Shown here one piece after another: positions 1 through 22,828 of a stretch of 22,828 nucleotides of DNA. The notes beneath the pieces were generated by a model, which ran no database searches, was not told the DNA's origin, and saw only the letters and a program-made list of their open reading frames with translations. Where the stretch lies: the IMG/VR virus record IMGVR_UViG_2737471841_000005, positions 1-22,828 of that record. One strand, written 5' to 3'. The translations under genes were made by a program, and so were the position numbers. Numbering within the stretch: position 1 is the stretch's first letter; the number at the start of each line of letters is the position of its first letter. Source of the stretch: a virus. Its lineage: Duplodnaviria; Heunggongvirae; Uroviricota; Caudoviricetes.

Positions 1-39
1 ATGGCGCTCATAAATCTGGTATACTTACCTTTACACATT

Positions 40-402
40 GGGGCTGATTCTGGATTCGACGGGATTTGCGAAACCCAAGGTGCATGCCGAGGGGCGGTTG
101 GCCTCGTAAAAAGCCGCAAAAAATAGTCGCAAACGACGAAAACTACGCTTTAGCAGCTTAATAACCTGCTTAGAGCCCTCTCTCCCTAGCCTCCGCTCTT
201 AGGACGGGGATCAAGAGAGGTCAAACCCAAAAGAGATCGCGTGGAAGCCCTGCCTGGGGTTGAAGCGTTAAAACTTAATCAGGCTAGTTTGTTAGTGGCG
301 TGTCCGTCCGCAGCTGGCAAGCGAATGTAAAGACTGACTAAGCATGTAGTACCGAGGATGTAGGAATTTCGGACGCGGGTTCAACTCCCGCCAGCTCCAC
401 CA
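40..402 (+). ncRNA. ssrA: tmRNA (transfer-messenger RNA, SsrA)
   Basis: Begins GGGGCTGATTCTGGATTCGACGGG and ends ...GGACGCGGGTTCAACTCCCGCCAGCTCCACCA, 363 nt, matching my memory of E. coli ssrA; contains the tag reading frame; possible -10 TATACT at 20..25 upstream. Confidence 0.95.
129..161 (+). other. tmRNA tag-peptide reading frame (ANDENYALAA + TAA)
   Basis: GCA AAC GAC GAA AAC TAC GCT TTA GCA GCT TAA read directly in the sequence; canonical enterobacterial degradation tag. Confidence 0.9.
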
Positions 403-403
403 A
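358..403 (+). repeat. attL core: 46-bp direct repeat lying in the 3' end of ssrA
   Basis: ATGTAGGAATTTCGGACGCGGGTTCAACTCCCGCCAGCTCCACCAA recurs identically at 17707..17752; identity breaks on both sides. Confidence 0.85.
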
Positions 404-410
404 ATAAAAC

Positions 411-446
411 AAGGGGTTACGTGAAAACGTAGCCCCTTTTTCTTTG
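411..446 (+). terminator. Rho-independent terminator after ssrA
   Basis: Hairpin AAGGGGTTACG-TGAAAA-CGTAGCCCCTT followed by TTTCTTTGG. Confidence 0.8.
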
Positions 447-575
447 GTAGTGGCGGCAAAATGGCGATAGCCATGGACTAGGGTTGGGTACACCCACATT
501 GCTCTCTATCCTTATGAGTGATCGCACACACGCCTCTACTTTCAAGCTATATTCTAATCTCAATATGAGGCTACT

Positions 576-1289
576 ATGGACTTCAACCTGAACAAAAAAA
601 TGCCAGTTAATAGATATCTTGTGATAATAGTTTTTGTCCTTTTAATCTTAGCCTGTATGCAGTTTATTTATCTTTGCCTTCGTTCATTAAGCATTGCCCC
701 AAACTATACGGGGACTGTAAGTGACATTATAATAGCTACAACAAATATTATTTTAGCTACCTACGCCGTTCGTGCATTCAAAAACTTATTTAAAGATAAA
801 CTATCCGATAATGCCATTAGTAAAATAGATACAGCATTGATGTCTCTCGATGATTGCATAGATAGTTTTTCAAGCTTATTTTTAAATATGACACTTATTA
901 AGATTTATAAAAACACTAATAACCCCAAGGACCCTCAGTTAGTTAAACAGCTCGATGAAGCAGCAAAAAACATCGAAAAAGCAACAAGTTCAGCCTACAA
1001 GGCAAGATCTATAATTGGCTCATTAACTCGTTGGAATATAAGCTTAAACACAGAAAAAGGAATAAGACTAAACCAACTTACCGCTGATGTTTTTGAGTTA
1101 GGCATGCAGGCAACAAATATGTATATCGCACTAATAAATGAAATAAACCCTAACTCCCCATACAACTCTTTAACTCATAGACCATTTGATGAGTTATTTA
1201 ACGAATTTAATGAAGAAAAGACCAGAGTTGAAGACGAAAGCAATGAATTAAAAGAGTTCTCTATTCATGAAATATTTAAAATCAAATAA
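576..1289 (+). CDS. Hypothetical membrane-anchored protein (AT-rich cargo gene between attL and ogr)
   Basis: 237-aa ORF; ATG at 576 with GAGG 6 nt upstream; hydrophobic N-terminal segment (YLVIIVFVLLILACMQFIYLCL) then a charged, helix-prone domain; visibly AT-rich versus the phage genes; no family recognised. Confidence 0.7.
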   Translation: MDFNLNKKMPVNRYLVIIVFVLLILACMQFIYLCLRSLSIAPNYTGTVSDIIIATTNIILATYAVRAFKNLFKDKLSDNAISKIDTALMSLDDCIDSFSSLFLNMTLIKIYKNTNNPKDPQLVKQLDEAAKNIEKATSSAYKARSIIGSLTRWNISLNTEKGIRLNQLTADVFELGMQATNMYIALINEINPNSPYNSLTHRPFDELFNEFNEEKTRVEDESNELKEFSIHEIFKIK

Positions 1290-1366
1290 GTTATTATAGA
1301 ATAATTTTAAAAAATCATTTGCATTCTTCTTGTGTCAAAAATCAAATAACTGTCTCGATATTATTC

Positions 1367-1388
1367 AAAACCCGCCAGCGGCGGGTTA
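1367..1388 (-). terminator. Hairpin terminator downstream of ogr (possibly bidirectional)
   Basis: CCCGCC-AGC-GGCGGG stem-loop; on the minus strand it is followed by TTTT directly after the ogr stop. Confidence 0.55.
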
Positions 1389-1391
1389 GTA

Positions 1392-1607
1392 TCAGTAAAC
1401 TAATTGCTCCTGCATCCCTTTGGGATGCGGTGGGGCGGCACTGATTTTCTCGGGACGACAAACAGAACGAACAAAGGTTTCATGCGTTACAAACGTATGC
1501 CCACACTCAATATTAGTGCACTGATTGTAACGCTCTTTGGTTTGAGAGGAGACTTGAAAACTACTGCGAGTATGTGCGGCCTGACCACACAACGGACAAT
1601 TCATCAT
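1392..1607 (-). CDS. ogr: Ogr-type late transcription activator (C4 zinc finger)
   Basis: 71 aa, MMNCPLCGQAAH...CTNIECGHTF; Cys pattern and size as in P2 Ogr; located after gene D as in P2. Confidence 0.85.
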   Translation of the reverse strand: MMNCPLCGQAAHTRSSFQVSSQTKERYNQCTNIECGHTFVTHETFVRSVCRPEKISAAPPHPKGMQEQLVY

Positions 1608-1675
1608 TTATCAACTCTCCTCATCTTTGCTATATTTACAATAATGATACACCATTATTCAATATTGAGAACCAT

Positions 1676-2776
1676 TTATTCCATCTCAAGATCACCAATC
1701 CTCACTTCAAGCTCAAGACTGGTCGTAAAACCGTTATCCGGGCTGACGGTATGTGTCAGAGTCGTAATGGTCCATTCCGCATCATCTATCGGCTGTTTAA
1801 AGCCACTGACCTTCACAGGCATTTCTGTGTAGAGGTCTGCCCGCCCTTCCGCCAGTTGTAGCGAGAATGATGCAACGCCGCGTTGCAGGCGTTCCCACTG
1901 CATTTTCGCTGCCCGTTCGGCGTTGCTCCGGTTGGCATAAGTGCGATTAAGTACCAGCACGTTTTCATCCGTACCCACCAGATAATCGCCCTGCTTCGCT
2001 TCCGGCTCTTTCTTCTGCTTCTTAGTCTTGCGCTTACGCTTCACCGTAGTGCTTTCTTTCTTCGCGGGTTCGCGGGTATGCAACCAGCTGGCAATTACAC
2101 CCGTATAGGCTCCGCGATCTGCCAGGGTAAAGCGGTGACTGTCGCCGTCTTTACGTGTGATAGAGATCACCGGCAGTGGTTTACCGCTGGCGCTTTTGCC
2201 CTGTCCCTGCCGGATGAATAACAGATTGCCATTTTTCACCGACGCGATGGCACCGTACTGTCGCGCCAGCCGCATCAGAAAACTACCGTCACTCTCATTA
2301 GTCTGGTCTATATGCTCTACGAGCTTATCCGACAGGTCTTTACCCAGTGCCATCTTCAGCTTATGCCGCGAGGCTATTTCCTTCACCACTTCCCCGACGG
2401 TGGTCTTATGCCACGATTTTTCACGGCGGGTATTCAGCGTTTCCCGAAAATCAGCACTTCGCGCCCGGATAGTCAGGCGATCCGGTGCGCCAGTGTGTTC
2501 AATCTCGTCCACCGTGAATGCCCCTTTCGGGAAAAGCGGCTGCCCCTTCCAGCCCAGCGCCAGCGTGATGACCGCACCACGGCGCGGCAGCACGATTTTT
2601 CCGTCGGCGTCGTCCAGCTCCAGATCAAGCTGGTCTGCTTCAAAGCCCCGATTGTCCGTCAACGTCAGACTCATCAGGCGGTTATCCAGCACAGTGGTGA
2701 TATCCTTCCCCTCAATACTGATGCTGAATGCGGGAGTTTTGTTGCCTTTGTTAAGCAGTTCAGAGCTGAAATTCAC
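1676..2776 (-). CDS. D: Tail protein gpD (P2 late gene D family)
   Basis: 366-aa ORF, last gene of the FI-FII-E-T-U-D synteny; GTG start overlapping the gpU stop. Confidence 0.8.
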   Translation of the reverse strand: MNFSSELLNKGNKTPAFSISIEGKDITTVLDNRLMSLTLTDNRGFEADQLDLELDDADGKIVLPRRGAVITLALGWKGQPLFPKGAFTVDEIEHTGAPDRLTIRARSADFRETLNTRREKSWHKTTVGEVVKEIASRHKLKMALGKDLSDKLVEHIDQTNESDGSFLMRLARQYGAIASVKNGNLLFIRQGQGKSASGKPLPVISITRKDGDSHRFTLADRGAYTGVIASWLHTREPAKKESTTVKRKRKTKKQKKEPEAKQGDYLVGTDENVLVLNRTYANRSNAERAAKMQWERLQRGVASFSLQLAEGRADLYTEMPVKVSGFKQPIDDAEWTITTLTHTVSPDNGFTTSLELEVRIGDLEME

Positions 2777-3258
2777 GACAGCAGCCCTCCCACCGTTTTA
2801 CTGATATCGCTTAAGGCAGACGTTGCCGTGTCCTGCAGATTATTCAGTTGAGTACTGAGATCACCGAACATATCGGACAGGGATTCATCCACCCGTTTTA
2901 GCGAAAGGGTGAACTCAATCCTGCGCGGCATACCGTCGCGGAAAAACTCCGTTTTAGTCTGATTCAGTCCCTCAATCACATACATGCCGTAAATCGTGCC
3001 GCTGCCTTCAATCAGGGGCCATGCTTTCCCCTGTTCTGCCATCTGCTCCAGTGCCAGCAACGACAGCCTGCCGCCTGTTATCTCCGGCATAAGAACACCG
3101 GAAAGCGTCAGCATGTCGTTTTCCGGTCCCAGAAACTGCGTGGACGGACGACGGTTTACCCGGCTGTTTGCCGCATGTCGCCAGCTGCGTTGATACTGCA
3201 GTTCCTGATACGGAACGGTGCGCAGCATAAACACGTACAATCCCAGCACCATCATCAT
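2773..3258 (-). CDS. U: Tail protein gpU
   Basis: 161-aa ORF between tape measure and D, translationally coupled on both sides; P2 gpU size. Confidence 0.8.
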   Translation of the reverse strand: MMMVLGLYVFMLRTVPYQELQYQRSWRHAANSRVNRRPSTQFLGPENDMLTLSGVLMPEITGGRLSLLALEQMAEQGKAWPLIEGSGTIYGMYVIEGLNQTKTEFFRDGMPRRIEFTLSLKRVDESLSDMFGDLSTQLNNLQDTATSALSDISKTVGGLLS

Positions 3259-6200
3259 GCGTCGTATCCCCCCTGATCGCTGTAGTTACTCCTGGCTTTT
3301 GCCTTCAGCCTGCGTTCACGTTCATCAAGCTGGCGTGCCACCTCCCGCGCAATATCCTGCGCACTTTGTCCTGGCTGCGTCTGAATGATGATCTGCGTCG
3401 GTGCCTCAATCCGTTGAACGAGCGGCACAGTGGCTGCGCGACTCACAATTGCTTCTCCACCTTTCGCGGGAAGTGCCAAAGGGTGCAACGGTGGAAGCTC
3501 TGCTGGCGCGGCAGCAACGCCCATCATTCCGGCAACAACGGCAGCCAGTGCAGCTGTATTTCTCCGGCTGGTCACATTTGCCGGGCCGTTAACAATTTCC
3601 GGCCCGTTTTCACCGACGATGCCAAACTGCCCGCGCGGGATATACCCGCCGCTGTCATACATCCCCGCAAAGCCATATCCCCATGACGGAAAACCACCCG
3701 ATGGCATCATCACTTTACCGTCTGCATTCACCGTCGCAGGTTGCTGACGCGTCACGCTTTCCGGCAGTTTTGCCTTTGCGGCCTCTTTACTGACAATGCC
3801 AAGTTTCTCCAGCAACCAGGAAACGCCGGATTTCAGGGAGTCCAGCGGATGCATGACCATATTCAGCCCTTCCGCCAGTGCCTCTCCGAATCGCCGCCCC
3901 ATTGCCGCTGCACTCTGCAGTTCGGCAGAGGTCGACTTAACGGGCGTCAGCAGATCAGTAAACCAGCCCCACAGCGCCTGTACTTTGTCGCCAATCCACT
4001 GGAACACGGGCTTAAGCGGTTCGAATGCTGCACTGATGGGACCTGCCGCCGCTTTGAATCCTTCCACCACGCCACCAAGAAATGCGGTGATGGGTTGCCA
4101 GTATTTCCAGACAACCAGCGCCACGCCCGCCAGTGCAGTAACCACAAGACCTATCGGACTGAGCAGAGCACCTAACAGACCAGATACGGCATACAGGGCA
4201 ACGCGCAGCATCGCCAGTGGACCAGATGCCAGTACTCGCAGCACCGTGCCTGCGGCGACCAGTCCACCGCGCAGTACCGCCAGAGGATTCATAAACATCA
4301 CAGCAACAGCACGTAAACCGGATAATCCAGACCGCAAAAGTGCAACCGGCGCACCTGCTACAGTTTTCAGGACATTTCCCGTCAGTGATGCCGTGCGGCG
4401 CAAAGACGACAACGGCGCAGTAAGTAAACCTGCGGCGTTGCCCGATGAAGCAAGCCCGCGTCGCAGCAGTGCCAGTGGTGCGCCAGCCAACCAGGACAAC
4501 GCGCTGCTGGTTCGAGTTACTGCTGCCGTAACAGAAGGTAACGTTTTGATACCCAGCACAGAGAATCCCAGACGGATCACTGCCAGCGGCCCCAGCACTG
4601 CAGCCAGCGCCACCGCTAAGGTGCCGAGGCCTACTGTAACCGCAGCCACAACAGCCGCTACTTTCATCAGTGTGCCTGTCAGTTCCGGGTTAGCTTCCAC
4701 CCAGCGGCGCAACGCCCCCGTGATTCTTTTCACCGTGTACAGAATATCCATCAGCGGCTGGCGCAGCGTTTCGCCCAGGCTGCTGAAGGTGTTCTGCGCT
4801 CCGGTTTTGACCAGCAACCACTGAGCAGAAAGTGAGTCTTTGTTGATGTCGGATTCTTTCTGCATGGAACCGAGCGCATCATTGCCCGCTGTCAGTTTTA
4901 GCTGGCGCTGCAGTTCCGGAAGGTTGTTTGCCAGTTTCGCCGCGTCATCACCAAACTCTTTACCAAACAACATGGTCATGGCAGACAGACGCTTGTCCTG
5001 CGGCAGTGCGTTCACCTTCTCCAGCACACGCTGGATAGTTCCCATCGCATCCTTCGTCATCTGCTTTTCAATCACTTCAGGATTGAGTTTCAGCAGATTC
5101 ATCCCTTCAAAGAAACTCTTGCTTTGCATGGTGGCAATGGACAATTCACGCACCATCGCGTTTGCTGCACTGGCTGCAACCTCCGGCGCAGCGCCCAGTG
5201 TCAGAAAGGTGGAACCCAGTGCCGCCGCTTTACGATAATCCAGACGATCAGCCACACCGCCCAGGCGTTGCATGACATCAATGATGTCTGCCCCTTTCGA
5301 CATGGCGTTATCATCCAGATAGTTCAGCGCATCACCGAGCTGTTCAATATTGCGGGTAGGGATTTTGTAGAGCTGGGCGATTTTCCCCAGACTTTCTGAC
5401 AGTTCATCCGCTGGCAGCTCAAAGGCTGTTGCCGCCTTTGCTGCCGTGCTGGCGAAGGCCAGCAGATCACGTTTCTGGTCTTCCCAGCTGTCGTCAGGGT
5501 TTGCGACGTTCATGCGCGCCCCACCTTCAACCAGTGCAGCGAAGTCCACCGCACCGTTTTCCATCGGCAGCTGTTCGCTGGCAGCCTTGATGGCATCCTG
5601 CATTTCATAAAAACGCGCAGTGCGGTTGCCATTATCGTCACGCAGACCATTGACCTGCTTTGCCACACCTTTCATGGCATCTTCCATGCTGGTATAGCTT
5701 TTTACTGCCGCCATCACTGGCGCACCCATTGCCAGCCCTGCAGCCGTGGTAGTGGCTCCGGCTCCTGCGATGCGATCGCGCACTTCAAGCCGTCTTGAGT
5801 ATTGTTCTCTGGCAGCGTTCATCCGTGCCTGTTGTTCACCCAGACGTTTAAGTGCTCTTTGCTGGCCCTCCAGTGCCTGCCTTGTTTCTTCAGCATTTTT
5901 CTTAAGTTCTCGCTGGGCACTACTGAGTTGTCTGGTATCAATCCCTGATTCTTTAAGTGCCTGACGTTGTCTCTGGACCGCCCCCAACAAGCCGTTATAG
6001 GTCTGCTGAAGTTCCTGTACTCGTGTTTTGGCCTGACTGAATAACTTTGCCTGCGCGGCGGTTGGCCTGTTAGTGGCAGCAAATTGTGTGGCGAGTTTTG
6101 CCGCCTCTTCGCGGGCTGCGTTCAGGTTGTTGGCTGTTATGGCTAGTTGCGAGCGCGTCTTGCGAAATTCATCAATTCTGCCAGCCTGCTTATTCAGTTC

Positions 6201-6332
6201 TTTGAGGCTGTTTCGGGTATTCTGAATTGCGCCAGCCAGCTCTTTCGAACTGGCCTGTGCAGCACGGAATGGGCGGGTGAGTTTGTCAACCGTATTAAGA
6301 ATGACCTGCAGGCGCAGGTTATTATCACTCAT
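3255..6332 (-). CDS. T: Tail tape measure protein gpT
   Basis: 1025-aa ORF; N-terminal coiled-coil-like region, Ala/Gly/Leu-rich hydrophobic stretches, C-terminal domain; position after E/E' as in P2. Confidence 0.9.
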   Translation of the reverse strand: MSDNNLRLQVILNTVDKLTRPFRAAQASSKELAGAIQNTRNSLKELNKQAGRIDEFRKTRSQLAITANNLNAAREEAAKLATQFAATNRPTAAQAKLFSQAKTRVQELQQTYNGLLGAVQRQRQALKESGIDTRQLSSAQRELKKNAEETRQALEGQQRALKRLGEQQARMNAAREQYSRRLEVRDRIAGAGATTTAAGLAMGAPVMAAVKSYTSMEDAMKGVAKQVNGLRDDNGNRTARFYEMQDAIKAASEQLPMENGAVDFAALVEGGARMNVANPDDSWEDQKRDLLAFASTAAKAATAFELPADELSESLGKIAQLYKIPTRNIEQLGDALNYLDDNAMSKGADIIDVMQRLGGVADRLDYRKAAALGSTFLTLGAAPEVAASAANAMVRELSIATMQSKSFFEGMNLLKLNPEVIEKQMTKDAMGTIQRVLEKVNALPQDKRLSAMTMLFGKEFGDDAAKLANNLPELQRQLKLTAGNDALGSMQKESDINKDSLSAQWLLVKTGAQNTFSSLGETLRQPLMDILYTVKRITGALRRWVEANPELTGTLMKVAAVVAAVTVGLGTLAVALAAVLGPLAVIRLGFSVLGIKTLPSVTAAVTRTSSALSWLAGAPLALLRRGLASSGNAAGLLTAPLSSLRRTASLTGNVLKTVAGAPVALLRSGLSGLRAVAVMFMNPLAVLRGGLVAAGTVLRVLASGPLAMLRVALYAVSGLLGALLSPIGLVVTALAGVALVVWKYWQPITAFLGGVVEGFKAAAGPISAAFEPLKPVFQWIGDKVQALWGWFTDLLTPVKSTSAELQSAAAMGRRFGEALAEGLNMVMHPLDSLKSGVSWLLEKLGIVSKEAAKAKLPESVTRQQPATVNADGKVMMPSGGFPSWGYGFAGMYDSGGYIPRGQFGIVGENGPEIVNGPANVTSRRNTAALAAVVAGMMGVAAAPAELPPLHPLALPAKGGEAIVSRAATVPLVQRIEAPTQIIIQTQPGQSAQDIAREVARQLDERERRLKAKARSNYSDQGGYDA

Positions 6333-6761
6333 CGTTGGCCCCGCTTCTCTGAATCGCTTTATACCGCCATTCCAGCACTTCGGTCAGCGGCATAACGTCA
6401 GTAACGGATGGCGGCCAGTGAAAGATGGTGGCGATATCAGCCACCAGATCGTCAACCGTCAGGCTGTCGGTAAACCGGCAAGCACCGACTTCTTCAACAA
6501 AAAAGTGACAACCTCAACCGACATGGCAGTGAGATCTGCCGGGTCCATCTCTGCGATTTCCTGTGCAGTCAGTGCCGGACTGGAGATGCGGGGGATCACG
6601 GTCATCATCGCGTTCACATCCATATCCATAATGGCCTGCAGGCGTGTGCCGCGCAGCGCACCGGACTGCGGTTTACGCAGCACAATTTCGGTAATTTCTG
6701 TTTTACCGCGCATGATGGGAGTATCCAGTTTAATAGTCTTTTCAGTCTGCTTATCGCTCAT
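6325..6761 (-). CDS. E': gpE+E' fusion made by programmed -1 ribosomal frameshift at T TTT TTG (6498..6504)
   Basis: Slippery heptamer on the minus strand at codons 87-88 of E; the -1 frame stays open for 57 codons (VEEVGACRFTDSL...RSGANDE) and stops at TGA 6325..6327 overlapping the gpT start; about 145 aa total, as for P2 E+E'. Confidence 0.7.
6459..6761 (-). CDS. E: Tail assembly chaperone gpE (in-frame product)
   Basis: 100-aa ORF MSDKQTEKTIKLDTPIMRGK... between FII and T; carries a T TTT TTG slippery site near its 3' end. Confidence 0.85.
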   Translation of the reverse strand: MSDKQTEKTIKLDTPIMRGKTEITEIVLRKPQSGALRGTRLQAIMDMDVNAMMTVIPRISSPALTAQEIAEMDPADLTAMSVEVVTFLLKKSVLAGLPTA

Positions 6762-6815
6762 TTTGCTGTCCTGTAAATTGGGTTCTGGCGCGGCATTCCG
6801 CGCCGTTCAGATACA

Positions 6816-7331
6816 TCAGAGGCCGAGGGCGTTGCGGTGCGCTTCCATCAGGTCCACACCGTCCACAATTTCCACCATGTTGATAAGGTCCACTTCATAG
6901 AGCACCTCACCATTGATAGTCAGCTTCGCGTAGCTGTTGGTACTGGTCACTTTGGTGGTGTTGCTTTCGCCCGTCTTCCACTCGCCGGAATCCACTTCTT
7001 TGTGACGTCCACGCACCACAAGCTCCACGGCCTGCACTTCTCCGGTATCGTCACGCTGGATAGAGCCGGTGAAGCGCAACTGGATGCCATCCACCGTGGC
7101 TTTGCCCATCTGTTTAAACAGCAGCAGTTCAGTACCACCAATGGAAAATTCTGTGTCCAGCGCACTGTCATCAAGCCCCAGATCCACATCCACTGCACCC
7201 GGCATTCCGCCGCCGCGATACTTCTCATATTTGCGGGTGAATTTCGGCAGCGTCAGCGACTCAACGATCCCCTGCCAGTTGTTCCCGTCATTAAACAGGT
7301 TCAGGTGTTTTAATTTGCGTGGTAAAGCCAT
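6816..7331 (-). CDS. FII: Tail tube protein gpFII
   Basis: 171-aa ORF MALPRKLKHLNLFNDGNNWQG..., size and position as in P2 FII. Confidence 0.9.
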   Translation of the reverse strand: MALPRKLKHLNLFNDGNNWQGIVESLTLPKFTRKYEKYRGGGMPGAVDVDLGLDDSALDTEFSIGGTELLLFKQMGKATVDGIQLRFTGSIQRDDTGEVQAVELVVRGRHKEVDSGEWKTGESNTTKVTSTNSYAKLTINGEVLYEVDLINMVEIVDGVDLMEAHRNALGL

Positions 7332-7340
7332 GTTGTCCCC

Positions 7341-8513
7341 TTACGCGCTGACCTGGCTGGAGAAATTCACCAGGTACTGATCGGTGATGCGCTGACGCAG
7401 CATCAGGTTTTCAAGTGGCGGCACTGGCGTGTAGTCGTAGTCGATGGTGAGTTTTCCGGCTTTCAGCGTGTCTTTGTCGTTCACCGACTCATCCAGCCAG
7501 CAATCACCACCAATGAGATAGCCCTGACTGACCAGGCTGCGCATTTTGGCGCGGATACCCTCGATAATGTCGCGGGCCAGCGACGGGTTAAGCGGTTTAT
7601 CCACCGCCCACATGTGTGCTTCTGCCATCGTGTCCATCAGTACCTGCGCTGTACGGGTGTAGTTCTCGAAGGCAAAGAGCGGGTCATCACTCAGGCAGCG
7701 GGAACCCCAGAAGCGGAAACCATCCTTGCGCACAAGCGTGGTGACGTCGTTCTGGTTCAGCAGACCTGCATCGGTTGCCGGGTCCTGCAGATCCCAGAAC
7801 ACATCAGCAGAAATTCCGGTGACACCGTTCACGCCCACGTTGGACAGGCTTTTGTGCCATCCGGTCTGCTCATCAATTTTGGCGCGCAGACCGAGCGCAC
7901 GGGCGGTGGCATAAGCCGTTGCTTCGGCATTCAGCACCGTGTCCCAGCCAGTAAAGTCGGGCCAGATCAGCATTCCTTCACGCTGACTGAAGTTTTCACG
8001 GTAAGTGATCGCCTCCTGTACCGTCTTGCAGCCATACGCTGACAGGTAAGCAAACCCACGCAGGCTTTGCGCCACGCTCAGCAACTCAGTAGCTACCGCC
8101 TTGGTGTCGTGGCCTGGCACGCCGAGAATGCGCGGTTTAACGCCGAGCTGTGACTGGGCAGATAACAGGGCTTTCATACCTGTTTTTTTACCTTCAGCAG
8201 TCACTGCGCCGATGATATTGGTCGTGGTTTCGTCTTCCGTTTCACCCTGCGGCACACGCACAACAATGGTCACGGGTTTTGCCTGGTCAGCGATGGCATC
8301 CAGCGAACGGGCCAGAGTACCTGACTCACCCGCTTTACCGCTGGCAGTCAGCACATCAGTGATCAGCACGGGTTTATTAAGAGGAAACATTTTTGCATCG
8401 GCATCATCGCCCGTGCAGACCATACCCACGATGGCGGTGCTCACCGTGGTAATAGATCGGGTGCCTTCGTTGACTTCAACAACGCGCACCCCGTGGTGGT
8501 AATCCTGAGCCAT
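7341..8513 (-). CDS. FI: Contractile tail sheath protein gpFI
   Basis: 390-aa [22 protein letters not shown]..., first gene of the tail operon; AGGAGG RBS upstream. Confidence 0.9.
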
Positions 8514-8589
8514 AGTGGCGAACCTCCTGATTGGATTAGGCTTCGCCCTATGTTGAAGTGATTGTGCCTGACAAACAGCTAAGCGCAGT

Positions 8590-8607
8590 TGTGTCGTTAT
8601 TCACACA
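8590..8607 (-). promoter_or_regulatory. Candidate Ogr-dependent late promoter element (TGT-N12-ACA dyad) for the FI operon
   Basis: TGTGTCGTTATTCACACA dyad about 85 bp upstream of the FI start codon; matches the P2 late-promoter activator site pattern. Confidence 0.4.
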
Positions 8608-8655
8608 AAATAACGGTATTTGTCTGCTTGCAGGGATAATCAACATAATGCTGAT

Positions 8656-9228
8656 TCAGGGGGATTCATTGATCTTATTTGCCGGAAATTTTCTATAAAT
8701 GGTAGAAACGCCTACATCAAAAATCAGTGCAATACGCTGTCTTGATTCTCCGGCCTCGAGTAAACGCCCAATCTGTGCCCACTGTTCGGTGGTCAACTTA
8801 GGATGGCGTCCACCTACTCTGCCTTTGGCACGAGCTGCAGCCAGCCCTGCCCTGGTACGTTCAACTATCAGTTCGCGTTCCATTTCAGCCAGGGCACCCA
8901 TGACATGAAAAAAGAAACGGCCCATTGGGGTACTGGTATCAATACTGTCAGTCAGGCTTCTGAAATTCACACCACGCTGGCGCAACTCTTCTATCAGCGT
9001 AACAAGATGCCGCATACTGCGCCCCAACCTGTCCAGCTTCCAGACAACCAGCGTGTCTCCTGCCGATAGTGTCCTGAGTAGTTTTTTCAGCCCCGGTCTG
9101 TCGGACTTAGTGCCACTGATTTTGTCCTCAAAAATCTGCTCACATCCCGCGCAGTTCAGTGCATTACGTTGCAAATCGGTGTTCTGGTCATTTGTTGACA
9201 CGCGTACATAGCCAATAAGCATGATCAT
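8656..9228 (-). CDS. Serine DNA invertase, Pin/Gin/Cin/Hin family
   Basis: 190 aa, MLIGYVRVSTNDQNTDLQRNAL... with catalytic Ser motif and C-terminal HTH; likely true start at the MLIGY Met (9222). Confidence 0.9.
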   Translation of the reverse strand: MIMLIGYVRVSTNDQNTDLQRNALNCAGCEQIFEDKISGTKSDRPGLKKLLRTLSAGDTLVVWKLDRLGRSMRHLVTLIEELRQRGVNFRSLTDSIDTSTPMGRFFFHVMGALAEMERELIVERTRAGLAAARAKGRVGGRHPKLTTEQWAQIGRLLEAGESRQRIALIFDVGVSTIYRKFPANKINESP

Positions 9229-9276
9229 CCCCCTGAATAAAAACCGGAGATGATGCCAGTTAGCTGTTACCTCTGC

Positions 9277-9302
9277 ATTTTCTTAAACGTTGGTTTGGGA
9301 GA
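9277..9302. other. Invertase crossover site (gix/pix-like, 26 bp)
   Basis: Reverse complement TTCTCCCAAACC-AA-CGTTTAAGAAAA resembles the gix half-site TTATCCAAAACC with a central AA dinucleotide; about 50 bp upstream of the invertase start, as gixR is for gin. Confidence 0.55.
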
Positions 9303-9663
9303 AGCAGCGAAACGGGGTGTGGGAACAGGGGAAAATCAGATACCGGACATGGCTTCTTTTGCCAGTGGTGATGGATGGATGAAATTACCCAACGGTAAAA
9401 TTCTGCAATATGGTCGAGGTGAGGCTATGCCGAAATTATCGACGCAAACAATGAGGATTACATTTCCTATCCCTTTCCCTAAAAAAGCGGACTGCGCCAT
9501 TCTTACCCATTCTGGTGATGGCGGTGCGCCTTTAGGCGCTGGGCGAGGGTTCGTGATGACTGCAGAAGGCCCTACGTTAACCGGCTTTAATTCTGCTTAC
9601 AGAACGTCATCAACCAGCGACACGGTATCTATGCATTACAGTTGGTGGGCTGTTGGTGAGTAA
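9277..9663 (+). pseudogene. Orphan tail-fibre variable C-terminal segment (Sv'-like)
   Basis: Reading frame opens at the crossover site and runs away from the invertase; Gly/Ser/Thr-rich fibre-tip-like sequence; no constant N-terminal fibre part in the window. Confidence 0.45.
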
Positions 9664-9674
9664 TTTTATTCAGG

Positions 9675-9850
9675 GTGATTTATATGAACGAATATGTTTA
9701 TAGTGCCAAGCATAATGCTTTTTTCCCTGTGGATATGATTGATAAATATAAATCAGTAGGATGGGATTTATCAGATGCTAAGGAGGTGAATCAAAATATT
9801 GTCAGTGAGTTTATGGCTGAACCGCCACAAGGAAAAGTCCGTATTTCCGC
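9675..9850 (+). pseudogene. Tail-fibre assembly (Tfa/U'-like) gene, N-terminal fragment
   Basis: Starts MNEYVYSAKHNAFFPVDMIDKYKSVGW, resembling the N-terminus of phage tail-fibre assembly proteins; recognisable sequence stops after about 55 codons where the gpA-like gene overlaps on the other strand. Confidence 0.45.
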
Positions 9851-10951
9851 GATAAGCTCCAGACCTTTAACACAGACCATCATCTCATTGCGGCGATGCG
9901 CAGGGTTGCTGCTGCTGGCGTTTACCACATCTTCCATATCCAGCGTGTCGCCGTCTTCGTTCACCAGTTCATGAGAACGAAAAAACTCCAGCGACTTACG
10001 GCGCTGCTCACGTTTATGCATCACGGCTTCATAGCTGACATAGGGGGATGCTTTTTTGCTGACCAGGCAGACAGCACGCAACTGCTCTTCCCGCCATTCG
10101 CAACGCATCTTCCATAATTTCCGATACCACCAGTCGGCACACAACATACGCGCCAGCGAACCCGGAATGAGTTCATAGGGCACGGGTTTACGGCGGTTTC
10201 TTTTCCGACGGAGTTGCTCAAACGCAGGCGGAATAACATCCAGACGCAGGGTTTCCGCTGCCACCTTTTCCCATGTTTTGCGGATTTCTTCTGGCTTAAC
10301 GTCATCGGTGGCATACAAATCGCCACAAGCTGCATCAAGACACATGCTCATATGCGCAGCAACAAGGGTGGACAGGCGTTTCACCTGATCCTGACTCATT
10401 TCAGGCAGGATCAGCAGGCCGTCCAGCCCTTCATGGCTTGCCATAAAGCGAAAAGAAGTGGATAGCTGACTCTCGCGTACATGCTCCAGTCGTTCCAGAC
10501 ATGGCTTAATCGTCTCACGCAAATAGCGGGAATAAGCCTTTGGCCTGCCCAGGCTGCTGAAGTATTCAATACGTTGCATCAGCGGCTTGCTGATATGGGA
10601 AGGCTGGGCGTTGACGTCCGCCAGAATGACCATGTCTGGATTAAAACGCTGCTGCTCATGCGCCAGCTTTGCCCGGCTAATGAGCTTATCCTGCTCCATT
10701 TCGCGCTGGACAGGATCACGGGATTCATTAAAGAAATAACGCTCCCAGACCTGATCACTCAGTGCCTCGCGGCGCAGTTGTTCCTGCTCGTTATCGGCAG
10801 CGTACAGAGTGATCAGGTTTGAAAGCGCAGAAACCGGCGCAACTTCTGCCGGGTCCAGATAAGGGTTAATAGCCTTTTTCGGGCTGTCCCATGAGAATGC
10901 TGCGGCGGCCTCGTTAAAGCCGCTGCAGTTGTTCATATCAGCATGGCTCAT
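9791..10951 (-). pseudogene. gpA-like replication initiation protein, C-terminally truncated by a deletion
   Basis: 386-aa ORF coupled to dam upstream (ATGA overlap) in the gpA position; about half the length of P2/186 gpA and ends in non-conserved sequence overlapping the tfa fragment. Family call is by position and weak recall. Confidence 0.45.
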
Positions 10952-11805
10952 GCACGCACTCCGTACACGGCAGAACTATCCACGCCACGCGAAGGATCAA
11001 ATCCCACCCAGCAGCGCGCCCCAGAAACAGCGATGATTTCTGTTGCAGATTTACTCTCACCAGCTGCTACGCCGATGCTGCGTTTTGCCTTGATGTAGTG
11101 GTGAGTAAAATTGCGATACAGCGAACGGATCAGGGATGTGTCACTGTTAGAAACAATGACCGGATGTCCTTCTGATGACCGATGTTCAAGAACGGATGCC
11201 AGGTGATACTGGTCATCTTCAGTGAAGCCGTCAGTGTGATAACCGGAAAACGTGCCGTCATACGGCGGATCGCAATACACCACATCCCCCGCCTTCAACA
11301 TCGCCAGCGTTTCATCAAAGCTGGCGCAGATAAACGTTGCCCGCTGGGCTTTCTCTGCAAATGCGCGAATTTCTTTTTCAGGGAAATACGGATTTTTATA
11401 ATTACCGTAGGGAATGTTGAAATACCCGCTCTTGTTATAGCGACATAACCCACGGTAACCATGACGATTGAGATACAGAAAATATACCGCTTTCATGAAA
11501 TCAGTAATTTCAGTGGAGTAATTAAACTCCTGCCTTATGTTGTAATAAGCCACCTCCCTGTTTGCTTCCTCAAATAAAGCTCTGGCACGAGATATAAATG
11601 CCTCACAATCAGCAGCAACCTTTTTATAGAGGTTGATTAAATCAGGATTAATATCCGCAACAAGATAGCTGGGGTAATCCGTCTCCATCATCACAGCACA
11701 GGAACCCGCGAAAGGTTCAACCAGTCGCGGGCCAGCAGGAAGGTGTTTTTTCAGTTCGGACATAATGGCGGTTTTATTTCCCGCCCATTTCAGGATGGTG
11801 CTCAT
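10948..11805 (-). CDS. dam: DNA adenine methyltransferase (Dam-like, GATC N6-adenine MTase)
   Basis: [11 protein letters not shown]...LVEPFAGS...DPPY motifs as in E. coli Dam; GGAGGTG RBS 5 nt before the ATG at 11805; overlaps the TraR-like stop. Confidence 0.9.
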
Positions 11806-12029
11806 ACAGCACCTCCGTTGTAATGTTTGCCTTTCAGCTCTGCAATTTCCTGGCAGGTAATGCAAAGCTGCACACCCGGAATGGCACGGCGGCGTGCTGG
11901 CGGAATTGGCGCTTCACACTCAATGCAAAGCACGCGAGACACGCCCGGTGTTTTGGCACGGGCAGCACGGATATGGCGCTGGCGTTCTTCTTCAACGCGC
12001 TGCTGTACGAGATCCATTGCATCAGCCAT
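11802..12029 (-). CDS. TraR/DksA-family C4 zinc-finger protein
   Basis: 75 aa with CIECEAPIP...CITCQ Cys pairs; typical small P2-like early-region gene. Confidence 0.8.
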   Translation of the reverse strand: MADAMDLVQQRVEEERQRHIRAARAKTPGVSRVLCIECEAPIPPARRRAIPGVQLCITCQEIAELKGKHYNGGAV

Positions 12030-12268
12030 TAGTGGATCTCCTGCGCTTCGTTCTGGATTGCTTCAGCAGTCACACGCAGCAGTTCTGCCGCTTCCACGTG
12101 GTTTAGCTGACGGGATGAGATATGACACGCCAGGCTATCAAGGCGAGCTGCCATTGCTTCAGCCCTTGCCCGGCGTTCTTCCAGACGAGCCTCTGTCAGT
12201 AAAATATTAAGCCCTGCATCATCCGGTCCGGTTTTAGTCATGAGGATTTCAATATTACGCATAATCAA
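12029..12268 (-). CDS. Hypothetical phage early-region protein
   Basis: 79-aa ORF in the early operon, tightly packed with neighbours; no family recognised. Confidence 0.5.
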   Translation of the reverse strand: MIMRNIEILMTKTGPDDAGLNILLTEARLEERRARAEAMAARLDSLACHISSRQLNHVEAAELLRVTAEAIQNEAQEIH

Positions 12269-12329
12269 TTCTCCTGAATTTAGATAAAGGGATGCTCGGC
12301 GGGTTTACGCCATTAATTTCATTAGTTGG

Positions 12330-12671
12330 TTAATTCGGCATGGTTAGCCGTCTGGGAAATAAGCTCACCACTGCACGAAAATGATTCATTGCTTTAATCA
12401 ACTCCCGCTTTTCGTCAGTGGTCAGCTCATTGATGCTGATGCTATGACGTTCAGCCGGAATTTTTGCCATAAAGAATATGGCTGCCAGTGCTCGTTTATT
12501 TTGTTCGTTATTGATATCCCGTGGATCACGCATATCTTTAATAAACCGCTCAAGCTCTGACTCAATATTCAGGCCAAAAACTTTCGCCCTTAATTCCGCT
12601 ATGTGATTAAGTCCATTCAGGCGTTCACCGGGGCTTAATGGAACAGTCGCCGCAGCGCCTTCAATAGCCAT
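12330..12671 (-). CDS. Hypothetical phage early-region protein
   Basis: 113-aa ORF in the early operon; no family recognised. Confidence 0.5.
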   Translation of the reverse strand: MAIEGAAATVPLSPGERLNGLNHIAELRAKVFGLNIESELERFIKDMRDPRDINNEQNKRALAAIFFMAKIPAERHSISINELTTDEKRELIKAMNHFRAVVSLFPRRLTMPN

Positions 12672-12835
12672 TTGTTCCCCCGTTTTTTCGTAGATAGTTC
12701 TGCCAGCAATTCATCTTGTGAACGGCACGGATGCCAGCGTTTACCATCCTCACCCATGATCCAGCCGTGACCGTAGTGCATTGCCGGACTTTGTTTTACC
12801 AGCAGCGATGCAAATGATGGTTCTTTCGTCAGCAT
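12635..12835 (-). CDS. Hypothetical small phage protein
   Basis: ORF downstream of cII; likely start at the internal Met (MLTKEP), avoiding overlap with cII. Confidence 0.4.
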   Translation of the reverse strand: MLTKEPSFASLLVKQSPAMHYGHGWIMGEDGKRWHPCRSQDELLAELSTKKRGNKWLLKALRRLFH

Positions 12836-12842
12836 AAGCACC

Positions 12843-13352
12843 TCACAGCAAACCGAATGAAGCACCGAGGCCGGTTACAGTATCAACTGCACTTGCCATC
12901 GCAGGATTAACCTGTAAACGGGCCTGCAATGAAACAGCAGCTAACGCCATCAGTCGTGTAACAGAGTTAATGCTGCTGATAGCATCACGACGACCTGCAC
13001 TGGTTTTTACATCGCCAGATACCGCACCTGCAGCAACACGCCCGATCTCTGCGGTTGCACTCATGACGTAATGTGGCAGTTTCTCTTTTGCCACCTCATT
13101 AATCGGTACACATGGCAGGCAGTGAATCTGTGCCAGAAAACCGTCTACCAGCGTTGAATCTTCCGTCAGATCGGTAAGTAGCCAGATATCTGGCGCATTG
13201 AGCTGATGCGGTTGATCTGGGTTGAGTTTGTTTCGCAGAGTCTGGACATTCATTCCTGAACGTTCTGCCAGCTTCGCCATATTGTGACGAAGTGCAAAAG
13301 CTCTACAGGCTTCATCAAAATGCGGGTGTTTGGAAATCTTATAATCAAACAT
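12843..13352 (-). CDS. cII: 186-type CII lysogeny-establishment regulator
   Basis: 169 aa, MFDYKISKHPHFDEACRAFALRHNMAKLAE...; size and second position in the rightward operon match coliphage 186 CII. Confidence 0.7.
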   Translation of the reverse strand: MFDYKISKHPHFDEACRAFALRHNMAKLAERSGMNVQTLRNKLNPDQPHQLNAPDIWLLTDLTEDSTLVDGFLAQIHCLPCVPINEVAKEKLPHYVMSATAEIGRVAAGAVSGDVKTSAGRRDAISSINSVTRLMALAAVSLQARLQVNPAMASAVDTVTGLGASFGLL

Positions 13353-13384
13353 GCTACCCCCTTAGAAAGTTCTCATAATTGAAC

Positions 13385-13627
13385 TTACTTACCAACAATG
13401 ACGCGGAAGTTGGAATGACCGAGGGATTCACGGACCTGATCGGTTTTGTACATTAAATAACGCAGGCTTACGCGGCCTTTGTTTTTTTCTTTCTTGACCA
13501 TGTATTTAGCAAGCTGACCATGATGAATTTTTTGATACACAGAGCCGCGGGAGATACCTTCCCATTCCGCGAACTCTGCAGGCGTAGCCATCTCTTTTGG
13601 TACACGAATTGAAATATCAGTGCTCAT
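13385..13627 (-). CDS. apl: Apl/Cox-type excisionase and transcriptional regulator
   Basis: 80-aa basic HTH protein, first gene of the lytic operon, divergent from cI; GGAG RBS upstream. Confidence 0.7.
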   Translation of the reverse strand: MSTDISIRVPKEMATPAEFAEWEGISRGSVYQKIHHGQLAKYMVKKEKNKGRVSLRYLMYKTDQVRESLGHSNFRVIVGK

Positions 13628-13685
13628 AGTGCAGTATCTCCCGATTAAGGTTTGGTTTACGTCGTTTTATCTCGTTTTACTTGAT

Positions 13686-13729
13686 TCAATATTTGATACA
13701 TCGAGATACTACGATCCAATATTTGATAC
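13686..13729. repeat. Two 13-14-bp direct repeats (CAATATTTGATAC) spaced 30 bp apart, bracketing the pR -10; candidate CI operators
   Basis: Copies at 13686..13699 and 13716..13729; second tandem pair TCGTTTTA at 13662..13669 and 13672..13679. Confidence 0.45.
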
Positions 13730-13734
13730 GTCAA
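13706..13734 (-). promoter_or_regulatory. Candidate lytic promoter pR for apl-cII (-35 TTGACG, 17-bp spacer, -10 TAGTAT)
   Basis: Minus-strand hexamers at 13729..13734 and 13706..13711 with 17-bp spacing, about 75 bp upstream of the apl ATG. Confidence 0.55.
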
Positions 13735-13746
13735 CAGGATTAAAAA

Positions 13747-14379
13747 ATGATACAGGTAAAGGTTGGAGAGAATACAGGGGGAAGAGAGGCTATCCATAGA
13801 CTAATGGCAGCCTATGATTTCAAGTCCAGACAGCAACTTTGCGATCACTTAGGCGCATCAAAAAGCACCATGGCAAACAGATACTTAAGAGATAGTTTTC
13901 CTGCAGAGTGGGTGATTCAGTGCGCCTTGGAAACAGGAGTTTCTTTACTGTGGCTAACCACCGGACAGGGGGAGCCAGGTCCAAACATTGAACCTAAAAA
14001 AAATATCAATTCCGTGAACTCCAGCAAGGTTGTACCTCTTTCTGAACTAGTATCTCCTGAAATTGACAAGGCGACTCTCAACGGTGGTTTATTGGTCGAT
14101 GCTGGAAAAGCAATCATTGATAGCAGCATACTCCCCTCAGACTCAAGCAACCTACTGCTGGTGACTACTTCTGGTGATTCTTATTTAATAGATCGCAACC
14201 AAACACCACCAGTAAATGGTATGTGGTTAGTCGATATTGACGGGATAAAAAGCATTGTTAAATTGACTCGACTTCCGGGAAACAAATTAGTAGTGCATCA
14301 GGATGATTCATCGTTTGAGTGTGGCCTAGATGACATTGAGGTAGTAGGCCGCGCACTGAAAATCATTAAGAGCCTTTGA
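13747..14379 (+). CDS. cI: 186-type CI immunity repressor
   Basis: 210 aa; N-terminal HTH region with ...CALETGVSLLWLTTGQGEP resembling 186 CI; immediately precedes int on the same strand. Confidence 0.8.
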   Translation: MIQVKVGENTGGREAIHRLMAAYDFKSRQQLCDHLGASKSTMANRYLRDSFPAEWVIQCALETGVSLLWLTTGQGEPGPNIEPKKNINSVNSSKVVPLSELVSPEIDKATLNGGLLVDAGKAIIDSSILPSDSSNLLLVTTSGDSYLIDRNQTPPVNGMWLVDIDGIKSIVKLTRLPGNKLVVHQDDSSFECGLDDIEVVGRALKIIKSL

Positions 14380-14380
14380 T

Positions 14381-15397
14381 ATGACCATCAGAAAACAGCC
14401 GAACGGAAAATGGTTGTGTGAGTGCTATCCCAATGGACGCAATGGTAAGCGCGTGCGTAAGCAATTTGCTACGAAAGGCGAAGCCATTGCTTTTGAAAGC
14501 TTCACAATGGAAGAAGTGAATAAAAAACCGTGGTTGGGTGAAAAGGATGATCGGCGACGCCTATCAGAATTAATTGAGCTTTGGTATTCCCTGTATGGTC
14601 AGACACTCGCAGACCCCAAGCGCCTCATGGCGAAACTTAGAATTATCTGTAATGGTCTAGGCGACCCCATCGCCTCAGAACTGACAGCCGGTGACTTTAC
14701 GAAATACCGCGAAGCACGATTAAAAGGTGACGTTCGTAACGAAGACGGCACACTAATGTCGCCAGTAAAACCACGCACGGTGAATCTTGAGCAACGTAAC
14801 CTATCATCGGTTTTCGGCACATTGAAAAAACTAGGCCACTGGTCAGCACCAAATCCTCTCGCCGGGCTGCCAACATTTAAAATCGCTGAGGGGGAACTGG
14901 CGTTCCTGACCTCGGAAGAAATTAAACGTCTGCTAGATGCCTGCGCTGATTCTCAAAACCCCAGTCTGCTTTTGATTGCAAAAATATGCCTGGCCACCGG
15001 CGCACGCTGGAGTGAAGCTGAAAACCTGCAGGGCCATCAGTTATCTAAATACCGCATCACTTATACCAAGACGAAGGGTAAGAAAAACCGCACCGTGCCG
15101 ATATCTCAAGATCTGTATGACGAACTCCCCAAGAACAGAGGGAAGCTATTCACCCCGTGCAGAAAAGCCTTTGAACGAGCAGTAAAGCGAGCTGGCATCG
15201 AGCTGCCAGAGGGCCAATGCACTCACGTGCTACGTCATACATTCGCCAGCCATTTTATGATGAATGGCGGAAACATACTGGTGCTGCGCGATATTCTGGG
15301 CCATGCCGATATAAAAATGACGATGATTTACGCCCACTTTTCGCCCGATCACCTTGAAGATGCGGTAACTAAAAACCCTTTATGCAACTTAAGATAG
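14381..15397 (+). CDS. int: Tyrosine integrase, P2/186 family
   Basis: 338 aa; N-terminus like P2 Int (PNGRNGKRVRKQFATKGEAIAFE), catalytic ...TGARWSEA..., HVLRHTFASHFMMNGG and MIYAHF (R-H-R-Y). Confidence 0.92.
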   Translation: MTIRKQPNGKWLCECYPNGRNGKRVRKQFATKGEAIAFESFTMEEVNKKPWLGEKDDRRRLSELIELWYSLYGQTLADPKRLMAKLRIICNGLGDPIASELTAGDFTKYREARLKGDVRNEDGTLMSPVKPRTVNLEQRNLSSVFGTLKKLGHWSAPNPLAGLPTFKIAEGELAFLTSEEIKRLLDACADSQNPSLLLIAKICLATGARWSEAENLQGHQLSKYRITYTKTKGKKNRTVPISQDLYDELPKNRGKLFTPCRKAFERAVKRAGIELPEGQCTHVLRHTFASHFMMNGGNILVLRDILGHADIKMTMIYAHFSPDHLEDAVTKNPLCNLR

Positions 15398-15713
15398 AGT
15401 AACTTATGAAAACAAACTCAAACTATTTACAAATATAATATTCAGCAGGTTATCCATTCTCATTTAACTCTTCAGACTGAGTTTAGGTTTTATTTATAGA
15501 ATAAGATAATTTTTACATCACAAAAAAACATATAAGCCCTCATCTTTGTTGTATAAAAACATCAAAGATGCCACATTCAAAAATAGTAGAAAAGCATAGC
15601 ATTGCAACATTAAAAAGAAACCAATAAAAAACAGTCATTAGAAAATGAAAAAAACAAAAACATTTTTTATCGAAGCTTCAGTCTGACTACTAGTTTGACT
15701 CTGCAATTAACTT

Positions 15714-15745
15714 TCAAGATGATCAATATTTATTGATCATCTTGA
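15714..15745. repeat. Near-perfect 32-bp palindrome (15-bp arms, TT centre) with two GATC sites
   Basis: TCAAGATGATCAATAT-TT-ATTGATCATCTTGA; lies about 30 bp past the 3' end of the deaminase gene in the AT-rich int/cargo spacer. Confidence 0.7.
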
Positions 15746-15777
15746 AGCTTACCTCAGGAAGGATGAGTATAATATTT

Positions 15778-17511
15778 CTACTCAAGGAGATATTCTAACT
15801 CATCTTTTATCGGGATAATTTGCTCATAAAGTCGGTGATATGACTTCCCAATTGCGCCTCTAAATTGTATTAACTTTGGTGGCTTACTACCTATATTAAT
15901 AATATGGTCTTGAGCTATACCTGGGTAGGGATCAATAAATACAATTTCAGATATACCTAACTGATAAGCTTTTTTCGCACACAACTCACAGGGACTGGCA
16001 GTTGTATACAACTTCCCCCCCAGAACGCCAATACCACCATATTTTGCAAGTTGTAAAAATGCGTTTTCCTCAGCATGTAATGCACGTGTATGAACTTGAT
16101 TACCTTTTTTCTCTTTATCAAGATCATTATGTATATCTTTAAAACAATAAGATAAGTTCCTGCCTCTATAAATATCACCAGTTTTATCTATCGCCCTAAA
16201 ATTTAAGAGTTTCTCATTAGCTTTAATTCTGAAAGAACTATTATTTCTCTCATAATGACTGTACGTTTTTTCATCAAAATCGTTCATTAGGCCATCTAGA
16301 GATCTCATAGAGCAAGGAATCTGACCGTTGGCAACATCATTCCAACCAACTGATTTTATTGAATTATCACCATCAGTTACTACAGCTCCCACCTGTCTAG
16401 ATATACAGCCAGAGTTTAATTTTACCGTATACGCAACTTGCATAACCCTTTCCATTGCAGTAGGTGTTATCAGACCAGGATGCTTCATCAGTGCGATGTA
16501 CCACGCTAATTGTGCTTTTAAAATATTGTCATTATCAAATTCATTTTTTGGGTTAAAAATGTGTATATCTGATAGTTCAATACATTTAGTTACATTTGGA
16601 TTGGTGAGATGTTTGTAAGAGTTATCACCTTTACCTGACTCTACAGAATCTATTTCCTCTATCTGCTTTTCTGAAAACTTATGTAGTTTCCGCAAATAGT
16701 TTGTTCGATGTTCATCTGGGGCATTTATTGACATTAAATGAAATGCAGAATATCTATCCTTAAAAAATTTTGCCTCATATGGATTTCTAATAGCATCTAT
16801 GACAATTAATGCGTTATCTCTTTTGCTTTTTCTTATTAATTTAATAACCCTATTAATAGTTTCCGGCAAATGAAAAACAGATTTAGGCATAAACTCTTTA
16901 TCTTCAAAATCGACTTCAATACGCCCACGACGTCTAATTGACTTACCTGCTAACTGATAGGCTGAAACATATAAATTTGAGTTTATCTCATTTAGTTCAG
17001 CTTTGAATTCTTTAGTAAATTTTCTAACTAACTTCAAAATTGATATAAATTTATTAATCGTTTTTTCATCAAGCTTCAATTCACTATTATGATCAAGCAA
17101 ATTCTCAATTACATTTTTAAATCTTGTCAAAATGAGATTATCTGAGAATACACCAAAAGTTAATACAATATCTAAATGCTCTTTACTGATAAATTTATTA
17201 GATGATAGAATGAATTCAGAAGCTTCCTCAACTGTTAACATCAGAAGATACGCTGAGATTAGGTCACTCACCTTAATTGAGTAAAAATTTTCCCAGTGAT
17301 TTTCTGCGAATTTTTTAACTATATTATAACGATGGACATCCAATCCCTTGTAAAACCCCTGTAATTTACTTACATCAGGGAAGACTGTTTTTTCGTTTTC
17401 AAGAATATTAGCTGTTGTTGTGCAACCAGAACCAGTTCGACCTGTCAAACCGACTAAAATAAACTGCCCATTTTCAAGGAAAAGCTCACTAACGAATTTT
17501 TTTTCTTTCAT
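15778..17511 (-). CDS. P-loop kinase-like / cytidine-dCMP deaminase fusion protein (AvcD/Dcd-type anti-phage candidate)
   Basis: 577 aa from ATG 17511 (GTG at 17514 in the track); N-terminal P-loop-like VGLTGRTGSGCTT, C-terminal zinc deaminase motifs HAEENA (around 16075) and PCELCAKK (around 15990); strongly AT-rich; sits between int and attR. Confidence 0.85.
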   Translation of the reverse strand: MKEKKFVSELFLENGQFILVGLTGRTGSGCTTTANILENEKTVFPDVSKLQGFYKGLDVHRYNIVKKFAENHWENFYSIKVSDLISAYLLMLTVEEASEFILSSNKFISKEHLDIVLTFGVFSDNLILTRFKNVIENLLDHNSELKLDEKTINKFISILKLVRKFTKEFKAELNEINSNLYVSAYQLAGKSIRRRGRIEVDFEDKEFMPKSVFHLPETINRVIKLIRKSKRDNALIVIDAIRNPYEAKFFKDRYSAFHLMSINAPDEHRTNYLRKLHKFSEKQIEEIDSVESGKGDNSYKHLTNPNVTKCIELSDIHIFNPKNEFDNDNILKAQLAWYIALMKHPGLITPTAMERVMQVAYTVKLNSGCISRQVGAVVTDGDNSIKSVGWNDVANGQIPCSMRSLDGLMNDFDEKTYSHYERNNSSFRIKANEKLLNFRAIDKTGDIYRGRNLSYCFKDIHNDLDKEKKGNQVHTRALHAEENAFLQLAKYGGIGVLGGKLYTTASPCELCAKKAYQLGISEIVFIDPYPGIAQDHIINIGSKPPKLIQFRGAIGKSYHRLYEQIIPIKDELEYLLE

Positions 17512-17706
17512 CACGTCCCACTTATGAATGCAAGAACAATTAGCATATTAATTATAATTTATTAACTAATTTTATTCTAGATGCTTGATGTAATGGCGGC
17601 ACTTTGGCGGCAGAGCATTAAAAACGCGTAAGACGAGCAAATACAAAATAACACTAACACATTGTTTTCAAACATAATCTACTGTTTTTACTATAATAAA
17701 AATGGT

Positions 17707-22828: not shown

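Follow-up and report, generated by a model that had tools for sequence, protein, structure and literature searches.

The locus considered here raises a simple question: what is a small AT-rich gene for a membrane protein doing between the attachment site and the late-gene activator of a P2-like prophage, and does it serve the phage or the host that carries it? The DNA analysed is a stretch of 22,828 nucleotides of Caudoviricetes virus DNA (IMG/VR record IMGVR_UViG_2737471841_000005), referred to below as the window. It starts with the tmRNA gene ssrA (positions 40–402, plus strand; detected by ARAGORN and by Rfam model RF00023 with 295.8 bits), whose 3' end is the integration target. Over 46 nt, the sequence of the ssrA 3' end (358–403) is found again as a direct repeat with 100% identity at 17707–17752, and these two copies are the attL and attR cores of a P2/186-like prophage integrated at ssrA. 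Inside attL follows a phage-borne copy of the ssrA terminator region (404–464, plus strand, with a hairpin at 411–438 of −20.1 kcal/mol and z of −4.6), which is 94% identical to the copy at 21924–21990. Between the att sites lie ogr, the tail genes D, U, T, E, FII and FI, a DNA invertase, CII, CI and the integrase (int, 14381–15397). The late-gene activator ogr (1392–1607, minus strand; Pfam Ogr_Delta, 4.8e-22) is the backbone gene nearest to the gene of interest, and this match together with the att repeats bears out the location between attL and ogr that had been proposed in an earlier sequence-only reading of the window. At the other att end, between int and attR, an AT-rich gene (15778–17514, minus strand) encodes a 578-aa anti-phage defence protein of the dCTP-deaminase type (PADLOC dCTPase, 1.1e-145; Pfam dCMP_cyt_deam_1, 1.6e-14). 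A protein of 580–584 aa with the same dCMP_cyt_deam_1 domain is found beyond int in the related loci L002–L005.

Some other features of the window deserve mention in their own right. Just upstream of the CI repressor gene are two 20-nt direct repeats (13683–13702 and 13713–13732; GATTCAATATTTGATACATC), 90% identical and 30 nt apart, which are probably operator sites of the immunity switch. A tandem second element follows attR (17753–21990) and contains a broken AIDA/Ag43-like autotransporter (17912–18238, 18267–20369 and 20309–21301). A 131-nt stretch at 21602–21732 has 76% identity to part of the invertase gene, and a third, partial att-like core with the native ssrA terminator is located at about 21912–21990. 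Finally, an AT-rich ORF on the minus strand (22085–22828; DUF5508 match, 1.6e-166) runs off the end of the window.

The ORF at 576–1289 (plus strand, ATG start) is the first gene inside attL and encodes, as claimed earlier, a protein of 237 aa, here called the orphan protein, which is of the WP_000347141.1 type and annotated as 'hypothetical protein'. The ribosome-binding site assigned to it also stands: a Shine–Dalgarno sequence GAGG (567–570, plus strand) is located 5 nt before the ATG, and its GAG is conserved in homologous loci. Its foreign composition is equally plain, with a GC content of 32.2% (30.7% at third codon positions) against 55% in the late genes (1676–8513) and 47% in the window as a whole. 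No sigma-70 consensus promoter was found upstream of the ORF in a stricter scan, and the best sigma-70-like site, CACACA-17-TATATT at 525–553 (plus strand, 8/12), is weak and a candidate only. The TGT-N12-ACA dyad of late promoters is absent from positions 404–640 and present at 8590, upstream of the tail-sheath operon; for lack of this dyad, an Ogr-dependent late promoter upstream of the ORF is ruled out.

One signal had been assigned to the wrong gene. The hairpin downstream of the ORF, described in the sequence-only reading as belonging to the cargo gene, consists of a GC-rich stem (1370–1376/1380–1386) followed by UUUUGAAUAAU on the minus strand. Because it is common to a sister prophage with an empty slot (L016, see below) and has its U-tract on the minus strand only, it is the terminator of ogr (1370–1386, minus strand) and part of the backbone, which rules it out as the cargo gene's own terminator; a search for the latter found none. 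The Hfq-binding sRNA isrK gave an Rfam match across this terminator and the end of ogr (1365–1428, minus strand; 3' end of the gene), but at 19.4 bits it falls short of the gathering threshold of 50 (E = 0.2) and probably arose by chance. An RNA element in the cassette was rejected, as the Rfam matches are sub-threshold chance matches only.

The extent of the inserted DNA is given by comparison with the sister ssrA prophage of E. coli EC96 (L016), in which ogr is located 117 bp from ssrA with nothing between them. By blastn, window positions 301–471 match L016 1402–1572 with 99.4% identity and positions 1367–1747 match L016 1603–1976 with 89% identity. As both flanks match, the 895 bp at about 472–1366 (plus strand) are an insert that replaced about 30 bp. 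Among 5426 complete E. coli genomes the ssrA–ogr junction is empty in 16 and occupied in 13 (11 at about 99% identity and 2 at 77%), so that the insert is polymorphic, present or absent, at a slot that is fixed and flanked by conserved backbone genes. The segment at about 472–1366 is a self-contained 'moron' cassette with one gene, inserted between attP and ogr in a prophage of the P2/186-like kind.

The gene is not restricted to this slot. It occupies the ogr–att position in the window, in an Enterobacteriaceae isolate (L010) and in E. coli prophages L013, L015 and L018. Divergent members are found between gpS and gpV, which we take to be the position of P2 orf30, in one case alone (L021) and in the other together with an unrelated 246-aa gene (L014). 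In L020, a homologue follows an unrelated 397-aa gene in a position next to the att region, on its int side. The same gene hence recurs in different slots and phages, as morons do. Every homologue has a GC content of 28–33% in a locus of 46–55%, and in all three slots the family gene is opposite in strand to the flanking late genes. The family was found only with P2-like prophages or their remnants. The int–att slot and slots within the late genes are accessory and defence hotspots of P2-like phages (bioRxiv 10.64898/2026.02.27.708500). The ogr–att position is absent from the slots quantified in that 2026 survey, which do include int–att, and falls within the 'tail protein to CI' hotspot of a 2024 survey, which spans the att region in P2-like phages (bioRxiv 10.1101/2024.10.15.618418).

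The genes that accompany some members provide no sign of a fixed partner. The 246-aa gene of L014 (1247–1987) and the 397-aa gene of L020 (6776–7969) are AT-rich and located immediately upstream of the divergent members; their products have no Pfam or PADLOC match, the RES-domain match of the 397-aa protein being insignificant (E = 0.05). In the Enterobacter ssrA island of L006 (9018–11400), a 203-aa and a 374-aa protein, both without a family match, adjoin a stand-alone homologue. The 203-aa protein has an N-terminal membrane helix and a helical domain; as a remote homologue of the orphan family it was rejected, with an hhalign probability of 0.2%. A conserved two-gene system was likewise rejected, since the partners in L014, L020 and L006 are mutually unrelated and match no family, and the orphan gene is therefore a stand-alone module. 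In one metagenome contig (L019, 850–1102) the homologue is preceded by the 5' half of ssrA only, with a HlyD-like gene upstream instead of smpB, an arrangement that reflects either a rearrangement or a chimeric assembly.

The family is small and narrowly distributed. A collection of 5.8 billion proteins contained 12 clusters with 52–99% identity, and a profile HMM run over 1.84 billion representatives retrieved 4, all from Enterobacteriaceae. There was 1 match in 185,579 species-representative genomes, 4 in IMG/VR viral contigs and 3 in JGI metagenome contigs. The named hosts are E. coli, Salmonella, Enterobacter species and Cronobacter, and every family member is annotated as "hypothetical protein". 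The exact window protein is present on 264 contigs. Homologues with 34–89% identity align end to end, and the pairwise dN/dS ratio is about 0.2 (0.17–0.24 where synonymous sites are unsaturated). The full-length homologues and these ratios establish the 237-aa ORF as a real coding gene, and the ratios indicate that it is under purifying selection. One truncated allele, of 127 aa, occurs in strain TUM1887.

Database searches associated the protein with no described family. In Pfam nothing was found at E ≤ 1 for the window protein beyond two chance matches. PADLOC-DB v2 (5027 models) yielded no family at E ≤ 1 for the window protein and none at E ≤ 0.1 for the divergent members P0013–P0015; PHROGs and NCBIfam gave chance matches only, and a sequence-profile search of the PDB gave nothing below E = 0.1. 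By tblastn, the window protein and two divergent members had no match in 50,697 phage records, which include P2 and 186, and the window protein had none in 72,556 plasmids. Accession WP_000347141 was mentioned in none of the papers searched. Homology to a housekeeping or structural phage protein, which would have spoken against the sequence-only reading, was thus seen neither in Pfam, PADLOC, PHROGs, NCBIfam and PDB nor in the phage genomes. The protein family is undescribed and outside the current defence catalogues, although an AT-rich single-gene membrane-protein moron in a P2-like hotspot is already well known as a kind.

Several of the prophages that carry the gene have decayed, independently of one another. 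The prophage in the window is defective: its collinearity with the complete prophage of strain PEC1011, to which it is 99.3% identical, ends at position 9304. This breakpoint falls in the invertible tail-fibre segment beside the invertase gene (8656–9228), and the invertase may have brought about the deletion. Beyond this point follow a truncated replication gene A (9791–10951), a Dam methylase and the immunity region; the baseplate, lysis, capsid, terminase and portal genes and the A–Q hotspot are missing. In L002–L005, what remains are backbone fragments and a split integrase, with both att-proximal cargo genes intact. In the prophage of E. coli TUM12355 (L024), the tape-measure gene, the portal gene and A are truncated and a 238-aa homologue and the other cargo are intact. 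In Enterobacter loci L006–L009, the homologue stands alone after ssrA with a remnant of the ogr terminator and no P2 genes. The retention in decayed prophages together with the low dN/dS argues for a benefit to the host over a role in virion production. The earlier claim that the gene is cargo is strengthened by the empty-slot sister prophage, by the mobility among three slots and by this retention.

As a separate observation, L024 (25080–27416 and 33223–34778) is another defective ssrA prophage with intact cargo at three hotspots, namely the 238-aa homologue, a 778-aa AAA ATPase at the A–Q hotspot, and a dCTP-deaminase-domain protein with ThyX after int.

The sequence-only reading had described the product as one N-terminal membrane helix followed by a charged helical domain. 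The charged helical domain holds; the single helix does not, as there are two (residues 14–35 and 48–68). Membrane helix 1 (615–680, plus strand) has a Kyte–Doolittle hydropathy of about 2.8 and, in most homologues, a Q, E or D at position 29. Conservation within the family is highest in a block (696–779, plus strand) that comprises a short loop, A-P-N-Y-T-G-T, and membrane helix 2. The hydropathy of helix 2 is 1.38 in the window copy and 1.7–2.1 in the other twelve sequences, and on these values the family has a two-helix membrane hairpin. The block has the consensus P-x-[YF]-T-G-T-x-S-D-I-x-I-A-x-x-N, covering the loop and the outer half of helix 2, and the invariant residues S49, D50, I53, A54, N57, A64 and A67 are on one face of the helix. 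The C-terminal domain (807–1250, plus strand) is a four-helix bundle with helices at residues 78–112, 120–148, 160–190 and 204–225. It is charged (26 K and R, 27 D and E), and its invariant residues, K83-I84-D85, R152-W153, E174, F204, L207, F211 and F234, are concentrated toward the membrane-proximal half, the loops at the far end being variable.

An AlphaFold2 (AF2) model built on the family alignment has a mean pLDDT of 77.7. The four long helices reach about 90 and the N-terminal helices 13–37 and 48–72 have low confidence at 51–70; the C-terminal tail pairs with the 152–156 loop. A Foldseek search of the PDB found no match at E ≤ 1e-3, and the fold matches are to generic four-helix bundles only; in BFVD, two uncharacterised proteins of one uncultured myovirus were matched. 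Counts of K and R in 13 homologues are 3–4 before helix 1 in most, 0–2 in the 12-residue loop and 3–5 just after helix 2. The positive-inside rule applied to this distribution is the sole basis of the predicted topology, with both termini inside and the bundle cytoplasmic. One divergent member, P0014, is without the N-terminal extension. The layout is therefore a short basic N-terminus, two membrane helices, an invariant loop of 10–12 residues and a four-helix bundle of 150 aa. A lipoprotein of the Cor or Llp type was rejected, since the lipobox-like I-L-A-C27 of the window copy is not conserved, position 27 varying among C, T, S, A and V in the family; a cleavable signal peptide was also rejected, as the hydrophobic core of about 22 residues is too long. 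We are highly confident of the descriptive account as a whole, that is, of the cassette, the protein layout, the confinement to P2-like prophages, the mobility among slots and the selection.

The function of the protein is more speculative. The sequence-only reading pointed to superinfection exclusion or abortive infection as a possible role. The location in accessory and defence hotspots of P2-like phages, combined with the architecture, leads us to guess that the orphan protein is an anti-phage factor of some kind, a guess to which we assign slightly less than an even chance; the argument from location is weak because P2 hotspots also bear non-defence cargo. More specifically, the protein could be a self-contained sensor-effector at the inner membrane that excludes phages by abortive infection in the manner of SieB, which reportedly aborts superinfecting phages. 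This is the mechanism that we rank first, tentatively and at odds well below even for its full detail. Transcription of the gene from the prophage would not depend on the Ogr-driven late operons, as suggested by its orientation opposite to the late genes in every slot and by the lack of the late-promoter dyad; no convincing promoter was seen, and expression in the lysogen is presumptive. At rest the cytoplasmic bundle would hold the membrane hairpin inert. A product of the superinfecting phage would perturb the bundle, after which the polar faces of helix 2 (D50 and N57, with Q/E29 of helix 1) would associate between protomers, and the associated protomers would leak ions, leading to collapse of the membrane potential and abortion of the infection. 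The large conserved cytoplasmic domain and a polar face of helix 2 able to drive oligomerisation favour such a sensor-effector, and exclusion is also favoured by the known defence gene, of the dCTP-deaminase type, that the same prophage bears at the opposite att site. Rousset et al. (PMC9122126) note that where known defence systems include membrane proteins, these act as a rule as suicide effectors. The abortive reading is weakened by the truncated allele, the generic fold matches and the low-confidence membrane model. It is weakened further because the strongest conservation is in the predicted periplasmic loop and the outer half of helix 2, which fits a protein that blocks phage entry at least as well.

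In that alternative the protein would act like T4 Imm, P22 SieA and HK97 gp15: the hairpin and the invariant periplasmic loop would bind a host inner-membrane component or the incoming ejection or tape-measure proteins, DNA translocation would be blocked, and the cell would survive. Besides the conservation of A-P-x-[YF]-T-G-T and the outer-leaflet half of helix 2, the existence of a single gene without a partner and its residence in prophage cargo slots are in line with entry exclusion, and HK97 gp15 is likewise a moron-encoded membrane protein. However, only about 10 residues are predicted to be periplasmic, whereas two thirds of the protein form a well-folded, conserved cytoplasmic bundle that an entry blocker does not obviously need. 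There is also no homology to SieA and no match to a Sie family in PHROGs or Pfam, and we consider entry exclusion unlikely. The same degree of doubt applies to a lysogenic-conversion or fitness factor unrelated to phage defence, which could act in envelope stress, in a transporter or signalling complex, or as immunity to a membrane toxin. This possibility draws on the gene's maintenance, under purifying selection, by prophages that have lost the capacity to form virions and as a stand-alone remnant at ssrA in Enterobacter, on the absence of a match to any defence model, and on the generic likeness of the bundle to the sensor and ligand-binding bundles of chemoreceptors and histidine kinases. 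A general fitness gene is harder to reconcile with the confinement of the family to P2-like prophages or remnants, its rarity (13 of 5426 complete E. coli genomes and 1 of 185,579 species representatives), the predominantly anti-phage nature of the known cargo of these slots, and the lack of a linked transporter or kinase partner.

A third explanation holds that the protein assists the phage itself during lytic growth or lysogeny, for example in the timing of lysis or the regulation of injection or excision. Two loci have the gene inside the late region between gpS and gpV, near the lysis genes, and a small membrane protein is reminiscent of holins and antiholins. Yet about half of the closely related ssrA prophages do without the gene, it is located on the strand opposite to the late operons with no late-promoter dyad, it survives in prophages lacking capsid, lysis and replication genes, and none of the 50,697 deposited phage genomes, P2 and 186 among them, contains it; we regard such a role as very improbable. 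The chance that the ORF is fortuitous or decaying and has no function is smaller still and can be neglected for practical purposes. Its annotation solely as a 'hypothetical protein', the failure to detect a promoter and the one truncated allele would be compatible with that view, but full-length homologues down to 34% identity with dN/dS of 0.1–0.3, a confidently predicted C-terminal fold, invariant motifs and the exact protein on 264 contigs are not, and the conservation data in effect already refute it.

A considerable part of the anti-phage repertoire of E. coli comes from P2-like prophages, and new defence systems have been discovered in their hotspots time and again. The 895-bp candidate described here was missed by the defence catalogues, bears signs of selection by the host and has a very narrow distribution. 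It is conceivable, with a probability that we place somewhat below even, that the family is a new single-protein anti-phage family, in which a hairpin and a bundle form a sensor-effector, that it is found in P2-like prophages only, in at least three hotspots, and kept by the host after prophage decay, and that the ogr–attP junction is a further productive defence slot of ssrA-integrating P2-like phages. If the protein does exclude phages, it would represent a new membrane-acting single-gene system, and the ogr–att junction, besides the int–att side, would be worth searching for cargo. If it does not, it is one more orphan moron, and the current understanding stands either way.

Comparison with known systems places the protein among several partial likenesses. 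The four-helix bundles of chemoreceptors (Tar/Tsr, 4HB_MCP) and sensor kinases share a generic fold with the orphan protein, but the 4HB_MCP ligand-binding domain is periplasmic and located between two membrane helices, whereas the orphan bundle follows both helices and is predicted to be cytoplasmic; it has no Pfam match to 4HB_MCP. A Pfam profile match at E ≤ 1 was likewise not found for the two-membrane-helix effectors SLATT_1 to SLATT_6 and DUF4231. T4 Imm, P22 SieA and HK97 gp15, the last a moron-encoded membrane protein within the tail genes, are also small inner-membrane proteins of phages or prophages; they differ from the orphan protein in showing no homology to it (SieA; PHROGs, Pfam) and in being without a large predicted cytoplasmic four-helix bundle. 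Homology to SieA, SieB, RexB or P22 gp17 was rejected, as no similarity was detected.

The closest architectural analogue is SieB of P22 and lambda (Pfam PF14163), a superinfection-exclusion protein of the abortive type that is expressed from the prophage. SieB belongs to a lambdoid and not a P2-like phage group, and there is no sequence match: BLASTP gave E-values of 2.2 and 25 and the family HMM 1.5 and −1.3 bits for P22 and lambda SieB, with no Pfam match. We know of no internal product of the orphan gene that would correspond to Esc of SieB. Both are single prophage genes on the strand opposite to their neighbours, with products of 184–192 aa in SieB and 237 aa here, and P22 SieB has two N-terminal membrane helices and a C-terminal soluble domain (about 115 aa), the same prophage-encoded layout that hydropathy and the AF2 model indicate for the orphan protein. 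With regard to its genomic setting, the gene differs from the cargo of P2 hotspots (old, tin, Z/fun and orf30, the systems of Rousset et al. 2022, and the PD-T4 and PD-lambda systems) in having no match to a PADLOC model or a deposited phage genome, but it resembles them in being an AT-rich, variable insert at a few fixed slots; the known inserts are independently transcribed, as this gene may be, and many of them are anti-phage.

Follow-up and report, generated by a model that had tools for sequence, protein, structure and literature searches.

An intact and probably idle P2-type E/E+E' frameshift signal in a Peduoviridae prophage remnant at ssrA of Escherichia coli

We analyzed a 22,828-nt stretch of DNA (the window), which is E. 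coli chromosome carrying a Peduoviridae prophage remnant at ssrA. In its tail chaperone gene, a slippery heptamer almost certainly represents the signal for programmed -1 ribosomal frameshifting in a P2-type E/E+E' pair; it is intact but probably idle and appears to be kept by recency. The E/E+E' frameshift of P2-like phages is already known: it has been described, experimentally shown in P2 and recognized as conserved. The window holds a new but unremarkable copy of this recoding signal. There is little biological novelty in it, and the added value lies in its context, namely nested deletions in one prophage lineage.

The heptamer TTTTTTG is read on the minus strand from 6504 to 6498 (CAAAAAA at 6498-6504 on the plus strand). 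The gene E homologue (6459-6761, minus strand) starts with an ATG at 6761, stops at 6461-6459 and comprises 100 codons plus the stop. Its codon 86 is ACT, and the last base of this codon together with codon 87 (TTT, 6503-6501) and codon 88 (TTG, 6500-6498) forms T TTT TTG in the X XXY YYZ register of the zero frame. Re-reading G6498 in the -1 frame gives 57 sense codons (VEEVGACRF...RSGANDE) followed by a TGA at 6327-6325. This E' extension (6325-6498, minus strand) translates in full as VEEVGACRFTDSLTVDDLVADIATIFHWPPSVTDVMPLTEVLEWRYKAIQRSGANDE, and the predicted E+E' fusion peptide contains ...VVTFLVEEVGACR. Direct reading and a frame check thus confirmed two statements of the first-pass annotation, which had placed the heptamer at codons 87-88 of gpE and had described a -1 frame of 57 codons after it. 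The same annotation had let the E' stop codon overlap the start codon of the tape measure gene, T. The two reading frames do overlap, by 8 nt (ATGAGTGA), but the ATG of T lies at 6332-6330 and the TGA begins 2 nt past it, so that the two codons share no bases. E and E' are located between the tail tube and tape measure genes, with FII at 6816-7331, E at 6459-6761, the end of E' at 6325 and the start of T at 6332. An antisense open reading frame at 6277-6900 (plus strand), which had no Pfam match, was treated as spurious.

We then compared the translated products with known families. The zero-frame product of 100 amino acids matched the Pfam tail assembly chaperone profile Phage_TAC_7 with 67.8 bits (E = 8.9e-19, profile positions 1-78 of 79; cut-off, 25 bits). 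In the fused product of 145 amino acids, Phage_TAC_7 was found at residues 9-88 (66.7 bits) and Phage_P2_GpE (PF06528) at residues 107-143, the latter with 65.5 bits (E = 2.9e-18) over the whole profile, positions 1-37 of 37 (cut-off, 23 bits). The fused product also matched the PHROG tail families 103, 1756 and 6416; the match to PHROG 103 ("tail protein"), the family to which we assign gene E, reached E = 2.8e-42 when scored with the fusion. NCBIfam returned no match for the fused protein, and a PDB sequence search with E+E' returned no solved relative. Aligned with its P2 counterpart, as had been proposed at first pass, the fusion is 48% identical over 139 amino acids (E = 5e-50), and E' alone is 56% identical over 57 amino acids without gaps (E = 8e-24). 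Together with the full-profile Phage_P2_GpE match, this identity runs counter to the notion that the -1 product might be unlike the E' extensions of P2-like phages.

Neither the heptamer nor the length of the open frame is striking by itself. TTTTTTG occurs nine times on the two strands of the window, compared to 8.97 copies expected from dinucleotide-preserving shuffles, and because this is the chance level we dropped heptamer frequency as an argument. Similarly, the 23 genes of the window contain 30 in-frame X XXY YYZ heptamers, and since longer -1 frames follow two of the others, both located in gene T, the length of the frame alone is weak evidence. Beyond chance are the homology of the predicted -1 product and the fact that relatives have kept the site, the frame and the extension. 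Among 80 loci of close relatives taken from IMG/VR, 79 carry TTTTTTG at codon 87 with a 57-codon extension, and the remaining one has TTTTTTA, which is synonymous and still slippery. A tblastn search with the fused protein against 50,697 phage records matched 427 records, in 387 of which at least 80% of the fusion was covered as two pieces, that is, in two frames. We read ten diverse loci, from Yersinia, Burkholderia, Salmonella (two), Ralstonia, Enterobacter, Vibrio, Acidovorax and Klebsiella phages and from P2. In all ten of these P2-like phages, which represent ten genera with gamma- and beta-proteobacterial hosts, T TTT TT[G/C] stands in frame, and each extension is 55 to 70 codons long and carries the motif ADIAxIFHWPP...WR..A. 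The description of the slip site as conserved is therefore borne out, both in the close relatives and in the ten diverse phages.

To look at selection on the -1 frame, codon-position bias was considered in 58 distinct sequences drawn from the 80 close-relative loci and the window. The stretch that belongs to E' only has 16 variable sites, distributed 6/2/8 over the -1-frame positions, which are too few for this measure, and it was replaced by dN/dS calculated according to Nei-Gojobori. In pairwise comparisons of the window with five of the ten diverse phages, dN/dS was 0.12-0.33 in the E' frame, compared to 0.9-2.3 in the two control frames; these values reflect selection in the phage family and not in the remnant. 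Since the low values are limited to the E' frame, the -1 frame is a protein-coding sequence under purifying selection in that family.

Alternatively, E' could be an independent gene of 39 amino acids that initiates at GTG 6444, with the heptamer only incidental. PGAP and other gene callers indeed report a free-standing 39-aa "GpE family phage tail protein" in the intact ssrA prophage of E. coli strain HS4, in Escherichia phage Cartapus, in L095 (GCA_005391745.1, a carrier of the same remnant) and in several phages, and Pfam PF06528 spans exactly this piece. However, amino-acid conservation in the -1 frame begins at the heptamer, upstream of the GTG (VEEVGACRFTDSLTVDDL in the window and VAELGAVTFPKNLSVDDL in P2). 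Furthermore, phiT5282H, VP58.5 and Alfacinha3 have no start codon at the position homologous to GTG 6444, and no obvious Shine-Dalgarno sequence precedes the GTG in the window. The in-frame heptamer is also kept across genera even though the surrounding DNA is only about 60% identical, and both the P2 record and the literature give the product as an E+E' fusion. Taking this together, we regard an independent gene as highly improbable. E' is expressible only as part of the 145-aa E+E' fusion, and the annotated 39-aa part with its GTG start (6325-6444, minus strand) is an annotation convention rather than a separate gene. Annotation pipelines nevertheless still split E' off as a spurious "GpE family" gene of 39 amino acids without modeling the frameshift, which is modeled in only a few records, those of P2, L-413C and KS14.

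The change of frame could in principle also arise from RNA polymerase slippage on the run of six T, which would yield a subpopulation of mRNAs one base shorter or longer. The run is homopolymeric, polymerase slippage is possible on such runs (reviewed in PMC5009743), and ribosomal and transcriptional slippage are indistinguishable from sequence. The register of the site argues otherwise, in that the full heptamer is conserved as X XXY YYZ and its seventh base is G, C or A, never one that lengthens the run; this conserved register and seventh base fit tandem tRNA slippage. Moreover, six T are a short run for efficient transcriptional slippage. Finally, the homologous cases of lambda and P2 are described as translational frameshifts in PMC5009743 and PMC3091744. 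We therefore give transcriptional slippage very little credence and keep to programmed -1 ribosomal frameshifting.

By analogy with P2, the window copy would work as follows. The majority of ribosomes would translate gene E in the zero frame up to the stop at 6459 and release the 100-aa chaperone, while a minority would slip back by one base on T TTT TTG when decoding codons 87-88. These ribosomes would translate a further 57 codons in the -1 frame before terminating 5 nt into gene T, and their product would be the 145-aa E+E' fusion. As suggested by P2 E/E+E' and lambda G/GT, binding of the tape measure protein would fall to the N-terminal part that both products share, and recruitment of tube subunits to the E' part; tail assembly needs a fixed, low ratio of long to short product. 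For the window copy, slippage, its efficiency and the chaperone roles are what we infer by homology. As for precedents, in P2 a -1 translational frameshift at TTTTTTG leads from a single start codon to an E of 91 amino acids and an E+E' of 142, and E and E+E' are both produced and both required in tail assembly, according to PMC3091744 and the literature cited there (for the frameshift, Christie 2002 and Xu 2004). According to the lambda G/GT model (PMC5009743), the chaperones attach to the tape measure protein and bring in the tube protein. We found no convincing stimulatory RNA structure in the 111 nt from the slip site onward in the window (z = -1.5; 15 of 200 shuffles fold equally well). 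This weak fold agrees with P2, for whose slip site PMC3091744 reports no downstream hairpin.

The tmRNA gene ssrA (40-402), the only hit of an Rfam scan of the window, marks the right end of the prophage. A 46-nt perfect direct repeat delimits the element, with one copy in the 3' end of ssrA (358-403, plus strand) and the other at the left end (17707-17752, plus strand), beyond int and a dCTP deaminase cargo gene, and bounds about 17.3 kb. The prophage genes on the minus strand are ogr, D, U, T, E/E', FII, FI and a Gin-like invertase gene; beyond this tail block come a plus-strand fiber-tip fragment and then a truncated A, dam, early genes, cII, cox, C, int and the dCTP deaminase gene. The ogr-type late-gene activator gene (1392-1607, minus strand, 71 amino acids) was assigned through the Ogr_Delta match of the identical L095 gene and is called ogr/Delta-like in HS4. 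It is followed on the same strand by homologues of D (1676-2776, 366 amino acids, Phage_GPD), U (2773-3258, 161 amino acids, Phage_P2_GpU, E = 2.8e-44) and the tape measure gene T (3255-6332, 1025 amino acids, PhageMin_Tail), the last of the same length in Cartapus and HS4. Upstream of E on the minus strand are the tail tube gene FII (6816-7331, 171 amino acids, Phage_tube, E = 8.8e-60) and the tail sheath gene FI (7341-8513, 390 amino acids; Phage_sheath_1, Phage_sheath_1C and Gp18_domIII_N), which is the first gene of this FETUD-type operon. A pattern match placed a TGT-N12-ACA dyad, which we take to be the element typical of Ogr-dependent P2 late promoters, at 8590-8607 (minus strand), about 75 nt upstream of the FI ATG; the pattern is not over-represented in the window, with three occurrences found and six expected.

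Several other features of this region and its flanks were recorded. A second heptamer, G GGG GGA at codon 1021 of T (3267-3273, minus strand), would lead by a -1 shift into gene U for 164 codons. Its run of G is positioned 8 nt ahead of the start codon of U, so that the best reading of it is the Shine-Dalgarno sequence of U; the heptamer is kept in Cartapus, HS4 and F1005 and missing in P2. Searches of Pfam, NCBIfam, PHROGs and PADLOC gave no match for a plus-strand open reading frame of 237 amino acids (576-1289) that lies inside the prophage, between the ssrA end with its repeat and ogr. The intact HS4 prophage carries an identical copy, Cartapus has a different gene in that cargo slot, and we consider the open reading frame a candidate accessory or defense gene. 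The gene at 15778-17514 (minus strand) encodes an anti-phage dCTP deaminase (PADLOC dCTPase, E = 1e-145), and its position between int and the left repeat makes it prophage cargo and not a host gene; in Cartapus this slot is taken by a RES-domain gene. The cox-C intergenic region contains two 20-nt direct repeats (13683-13702 and 13713-13732) that are 90% identical and spaced 30 nt start to start, likely repressor operator sites. Beyond the prophage, the autotransporter gene ypjA is broken into at least three open reading frames (17912-18238, 18267-20369 and 20309-21301), and a second copy, 94% identical, of the sequence just downstream of ssrA (398-464) is found at 21924-21990, adjoining a resolvase pseudogene (21442-21699). 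The split ypjA and this second copy suggest an older ssrA-associated island beyond the prophage.

The element is defective. About 19 kb that separates the invertible fiber segment from the middle of gene A is missing in the window, whereas Cartapus and HS4 are complete. The alignments that approach the junction from either side meet and overlap at 9840-9849, where a 5' fragment of the tail-fiber-assembly gene (plus strand, from 9684) is joined to the middle of gene A (minus strand, 9791-10951). The overlap between the tail-fiber-assembly and gene A alignments is 10 nt long (CGTATTTCCG), which suggests a microhomology-mediated deletion that started inside the invertible fiber segment. An assembly artifact was ruled out as the cause of the deletion, as the junction recurs in independent assemblies. 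Gene A is cut to 386 amino acids and matches positions 1-179 of 321 of the Pfam GPA profile; in Cartapus and HS4 the protein has 804 amino acids (2,415 nt). In the intact HS4 prophage, which occupies the same site, the interval from the invertible segment to A contains genes for fibers, baseplate, tail completion, lysis, head and packaging, and we found no head, packaging, lysis, tail-completion, baseplate or full fiber genes in the window. Without a complete virion gene set and an intact A, the window does not hold a functional prophage, and with the head, lysis, tail-completion, baseplate and fiber genes lost no virion or tail can be completed. Gene content and the comparison with HS4 are thus in good agreement with the first-pass statement that the rest of the virion is gone.

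P2 late transcription requires Ogr and phage DNA replication. Because gene A is truncated, autonomous late expression is unlikely. The frameshift signal in the window is intact but probably idle. Occasional expression is possible, for example by activation in trans from a superinfecting relative, with the six tail genes, ogr and the dyad being intact.

The question is then why the cassette is intact. We had been offered two explanations at first pass, that the tail module is under selection or that it has only recently decayed. All tail genes in the window are full length, and E and E' show no nucleotide difference to HS4. The stretch from ogr to E (1392-6761) differs from HS4 at 7 positions, 5 of them nonsynonymous, and FII and FI (6816-8513) differ at 31, of which 30 are synonymous. 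The FII/FI block looks recombined, which indicates a mosaic boundary between E and FII. To trace the deletion, we searched with the product of the truncated gene A; the junction turned up in six contigs of a public collection, and four loci were read. Three of them are 100% identical to the window: L095 over 20,951 bases, L097 (SRR29037622) over 15,356 bases and L098 (SRR4294895) over 8,455 bases. The fourth, L096 (GCA_005400305.1), has one mismatch and a further deletion of 5,083 bp, corresponding to window positions 3678-8760, in which E', E, FII and FI are gone along with the N-terminal three quarters of T and the last part of the invertase gene. L096 shows stepwise prophage decay within one clone, and its loss of the E/E' cassette makes that cassette demonstrably dispensable. 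Another integrase-bearing element was observed beside the ssrA end of L096. None of 5,426 complete E. coli genomes contains the junction, and the remnant is confined to a young clone. In strain F1005, a prophage of this type at ssrA was truncated independently and in another way.

Selection by the host would nevertheless offer a reason for the state of the ogr-D-U-T-E-FII-FI block, either as a domesticated module or as a reservoir for complementation of, or recombination with, superinfecting P2-like phages. In line with this, the six tail genes, ogr and the late-promoter dyad are all intact and full length, and the remnant is present in more than one isolate. However, the block from ogr to FI lacks the baseplate, tail-completion and fiber genes that any contractile particle requires, and the carriers are identical in sequence, so that recency suffices to explain the intactness and no selection is needed. 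Additionally, one carrier has deleted the N-terminal part of T, E', E, FII and FI without any other change, F1005 lost a different part of the same prophage type at the same site, and the junction is missing from the complete genomes. Host selection for the block is hence very unlikely in our judgment. The nucleotide identity of the cassette to an intact prophage and the loss of T-E'-E-FII-FI in a sister isolate favor recent decay, rather than host selection, as what accounts for the intact cassette. Of the two first-pass explanations, recent decay is thus the favored one, and the intact cassette does not in itself testify to host selection. In other words, the age of the remnant is that of a single clone, one sister isolate is already without the cassette, and the intact signal reflects recency. 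Recoding signals that are intact in prophage fragments should not be mistaken for evidence of selection. It is just barely conceivable that the ogr-D-U-T-E/E'-FII-FI block, with a working frameshift signal and late promoter, is retained for its usefulness, providing superinfecting P2-like phages or satellites with tail shaft components or with substrates for recombination, or acting as a decoy that perturbs their tail assembly; if true, the decoy role would be a case of prophage-remnant-mediated interference.

Compared to P2, whose E+E' we rebuilt from the P2 record, where the annotation itself marks a -1 frameshift in E+E', the arrangement is reproduced as first proposed: the heptamer, its register, the 57-codon extension and the 8-nt overlap with T are all as in P2. 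In the same register, T TTT TTG occupies codons 84-85 of the 91 of E in P2 and codons 87-88 of the 100 in the window, and the -1 extension is 57 codons long in both. The overlap of E' and T has the same 8-nt geometry, ATGAGTAA in P2 and ATGAGTGA in the window, and the gene order FI-FII-E-E'-T-U-D-ogr is that of the P2 FETUD tail operon. The products differ in length, E with 100 amino acids compared to 91 in P2 and the fusion with 145 compared to 142, and the zero frame runs for 12 codons past the slip site instead of 6. Unlike P2, the window copy belongs to a different genus-level group, being about 95% identical to Escherichia phage Cartapus (Elveevirus), and it resides within a defective prophage. 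The tail module DNA is 96% identical to that of Cartapus and 99.2% to that of HS4, which is nucleotide-identical to the window in E/E' and shares with it the ssrA integration site and the cargo gene beside ogr.

More broadly, the tail-chaperone frameshift is conserved in tailed phages (Xu, Hendrix and Duda 2004, as cited in PMC5009743 and PMC3091744). As in the window, lambda G/GT consists of two products with a common N terminus, generated by a -1 shift near the gene end, and the gene is flanked by the major tail/tube gene and the tape measure gene. The lambda slippery sequence, G GGA AAG, is unlike that of the window, and the window phage, with its sheath and tube, is contractile-tailed, unlike lambda.

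Follow-up and report, generated by a model that had tools for sequence, protein, structure and literature searches.

The locus analysed here is, with high probability, what remains of a Pin-type switch for tail fibres, carried by a P2-like prophage at the ssrA gene of Escherichia coli and orphaned by a single recent deletion of ~17 kb. It lies in a 22,828-nt stretch of DNA (hereafter the window), in which an invertase gene is accompanied by only one crossover site. One microhomology-mediated deletion in the prophage appears to have removed the rest of the switch, a cause of the single-site state that the original prediction for this DNA did not recognise. The finding is one of ordinary prophage decay, unusually cleanly documented, and its importance beyond annotation is little. 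Its value lies in providing a clean and datable case of a DNA invertase becoming an orphan, in that one microhomology deletion removes the partner site, intact and inverted parents still circulate at ~99.97% identity, and both a later step of decay (a truncated invertase in the sister contig L005) and an end state (a pinH fragment in the same window) are visible. If activity of the enzyme in trans were true, the locus would represent a second case of PinQ-type control between cryptic prophages. The coordinates of all features are compiled in Table 1.

Table 1. Features of the prophage remnant and of its orphaned fibre switch (window coordinates).
Feature	Position	Strand	Basis or details
ssrA (tmRNA) gene, 3' end serving as attachment core	40–402	+	ARAGORN; tag peptide ANDENYALAA
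attL, copy of the 46-bp ssrA 3' repeat	358–403	+	Exact 46-nt direct repeat with 17707–17752
P2-like (Peduoviridae) prophage remnant, ~17.3 kb	403–17706		Gene calls and Pfam matches on the identical contig L004
Tail sheath gene (FI), neighbour of the invertase also in intact relatives	7341–8513	-	
Pin-type serine DNA invertase, intact, 188 aa	8656–9222	-	Alternative start at 9228 gives 190 aa
Putative Fis-dependent recombinational enhancer, within the invertase 5' end	9133–9204	-	Homology and position only
Silent alternative fibre C-terminus, Gp53-like_C	9253–9663	+	Pfam PF21882; ORF passes through the crossover site
Lone surviving 26-bp crossover site, pix type, 12+2+12 dyad	9278–9303	-	TTCTCCCAAACC-AA-CGTTTAAGAAAA
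Crossover site, outer half	9278–9289		
Crossover site, centre	9290–9291		
Crossover site, inner half	9292–9303		
Tail-fibre assembly chaperone of the silent tip, first 54 of 147 codons	9684–9845	+	tblastn against the L012 chaperone; PHROG 188
Deletion junction, ATT microhomology (imperfect ATTnCCG)	9843–9845		Three-way alignment with intact chaperone (L001) and intact gpA (Cartapus)
Replication endonuclease gpA, N-terminal ~370 of 804 codons	9846–10951	-	Pfam Phage_GPA 1–179 of 321; tblastn, Cartapus gpA residues 1–371
attR, copy of the 46-bp ssrA 3' repeat	17707–17752	+	Exact repeat of the last 46 bases of ssrA

The prophage remnant and what is left of its switch

Positions 1–20951 of the window are 100% identical to an E. 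coli draft contig (GCA_005391745.1, BFZI01000098.1), and positions 2656–15222 are identical to a second E. coli assembly (GCA_000798295.1). Between the duplicated ssrA 3' ends, the genes follow the order known from P2 (ogr-D-U-T-E-FII-FI ... A-dam ... cox/CII-CI-int). On the minus strand, ogr, D, U, a gene for a 1025-aa tape measure, E, tube and sheath are followed by the serine recombinase, and beyond the switch stump lie the truncated gpA gene, dam, small early genes, Cox/CII-like regulators, the CI repressor, the integrase and a cargo gene. This gene order is shared with the Escherichia phages 500465-1 and Cartapus (Peduoviridae) at 95.7–99.9% nucleotide identity up to the crossover site, and the gpA/dam side is 97.3% identical to RE2010 at the nucleotide level. 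The remnant falls short of the gene set of a viable phage, having lost the genes for baseplate, fibre, lysis, head and terminase along with the C-terminal half of gpA.

The surroundings of the switch hold further accessory sequences. The cargo gene between integrase and attR (15778–17514, minus strand) encodes an anti-phage dCTP deaminase (NCBIfam NF041025, E = 2e-127; PADLOC dCTPase, E = 1e-145), and the related prophages Cartapus and UTME-8 carry a different 1.2-kb gene in this slot. The other cargo slot of the prophage, between ssrA/attL and ogr, is occupied by a 237-aa ORF (576–1289, plus strand) that gave no match in NCBIfam, PHROGs or PADLOC, nor in the Pfam results precomputed for its identical counterpart on L004; judging by its position, it may be an accessory or defence gene of a kind not yet characterised. 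A 67-nt repeat with 94% identity between its copies (398–464 and 21924–21990) covers the DNA that immediately follows ssrA and contains a stem-loop. Its second copy lies past ypjA and pinH, and the repeat probably marks an earlier island of the CP4-57 type, integrated at ssrA in tandem with the P2-like prophage. The adhesin-like autotransporter gene ypjA/ehaD (17912–21301, minus strand) no longer forms one reading frame; its three ORFs encode 108, 700 and 330 aa and include AIDA repeats, and a genome with 100% identity over this interval lists the gene as frameshifted and incomplete.

The original prediction had proposed an intact invertase of the Pin/Gin family, and domain content and homology confirm it. 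The protein combines a catalytic and a DNA-binding domain (Pfam Resolvase, E = 2e-53; HTH_7, E = 8e-15) and shares 85% identity with PinE of e14, 77% with Cin of P1 and 74% with Gin of Mu. Its alignment to 3UJ3, the sequence of the Gin crystal structure, covers the full length (E = 3e-93). The protein belongs to PHROG 125 (DNA invertase, E = 8e-101) and conserves the catalytic Ser9 along with every alignment column common to Gin, Cin and PinE. In Hin, contacts to Fis and the enhancer involve the basic residues 47, 48 and 51 as well as Gln151, Arg154 and Leu155 (PMC3798978). All of their equivalents are present here, namely K46, K47 and R50 as the basic residues of helix B and Q150, R153 and L154 as the Fis contacts. 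The putative enhancer agrees with the annotated P1 cin enhancer (cin nt 19–90) at 56 of 72 positions, compared with 55 of 72 between P1 and Mu, figures in which conservation is confounded by the coding function of the region. A promoter scan upstream of the invertase gene revealed no sigma-70-like site and nothing above the shuffled expectation.

The crossover site is located 55 bp upstream of the invertase start. It matches the pinE-proximal site of the e14 P segment of E. coli K-12 at 25 of 26 positions (0.00 expected by chance) and the invertase-proximal site of every intact relative examined at 26 or 25 of 26, and it contains the sequence TTGGTTTGGGAGAAG, described as the inverted repeat of e14 (PMC12529663). 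A 26-bp "gix-like" site had been predicted at 9277–9302. The site itself is real, as its near-identity to the e14 pix site indicates, and its symmetric dyad is shifted by one base from that interval; the likeness to gix, in turn, is weak. The annotated Mu gix is matched at 17 of 26 positions at best and P1 cix at 19 of 26, while 17 of 26 is also reached at two other positions of the window and 19 of 26 in 3 of 30 shuffled windows. On sequence grounds, the resemblance to gix is by itself near chance, and it is the pix identity together with the orthologous position that argues for a genuine site. Raw gix/cix similarity was therefore dropped as proof and replaced by the identity to the e14 site and the inversion break-points of the relatives described below.

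The site also acts as a mosaic boundary between phages. In comparisons with different P2-like phages, homology stops or starts within or near it (window 9285–9312), because the contents of the segment have been swapped between phages. In phages pro483 and Omnitron, the similarity is confined to the tip and chaperone and begins at 9285–9287, and in other phages it is confined to the invertase side; pro483 annotates the shared tip as its own tail fibre gene.

On the far side of the site, the silent tip points away from the invertase, with no constant part available for fusion. The intact prophage L012 has a silent tip of 100% identical sequence, and in L013 this tip supplies the end of the expressed 473-aa fibre, which bears out the unexpressed alternative fibre tip of the original prediction. 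The accompanying chaperone, which had been described as half present, is reduced to 54 of 147 residues, approximately a third.

For the missing parts, the prediction of an absent inverted partner site and an absent constant fibre gene proved accurate within the window. Searches of both strands of the 22.8 kb for either site type (up to three mismatches), for half-sites and by dyad score yielded no partner site above chance, with half-site matches at two mismatches occurring at the chance rate (3 found versus 2.0 expected). Two partner candidates, at 1525–1550 and 15061–15086, were rejected, as both differ from either real site type at eight or more positions. The former has the right centre but only a single recognisable half-site with two mismatches, and the GA centre of the latter does not match. 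Likewise, tblastn with the constant part of the fibre, the second chaperone, gpI and gpJ found no match in the window. What the locus lacks as a switch is thus a pair of inverted sites with identical centres, the constant part, and the second tip with the second chaperone.

Intact relatives and the deletion junction

Intact relatives of the prophage show what the complete arrangement looks like. Their partner site, TTCTCCCAAACCAAGGTATG(T/C)GAGAA, lies in inverted orientation 1.8–1.9 kb away within the fibre gene. Two of them, the E. coli assemblies L012 and L013, carry exactly the window's invertase (188 aa) and exactly its crossover site, and they are collinear with each other except for an inversion of 4041–5933 with break-points in the two sites. 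Both resulting fused fibre ORFs are open. In one orientation, the fibre comprises 509 aa and ends ...AYLGLGE-GSALPVG..., and in the other it comprises 473 aa and ends ...AYLGLGE-AAKRGVGTGENQIPDM...WWAVGE, the latter being the silent tip of the window. The occurrence of both orientations among near-identical intact prophages indicates that the parent switch is functional in nature. Both orientations are known for the parent type only; the window locus shows one arrangement in all contigs seen.

These relatives also bear on the state of the enzyme. The exact 188-aa invertase is found in intact, invertible prophages, and relative to prophages that do invert, the protein is identical and the surrounding DNA is free of mismatches. 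Since the allele and the DNA up to the junction match those of working prophages, the orphaned invertase is probably still made and active. The substitution R140H, a candidate inactivating mutation, was rejected as a defect because the same His-140 allele is present in prophages of both orientations.

Based on this comparison, we propose the following history. In the parent phage, two inverted 26-bp sites, located within the fibre gene and beside the invertase gene, delimit a segment of ~1.9 kb that the invertase flips. Depending on the orientation, the constant part of the fibre is fused to one or the other C-terminal tip, and each tip has a dedicated chaperone. A single event of illegitimate recombination at a 3-bp microhomology would then have deleted ~17 kb between the silent chaperone (codon 54) and gpA (codon ~370), with the Gp53-like tip in the silent position at the time.

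The junction can be read directly from the alignments. Window 2656–9845 differs from the intact prophage L012 by two SNPs in 7.2 kb, both located in the tape-measure gene. The match to L012 stops at 9845/9849, and from 9843/9846 the window matches the complement of gpA codons ~370 to 1; the truncated gpA ORF reaches 9791 by way of codons created at the junction. Measured against Cartapus, the missing DNA amounts to ~17.4 kb. This stretch comprised the remaining codons of the silent chaperone gene, the second tip with its chaperone, and the constant part of the fibre with the partner site; the genes for baseplate, lysis, head and packaging, the cos site and the last 430 codons of gpA were lost as well.

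Of the 24 contigs read with this invertase allele, at least 17 share the junction, so that most contigs with the allele have the deletion form. The junction is also present in 6 contigs with an identical truncated gpA; the sources are NCBI and Logan assemblies. Among 5,426 complete E. coli genomes searched, the junction was absent, and the best matches stop at 9849. It is known from draft and Logan assemblies only. An assembly artefact would nevertheless have to recur identically across many independent assemblies, which argues against this origin. The invertase itself might instead have made the deletion, which begins just 540 bp from the crossover site, but the point at which GTCCGTATT meets TCCGCGATAAG has no similarity to the site, offers a plain 3-bp microhomology, and leaves the crossover site untouched. 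We therefore give practically no credence to either origin and retain a microhomology deletion as the preferred reading.

Persistence and possible activity of the orphaned invertase

Wild-type invertases show no chemical activity unless they are part of an invertasome, in which two dimers, each bound to a site, and an enhancer occupied by Fis come together on one supercoiled molecule, and the reaction is restricted to intramolecular inversion (PMC3798978). Because one site cannot build such a two-site Fis/enhancer complex, the switch is predicted to be dead in cis.

The original prediction had described the invertase as retained without its substrate segment. Structurally this is correct, but the selection implied by the wording gives way to recency, given the two SNPs and the fate of the gene in a sister lineage. 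The intactness of the gene needs no selection, because two SNPs in 7.2 kb correspond to too little time for decay; the invertase would hence persist through the recency of the deletion. In the sister lineage (L005; GCA_005400305.1), a second deletion of 5.1 kb at a TA microhomology, equivalent to window 3678–8760, has removed the sheath, the tube and most of the tape measure and has fused the invertase to the 3' end of the tape-measure gene. The invertase is cut after L154, with loss of its DNA-binding and recognition helices, and this truncation argues against selection for retention. In the same contig, another integrase-bearing element adjoins the ssrA fragment.

Could the enzyme nonetheless serve elsewhere? 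PinQ, the orphan invertase of the cryptic prophage Qin, inverts the P segment of e14 and thereby blocks adsorption of phage T2 (PMC12529663), and action in trans is therefore already known in kind. The window invertase, too, resides in a defective prophage without a local invertible segment, as do PinQ and PinR. An e14-type site and 85% identity of the enzyme to PinE make action in trans mechanistically reasonable, and it is plausible that the invertase could flip pix-type segments of other prophages on the same chromosome.

A further-reaching version of this idea holds that the gene is a domesticated orphan kept by selection, which flips segments of other prophages (such as the e14-type P segment) and confers a host phenotype, for example by blocking adsorption. 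In addition to the similarity to PinE, the single mismatch among the 26 bases of the e14 pinE-proximal site and the precedent of PinQ with its protection against T2 (PMC12529663), homologous loci are often present in several copies, the 1.6-kb region matching 2075 complete E. coli genomes at a median of 2 and up to 8 places; moreover, the deletion form is the commonest context of the allele among the contigs read. Set against this, the remnant differs from an intact prophage by only two SNPs in 7.2 kb, every other gene of the remnant is equally intact, and the DNA-binding domain of the invertase is gone in one sister lineage. On balance, we consider domestication unlikely. The remnant is stably inherited, and a useful retained gene would look alike. 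Were the orphan invertase expressed, acting in trans and under selection, for which we see only a slim chance, it would constitute a second, independently arisen PinQ-like switch caught at the moment of its origin.

The lone site might also recombine with a pix-type site in a distant prophage of the same chromosome and so generate large chromosomal inversions. The site, the enzyme and the adjacent gene bearing the putative enhancer are all intact in cis, and recombination mediated by Cin at secondary chromosomal sites has been reported, which counts in favour of such events. In the contigs examined, however, no rearrangement is seen at 9278–9303, where both flanks are always the same. In addition, assembly of the invertasome prefers nearby sites within one supercoiled domain (PMC3798978). 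Such inversions are thus very improbable, and persistence through the recency of the deletion remains the reading we favour.

Comparison with known inversion systems

Close counterparts are phages 500465-1 and Cartapus and the prophages L001, L010, L012 and L013, which share the order sheath-invertase-site and the two site types with the parent of the window locus. In contrast to the window, they have kept the whole 1.8–1.9 kb segment and all morphogenesis genes.

The P segment of e14 in K-12 with its invertase PinE resembles the locus in the enzyme (85% identity), in the proximal site (25 of 26 positions) and in the inner repeat TTGGTTTGGGAGAAG. The layout is also the same, with the invertase reading away from the site and the silent tip and chaperone facing the invertase. 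The two differ in that e14 has kept both of its sites, 1797 bp apart, and still inverts, whereas the window has neither the partner site nor the constant part of the fibre. Furthermore, e14 sits at icd, while the window remnant is a P2-like prophage at ssrA.

Gin with the G segment of Mu and Cin with the C segment of P1 belong to the same family (74% and 77% identity, respectively) and share the 12+2+12 site architecture, a chaperone for each tip, and an enhancer within the 5' end of the invertase gene, which is putative in the window; the central AA dinucleotide is shared with cix of P1. The Mu and P1 systems differ in being complete, in their unrelated tips, and in their sites, which match that of the window at only 17 (gix) and 19 (cix) of 26 positions.

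PinQ and PinR of the cryptic prophages Qin and Rac provide a further parallel, as they are likewise small serine invertases in defective prophages with nothing local to invert. PinQ is only 38% identical to PinE (PMC12529663), whereas the window enzyme is a close relative of PinE that was orphaned very recently, with one site, a tip and a chaperone stub still in place. Activity in trans has been shown for PinQ and is a proposal for the window enzyme.

The last comparison lies within the window itself. A pinH-like serine-invertase pseudogene (21442–21780, minus strand) has 76% nucleotide identity to invertase positions 8963–9093, and the copy in a related complete genome is annotated by PGAP as "recombinase family protein, incomplete". 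As part of a CP4-57-type remnant 12 kb away, pinH is likewise an orphan invertase gene in an ssrA-associated island, but it survives as a short non-coding fragment, whereas the invertase gene at 8656–9222 is still whole.

Follow-up and report, generated by a model that had tools for sequence, protein, structure and literature searches.

A grounded P2/186-like prophage remnant at ssrA of Escherichia coli, with a very probable internal deletion between tfa' and gpA

The window analysed here, which comprises all 22,828 nucleotides of a Caudoviricetes record in IMG/VR (IMGVR_UViG_2737471841_000005), contains an abrupt joint between two phage genes. An earlier note had placed a Tfa-like N-terminus on the plus strand directly against a gpA-like gene on the minus strand at about 9840..9860, and had taken this joint for the scar of a large internal deletion. 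Two questions follow from this arrangement. First, by what event were the two genes brought together? Second, which functions does the element that carries them still possess?

The window is E. coli chromosome, its flanks being 99-100% identical to thousands of E. coli genomes, and within it a 17.4-kb element at 358-17752 consists of P2/186-type genes enclosed by exact 46-bp att repeats at ssrA (Table 1). Read from right to left on the minus strand, the element presents the 186-type switch, DUF5347, DUF2732, a DksA-like gene, dam and the gpA-like ORF, and then abruptly the Tfa-like stub; past the stub, in the same direction, follow the fibre-tip gene, the serine invertase, FI, FII, E/E', T, U, D and ogr. 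The fibre-tip gene and the stub are encoded on the plus strand, as are CI and Int, and apl, cII and fil on the minus strand. The genes int, CI, apl/cox, cII and gpA are thus found together with a P2-type tail module with ogr, all bounded by att sites, as in the Peduoviridae, and the orthologues within the element are full length, stand in parental order and are 93-100% identical to those of a prophage in E. coli PEC1011. Positions 358-17752 are the remnant of a ~35-kb P2/186-like prophage (Elveevirus/Felsduovirus-like) at ssrA.

Table 1. Coordinates of the features of the prophage remnant and its attachment site in the window.
Feature	Position	Strand	Evidence or remark
ssrA (tmRNA gene)	40-402		ARAGORN
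attL (ssrA 3' end)	358..403	+	exact 46-bp direct repeat of attR
orf237 (237 aa), between attL and ogr	576..1289	+	100% to PEC1011 orthologue
ogr/delta late activator, intact	1392..1607	-	100% over 71 aa to PEC1011
Tail module, intact	1676..8513	-	tblastn full-length matches 99.4-100%; Pfam sheath domains
gpD	1676-2776	-	tail module
gpU	2773-3258	-	tail module
Tape measure	3255-6332	-	tail module
gpE'	6325-6444	-	tail module
gpE	6459-6761	-	tail module
Tube FII	6816-7331	-	tail module
Sheath FI	7341-8513	-	tail module
Pin/Gin/Hin-type serine DNA invertase, intact, orphaned	8656..9228 (annotated start 9222)	-	Resolvase 2.3e-53 + HTH_7; 97.9% over 188 aa to PEC1011
Silent fibre tip, Sv'-type	9250..9663	+	Pfam Gp53-like_C 1.8e-13; same layout beside pinE in E. 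coli C1 and P2-T22
Invertase crossover site, sole one left	9279..9304	.	TTCTTAAACGTTGGTTTGGGAGAA; core AAACGTTGGTTT; only AAACC-NN-GGTTT-like match near segment
tfa' fragment	9684..9845	+	codons 1-54 of 147-codon Caudo_TAP (PF02413) gene
Truncated gpA (386-aa ORF)	9791..10951	-	residues 1-369 (9845-10951) of 804 + 17-aa junction-derived tail
Deletion junction	9843..9845		three-way alignments; ATT common to both parents, inside 8/10 imperfect match 9840-9849 (tfa CGTATTGCCG, gpA CGCATTTCCG)
Early operon, intact	10948..13627	-	full-length matches 93.5-100%; Pfam
dam	10948-11805	-	early operon
DksA-like	11802-12029	-	early operon
DUF2732	12029-12262	-	early operon
DUF5347	12330-12671	-	early operon
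fil	12635-12835	-	early operon
cII	12843-13352	-	early operon
apl/cox	13385-13627	-	early operon
186-type CI repressor, intact	13747-14379	+	Phage_CI_repr + Phage_CI_C; 100% to PEC1011
Integrase, intact	14381-15397	+	integrase domains; 96.7% to PEC1011, full length
Cargo, 578-aa dCTP-deaminase-type anti-phage defence gene, int-att hotspot	15778..17514	-	PADLOC dCTPase 1.1e-145; Pfam dCMP_cyt_deam_1 1.6e-14
attR	17707..17752	+	46 bp, 100% identical to 358-403

An intact prophage of this type, ~36 kb long and likewise integrated at ssrA, is found in E. coli PEC1011 (NZ_CP159540, 1,128,8xx-1,164,6xx). Window 1-9304 is 99.3% identical to it and window 9840-15392 is 95.6% identical, with order and orientation conserved. 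The two arms are likewise colinear with phage Cartapus, and the gap between them amounts to 19.7 kb in PEC1011 and to ~17.6 kb by Cartapus coordinates. All genes flanking the junction are full length (93.5-100% identity). Since both arms follow the gene order of an intact prophage in this location, the arrangement calls for one simple deletion, as the earlier note had supposed, and we hold it very probable that a single internal deletion of about 17-19 kb fused the stub of a silent-cassette tfa' to the 5' 46% of gpA. The size is given as a range, set at about 17.5-19 kb, because the closest intact sibling has a different fibre cassette and the stated lower identity on the right arm, and because the exact parent was not found; the best matches in complete E. 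coli genomes reach 98.6% on the gpA side and 99.5% on the tfa side, and the search for the parent gave no single record supplying both arms with the same fibre cassette. A history of two steps, the deletion and then further loss at the same edge, may also be considered.

What has gone was determined by a tblastn comparison of 22 PEC1011 proteins, from orf62/DinI through to tfaE, with the window. No match was obtained in the window for orf62, the DinI-like protein, the cargo of the gpA-gpQ hotspot, portal Q, terminase P, O, N, M, L, X, holin, lysozyme, LysB, R, S, V, W, J, I or tfaE, and none for the cos region of Cartapus. The constant part of the fibre gene H is lost as well, and the C-terminal tip of H is only 37% identical to the silent Sv' gene (9289-9660). 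The fibre, baseplate, lysis, capsid, terminase and portal genes had been predicted to be missing, and they are; the Q-P-O-N-M-L head and packaging operon and cos, by which a functional member of the Peduoviridae is recognised, are both absent.

The joint itself can be placed to within three bases. In a base-by-base alignment the T at 9842 is peculiar to tfa and the T at 9846 to gpA, and the crossover therefore lies within the ATT at 9843-9845, inside the interval proposed before, 162 nt into tfa' and 1,109 nt into gpA. The same picture is given by BLAST against phages, in which homology to gpA begins at 9840-9843 (96-97% identity in RE2010, Cartapus, PEC1011 and many Klebsiella and Salmonella P2-like phages) and Tfa-type homology on the plus strand ends at 9845-9849 (99.5% to an E. 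coli C1 prophage, and 94-95% to pro483 and to P2-T22 / O157:H43 'P2' phage). The earlier note had suggested placing the endpoints by alignment of complete genomes and looking for microhomology; alignment to PEC1011 and Cartapus puts the endpoints in tfa' and gpA, and microhomology is present as the exact ATT within an 8/10 imperfect match. When 200,000 junctions were drawn at random from the intact sibling, an exact match of at least 3 bp had a probability of 0.054, an 8/10 match of 0.003 and both together of 0.002, so the 3-bp exact microhomology taken alone is weak evidence (P about 0.05).

We propose that the ssrA-integrated prophage would have undergone one internal deletion by illegitimate recombination at short imperfect homology. 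This type of recombination is favoured because the ATT lies within the 8/10 match and ~540 bp away from the only invertase site. Judging from the anatomy of the junction, the likely route would be RecA-independent, by replication slippage or by microhomology-mediated joining. The product would be a 'grounded' island that comprises the CI/Apl/CII switch, the integrase and att sites, dam, the tail module from sheath to gpD and the dCTP deaminase.

The tfa side of the joint belongs to a fibre switch. The Tfa stub is a silent-cassette member of a Pin/Gin-type invertible segment, rather than an expressed fibre chaperone or a P2 G-type gene. The promoterless fibre tip and tfa' both point away from the invertase, which is the 'off' arrangement also seen beside pinE in E. 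coli C1 and in P2-T22, and window 9287-9370 aligns, inverted, with the fibre gene H of both Cartapus and PEC1011. The crossover site at 9279-9304 forms the left border of the former invertible segment; it resembles AAACC-NN-GGTTT, which we take to be the consensus for crossover sites of Gin/Pin-type invertases. Its partner inverted repeat sits in the H gene of the intact relatives and is deleted here, no partner repeat being left in the window, and the invertase therefore has a single site. The fibre switch is frozen and without function, and no expressed fibre gene is left for it to act on. In the G segment of Mu with Gin, in P1 with Cin and in e14 with Pin, a serine invertase likewise stands beside two opposed cassettes of fibre tip and Tfa, with the crossover site at the boundary between the constant and variable parts of the fibre as in the window, whereas the window keeps one cassette stub and one crossover site.

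With an intact serine invertase 615 bp from the junction and one endpoint inside the former invertible segment, it is natural to ask whether this neighbouring Pin/Gin-type enzyme recombined its crossover site with a direct pseudo-site in gpA and thereby resolved out the intervening DNA. Resolution of this kind would, however, produce a hybrid site where the two genes meet, and no such site is present. The sole crossover-type site lies intact at 9279-9304, and the AAACC-NN-GGTTT core occurs neither in the junction CCGTATTTCCGCG nor in the tfa or gpA parent at the breakpoint. Because the junction lies ~540 bp from the site and is devoid of the crossover core, we consider it very improbable that the invertase made the deletion.

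Alternatively, the junction could have arisen by chimeric assembly, or could mark an end of an inverted or translocated block, the prophage being complete in the cell. The known carriers are indeed all draft or short-read assemblies, and the junction was found in none of 5426 complete RefSeq E. coli genomes and had no exact match among the GTDB species representatives. However, the identical 386-aa fusion ORF that spans the junction is present in at least six E. coli contigs assembled independently of one another, among whose sources are the NCBI assemblies GCA_005391745.1 and GCA_005400305.1 and the Logan assemblies of SRR29037622 and SRR4294895; three GenBank protein records contain it under the name 'replication protein [Escherichia coli]', and one carrier contig matches 20,951 bp of the window at 100% identity. 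Moreover, there is no repeat at the junction to mislead an assembler, and between the exact attL and attR repeats both arms have the order and orientation of the parent, so that a missing block could not be accommodated there. Because the same fusion ORF was assembled independently so many times, the junction is not an assembly artefact, and a prophage that is complete in the cell is left with hardly any probability. In one strain (GCA_005400305.1, BIDW01000030.1) the same junction is accompanied by a nested 5,083-bp deletion equivalent to window 3678-8760, which runs from the tape-measure gene into the invertase and has 2 bp (TA) of microhomology. Given the shared junction and the nested deletion in this sister strain, the junction has been passed on within a small lineage of E. 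coli and decay of the element continues, the sister strain displaying the next step in the decay of the same remnant.

Both ORFs at the junction are dead fragments. The reading frame of tfa' truly begins with the ATG at 9684 rather than with the GTG at 9675; its first 54 amino acids are identical to the C1 Tfa, after which the similarity stops and the ORF continues through antisense gpA to a stop at 9972-9974. The full-length 147-aa Tfa matches Caudo_TAP at 2.6e-29, and the fragment, which falls short of the full TAP domain of ~130 residues, gave no match in Pfam. In the 386-aa ORF, the 17 residues at the C-terminus are an antisense reading of tfa', and the match to Pfam Phage_GPA (PF05840) ends at profile position 179/321, whereas that of the full-length orthologue covers 1-321. 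A tblastn search with PEC1011 gpA aligned residues 1-371 with the window at 96.5%. On one point the earlier note has to be reversed, since it had the 3' part of gpA surviving, while it is the 5' (N-terminal) 46% that is kept and the 3' 54% that is lost. We give virtually no credence to the idea, which that note had named as the finding that would overturn it, that each of the two ORFs is a complete gene from another family within a naturally compact element such as a satellite or a tailocin locus: both are uninterrupted with start codons and GenBank names the longer one simply 'replication protein', but that ORF is residues 1-369/804 of gpA at 96.5% followed by antisense tfa' and bears half of the GPA profile, the other is residues 1-54/147 of Tfa and then unrelated, and the window holds no cos and no satellite hijacking, baseplate or lysis genes. 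A P4-like satellite was rejected on the lack of cos and of P4-type genes among the window ORFs, and an R-type tailocin on the absence of baseplate, expressed fibre and lysis genes from the window. The 386-aa 'replication protein' of GenBank and the 96/99-aa ORF are artefacts of the deletion that should be annotated as pseudogenes, and the locus is to be counted among defective rather than inducible prophages.

With regard to the second question, the break removes the catalytic half of gpA. In an alignment with the A proteins of P2 and 186, the HUH motif (HHDGTxHWH) is found at residue 438 of the 804-aa orthologue, beyond the break at 369. The Tyr pair of YIAKYISK at residues 498/502 of the orthologue aligns with Tyr450/454 of P2 A, which we take to be the catalytic, active-site pair, and is absent from the window ORF. 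In the records of P2 and 186 the ori nick is annotated within the A gene, at codons 620 and 611 respectively, and the ori neighbourhood of P2 aligns weakly to nt 2016-2043 of the sibling gpA, a region that is deleted here. The window ORF thus possesses neither a complete GPA domain with its HUH motif nor the Tyr pair and intragenic ori.

The region 3' of gpA is lost as well. Immediately downstream of gpA in PEC1011 (11990-12534 of the stretch compared), a LexA box TACTGTAAATATAAACAGT precedes a 62-aa ORF and a DinI-like gene. The product of the DinI-like gene shares 39% identity with 186 Tum over the C-terminal half of Tum (residues 71-145), and between the 62-aa ORF and the N-terminal half no similarity was detected; phage 186 has a single 146-aa Tum, whereas in the intact siblings there is a split arrangement of the 62-aa ORF and a separate DinI-like gene. 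No Tum or DinI match was found in the window, and a search of the window for LexA boxes gave one CTGT-N8-ACAG match, at 16393 within the deaminase gene, no more than chance would give. The 186-type SOS induction module, a LexA box with a Tum/DinI-like gene 3' of gpA, is therefore missing. The earlier note had expected the 186-type antirepressor tum to be gone; by position and homology, the unit lost here is the LexA box/orf62/DinI-like unit of the siblings, whose antirepressor role is putative. From its sequence, the remnant would presumably be unresponsive to SOS. Because it is devoid of the gpA active site, ori, cos, the SOS operon and the head, lysis, baseplate and expressed fibre genes, the element cannot replicate, lyse the cell or make particles; the earlier expectation that it forms no particles and does not replicate by itself accords with the deletion of the gpA catalytic half, the ori-corresponding region, cos and the head and baseplate genes.

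The retained genes are in good order. CI, apl, cII, fil, dam, int and the cargo gene are all full length, just as the cargo, immunity switch, dam and integrase had been described. The earlier description needs correction in that FI-FII-E-T-U-D and ogr are intact too; the retained module from sheath to gpD is nevertheless useless without a baseplate. In P2-like phages the main defence hotspot, gpA-gpQ, adjoins cos (Rousset et al., bioRxiv 10.1101/2021.01.21.427644). Here this hotspot has been lost along with cos, and the deaminase occupies the minor int-att defence hotspot of P2-like phages.

Compared with its intact relatives, namely the PEC1011 prophage, Cartapus (NC_070909, Elveevirus) and RE2010 (NC_019488, Felsduovirus), the remnant has the same integration site and the same gene order in its arms at 95.6-99.3% nucleotide identity, and shares the 186-type CI/apl/cII/fil switch, the coupling of dam with gpA, an invertase-controlled fibre cassette and the FI-to-D tail module with ogr. 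It differs from them in lacking everything between gpA codon 370 and tfa' codon 54, in having a silent fibre cassette of the pro483/P2-T22 type, and in having the dCTP deaminase in place of their int-proximal cargo.

The element is an ordinary grounded, decaying prophage, neither surprising nor new in kind, since defective P2-like prophages with a broken gpA and conserved defence genes have already been described. GpA is the core gene most often pseudogenised in defective P2-like elements, and neighbouring defence genes are conserved (PMC13586616). Sp13 of E. coli O157 Sakai is a degraded P2-like prophage that can reportedly still be induced, and be packaged when other prophages assist (PMC2669165). 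In these elements, as in the present one, morphogenetic and replication functions are lost and accessory or defence genes are intact; Sp13, however, was reported to be inducible and packaged with such help, whereas the element described here is known from its sequence. The specific deletion with its mapped endpoints is apparently undescribed, and it offers a cleanly mapped case of a P2/186-like prophage that would have been grounded in a single step with its repressor and defence gene kept.

One could go further and suppose that selection retains the remnant as a domesticated island for immunity and defence, in which CI would exclude homo-immune P2/186-like phages and the deaminase would block others, the deletion having been favoured for removing every lethal or inducible function (gpA/ori, the SOS operon and lysis). 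We regard this as rather unlikely. If it were true, the tail module, ogr and int/att would be available for rescue by recombination with a superinfecting P2-like phage, or for mobilisation by one.

Some features in and around the element deserve mention in their own right. The product of orf237 had no match in Pfam or PADLOC, and the part of the window that contains its gene (1-1400) has the same layout in 12 complete E. coli genomes; orf237 is a candidate for a second cargo gene or a moron. A 34-bp near-perfect palindrome (15713-15746) occupies part of the gap that separates the stop codon of int from the deaminase gene, and may act as a bidirectional terminator. Beyond attR (17753-21990), an AIDA-repeat autotransporter is broken into three ORFs (20309-21301, 18267-20369 and 17912-18238), a remnant of another invertase lies at 21580-21738, and a second copy of the ssrA 3' end is present (21915-21990 versus 388-464, 93.5%). 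This region looks like an older decayed element in tandem at ssrA, and is followed by ypjCB (DUF5508).

Follow-up and report, generated by a model that had tools for sequence, protein, structure and literature searches.

A palindrome downstream of a prophage-borne dCTP deaminase gene: a probable conserved RNA stem-loop that looks like a relic of integrase coding sequence

The palindrome located between the convergent integrase and anti-phage dCTP deaminase genes of a P2-type prophage remnant is probably a conserved RNA stem-loop in the 3' untranslated region of the deaminase transcript (minus strand), with a putative role in 3'-end protection and insulation; on the basis of the comparative sequence evidence, a probability of roughly 0.55 is assigned to this reading. 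The palindrome itself is real and exceeds chance. The original prediction had regarded it as a non-random element different from a canonical terminator, which is borne out by the present data; the further suggestion of a dimeric protein-binding, recombination or Dam-sensitive site is not supported.

Prophage locus and architecture of the palindrome

All positions refer to the window, i.e. the complete stretch of 22,828 nucleotides that was analyzed (IMG/VR virus record IMGVR_UViG_2737471841_000005). The 3' end of ssrA is found again as a 46-bp copy at 17707-17752; accordingly, the P2-type prophage remnant (Fels-2/186 type) is taken to span positions about 358 to 17752. The features of the locus are the following:

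40-402, plus strand: ssrA (tmRNA), with which the window begins
358-403, plus strand: att core copy at the ssrA 3' end, one prophage boundary
14381-15397, plus strand: tyrosine integrase gene (int) of Fels-2/186 type, convergent with the deaminase gene; its DHLE codons (15347-15358) resemble one palindrome arm (12/13)
15406-15620, plus strand: decayed 5' remnant of a 208-212-aa ORF (orf208; phrog_21256), accounting for most of the 380-nt AT-rich spacer
15701-15757, minus strand: extended imperfect hairpin, predicted for the deaminase-sense RNA; outer pairs poorly conserved
15713-15746, minus strand: core palindrome, from sequence and chance test and from pairing in 10 sequences of four lineages
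15715-15724 paired with 15735-15744, minus strand: conserved 10-bp stem, CAAGATGATC/GATCATCTTG
15778-17514, minus strand: anti-phage dCTP deaminase of AvcD/DcdV type with C-terminal dCMP_cyt_deam_1 domain; hairpin in its 3' flank
17592-17706, no strand assigned: attP arm common to the cargo-less Fels-2 and SEN8, right-hand end of the cargo (ATGGCGGCAcTTTGGCGGCA at 17593-17612)
17707-17752, plus strand: second 46-bp att core copy, other prophage boundary; deaminase gene and palindrome lie inside the prophage

Compared with complete Fels-2-like phages, the prophage delimited by the 46-bp direct repeat is reduced to a remnant of about 17 kb; a still larger deletion, with gene D fused to the replication gene, is found at the sister E. 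coli locus of FDAARGOS_1337. In a near-identical E. coli locus, the RefSeq gene order is ogr, D, Dam methylase, cII, CI, integrase, "anti-phage dCTP deaminase" and host ypjA; the annotated DNA adenine methylase gene of this locus belongs to the same prophage. The deaminase (RefSeq start codon: ATG at 17511) matched the PADLOC dCTPase model (1e-145) as well as the Pfam domain dCMP_cyt_deam_1, and represents cargo between int and attR, convergent with int. Comparison with the cargo-less Fels-2, SEN8 and MLG42 placed the cargo boundaries at the KNPL codons of int (about 15383) and at the attP arm (about 17592); in the search of the phage collection, homology ended at the end of int. In P2-like phages, the interval from int to att is known as a minor defense hotspot (PMC13586616). 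The cargo-specific DNA ahead of the deaminase start is restricted to about 77 nt (17515-17591), and from 17592 onwards the shared attP arm follows. Between attR and ypjA, a canonical terminator-like hairpin (AAAGCCCACAgaTGTGGGCTTT, then T's) is located at 17879-17900, the second-longest perfect hairpin of the window. The gene of the host adhesin-like autotransporter YpjA (18267-21301, minus strand) is represented by the overlapping ORFs 18267-20369 and 20309-21301, and this split suggests a frameshifted pseudogene in the strain.

The stop codons of int and the deaminase gene are separated by a spacer of 380 nt (27% G+C) that contains the palindrome. From 15406 to about 15620, the spacer shares 73-77% nucleotide identity with the 5' end of orf208, and the tblastn match of the spacer to orf208 (E = 5e-9) contains in-frame stops. 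Intact copies of this ORF are present in Citrobacter, Siccibacter and Enterobacter prophages (L057, 2108-2734; L060, 4874-5500; L061, 1817-2443; L062, 2099-2737), where it directly follows int in co-directional orientation and is convergent with the deaminase gene. Its product contains hydrophobic stretches and gave no match in PADLOC, and phrog_21256 has no assigned function; orf208 may be a second cargo or defense gene. An interpretation of the spacer start as a relic of the int C-terminus was dropped, as this stretch is the start of the orf208 pseudogene, and the small ORFs of the spacer (only 20-32 aa) were rejected as coding, the homopolymer-length variation between strains arguing against it. 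A second, weaker inverted repeat (CATCTTTGTTGT...ACATCAAAGATG; 12-nt arms, 92% complementary) lies inside the orf208 remnant at 15541-15570 and is largely invariant among the spacer variants.

The window letters at 15714-15745 read TCAAGATGATCAATA-TT-TATTGATCATCTTGA, exactly the near-perfect palindrome that had been predicted, except that each arm is one base pair longer than the 15 bp initially given: perfect arms of 16 bp (15713-15728 and 15731-15746; TTCAAGATGATCAATA-TT-TATTGATCATCTTGAA) flank a 2-nt center, and an imperfect extension reaches out to about 15701-15757. The described location just past the deaminase gene is likewise correct, the nearest arm end lying 31 nt after the deaminase stop codon, and so are the two GATC motifs (15721-15724 and 15735-15738); with 66 GATC sites observed versus 76 expected, the window is not enriched in this motif. 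No other hairpin-type inverted repeat of the window is as long (runner-up arms: 10 bp). Arms of 15 bp were reached in one of 200 Markov shuffles of the whole window, and the longest arm among 1000 shuffles with the local AT-rich composition was 13. For the deaminase-sense RNA (15701-15757), a folding energy of -24.8 kcal/mol (z = -7.5) was predicted, the hairpin stability ranging from -22 to -28 kcal/mol (z -5.3 to -7.5). A search of the window for further half-sites with up to 3 mismatches recovered only the two arms and two weak matches inside coding sequence.

Distribution and conservation of the stem

Of 5,426 complete E. coli genomes, 20 (the same in the near and distant search modes) carried the palindrome together with its spacer, each at a single locus and always beside this deaminase gene; both were also detected in 12 IMG/VR contigs and three metagenome contigs; among the plasmids searched, neither palindrome nor spacer was found. 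An 18-mer anchor scan of the metagenomes yielded three true spacers, all with the palindrome, and eight chance matches besides, and the protein scan of the genome contigs returned a single relative, from Photobacterium. The matches of a variable-gap pattern scan in L034 and L035 were unrelated coding repeats. A dispersed repeat of the REP/MITE type, with many copies per genome, was rejected on the grounds of the single locus per genome in these 20 E. coli genomes and of the lack of plasmid copies. Among P2-like prophages with int-adjacent cargo, the palindrome proved to be confined to this deaminase cargo and is not a hotspot-wide element. The stem motif is absent from deaminase homologues elsewhere (Photobacterium, Serratia, Yersinia, Providencia, Dickeya, Pantoea and the Klebsiella P2 tail hotspot), in several of which a similar place is occupied by a different hairpin or by a canonical terminator, the latter being the case in Photobacterium at a comparable position. 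Downstream of the homologue of Yersinia enterocolitica (L067/L068, about 3800-3880), a hairpin GAGATAACC...GGTTATCTC precedes a tandem array in which the 9-nt unit TAAAACATC is repeated about nine times.

These data bear on the proposal that the palindrome serves in recombination or mobility of the deaminase cargo, e.g. as an attC-like or transposon-end hairpin. A hairpin beside a mobile cargo gene in the minor int-att defense hotspot of P2-like phages (PMC13586616) invites such an interpretation. It is nevertheless extremely improbable: the cargo boundaries are situated elsewhere, in the KNPL codons of int and at the attP arm, with the hairpin in a consistently internal position; the motif is missing from deaminase homologues in other contexts, it is present in a single copy per genome, and there is neither a partner site nor a recombinase besides Int.

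Within the window lineage, the alignment of 17 distinct spacer variants contained one variable column among the 30 of the arms versus 66 of 357 in the rest of the spacer (Fisher one-sided p = 0.02); as other invariant blocks of 24-25 nt exist in the spacer, arm conservation alone is weak evidence. The variant L036 has a 4-nt insertion that is confined to the loop and leaves the arms intact. In strains Z226-5/-6 one GATC is lost by a change that gives G.U on the deaminase-sense RNA; an outer-stem change in 2020N21-246 disrupts one base pair of the deaminase-sense strand, and an outer pair is lost through another change in NCTC9038.

Beyond this lineage, the comparison comprised four int-adjacent cargo lineages with a stem CAAGATGAYC/GRTCATCTTG, i.e. 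the window, the 89% class, the L030 class and the L063 class (deaminase amino acid identity 72-89%). The stem starts 28-46 nt after the deaminase stop across the four lineages (about 30-31 nt in the window). In the 89% lineage, hosted by Citrobacter portucalensis, Siccibacter colletis and Enterobacter hormaechei, the hairpin ACAAGATGACC-(13 nt)-GGTCATCTTGT/G is found 28 nt after the deaminase stop, and an intact 208-212-aa ORF lies between int and the deaminase gene. In the L030 (72-75%) and L063 (76%) classes the deaminase stop is only 6-10 nt away from the int stop; here the stem is part of the int coding sequence, TCAAGATG(A/G)TC-(26 nt)-GGTCATCTTGA, with the DIKMT and DHLE codons forming its arms at 43-46 nt from the deaminase stop. 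The stem keeps a constant short distance from the deaminase stop irrespective of what adjoins the other side, where its place is within int, about 65 nt behind orf208 or 310 nt behind int; the loop is free to vary.

All 10 core pairs were paired in 10 of 10 sequences from the four lineages. In two core pairs, both partners were exchanged (U-A to C-G in one, U-A to A-U in the other); the observed covariation was reached in 7 of 500 shuffles, on a shallow sampling with two double changes only. One-sided core changes (Z226-5, L063) result in G.U on the deaminase-sense RNA and in A.C on the other strand, strand-specific wobble evidence that is weak given the few events, of which one is codon-forced (Thr, Asp), and one counter-example; the L030/L063 stem is also under int coding constraint. 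The window and the 89% lineage differ at only two arm positions, which together form one compensated pair (rough joint probability about 0.003), at a divergence of about 21% in the aligned flanking non-coding sequence and of 32% at third codon positions. With its pairing kept across diverged homologues by compensatory changes, the palindrome qualifies, as far as such comparisons indicate, as a conserved structured RNA element. The conservation covers the stem sequence as well as the pairing, which could mean that the sequence is specifically recognized, or no more than that the lineages share a recent ancestor.

The gap between the conserved 10-bp arms amounts to 2 (stem extended), 8, 13-14 or 26 nt, depending on the lineage, and such variable spacing is unfit for a fixed dimer geometry on duplex DNA, whereas it is tolerated in a hairpin loop. 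The GATC motifs are a property of the window lineage: the 89% lineage has GACC/GGTC and the L063 class GGTC/GGTC (no GATC in either), and the L030 class a single site. Both results are adverse to the duplex-DNA site for a dimeric, possibly Dam-methylation-sensitive protein that was originally proposed. This proposal has in its favor the perfect dyad symmetry with two GATC motifs 14 bp apart, the Dam gene within the prophage and the conserved stem sequence, since symmetric (compensatory) changes would also keep a dyad site. Its probability is very small, however: three of the four lineages, and likewise Z226-5/-6, have one GATC or none, the half-site spacing ranges from 2 to 26 nt, no other half-site copies are found in the window or elsewhere in E. 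coli genomes, and E. coli itself methylates GATC, so that the phage Dam adds no specificity. Nor does the location suit a regulatory site, as the palindrome lies between two convergent 3' ends and not at a promoter. The Dam-regulated GATC pairs of pap, agn43 and the SeqA sites resemble the palindrome in having two GATC about one helical turn apart, but differ from it insofar as the GATC motifs of the palindrome are unconserved and without promoter context, and no partner protein motif was found. Most likely, the two GATC sites are incidental and do not constitute a Dam-methylation switch. An IHF site was discarded as well, the consensus being unmatched by eye and the ATCAA motif absent in the other lineages. 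Taken together, the non-conserved GATC, the variable spacing and the lack of a second copy argue against the dimeric or Dam-sensitive site and for a hairpin.

Probable descent from an integrase 3' end

The palindrome region matched int 3' ends of the L030/L063 type, loop remnants included (CTTCAAGATGATC[-7]AA[-3]TAAATAT[-4]TGATCATCTTGATA), and gave no alignment with other int genes. In three of the four pairings (window versus L030, and the 93% class versus L030 and versus L063), the alignment beat all 500 shuffles; for the window versus the L063 int 3' end, the score was reached by 14 of 500 shuffles. The inverted repeat formed by the IKMT and DHLE codons has 9-10 of 12 Watson-Crick pairs in the deaminase-abutting int genes (3' ends at L030, 5769-5870, and L063, 3738-3840, compared with 15296-15397 of the window) versus 4-7 of 12 in 15 other int genes, and is strong only in the former. 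From these alignments, the int 3' end appears to have been co-inherited with the deaminase cargo, and the palindrome of the window looks like an int-fragment relic that descended from the DIKMT...DHLE codons.

According to the most economical history suggested by the alignments, the deaminase gene would originally have abutted int, and the stem would have been part of the int 3' end. A new int end and orf208 would subsequently have been acquired by rearrangement, leaving the detached int fragment at the deaminase 3' end, where it may have decayed with the exception of the stem. In the window lineage, about 14 nt of the loop would then have been lost, giving rise to the near-perfect palindrome and, as a by-product, to the GATC pair; in this lineage the hairpin outlasted the decay of orf208. 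A spacer deletion by recombination between a palindrome arm and the int DHLE codons was rejected, the int C-terminus predicted for such a fusion not matching the L030 class.

Such a descent also admits the explanation that the palindrome is nothing but a non-functional relic, i.e. an unselected, decaying int 3'-end fragment left behind by cargo-swapping recombination, whose near-perfection arose via loop deletions or template-switch "quasipalindrome correction". This account is unlikely, albeit with an appreciable share of the probability. It fits the alignment to the L030/L063-type int 3' end including the loop remnants, the gene decay in the surroundings (the orf208 pseudogene) and the invariant blocks of 24-25 nt elsewhere in the spacer, which render the conservation within the lineage unexceptional; moreover, the arm substitution count alone is unremarkable at the measured non-coding divergence (p about 0.18). 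It does not readily explain why the arms are fully paired in the two lineages in which no coding constraint acts on them (the window and the 89% lineage) although the adjacent sequence is 19-36% diverged with indels, why the sole arm differences between these two lineages are compensatory, why the distance to the deaminase stop was kept, and why deletions took loop sequence but never arm sequence.

A putative 3' stem-loop and its relation to known elements

If the palindrome acts as a 3' stem-loop of the deaminase transcript, transcription would start at the deaminase promoter beside the attP arm and proceed through the gene into the hairpin. Without a U-tract, efficient termination by the hairpin on its own is improbable; the structure would rather define the mRNA 3' end and shield it from 3'-5' exonucleases after termination or polymerase collision further downstream. 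In addition, it may help to insulate the deaminase unit from the convergent lysogenic cI-int(-orf208) unit.

A canonical intrinsic terminator, with a G+C-rich stem of about 5-14 bp, does not describe the element: the stem comprises 16 bp with 4 G/C per arm (25%), and a run of U 3' of the stem is absent on both strands (deaminase-sense tail, AGUUAAUUG; int-sense tail, GCUUACCUC) and likewise in the other lineages. In this respect, the earlier description as AT-rich and untypical of an intrinsic terminator was accurate. The promoter and terminator consensus scan gave nothing above chance at the palindrome. Within 100 nt downstream, the C>G (rut-like) bias was absent (C 11, G 16, U 47%), which is weak evidence against Rho dependence as rut is loosely defined. 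In consequence, neither intrinsic nor Rho-dependent termination is positively indicated. The canonical terminators that flank phage morons and cargo genes are comparable in their location immediately downstream of an independently transcribed cargo gene, but differ from the palindrome, which has an AT-rich stem and no U-tract in any lineage. Given the lack of a U-tract in all lineages, the element is read as a U-tract-less 3' stem-loop. The closest class is the protective 3' stem-loop of the Dar & Sorek type, which shares the stable stem-loop just after the stop, the missing uridine tail and the proposed role in defining and protecting the mRNA 3' end; the palindrome deviates from this class by the lack of a rut-like downstream bias and by an unusually long, AT-rich (16 bp, 25% GC) and sequence-conserved stem. 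On this reading, the element would be of an ordinary kind, a stem-loop at the end of a gene; its ancestry, as an int fragment put to new use, would be the unusual part.

As a long hairpin of RNA close to int and att in a temperate phage, the palindrome also recalls the lambda sib/tI retroregulation hairpin. By analogy, the palindrome might be an RNase III or antisense-control element, a long duplex whose processing tunes the deaminase or the cI-int mRNA. The stem of the deaminase-sense RNA, perfect over 16 bp and extendable to about 22 pairs, and the convergent transcription units that meet at the palindrome are compatible with this idea. The Rfam scan of 15300-17900 retrieved only the att copy of the tmRNA end and, on the hairpin, a sub-threshold match resembling a miRNA precursor, which reflects the long perfect stem shape and nothing more. 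Overall, a control element of this kind is improbable: with 11-13 bp and large loops, the conserved stem of the other lineages falls below the length of a typical RNase III site. In contrast to sib, the palindrome belongs with the convergent deaminase gene and is located on the int side of att in the phage as well as in the prophage state, which makes sib-type differential control impossible; as both att cores (358-403 and 17707-17752) lie outside the int-palindrome segment, identity with a sib-type retroregulator was rejected.

The AvcI/DifV antitoxin sRNA of AvcID is comparable in being a non-coding element attached to an AvcD-type deaminase. AvcI, however, has 152-174 nt and is situated 5' of avcD in the same orientation, whereas the palindrome forms a hairpin of 34-60 nt 3' of the gene; identity of the two was rejected on account of this position. 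A 150-174-nt 5' sRNA of the avcI type (V. cholerae) would not fit into the approximately 77 nt of cargo-specific upstream DNA unless it overlapped the attP arm. In view of the conserved stem sequence and of this private upstream DNA being too short for a Vibrio-type avcI, the hairpin could alternatively serve this AvcD lineage as a sequence-specifically recognized regulatory RNA that was exapted from a piece of integrase coding sequence; examples would be an RNA derived from the 3' UTR, or a cis element, that might bind the deaminase, restrain it or sense phage-induced transcription shut-off. We consider this a decidedly speculative option of low probability.

Provided that the interpretation as a 3' stem-loop of the deaminase transcript is true, the locus would be a small example of defense cargo in the int-att hotspot of P2/Fels-2-like phages that is kept as a self-contained transcription unit. 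It would also indicate that part of a coding sequence, here the integrase 3' end, can be retained as an RNA structure during the decay of neighboring genes, and it would do away with an attractive but unsupported connection between the Dam methylase of the prophage and the defense gene. For the biology of AvcD, the observation on the upstream sequence may matter more than the palindrome: as the phage-borne AvcD genes have hardly any upstream sequence of their own, one may ask in what way, if at all, these deaminases are restrained by an AvcI-like RNA.

What the first reader, a model, noticed from the sequence alone, without database searches (positions are those of the whole stretch)
15778..17511. 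Kinase-like/deaminase fusion gene in the int-attR cargo slot: likely nucleotide-depleting anti-phage enzyme
The gene is far more AT-rich than the phage backbone, is the only gene between the integrase and attR, and lies convergent to int. Its product pairs an N-terminal P-loop nucleotide-kinase-like domain with a C-terminal zinc deaminase domain carrying H-A-E and P-C-x-x-C motifs. That architecture is the one reported for defensive deoxycytidine deaminases (Dcd/AvcD), which deaminate dC nucleotides on infection. I see no second protein gene beside it. This is the strongest candidate for the system of interest, though it appears to belong to an already described family.
Basis: partly seen in the sequence, partly recalled or inferred. 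Interest (0 to 1): 0.8.

Follow-up and report, generated by a model that had tools for sequence, protein, structure and literature searches.

The report
Known anti-phage dCTP deaminase in prophage
The gene is real and intact, but it is a well-known anti-phage enzyme that starves infecting viruses of the DNA building block dCTP, and a near-identical copy from the same chromosomal spot in E. coli U09 has already been shown experimentally to protect against phages.

Summary
A 577-codon ORF (15778-17511, minus strand; 33% GC against 52% for the backbone) is the only intact gene between the integrase and attR of a defective 186/P2-like prophage integrated at ssrA. The att sites are a perfect 46-bp repeat at 358-403 and 17707-17752.

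- The protein passes NCBIfam's equivalog model "anti-phage dCTP deaminase" (425 bits, cut-off 400) and PADLOC dCTPase (1e-145).
- It folds into an N-terminal kinase-like domain and a C-terminal dCMP-deaminase domain.
- It keeps every residue shown to be essential in the E. coli AW1.7 enzyme, to which it is 72% identical.
- The construct Tal et al. synthesised from E. coli U09 (577 aa, "validated experimentally") starts in the same host flank. It runs through the same att core, attP arm and promoter at 97% identity.

So this is an already known system at an already recognised minor hotspot.

One question stays open. I found no sign of the AvcI-type RNA antitoxin described for Vibrio AvcD. Only 74 bp of the 5' flank belong to the cassette.

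Side observations: the 380-bp spacer next to int is a decayed 208-aa gene, and an uncharacterised 237-aa ORF sits beside attL.

The parts
15778..17511 (-). Anti-phage dCTP deaminase gene (577 aa from the ATG; an alternative GTG lies at 17514)
   Evidence: NF041025 scores 425.4 bits against a cut-off of 400. PADLOC dCTPase gives 1.1e-145. phrog_8118 matches full length. The exact protein is in NCBI under this name. It is 72.3% identical to AW1.7 WP_045268677.1.
16477..17511 (-). N-terminal P-loop kinase-like domain (about aa 1-345). The P-loop GRTGSGCTT is aa 24-32, nt 17416-17442.
   Evidence: Foldseek matches to dephospho-CoA kinases, an adenylate-kinase-like protein and T4 dNMP kinase. The P-loop is invariant in 39 homologues. 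G29 and C30 are essential in AW1.7 and conserved here.
15781..16464 (-). C-terminal zinc deaminase domain (about aa 350-577). HAE is at nt 16069-16077 and PCELC at nt 15979-15993. There is a ~75-aa insertion between the two halves of the fold.
   Evidence: PF00383 at 1.6e-14. PDB sequence matches to T4, S-TIM5 and human dCMP deaminases. Foldseek E of about 1e-5 to 2w4l, 1vq2, 4p9c and 7fh4. C369 and C400 correspond to AW1.7 C370 and C401, which are essential.
17512..17585 (-). Cassette-specific 5' region of 74 bp. It holds a -10 TATAAT (17551-17556) and a Shine-Dalgarno-like AAGTGGGA (17516-17523).
   Evidence: Similarity to deaminase-free phages stops at about 17586. The -10 and the 5'UTR are conserved in the 89% relatives. 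The promoter is inferred, not shown.
17586..17706 (.). attP arm shared with ssrA-integrating P2-like phages. It includes CTGCCGCCAAAGTGCCGCCATT at 17592-17613.
   Evidence: 80-88% identity to Cartapus, RE2010, SEN8 and SopEPhi, which lack the deaminase. It is conserved across all 186-like alleles.
17707..17752 (+). attR core, a copy of the 3' end of ssrA
   Evidence: Perfect 46-bp direct repeat with 358-403. Partial tmRNA match.
358..403 (+). attL core at the 3' end of ssrA (tmRNA gene 40-402)
15708..15751 (.). Near-perfect hairpin 27-70 nt past the deaminase stop codon. It is a probable terminator but has no U-tract.
   Evidence: Inverted repeat I2. It dominates the fold of the 3' spacer, z = -2.1. 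It is not conserved in the 89% relatives.
15408..15616 (+). Decayed remnant of a 208-aa membrane-like gene (phrog_21256). The gene is intact in close relatives.
   Evidence: tblastn gives 42-44% identity over aa 2-61 and blastn 71-74%. The remnant has in-frame stops. phrog match.
14381..15397 (+). Prophage integrase, convergent with the deaminase gene

Best explanation
This is a prophage-borne, single-protein anti-phage dCTP deaminase of the family described by Tal et al. 2022 and Hsueh et al. 2022 (dCTP deaminase / AvcD). The lysogen expresses it from its own short promoter next to attR (inferred). The enzyme stays silent in healthy cells. When an infecting lytic phage tampers with host transcription, the enzyme deaminates dCTP, and probably dCMP, to deoxyuridine nucleotides. 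That empties the dC pool and stalls phage DNA replication. Both domains are needed. The chemistry and the trigger are taken from the AW1.7, U09 and Vibrio homologues, not shown here. The gene is a 2.2-kb low-GC cassette (15398-17585) inserted between the integrase stop codon and the attP arm of a 186-like phage that integrates at ssrA. The prophage has since lost about half its genome, but the defence gene is intact.
For: Family membership:
- Curated models are passed: NF041025 equivalog 425.4 bits against a 400 cut-off, PADLOC dCTPase 1.1e-145, PF00383 1.6e-14.
- RefSeq names it anti-phage dCTP deaminase in all 20 genomes that carry this allele.
- It aligns full length at 72.3% identity to the mechanistically characterised AW1.7 enzyme. 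All four residues whose mutation abolished defence are conserved.
- The AlphaFold model (pLDDT 78.7) has a dCMP-deaminase fold in the C-terminal part and a dephospho-CoA / dNMP-kinase-like fold in the N-terminal part.

Direct link to a tested gene:
- The first 399 nt of Tal et al.'s synthesised U09 construct equal window 17912-17515 at 97.2% identity.
- The U09 protein is 577 aa and flagged "Validated experimentally".

Selection and context:
- Substitutions are mostly synonymous across alleles: 155-172 synonymous against 62 non-synonymous codon differences to the 89% relatives.
- The slot is variable. It is empty in SEN8, holds a RES-domain gene in Cartapus, and holds deaminase alleles of 70-89% identity in other 186-like prophages.
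- The interval between the integrase and att of P2-like phages is a published minor defence hotspot (PMC13586616).

Trigger: T7 gene 5.7 escape mutants of AW1.7 and rifampicin activation of AvcD both point to transcription shut-off.
Against: - Nothing was measured for this exact allele.
- The supplement truncates the U09 sequence at 399 nt, so the coding regions could not be compared directly.
- Per Tal et al., U09 defended against fewer phages than AW1.7.
- The promoter has a perfect -10 but no good -35 and was not picked up by the consensus scan.
- How the enzyme is kept off is not established for this clade.
- The prophage is defective, so any benefit to the phage itself is moot.
Confidence: 0.92

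Rival explanations
1. It is a full AvcID-type type III toxin-antitoxin pair. An unrecognised AvcI-like RNA would be made from the 5' flank (17512 to about 17900, across the attP arm and att core). It would bind and inhibit the deaminase until phage-induced transcription shut-off lets it decay.
For: In V. cholerae, V. parahaemolyticus, P. mirabilis and E. coli H10407 the antitoxin RNA lies immediately 5' of avcD, in the same orientation and co-transcribed. The AvcI RNAs share no sequence similarity, so lack of similarity here is not informative. The U09 construct did include about 400 bp of 5' flank. The transcription-linked trigger is the same in both branches.
Against: - Only 74 bp of the 5' flank belong to the cassette. 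The rest is an attP arm shared with phages that have no deaminase.
- AvcI needs about 171 nt at minimum and is about 280 nt in full.
- The 195 nt between the ATG and the att core fold no better than shuffles, z = +1.2.
- There are no tandem repeats, no small gene and no Rfam match.
- The functional, non-toxic AW1.7 construct carried only 83 bp 5' of its ATG.
Confidence: 0.15
2. It is a nucleotide-metabolism enzyme that serves the phage's own replication, like the T4 Cd dCMP deaminase that feeds dTTP synthesis, rather than a defence.
For: The catalytic domain is homologous to T4, S-TIM5 and PBCV-1 dCMP deaminases.
Against: - It carries the extra kinase-like domain that defines the defensive family and passes the equivalog threshold.
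- It lies outside the lytic operons, has its own promoter, and is convergent to int.
- The same slot is empty or holds unrelated cargo in sister phages.
- The same gene occurs on a tRNA-Phe island and on an ICE.
- A near-identical allele defends when cloned alone.
Confidence: 0.03
3. It is a polynucleotide-editing (APOBEC-like) deaminase that mutates phage DNA or RNA, rather than one that depletes free nucleotides.
For: Weak Pfam hits to MafB19-deam and APOBEC_N, all below threshold. Foldseek gives secondary matches to TadA.
Against: The best matches are all dCMP or dCMP/dCTP deaminases. Tal et al. found no editing in DNA-seq or RNA-seq for the 72%-identical AW1.7 enzyme, and they did find dCTP depletion.
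Confidence: 0.02

Closest known systems
E. coli U09 dCTP deaminase (Tal et al. 2022, Nat Microbiol; IMG 2677870675)
   Same: It has the same length (577 aa) and the same locus: ypjA-side host flank, attR core, attP arm and promoter. The 399 nt available are 97.2% identical to the window. It was shown experimentally to defend E. coli MG1655 from its native promoter.
   Different: There are 10 mismatches and 1 gap in the 5' flank, including TACAAT in place of TATAAT at the -10. The prophage in the window is truncated.
E. coli AW1.7 dCTP deaminase (WP_045268677.1), the mechanistically characterised member
   Same: 72.3% identity over the full length. The P-loop GRTGSGC, the HAE and PCxxC motifs, and the structural cysteines are identical. 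It has the same two-domain architecture.
   Different: It sits on a tRNA-Phe integrative island, not in a prophage. The flanks are unrelated. It has a wider defence range than U09.
AvcID / DcdV-DifV (V. cholerae VSP-1, V. parahaemolyticus, P. mirabilis, E. coli H10407; Hsueh et al. 2022, 2023)
   Same: It is a kinase-like plus dCMP-deaminase fusion. It depletes dC nucleotides on infection and is activated by transcription shut-off.
   Different: AvcD has a cognate AvcI RNA of 171-280 nt encoded 5' of the gene. No such element could be found here, and there is little room for one. By the published residue numbers, the AvcD proteins are about 50-100 aa shorter. H10407's gene was not detectable by blastn with this gene as query.
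T4 Cd and cellular dCMP deaminases (ComEB, human DCTD), PBCV-1 bi-DCD
   Same: Homologous catalytic domain, zinc ligands and the insertion-bearing topology.
   Different: They are stand-alone metabolic enzymes of 140-190 aa without the kinase-like domain, and they have no defence role.
Defence hotspots of P2-like phages (Rousset et al. 2022; PMC13586616, 2026)
   Same: The gene is cargo in a variable slot of a P2-family prophage. The integrase-att interval is listed as holding 3% of P2 defence systems.
   Different: It is not one of the two major hotspots (gpA-gpQ and the tail-gene slot). In this window the gpA-gpQ hotspot has been deleted.

Membership tests
Anti-phage dCTP deaminase (Tal et al. 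2022; NCBIfam NF041025; PADLOC/DefenseFinder dCTPdeaminase) | Scores above the curated family threshold | tested here: met
   NF041025 equivalog 425.4 bits against a cut-off of 400, covering model positions 1-437. PADLOC PDLC02373 at 1.1e-145.
Anti-phage dCTP deaminase | C-terminal zinc-dependent cytidine/dCMP deaminase domain with H-A-E and P-C-x-x-C | tested here: met
   PF00383 at 1.6e-14. HAE at 479-481 and PCELC at 507-511, both invariant in 39 homologues. Foldseek matches dCMP deaminases at E of about 1e-5.
Anti-phage dCTP deaminase | N-terminal nucleotide-kinase-like domain, and a protein longer than 350 aa (Tal et al.'s inclusion rule) | tested here: met
   577 aa. The Pfam and NCBIfam kinase hits are only marginal (AAA_18 at 0.07, dephospho-CoA kinase at 0.043). 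The model's N-terminal half matches dephospho-CoA kinase, an adenylate-kinase-like protein and T4 dNMP kinase.
Anti-phage dCTP deaminase | Residues shown essential for defence in AW1.7 (G29, C30, C370, C401) | tested here: met
   They align to G29, C30, C369 and C400 of the window protein.
Anti-phage dCTP deaminase | Confers phage resistance and depletes dCTP on infection | not testable with these tools
   Validated in the literature for U09, which is the same locus with a 97% identical 5' flank, and for AW1.7. Not measured for this allele.
AvcID type III toxin-antitoxin system (Hsueh et al.) | A non-coding AvcI RNA of at least ~171 nt, encoded immediately 5' of the deaminase in the same orientation and co-transcribed | tested here: inconclusive
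   Several findings argue against it. Only 74 bp are cassette-specific. The 195 nt up to the att core fold at z = +1.2. There is no small ORF, repeat or Rfam hit. AW1.7 works with 83 bp of 5' flank. But AvcI has no sequence model, and 195-400 nt of 5' flank do exist, so an RNA cannot be excluded without transcript data.
AvcID type III toxin-antitoxin system | Toxicity (filamentation) of the deaminase when expressed without its RNA | not testable with these tools
   Requires expression experiments.
P2-family prophage cargo (moron) slot between int and att | Flanks are conserved, contents vary between related phages, and the composition is foreign | tested here: met
   In SEN8 the int stop codon is 3 bp from the attP arm. 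Cartapus has a RES-domain gene there. Other 186-like prophages have deaminase alleles of 70-89% identity, with or without a 208-aa ORF. GC is 31.6% against 51.6%.

The most novel reading that the evidence does not exclude
The U09/AW1.7 clade, including this gene, may be a true single-gene system with no cis-encoded AvcI-type RNA. If so, the link between phage tampering with host RNA polymerase and enzyme activation must run through something else. Candidates are the Lys-less P-loop domain sensing a labile host RNA or a nucleotide, or the enzyme's own mRNA. The family would then use two different ways of holding the enzyme off.
Probability: 0.35. Interest if true: 0.4.

Novelty: already known. 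Interest (0 to 1): 0.1.

Why it matters
It matters little as a discovery. The family, its chemistry, its defence role and even this locus (E. coli U09) are published, and genome annotation pipelines already name the gene correctly. The residual value is descriptive. It is a clean example of a defence gene kept intact in a decaying 186-like prophage, sitting in the minor integrase-att hotspot. It also shows that this clade has almost no room for the RNA antitoxin described for Vibrio AvcD, which sharpens an open question about how these enzymes are kept silent.

Tried and rejected
- Rfam found only tmRNA and the attR fragment, both at gathering thresholds over the whole window and at E<=10 over 15350-18000.
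- RNA folding of the 195-nt 5' flank gave no excess structure, z = +1.2.
- A search for tandem or antitoxin-type repeats and for small ORFs in the 5' flank found nothing.
- All-against-all comparison of the 5' and 3' flanks of 11 loci found only the shared attP arm and int. No deaminase-linked non-coding element appeared.
- The consensus promoter scan did not flag a promoter in 17512-17600. The TATAAT was found by eye.
- A PDB sequence search and Foldseek found no solved AvcD or dCTP-deaminase defence protein, only metabolic deaminases and kinases.
- A literature search for structural or activation work since 2023 found nothing new in the library.
- The final Hsueh et al. 2022 paper (PMC9830645) is not held, so I used the preprint.
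- The H10407 (ETEC) avcID locus could not be retrieved.
- The idea that the 208-aa ORF is an obligate partner is rejected. It is absent from the 70-76% alleles and from AW1.7, and it is a pseudogene here.

Full report
**1. The observation**

The ORF list shows one long reading frame at 15778..17514 on the minus strand, 578 aa from a GTG start. With the gene's own base composition, the chance of 577 consecutive stop-free codons is about 2e-22. The gene is 32.9% GC and the surrounding cassette 31.6%, against 51.6% for the prophage backbone. The integrase (14381-15397, +) is convergent with it.

A perfect 46-bp direct repeat links the 3' end of the tmRNA gene ssrA (358-403) with 17707-17752. The element is therefore a prophage integrated at ssrA, and the gene lies just inside attR. 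No other intact ORF lies between int and attR. The H-A-E and P-C-x-x-C motifs are at residues 479-481 and 507-511, and the P-loop is GRTGSGCTT at 24-32.

**2. What it is**

- NCBIfam's equivalog model NF041025, "anti-phage dCTP deaminase", scores 425.4 bits against a curated cut-off of 400.
- PADLOC's dCTPase model gives 1.1e-145.
- Pfam finds the deaminase domain (PF00383, 1.6e-14) but only marginal kinase hits.
- phrog_8118 matches end to end.
- The exact 577-aa sequence is already in NCBI under the name anti-phage dCTP deaminase, seen on 64 contigs.
- RefSeq annotates the gene this way in all 20 of 5,426 complete E. coli genomes that carry this allele. 44 genomes carry some allele.

An AlphaFold model built on 39 homologues (pLDDT 78.7) was compared with the PDB. 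The C-terminal part matches human, T4, cyanophage S-TIM5 and PBCV-1 dCMP or dCMP/dCTP deaminases (E of about 1e-5). The N-terminal part matches dephospho-CoA kinases, an adenylate-kinase-related protein and T4 dNMP kinase. No solved structure of a defensive member was found.

**3. Link to experiment**

Tal et al. (bioRxiv 10.1101/2021.04.26.441389; Nat Microbiol 2022) cloned two such genes, from E. coli AW1.7 and E. coli U09, and showed that both defend MG1655. For AW1.7 they showed infection-triggered dCTP depletion. Defence was lost in G29A/C30A (kinase-like domain) and C370A/C401A (deaminase domain) mutants. They found no DNA or RNA editing. T7 escape mutants mapped to gene 5.7, an inhibitor of host RNA polymerase.

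The AW1.7 genome is in the collection. Its protein (WP_045268677.1, 576 aa) is 72.3% identical to the window protein over the full length, and the four essential residues align to G29, C30, C369 and C400.

The U09 link is closer still. Table S5 of that paper gives the start of the synthesised U09 construct. Its 399 nt equal window 17912 to 17515 (minus strand) at 97.2% identity, running from the ypjA-side host flank through the att core, the attP arm and the promoter region. Table S1 lists the U09 protein as 577 aa, "Validated experimentally". The window therefore holds essentially the U09 system at the U09 locus.

**4. Anatomy of the locus**

Comparison with ssrA-integrating P2-family phages shows that window 17586-17752 (attP arm plus core) is shared with phages that have no deaminase.

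- In Salmonella phage SEN8 the integrase stop codon is 3 bp from that arm, so the slot is empty.
- In Escherichia phage Cartapus the slot holds a RES-domain gene.
- Other 186-like prophages carry deaminase alleles of 70-76% identity almost abutting int.
- Relatives at 89% identity in Citrobacter and Siccibacter carry the deaminase plus a 208-aa membrane-like ORF (phrog_21256) between it and int.

The window's 380-bp AT-rich spacer (15398-15777) is a decayed remnant of that ORF. About 60 N-terminal codons are recognisable, with in-frame stops. The ORF is absent from several alleles and from AW1.7, so it is not an obligate partner.

The cassette is thus 15398-17585. A 2026 survey lists the integrase-att interval as a minor defence hotspot of P2-like phages, holding 3% of their systems (PMC13586616).

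The prophage itself is defective. Window 9840-22828 is collinear (99.7% identity) with an intact prophage in CP184839. To the left of 9840, gene A is cut after about 386 codons and joined to an invertase and tail-fibre fragment, so the head, lysis and baseplate genes and the gpA-gpQ hotspot are gone. The deaminase gene remains intact. Its differences from other alleles are mainly synonymous: 155-172 synonymous against 62 non-synonymous codon differences to the 89% relatives.

**5. How it is kept off: the one open point**

In the Vibrio, Proteus and ETEC branch of the family (AvcID), the enzyme is inhibited by AvcI. This is a non-coding RNA encoded immediately 5' of the gene in the same orientation and co-transcribed. 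It is at least ~171 nt and about 280 nt in full. It decays when phages shut off host transcription.

I looked for an equivalent and found none.

- Only 74 bp of the 5' flank (17512-17585) belong to the cassette. They contain a TATAAT (17551-17556) and a short 5'UTR that are conserved in the 89% relatives.
- The 195 nt up to the att core fold no better than shuffled sequence, z = +1.2.
- There are no tandem repeats, no plausible small gene and no Rfam match.
- The 5' flanks of 11 loci share nothing beyond the attP arm.
- Tal et al.'s functional, uninduced AW1.7 construct carried only 83 bp 5' of its ATG.

These results argue that a dedicated 5' AvcI is not required in this clade. They do not prove it. 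AvcI RNAs share no sequence, the U09 construct did include 400 bp of flank, and the 3' ends of the constructs are not visible. I therefore rate AvcID membership as inconclusive and the working mechanism (dC depletion on transcription shut-off) as well supported by homology.

**6. Verdict**

The finding is an already known defence gene, at the locus where a 97%-identical flank was experimentally validated, in a recognised minor hotspot. Interest is low. The only non-trivial residue is the regulatory question above.

Noticed in passing
window 576-1289 (+): A 237-aa ORF, 32% GC, with a hydrophobic N-terminus, lies between attL and ogr (1392-1607, minus strand). It is a second cargo slot on the other side of attP. 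It has no hit in Pfam, PADLOC, PHROGs or NCBIfam. Phage Cartapus carries an unrelated 'exonuclease' gene at the same position.
   Followed up: partly
window 15408-15616 (+); intact copies at L012:4874-5500 and L010:2108-2734: The AT-rich spacer between int and the deaminase is a pseudogene remnant of a 208-aa membrane-like protein (phrog_21256, function unknown). In Citrobacter and Siccibacter prophages the intact gene accompanies the 89%-identical deaminase allele.
   Followed up: yes
window about 8514-9840: This is a prophage deletion junction. Replication gene A is truncated (9791-10951, 386 aa) and abuts a tail-fibre C-terminal fragment (9250-9663) and a Pin/Cin-type DNA invertase (8656-9228). 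The head, lysis and baseplate genes and the gpA-gpQ defence hotspot present in the intact relative (L001) are missing.
   Followed up: partly
window 21924-21990 and 21602-21732: There is a second copy (94% identical) of the sequence that follows the att core at attL (398-464, including the ssrA-terminator-like hairpin). There is also a 131-nt segment 76% identical to part of the invertase gene (8963-9093). Together they look like the scar of another P2-like element beyond ypjA.
   Followed up: no
window 17912-21301 (-): Fragmented autotransporter ORFs (108, 700 and 330 aa) correspond to the ypjA/ehaD adhesin pseudogene, which is annotated with internal stops in the collinear genome CP184839.
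   Followed up: partly
L003, L004 and L013 compared with window 15398-17585: Otherwise similar 186-like prophages at ssrA carry deaminase alleles only 70-76% identical to this one and to each other, each with its own 75-110-bp promoter region. This suggests repeated cassette replacement at the same slot rather than divergence in place.
   Followed up: partly
window 10948-11865 (-): A Dam-like orphan N6-adenine methyltransferase gene sits in the prophage early region (PF02086; PADLOC orphan MTase at 1e-111). This is ordinary for 186-like phages.
   Followed up: no

Follow-up and report, generated by a model that had tools for sequence, protein, structure and literature searches.

The avcD gene and its prophage setting

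The window, by which we mean the whole 22,828-nucleotide stretch of viral DNA analyzed here, carries on its minus strand an ORF that we identify from its sequence as avcD (dcd), encoding an anti-phage dCTP deaminase of the AvcD/DCD family (Table 1). The NCBIfam equivalog model NF041025 matches this ORF over residues 18-570 with 425.4 bits, above the curated family cut-off of 400 bits, the PADLOC dCTPase model matches it with an E value of 1.1e-145, and NCBI PGAP labels the product 'anti-phage dCTP deaminase'. All three agree with an earlier reading made from the DNA letters (the sequence-only reading), which had proposed an AvcD/Dcd-type deaminase. PGAP starts the 1734-nt CDS at the ATG at 17511. 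An in-frame GTG at 17514 is an alternative start that would give a protein of 578 aa.

The product exceeds 350 aa and consists of a P-loop kinase-like N-terminus fused to a zinc-dependent cytidine/dCMP deaminase C-terminus. The kinase-like domain holds a large helical insertion at about aa 90-235, and the catalytic and zinc motifs of the deaminase domain are intact. This kinase-like plus deaminase core stays united in every long relative checked, including those that have a TIR fusion, a caspase-domain fusion or C-terminal extensions.

The gene is the last one of a 17.3-kb degraded P2-like prophage that is inserted in ssrA and bounded by attR. The same arrangement of avcD and prophage is found in other genomes; avcD thus sits on a mobile element, and other alleles occupy the same site, an ICE or other islands. 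Deposited phage genomes yielded dCMP deaminase domains but no relative of full length, and searching E. coli genomes at the DNA level did not recover the ETEC H10407 homologue.

Aligning three alleles located at the same prophage site shows a conserved phage arm ending ...TGCCGCCATT, beyond which the alleles diverge. The allele-specific leader of about 80 nt that this defines is shorter than the 150-170 nt of an AvcI-type RNA and cannot hold one. An Rfam search upstream of avcD gave no match, and the 201-nt stretch upstream of the gene folds no better than its shuffles (z 0.34). Rfam, folding and leader alignment revealed no AvcI candidate at the locus; AvcI RNAs of different systems do not resemble one another in sequence (Hsueh et al., bioRxiv 10.1101/2021.03.31.437871), which limits what such a negative can show.

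Table 1. Features of the avcD locus, in window coordinates.
Feature	Position	Strand	Details
tmRNA (ssrA)	40-402		annotation of the window
avcD/dcd, anti-phage dCTP deaminase	15778..17511	minus	577 aa from ATG 17511; 1734-nt CDS
C-terminal zinc-dependent cytidine/dCMP deaminase domain	15937..16455	minus	aa 354-526
PCELC zinc motif	15979-15993	minus	aa 508-512
HAEE catalytic motif	16066-16077	minus	aa 480-483
N-terminal P-loop kinase-like domain	16480..17514	minus	aa 1-345
Walker B-like strand and DxxR, LIVIDAIRNPYE	16774..16809	minus	D240, R243 and P245 invariant
KSIRRRG segment (family NIRxSG motif)	16924..16944	minus	R194 and G197 invariant; helix 181-196 of model
P-loop / Walker A equivalent GLTGRTGSGCTT	17416..17451	minus	translation; profile alignment to solved P-loop kinases
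TGC codon, Cys at the Walker A lysine position	17422..17424	minus	GCA on plus strand
avcD 5' leader and presumed promoter, allele-specific	17512..17591	minus	about 80 nt; three-allele alignment
attR, 46-nt perfect copy of the ssrA 3' end	17707..17752	plus	direct repeat; attL copy at 358-403

Position and conservation of the P-loop cysteine

The sequence-only reading placed a cysteine (TGC) at the Walker A lysine position within 17416-17451. These coordinates are right, and the motif lies on the minus strand. A plus-strand reading of the same interval was ruled out, as it yields CCATRTSSTCQT, which has no P-loop. The motif GLTGRTGSGCTT spans aa 22-33 when numbered from the GTG at 17514 and aa 21-32 when numbered from the ATG at 17511, so that the cysteine is C31 in the first numbering and C30 in the second, where the Gly-Cys pair is G29-C30.

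Profile alignment sets GLTGRTGSGCTT on the GxxGxGSGK[ST] of solved dephospho-CoA kinases and of SSO1041, and the cysteine falls on the Walker A lysine of 3lw7/3h0k, 2grj, 1uf9 and 1jjv. The dephospho-CoA kinase-like pattern that had been noticed in the letters thus corresponds to the Walker A of the CoaE/SSO1041 proteins. The profile was needed for this, since a single-sequence search of the N-domain against the PDB returned noise only. Structure and literature searches found no solved or published AvcD structure. The predicted model has a strand at residues 20-24, a loop at 25-30 and a helix starting at residue 31, and together with the alignment it gives the beta1 - P-loop - alpha1 arrangement of a mononucleotide-binding fold. 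The Walker A consensus GxxxxGK[ST] with its catalytic lysine is not matched, as cysteine occupies the lysine column.

The sequence-only reading had suggested aligning homologues to see if the cysteine is conserved, and it is: cysteine is kept in all close homologues (115/115), in 135 of the 138 cluster representatives at 27–57% identity (the others being two Ser, one Val and no Lys), and in 77/77 species-representative genome loci from many phyla, where the codon is TGT in 50 and TGC in 27. Six E. coli alleles encode the same 12-residue motif, although at the DNA level they share only about 67-74% identity; most motif codons differ synonymously, and the cysteine codon is either TGC or TGT. This conservation and codon turnover rule out chance, a one-off mutation, a pseudogene or a sequencing error. 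By these alignments, cysteine stands in for the Walker A lysine throughout the family and is under selection, and 17416..17451 is almost certainly the Walker A equivalent and a signature of the AvcD/DCD family. The alternative of a divergent subfamily, also raised by the sequence-only reading, is strongly supported, lysine being present in no relative examined.

The three natural non-Cys variants have intact deaminase motifs, so the cysteine is not absolutely indispensable. None of the three fits the numbering of V. cholerae S52 (see below), and VC0175 is absent among the homologues, cluster representatives and genome loci listed. Because the position is held almost absolutely by cysteine in particular, and not by small residues at large, the residue may have a chemical role that goes beyond the mere loss of lysine.

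The other elements of the nucleotide site are retained as well. LIVIDAIRNPYE aligns with LVVFDGVRSLAEVEE of 3lw7, and its invariant LIVID240 has the hhhhD form of a Walker B strand, aligning with LVVFD of 3lw7. An alignment of divergent homologues at 25-40% identity has D240, R243, R194, G197, D316 and N321 invariant, as it does the P-loop cysteine; the glycine-rich loop, the Ser/Thr that follows, D240 and the arginines R194, R243 and R270 are all retained. The KSIRRRG segment is a candidate LID arginine site.

The sequence-only reading would fall if the true P-loop lay elsewhere, and we find no alternative canonical Walker A in the protein. A single GKS occurs (aa 190-192); it falls within a predicted helix, and divergent homologues do not keep its K or S. 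Nor did we find a conserved relocated lysine: K81 is invariant in close homologues yet variable at 25-40% identity, and K191 is likewise not conserved in the divergent set. R26, a loop residue considered as a stand-in for the lysine, is R or K in 117/138 representatives and so not invariant.

Proposed role of the lysine-less P-loop

The Walker A lysine contacts the beta and gamma phosphates and is needed for catalysis, while the backbone amides of the loop bind phosphate. We propose that the P-loop of the kinase-like N-domain in this prophage-borne anti-phage deaminase would still hold the phosphates of a (deoxy)nucleotide, be it dCTP as substrate or an effector, without classical lysine-assisted phosphotransfer, and that the fused deaminase may become active only if this site is occupied or intact. 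The N-domain would then be a pseudokinase-like nucleotide-binding module obligatorily coupled to the deaminase. We judge this overall explanation, a family-signature P-loop in a pseudokinase-like module coupled to the deaminase, to be the best available and probably correct; the putative 'binds but does not transfer' mechanism within it we put forward tentatively, as something that may or may not hold.

Mutants of the E. coli AW1.7 enzyme and of V. cholerae DcdV show that the loop is essential in relatives but do not reveal its task, and the sensor or regulator put forward in the sequence-only reading may or may not be the right description of the domain. Phage defence and dCTP depletion have been shown for the AW1.7 enzyme, and the substitutions G29A+C30A abolish both (Tal et al., bioRxiv 10.1101/2021.04.26.441389). 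As this is a double mutant, the effect of the cysteine is not separated from that of the adjacent glycine. The C-to-A mutant proposed in the sequence-only reading is in this form partly in print already. Walker A S52K and Walker B D162A+Q163A in DcdV abolish filamentation and depletion of the dC pool, and these variants are as abundant as the wild type (Hsueh et al., bioRxiv 10.1101/2021.03.31.437871). Upon infection, the relatives deaminate dCTP, dCDP and dCMP to deoxyuridine nucleotides, for which both domains are required; the dCTP pool is emptied and phage DNA replication stalls.

The N-domain might instead be a structural or oligomerisation scaffold only, with a P-loop that binds nothing and a cysteine conserved because it packs where helix 1 begins. 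In its favor, dCMP deaminases are oligomeric enzymes, none of the full-length relatives checked has the kinase-like domain without the deaminase, and loss of activity upon any disruption of the loop (G29A+C30A, S52K) is also consistent with misfolding. This account is nonetheless unlikely, since the invariance at 25-40% identity of the Gly-rich loop, the Ser/Thr, D240, R243 and R194 goes beyond the needs of packing, and the V. cholerae variants equal the wild type in abundance.

A chemically active cysteine would make the domain a new kind of thiol-using P-loop module and no dead kinase; a dNTP phosphohydrolase that works by phosphocysteine or thiol assistance and a switch by which the thiol gates the deaminase are two examples. 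An active residue is conceivable because cysteine specifically is kept across many phyla, replaced never by Lys and almost never by Ala, Ser or Gly, but we consider it doubtful. With the cysteine as a catalytic nucleophile, the N-domain would be an unusual case among P-loop enzymes, such as a dNTP phosphohydrolase or a pyrophosphatase whose mechanism includes a phosphocysteine or a thiol-assisted step. Such an enzyme would take dCTP and dUTP to monophosphates in concert with the deaminase. Cysteine itself, beyond a mere absence of lysine, is kept in 98-100% of relatives, and the Walker B aspartate and several arginines are invariant, as expected of an active site. Against this, we know of no precedent for a nucleophilic cysteine at the Walker A lysine position, and the natural Ser and Val variants keep their deaminase motifs intact. 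When the wild-type enzyme is expressed, dUMP and not dUTP accumulates and dUTP vanishes, as a phosphohydrolase would have it, but this accumulation has been ascribed to the host dUTPase (Tal et al., bioRxiv 10.1101/2021.04.26.441389; Hsueh et al., bioRxiv 10.1101/2021.03.31.437871). Taken together, a nucleophilic role is quite unlikely.

As a regulatory thiol, the cysteine would be a redox switch or covalent-modification site that holds the toxin-like deaminase off until infection. The enzyme must stay inactive before infection, and because an AvcI-sized RNA gene would not fit into this allele's 80-nt leader, another control would be needed; the N-domain also contains a second near-invariant cysteine, C311. 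However, redox control finds no support in the published AvcD work examined. The natural variants that lack Cys31 still have C311, so the two do not co-vary, and the nearby H318 is not conserved, which argues against a Cys31/C311/H318 metal site. We regard a thiol switch as highly improbable.

Docking of the phosphate backbone of an inhibitory AvcI-type antitoxin RNA in the lysine-less P-loop can be given hardly any credence: AvcI does inhibit AvcD post-translationally, and the V. cholerae substitutions that escape AvcI fall in part within the kinase-like domain (E123K, A126T and K201R), but the residues affected lie at the surface and not in the P-loop (Hsueh et al., bioRxiv 10.1101/2021.03.31.437871). 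Mutating Walker A inactivates the enzyme and does not make it constitutively active, and the locus shows no AvcI candidate by Rfam, folding or leader alignment.

Any account of the pseudokinase-like module that we favor has to accommodate what the survey found, namely that lysine is changed to cysteine in essentially the whole family, that the remaining nucleotide site is kept and that the domain is never parted from the deaminase. This constraint steers attention to a single cysteine residue and to nucleotide binding by the kinase-like domain.

Comparison with known systems

The cysteine P-loop is a conserved hallmark of a known phage-defence family and is ordinary for AvcD/DCD proteins. This is not a new system: PGAP annotates the gene, and earlier publications describe it, its family and the need for the loop.

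Dephospho-CoA kinase (CoaE) and the archaeal UPF0200/AdkA-like protein SSO1041 (3lw7, 3h0k, 2grj, 1uf9, 1jjv) share with AvcD the pattern G-[LIV]-T-G-x-x-G-S-G-x-[ST]-T, a Walker B hhhhD followed by Arg, and a C-terminal D...N motif. They have the canonical lysine where AvcD has cysteine, they have neither a fused deaminase nor the helical insertion of roughly 145 aa, and their similarity to AvcD is marginal (E about 2e-3 by profile, nothing by single sequence). The C-domain has the same fold as the dCMP deaminases of T4 (Cd, 1vq2), S. mutans (2hvv) and cyanophage S-TIM5 (4p9c) and the bifunctional dCMP/dCTP deaminase of PBCV-1 (7fh4), and shares their catalytic and zinc motifs. Classical dCMP deaminases, however, are single-domain proteins without a kinase-like domain, and the dCTP/dTTP allosteric site that they have is missing from AvcD (Hsueh et al., bioRxiv 10.1101/2021.03.31.437871).

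V. cholerae AvcD/DcdV combines a P-loop kinase-like N-domain and a zinc deaminase C-domain, as here, and defends by nucleotide depletion. Its deaminase motif (H382/E384/C411/C414) has the same E-to-C spacing, E384/C411 corresponding to E482/C509 in the window's protein. It has 532 aa, is much more divergent, and is controlled by the AvcI/DifV RNA of 152-174 nt, encoded immediately 5' in the same orientation, whereas the window's leader is about 80 nt with no such RNA evident.

Depletion of dCTP and protection from phage have been shown for relatives of the window's allele. The product of this allele is 72% identical over the full length to the E. coli AW1.7 enzyme (WP_045268677.1), which has an identical GLTGRTGSGCTT with the same G29/C30 numbering, the same two-domain architecture and the same HAE/PCxxC motifs. 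The two alleles differ in location: that of AW1.7 lies in an island beside tRNA-Phe, and that of the window at the int-attR end of a P2-like prophage at ssrA.

Identity of avcD and location of the motif

The motif lies in avcD, which by sequence we place in the AvcD/DCD nucleotide-depletion defence family because its product has a cytidine/dCMP deaminase zinc-binding domain (Pfam, aa 354-526) with unbroken deaminase motifs (HAEE, aa 480-483; PCELC, aa 508-512), matches the PADLOC dCTPase model (E 1.1e-145), scores 425 bits against the curated cut-off of 400 for the NCBIfam equivalog NF041025 'anti-phage dCTP deaminase', and carries that same label from PGAP in matching genomes. The AvcD/Dcd-type assignment of the sequence-only reading is thus upheld. 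The window is E. coli DNA, and 20 of 5426 complete genomes carry the gene at ≥96.7% DNA identity with ≥80% of a 2161-nt query covered.

Translation of the motif coordinates in that reading recovers GLTGRTGSGCTT; the position was right, and the readable strand is the minus strand, the plus strand giving an unrelated peptide with no P-loop motif. The motif begins 21-22 residues into the ORF. NCBI starts the gene in other E. coli genomes at an ATG one codon downstream (577 aa, 1734-nt CDS), and counted from there the Gly-Cys pair is G29-C30. P0005, a widespread database protein of 499 aa with 527 member sequences, is 99% identical to the avcD product; it begins at aa 80 (IKVS...) and so lacks the P-loop, the probable cause being a wrongly called start or a frameshift in that copy. 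The ETEC1731 match, named only 'deoxycytidylate deaminase' (H71), spans 1733 nt against the 1734-nt query; from match length, a frameshift would fit.

Features of the window discussed in the text
Feature	Position	Strand	Description
attL	358-403		Perfect 46-nt direct repeat of ssrA 3' end, shared with attR
67-nt repeat, first copy	398-464		From ssrA end
Prophage element	404-17706		17.3 kb, bounded by the ssrA 3'-end repeat
ORF directly inside attL	576-1289	plus	237 aa
int-avcD gap	15398-15777		380 nt, int stop to avcD stop
avcD ORF	15778-17514	minus	GTG start, 578 aa
P-loop motif	17416-17451	minus	
Cys codon	17422-17424	minus	TGC (plus strand reads GCA)
Paired TGCCGCCA copies	17594-17613	plus	TGGCGGCA ... 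TGGCGGCA, 4-nt spacer
attR	17707-17752		Perfect 46-nt direct repeat of ssrA 3' end, shared with attL
ypjA/ehaD	18267-21301	minus	Split into ORFs of 330, 700 and 108 aa
67-nt repeat, second copy	21924-21990		4 kb past attR

A conserved cysteine at the Walker A lysine position

In an AlphaFold2 model based on 37 homologues (mean pLDDT 76, most N-domain blocks at 85-94), residues 20-24 form a strand, residues 25-30 a loop, and a helix runs from residue 31, which is the classical beta1 - P-loop - alpha1 order. A PDB search with the single N-domain sequence gave no kinase match, whereas a profile (A3) made from 18 N-domains that share only 25-40% identity with the window's N-domain does match kinase structures. 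Its segment viGLTGrtGsGCttvakiL aligns with VILITGMPGSGKSEFAKLL of 3lw7/3h0k, VIGVTGKIGTGKSTVCEIL of 2grj, IIGITGNIGSGKSTVAALL of 1uf9 and IVGLTGGIGSGKTTIANL of 1jjv, in every case with the C on the Walker A K, and its Walker B strand, LIVIDalRnPyE, aligns with LVVFDGVRSLAE of 3lw7. The Cys-bearing loop is the Walker A equivalent, with Cys at the Lys position. The sequence-only reading had allowed that the true P-loop might lie elsewhere; this was rejected, as the protein's sole further GKS, at aa 190-192, falls within a helix and has neither its K nor its S conserved.

Alignment against homologues gave Cys in all 115 of the best database matches covering the loop (58-89% identity) and in 77/77 species-representative genome loci (TGT 50, TGC 27) from Gammaproteobacteria, Betaproteobacteria, Cyanobacteria, Bacillota, Bacteroidota, Chloroflexi, Nitrospirae and Desulfobacterota. 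Searched exhaustively with HMMER, the N-domain gave 662 matches at E ≤ 1e-3, and among the best 150 of these, cluster representatives 27-57% identical, the 138 covering the loop have Cys in 135, Ser in two, Val in one and Lys in none. The suggestion of a divergent subfamily was therefore correct, Cys being the family-wide state. The family consensus is G-L-T-G-R-T-G-S-G-C-[ST]-T, and in six E. coli alleles only 67-74% identical in DNA the 12-residue peptide is unchanged, most codons having changed synonymously. Judged from these alignments, Cys is among the most conserved residues of the family and is the selected state at the Lys position.

The kinase-like and deaminase domains occur together in every long relative checked, even with TIR, caspase or C-terminal extensions added. 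Among distant relatives, an N-terminal TIR domain (P0229, P0238) or caspase domain (P0222, Peptidase_C14) precedes the Cys-P-loop kinase-like and deaminase core, and others of about 800 aa have a C-terminal extension of about 250 aa without an assigned domain. No full-length relative was found in deposited phage genomes; the 'cytidine deaminase' of Burkholderia phage phiE094 (MW072790.1 / NC_055911.1; H102/H103) matches aa 237-529 only, at 27% identity and starting at the Walker B strand, and may be a shorter relative without the P-loop.

Prophage setting of avcD

The element is a degraded P2-like prophage with P2-type tail genes, a DNA invertase, a replication nickase, a Dam-type methylase, CII, CI and an integrase. 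The nickase appears truncated, since its ORF has only 386 aa and aligns to positions 16-336 of a PHROG profile 852 positions long; head and terminase genes were not seen in the 17.3-kb element, and the intact prophage of strain 47-1826 (L001) differs in this. Hotspots of antiviral systems are known in P2-like phages (PMC9122126). avcD is the last prophage gene, flanked by int and attR, and the same site in intact P2-like prophages carries other avcD alleles only 72-74% identical in DNA; more alleles are located on an ICE, a recombinase island at dusC and a tRNA-Phe island.

Upstream of avcD, the sequence common to alleles, the phage arm, stops at ...TGCCGCCATT, and the allele-specific leader is only about 80 nt. 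The two direct copies of TGCCGCCA just inside attR are kept in all three P2-type alleles, conservation stopping right after them, and are probably integrase arm-type sites marking the boundary of an avcD cargo cassette. The int-avcD gap contains no ORF of ≥50 aa and is 10-14 nt at the same site in alleles L003 and L004; its sole Rfam match, a sub-threshold microRNA family, was taken as chance.

The 67-nt repeat (94% identical) points to tandem insertions at the site and to an earlier boundary of an ssrA island. Between attR and its distal copy lie a recombinase remnant and fragments of the adhesin-like autotransporter ypjA/ehaD, whose broken state agrees with pseudogene annotation in related genomes. 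For the ORF inside attL, neither Pfam nor PHROG gave a match; from its position at the other prophage end it is possibly cargo, perhaps a defence gene.

Role of the loop and comparison with published enzymes

The Walker A lysine neutralises the beta/gamma phosphates during transfer, and most phosphate binding in P-loops is by the loop backbone. For this reason we infer, tentatively and as the most economical reading, that the N-domain would still bind a (deoxy)nucleotide without classical phosphotransfer, and that occupancy or integrity of this site would license the fused deaminase.

A purely structural scaffold is an unlikely role for the N-domain. Residues invariant at 25-40% identity are G22, T24, G25, G28, G30, C31, L38, F77, R194, G197, D240, R243, P245, F258, D316, N321 and L342, and on this alignment the entire nucleotide-site constellation is selected, with Cys replacing Lys. 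A catalytic thiol is quite unlikely: the three non-Cys representatives (among the best 150 of 662 matches) retain HAE/PCxxC, and therefore an intact gene, as read from sequence, does not absolutely need Cys. Two of them, P0257 and P0258 (Ser or Val at this position), have the motif GLCGKTGSG[SV], in which Thr24 has become Cys; the thiol may have relocated, though with only two, mutually related, sequences coincidence is the other reading. We strongly doubt that Cys serves as a regulatory or redox thiol. Docking of an RNA antitoxin on the P-loop is highly improbable. In V. cholerae, Hsueh et al. describe post-translational inhibition of DcdV/AvcD by an RNA whose gene lies immediately upstream (bioRxiv 10.1101/2021.03.31.437871). 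At the window's allele, leader length, folding (nothing unusual upstream of avcD) and Rfam (only an ssrA fragment there) make no AvcI-type RNA of 150-170 nt evident.

Two studied enzymes serve for comparison; structure and literature searches found no AvcD structure. In V. cholerae DcdV/AvcD, Walker A S52K (the paper's numbering, not equated with the Cys) and Walker B D162A+Q163A each give stable, inactive protein (bioRxiv 10.1101/2021.03.31.437871). The 576-aa E. coli AW1.7 enzyme of Tal et al. depletes dCTP, dCDP and dCMP and raises dUMP in T7 infection, and its sole published P-loop mutant, the G29A+C30A double mutant, loses defence and dCTP depletion, which shows the loop to be required (bioRxiv 10.1101/2021.04.26.441389). 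That enzyme (WP_045268677.1) is 72% identical to the window protein and has the same GLTGRTGSGCTT, in which the G-C pair is precisely its G29 and C30; the requirement for the loop is thus demonstrated in a close relative. With the family on record, annotated and examined by experiment, and with the residue mutated before, the Cys loop is not new: the loop and its essentiality are in the literature, and the specific role of Cys is not. The Cys P-loop is the defining signature of this defence family, and the chemistry of its lysine-less loop is a sharply posed question.
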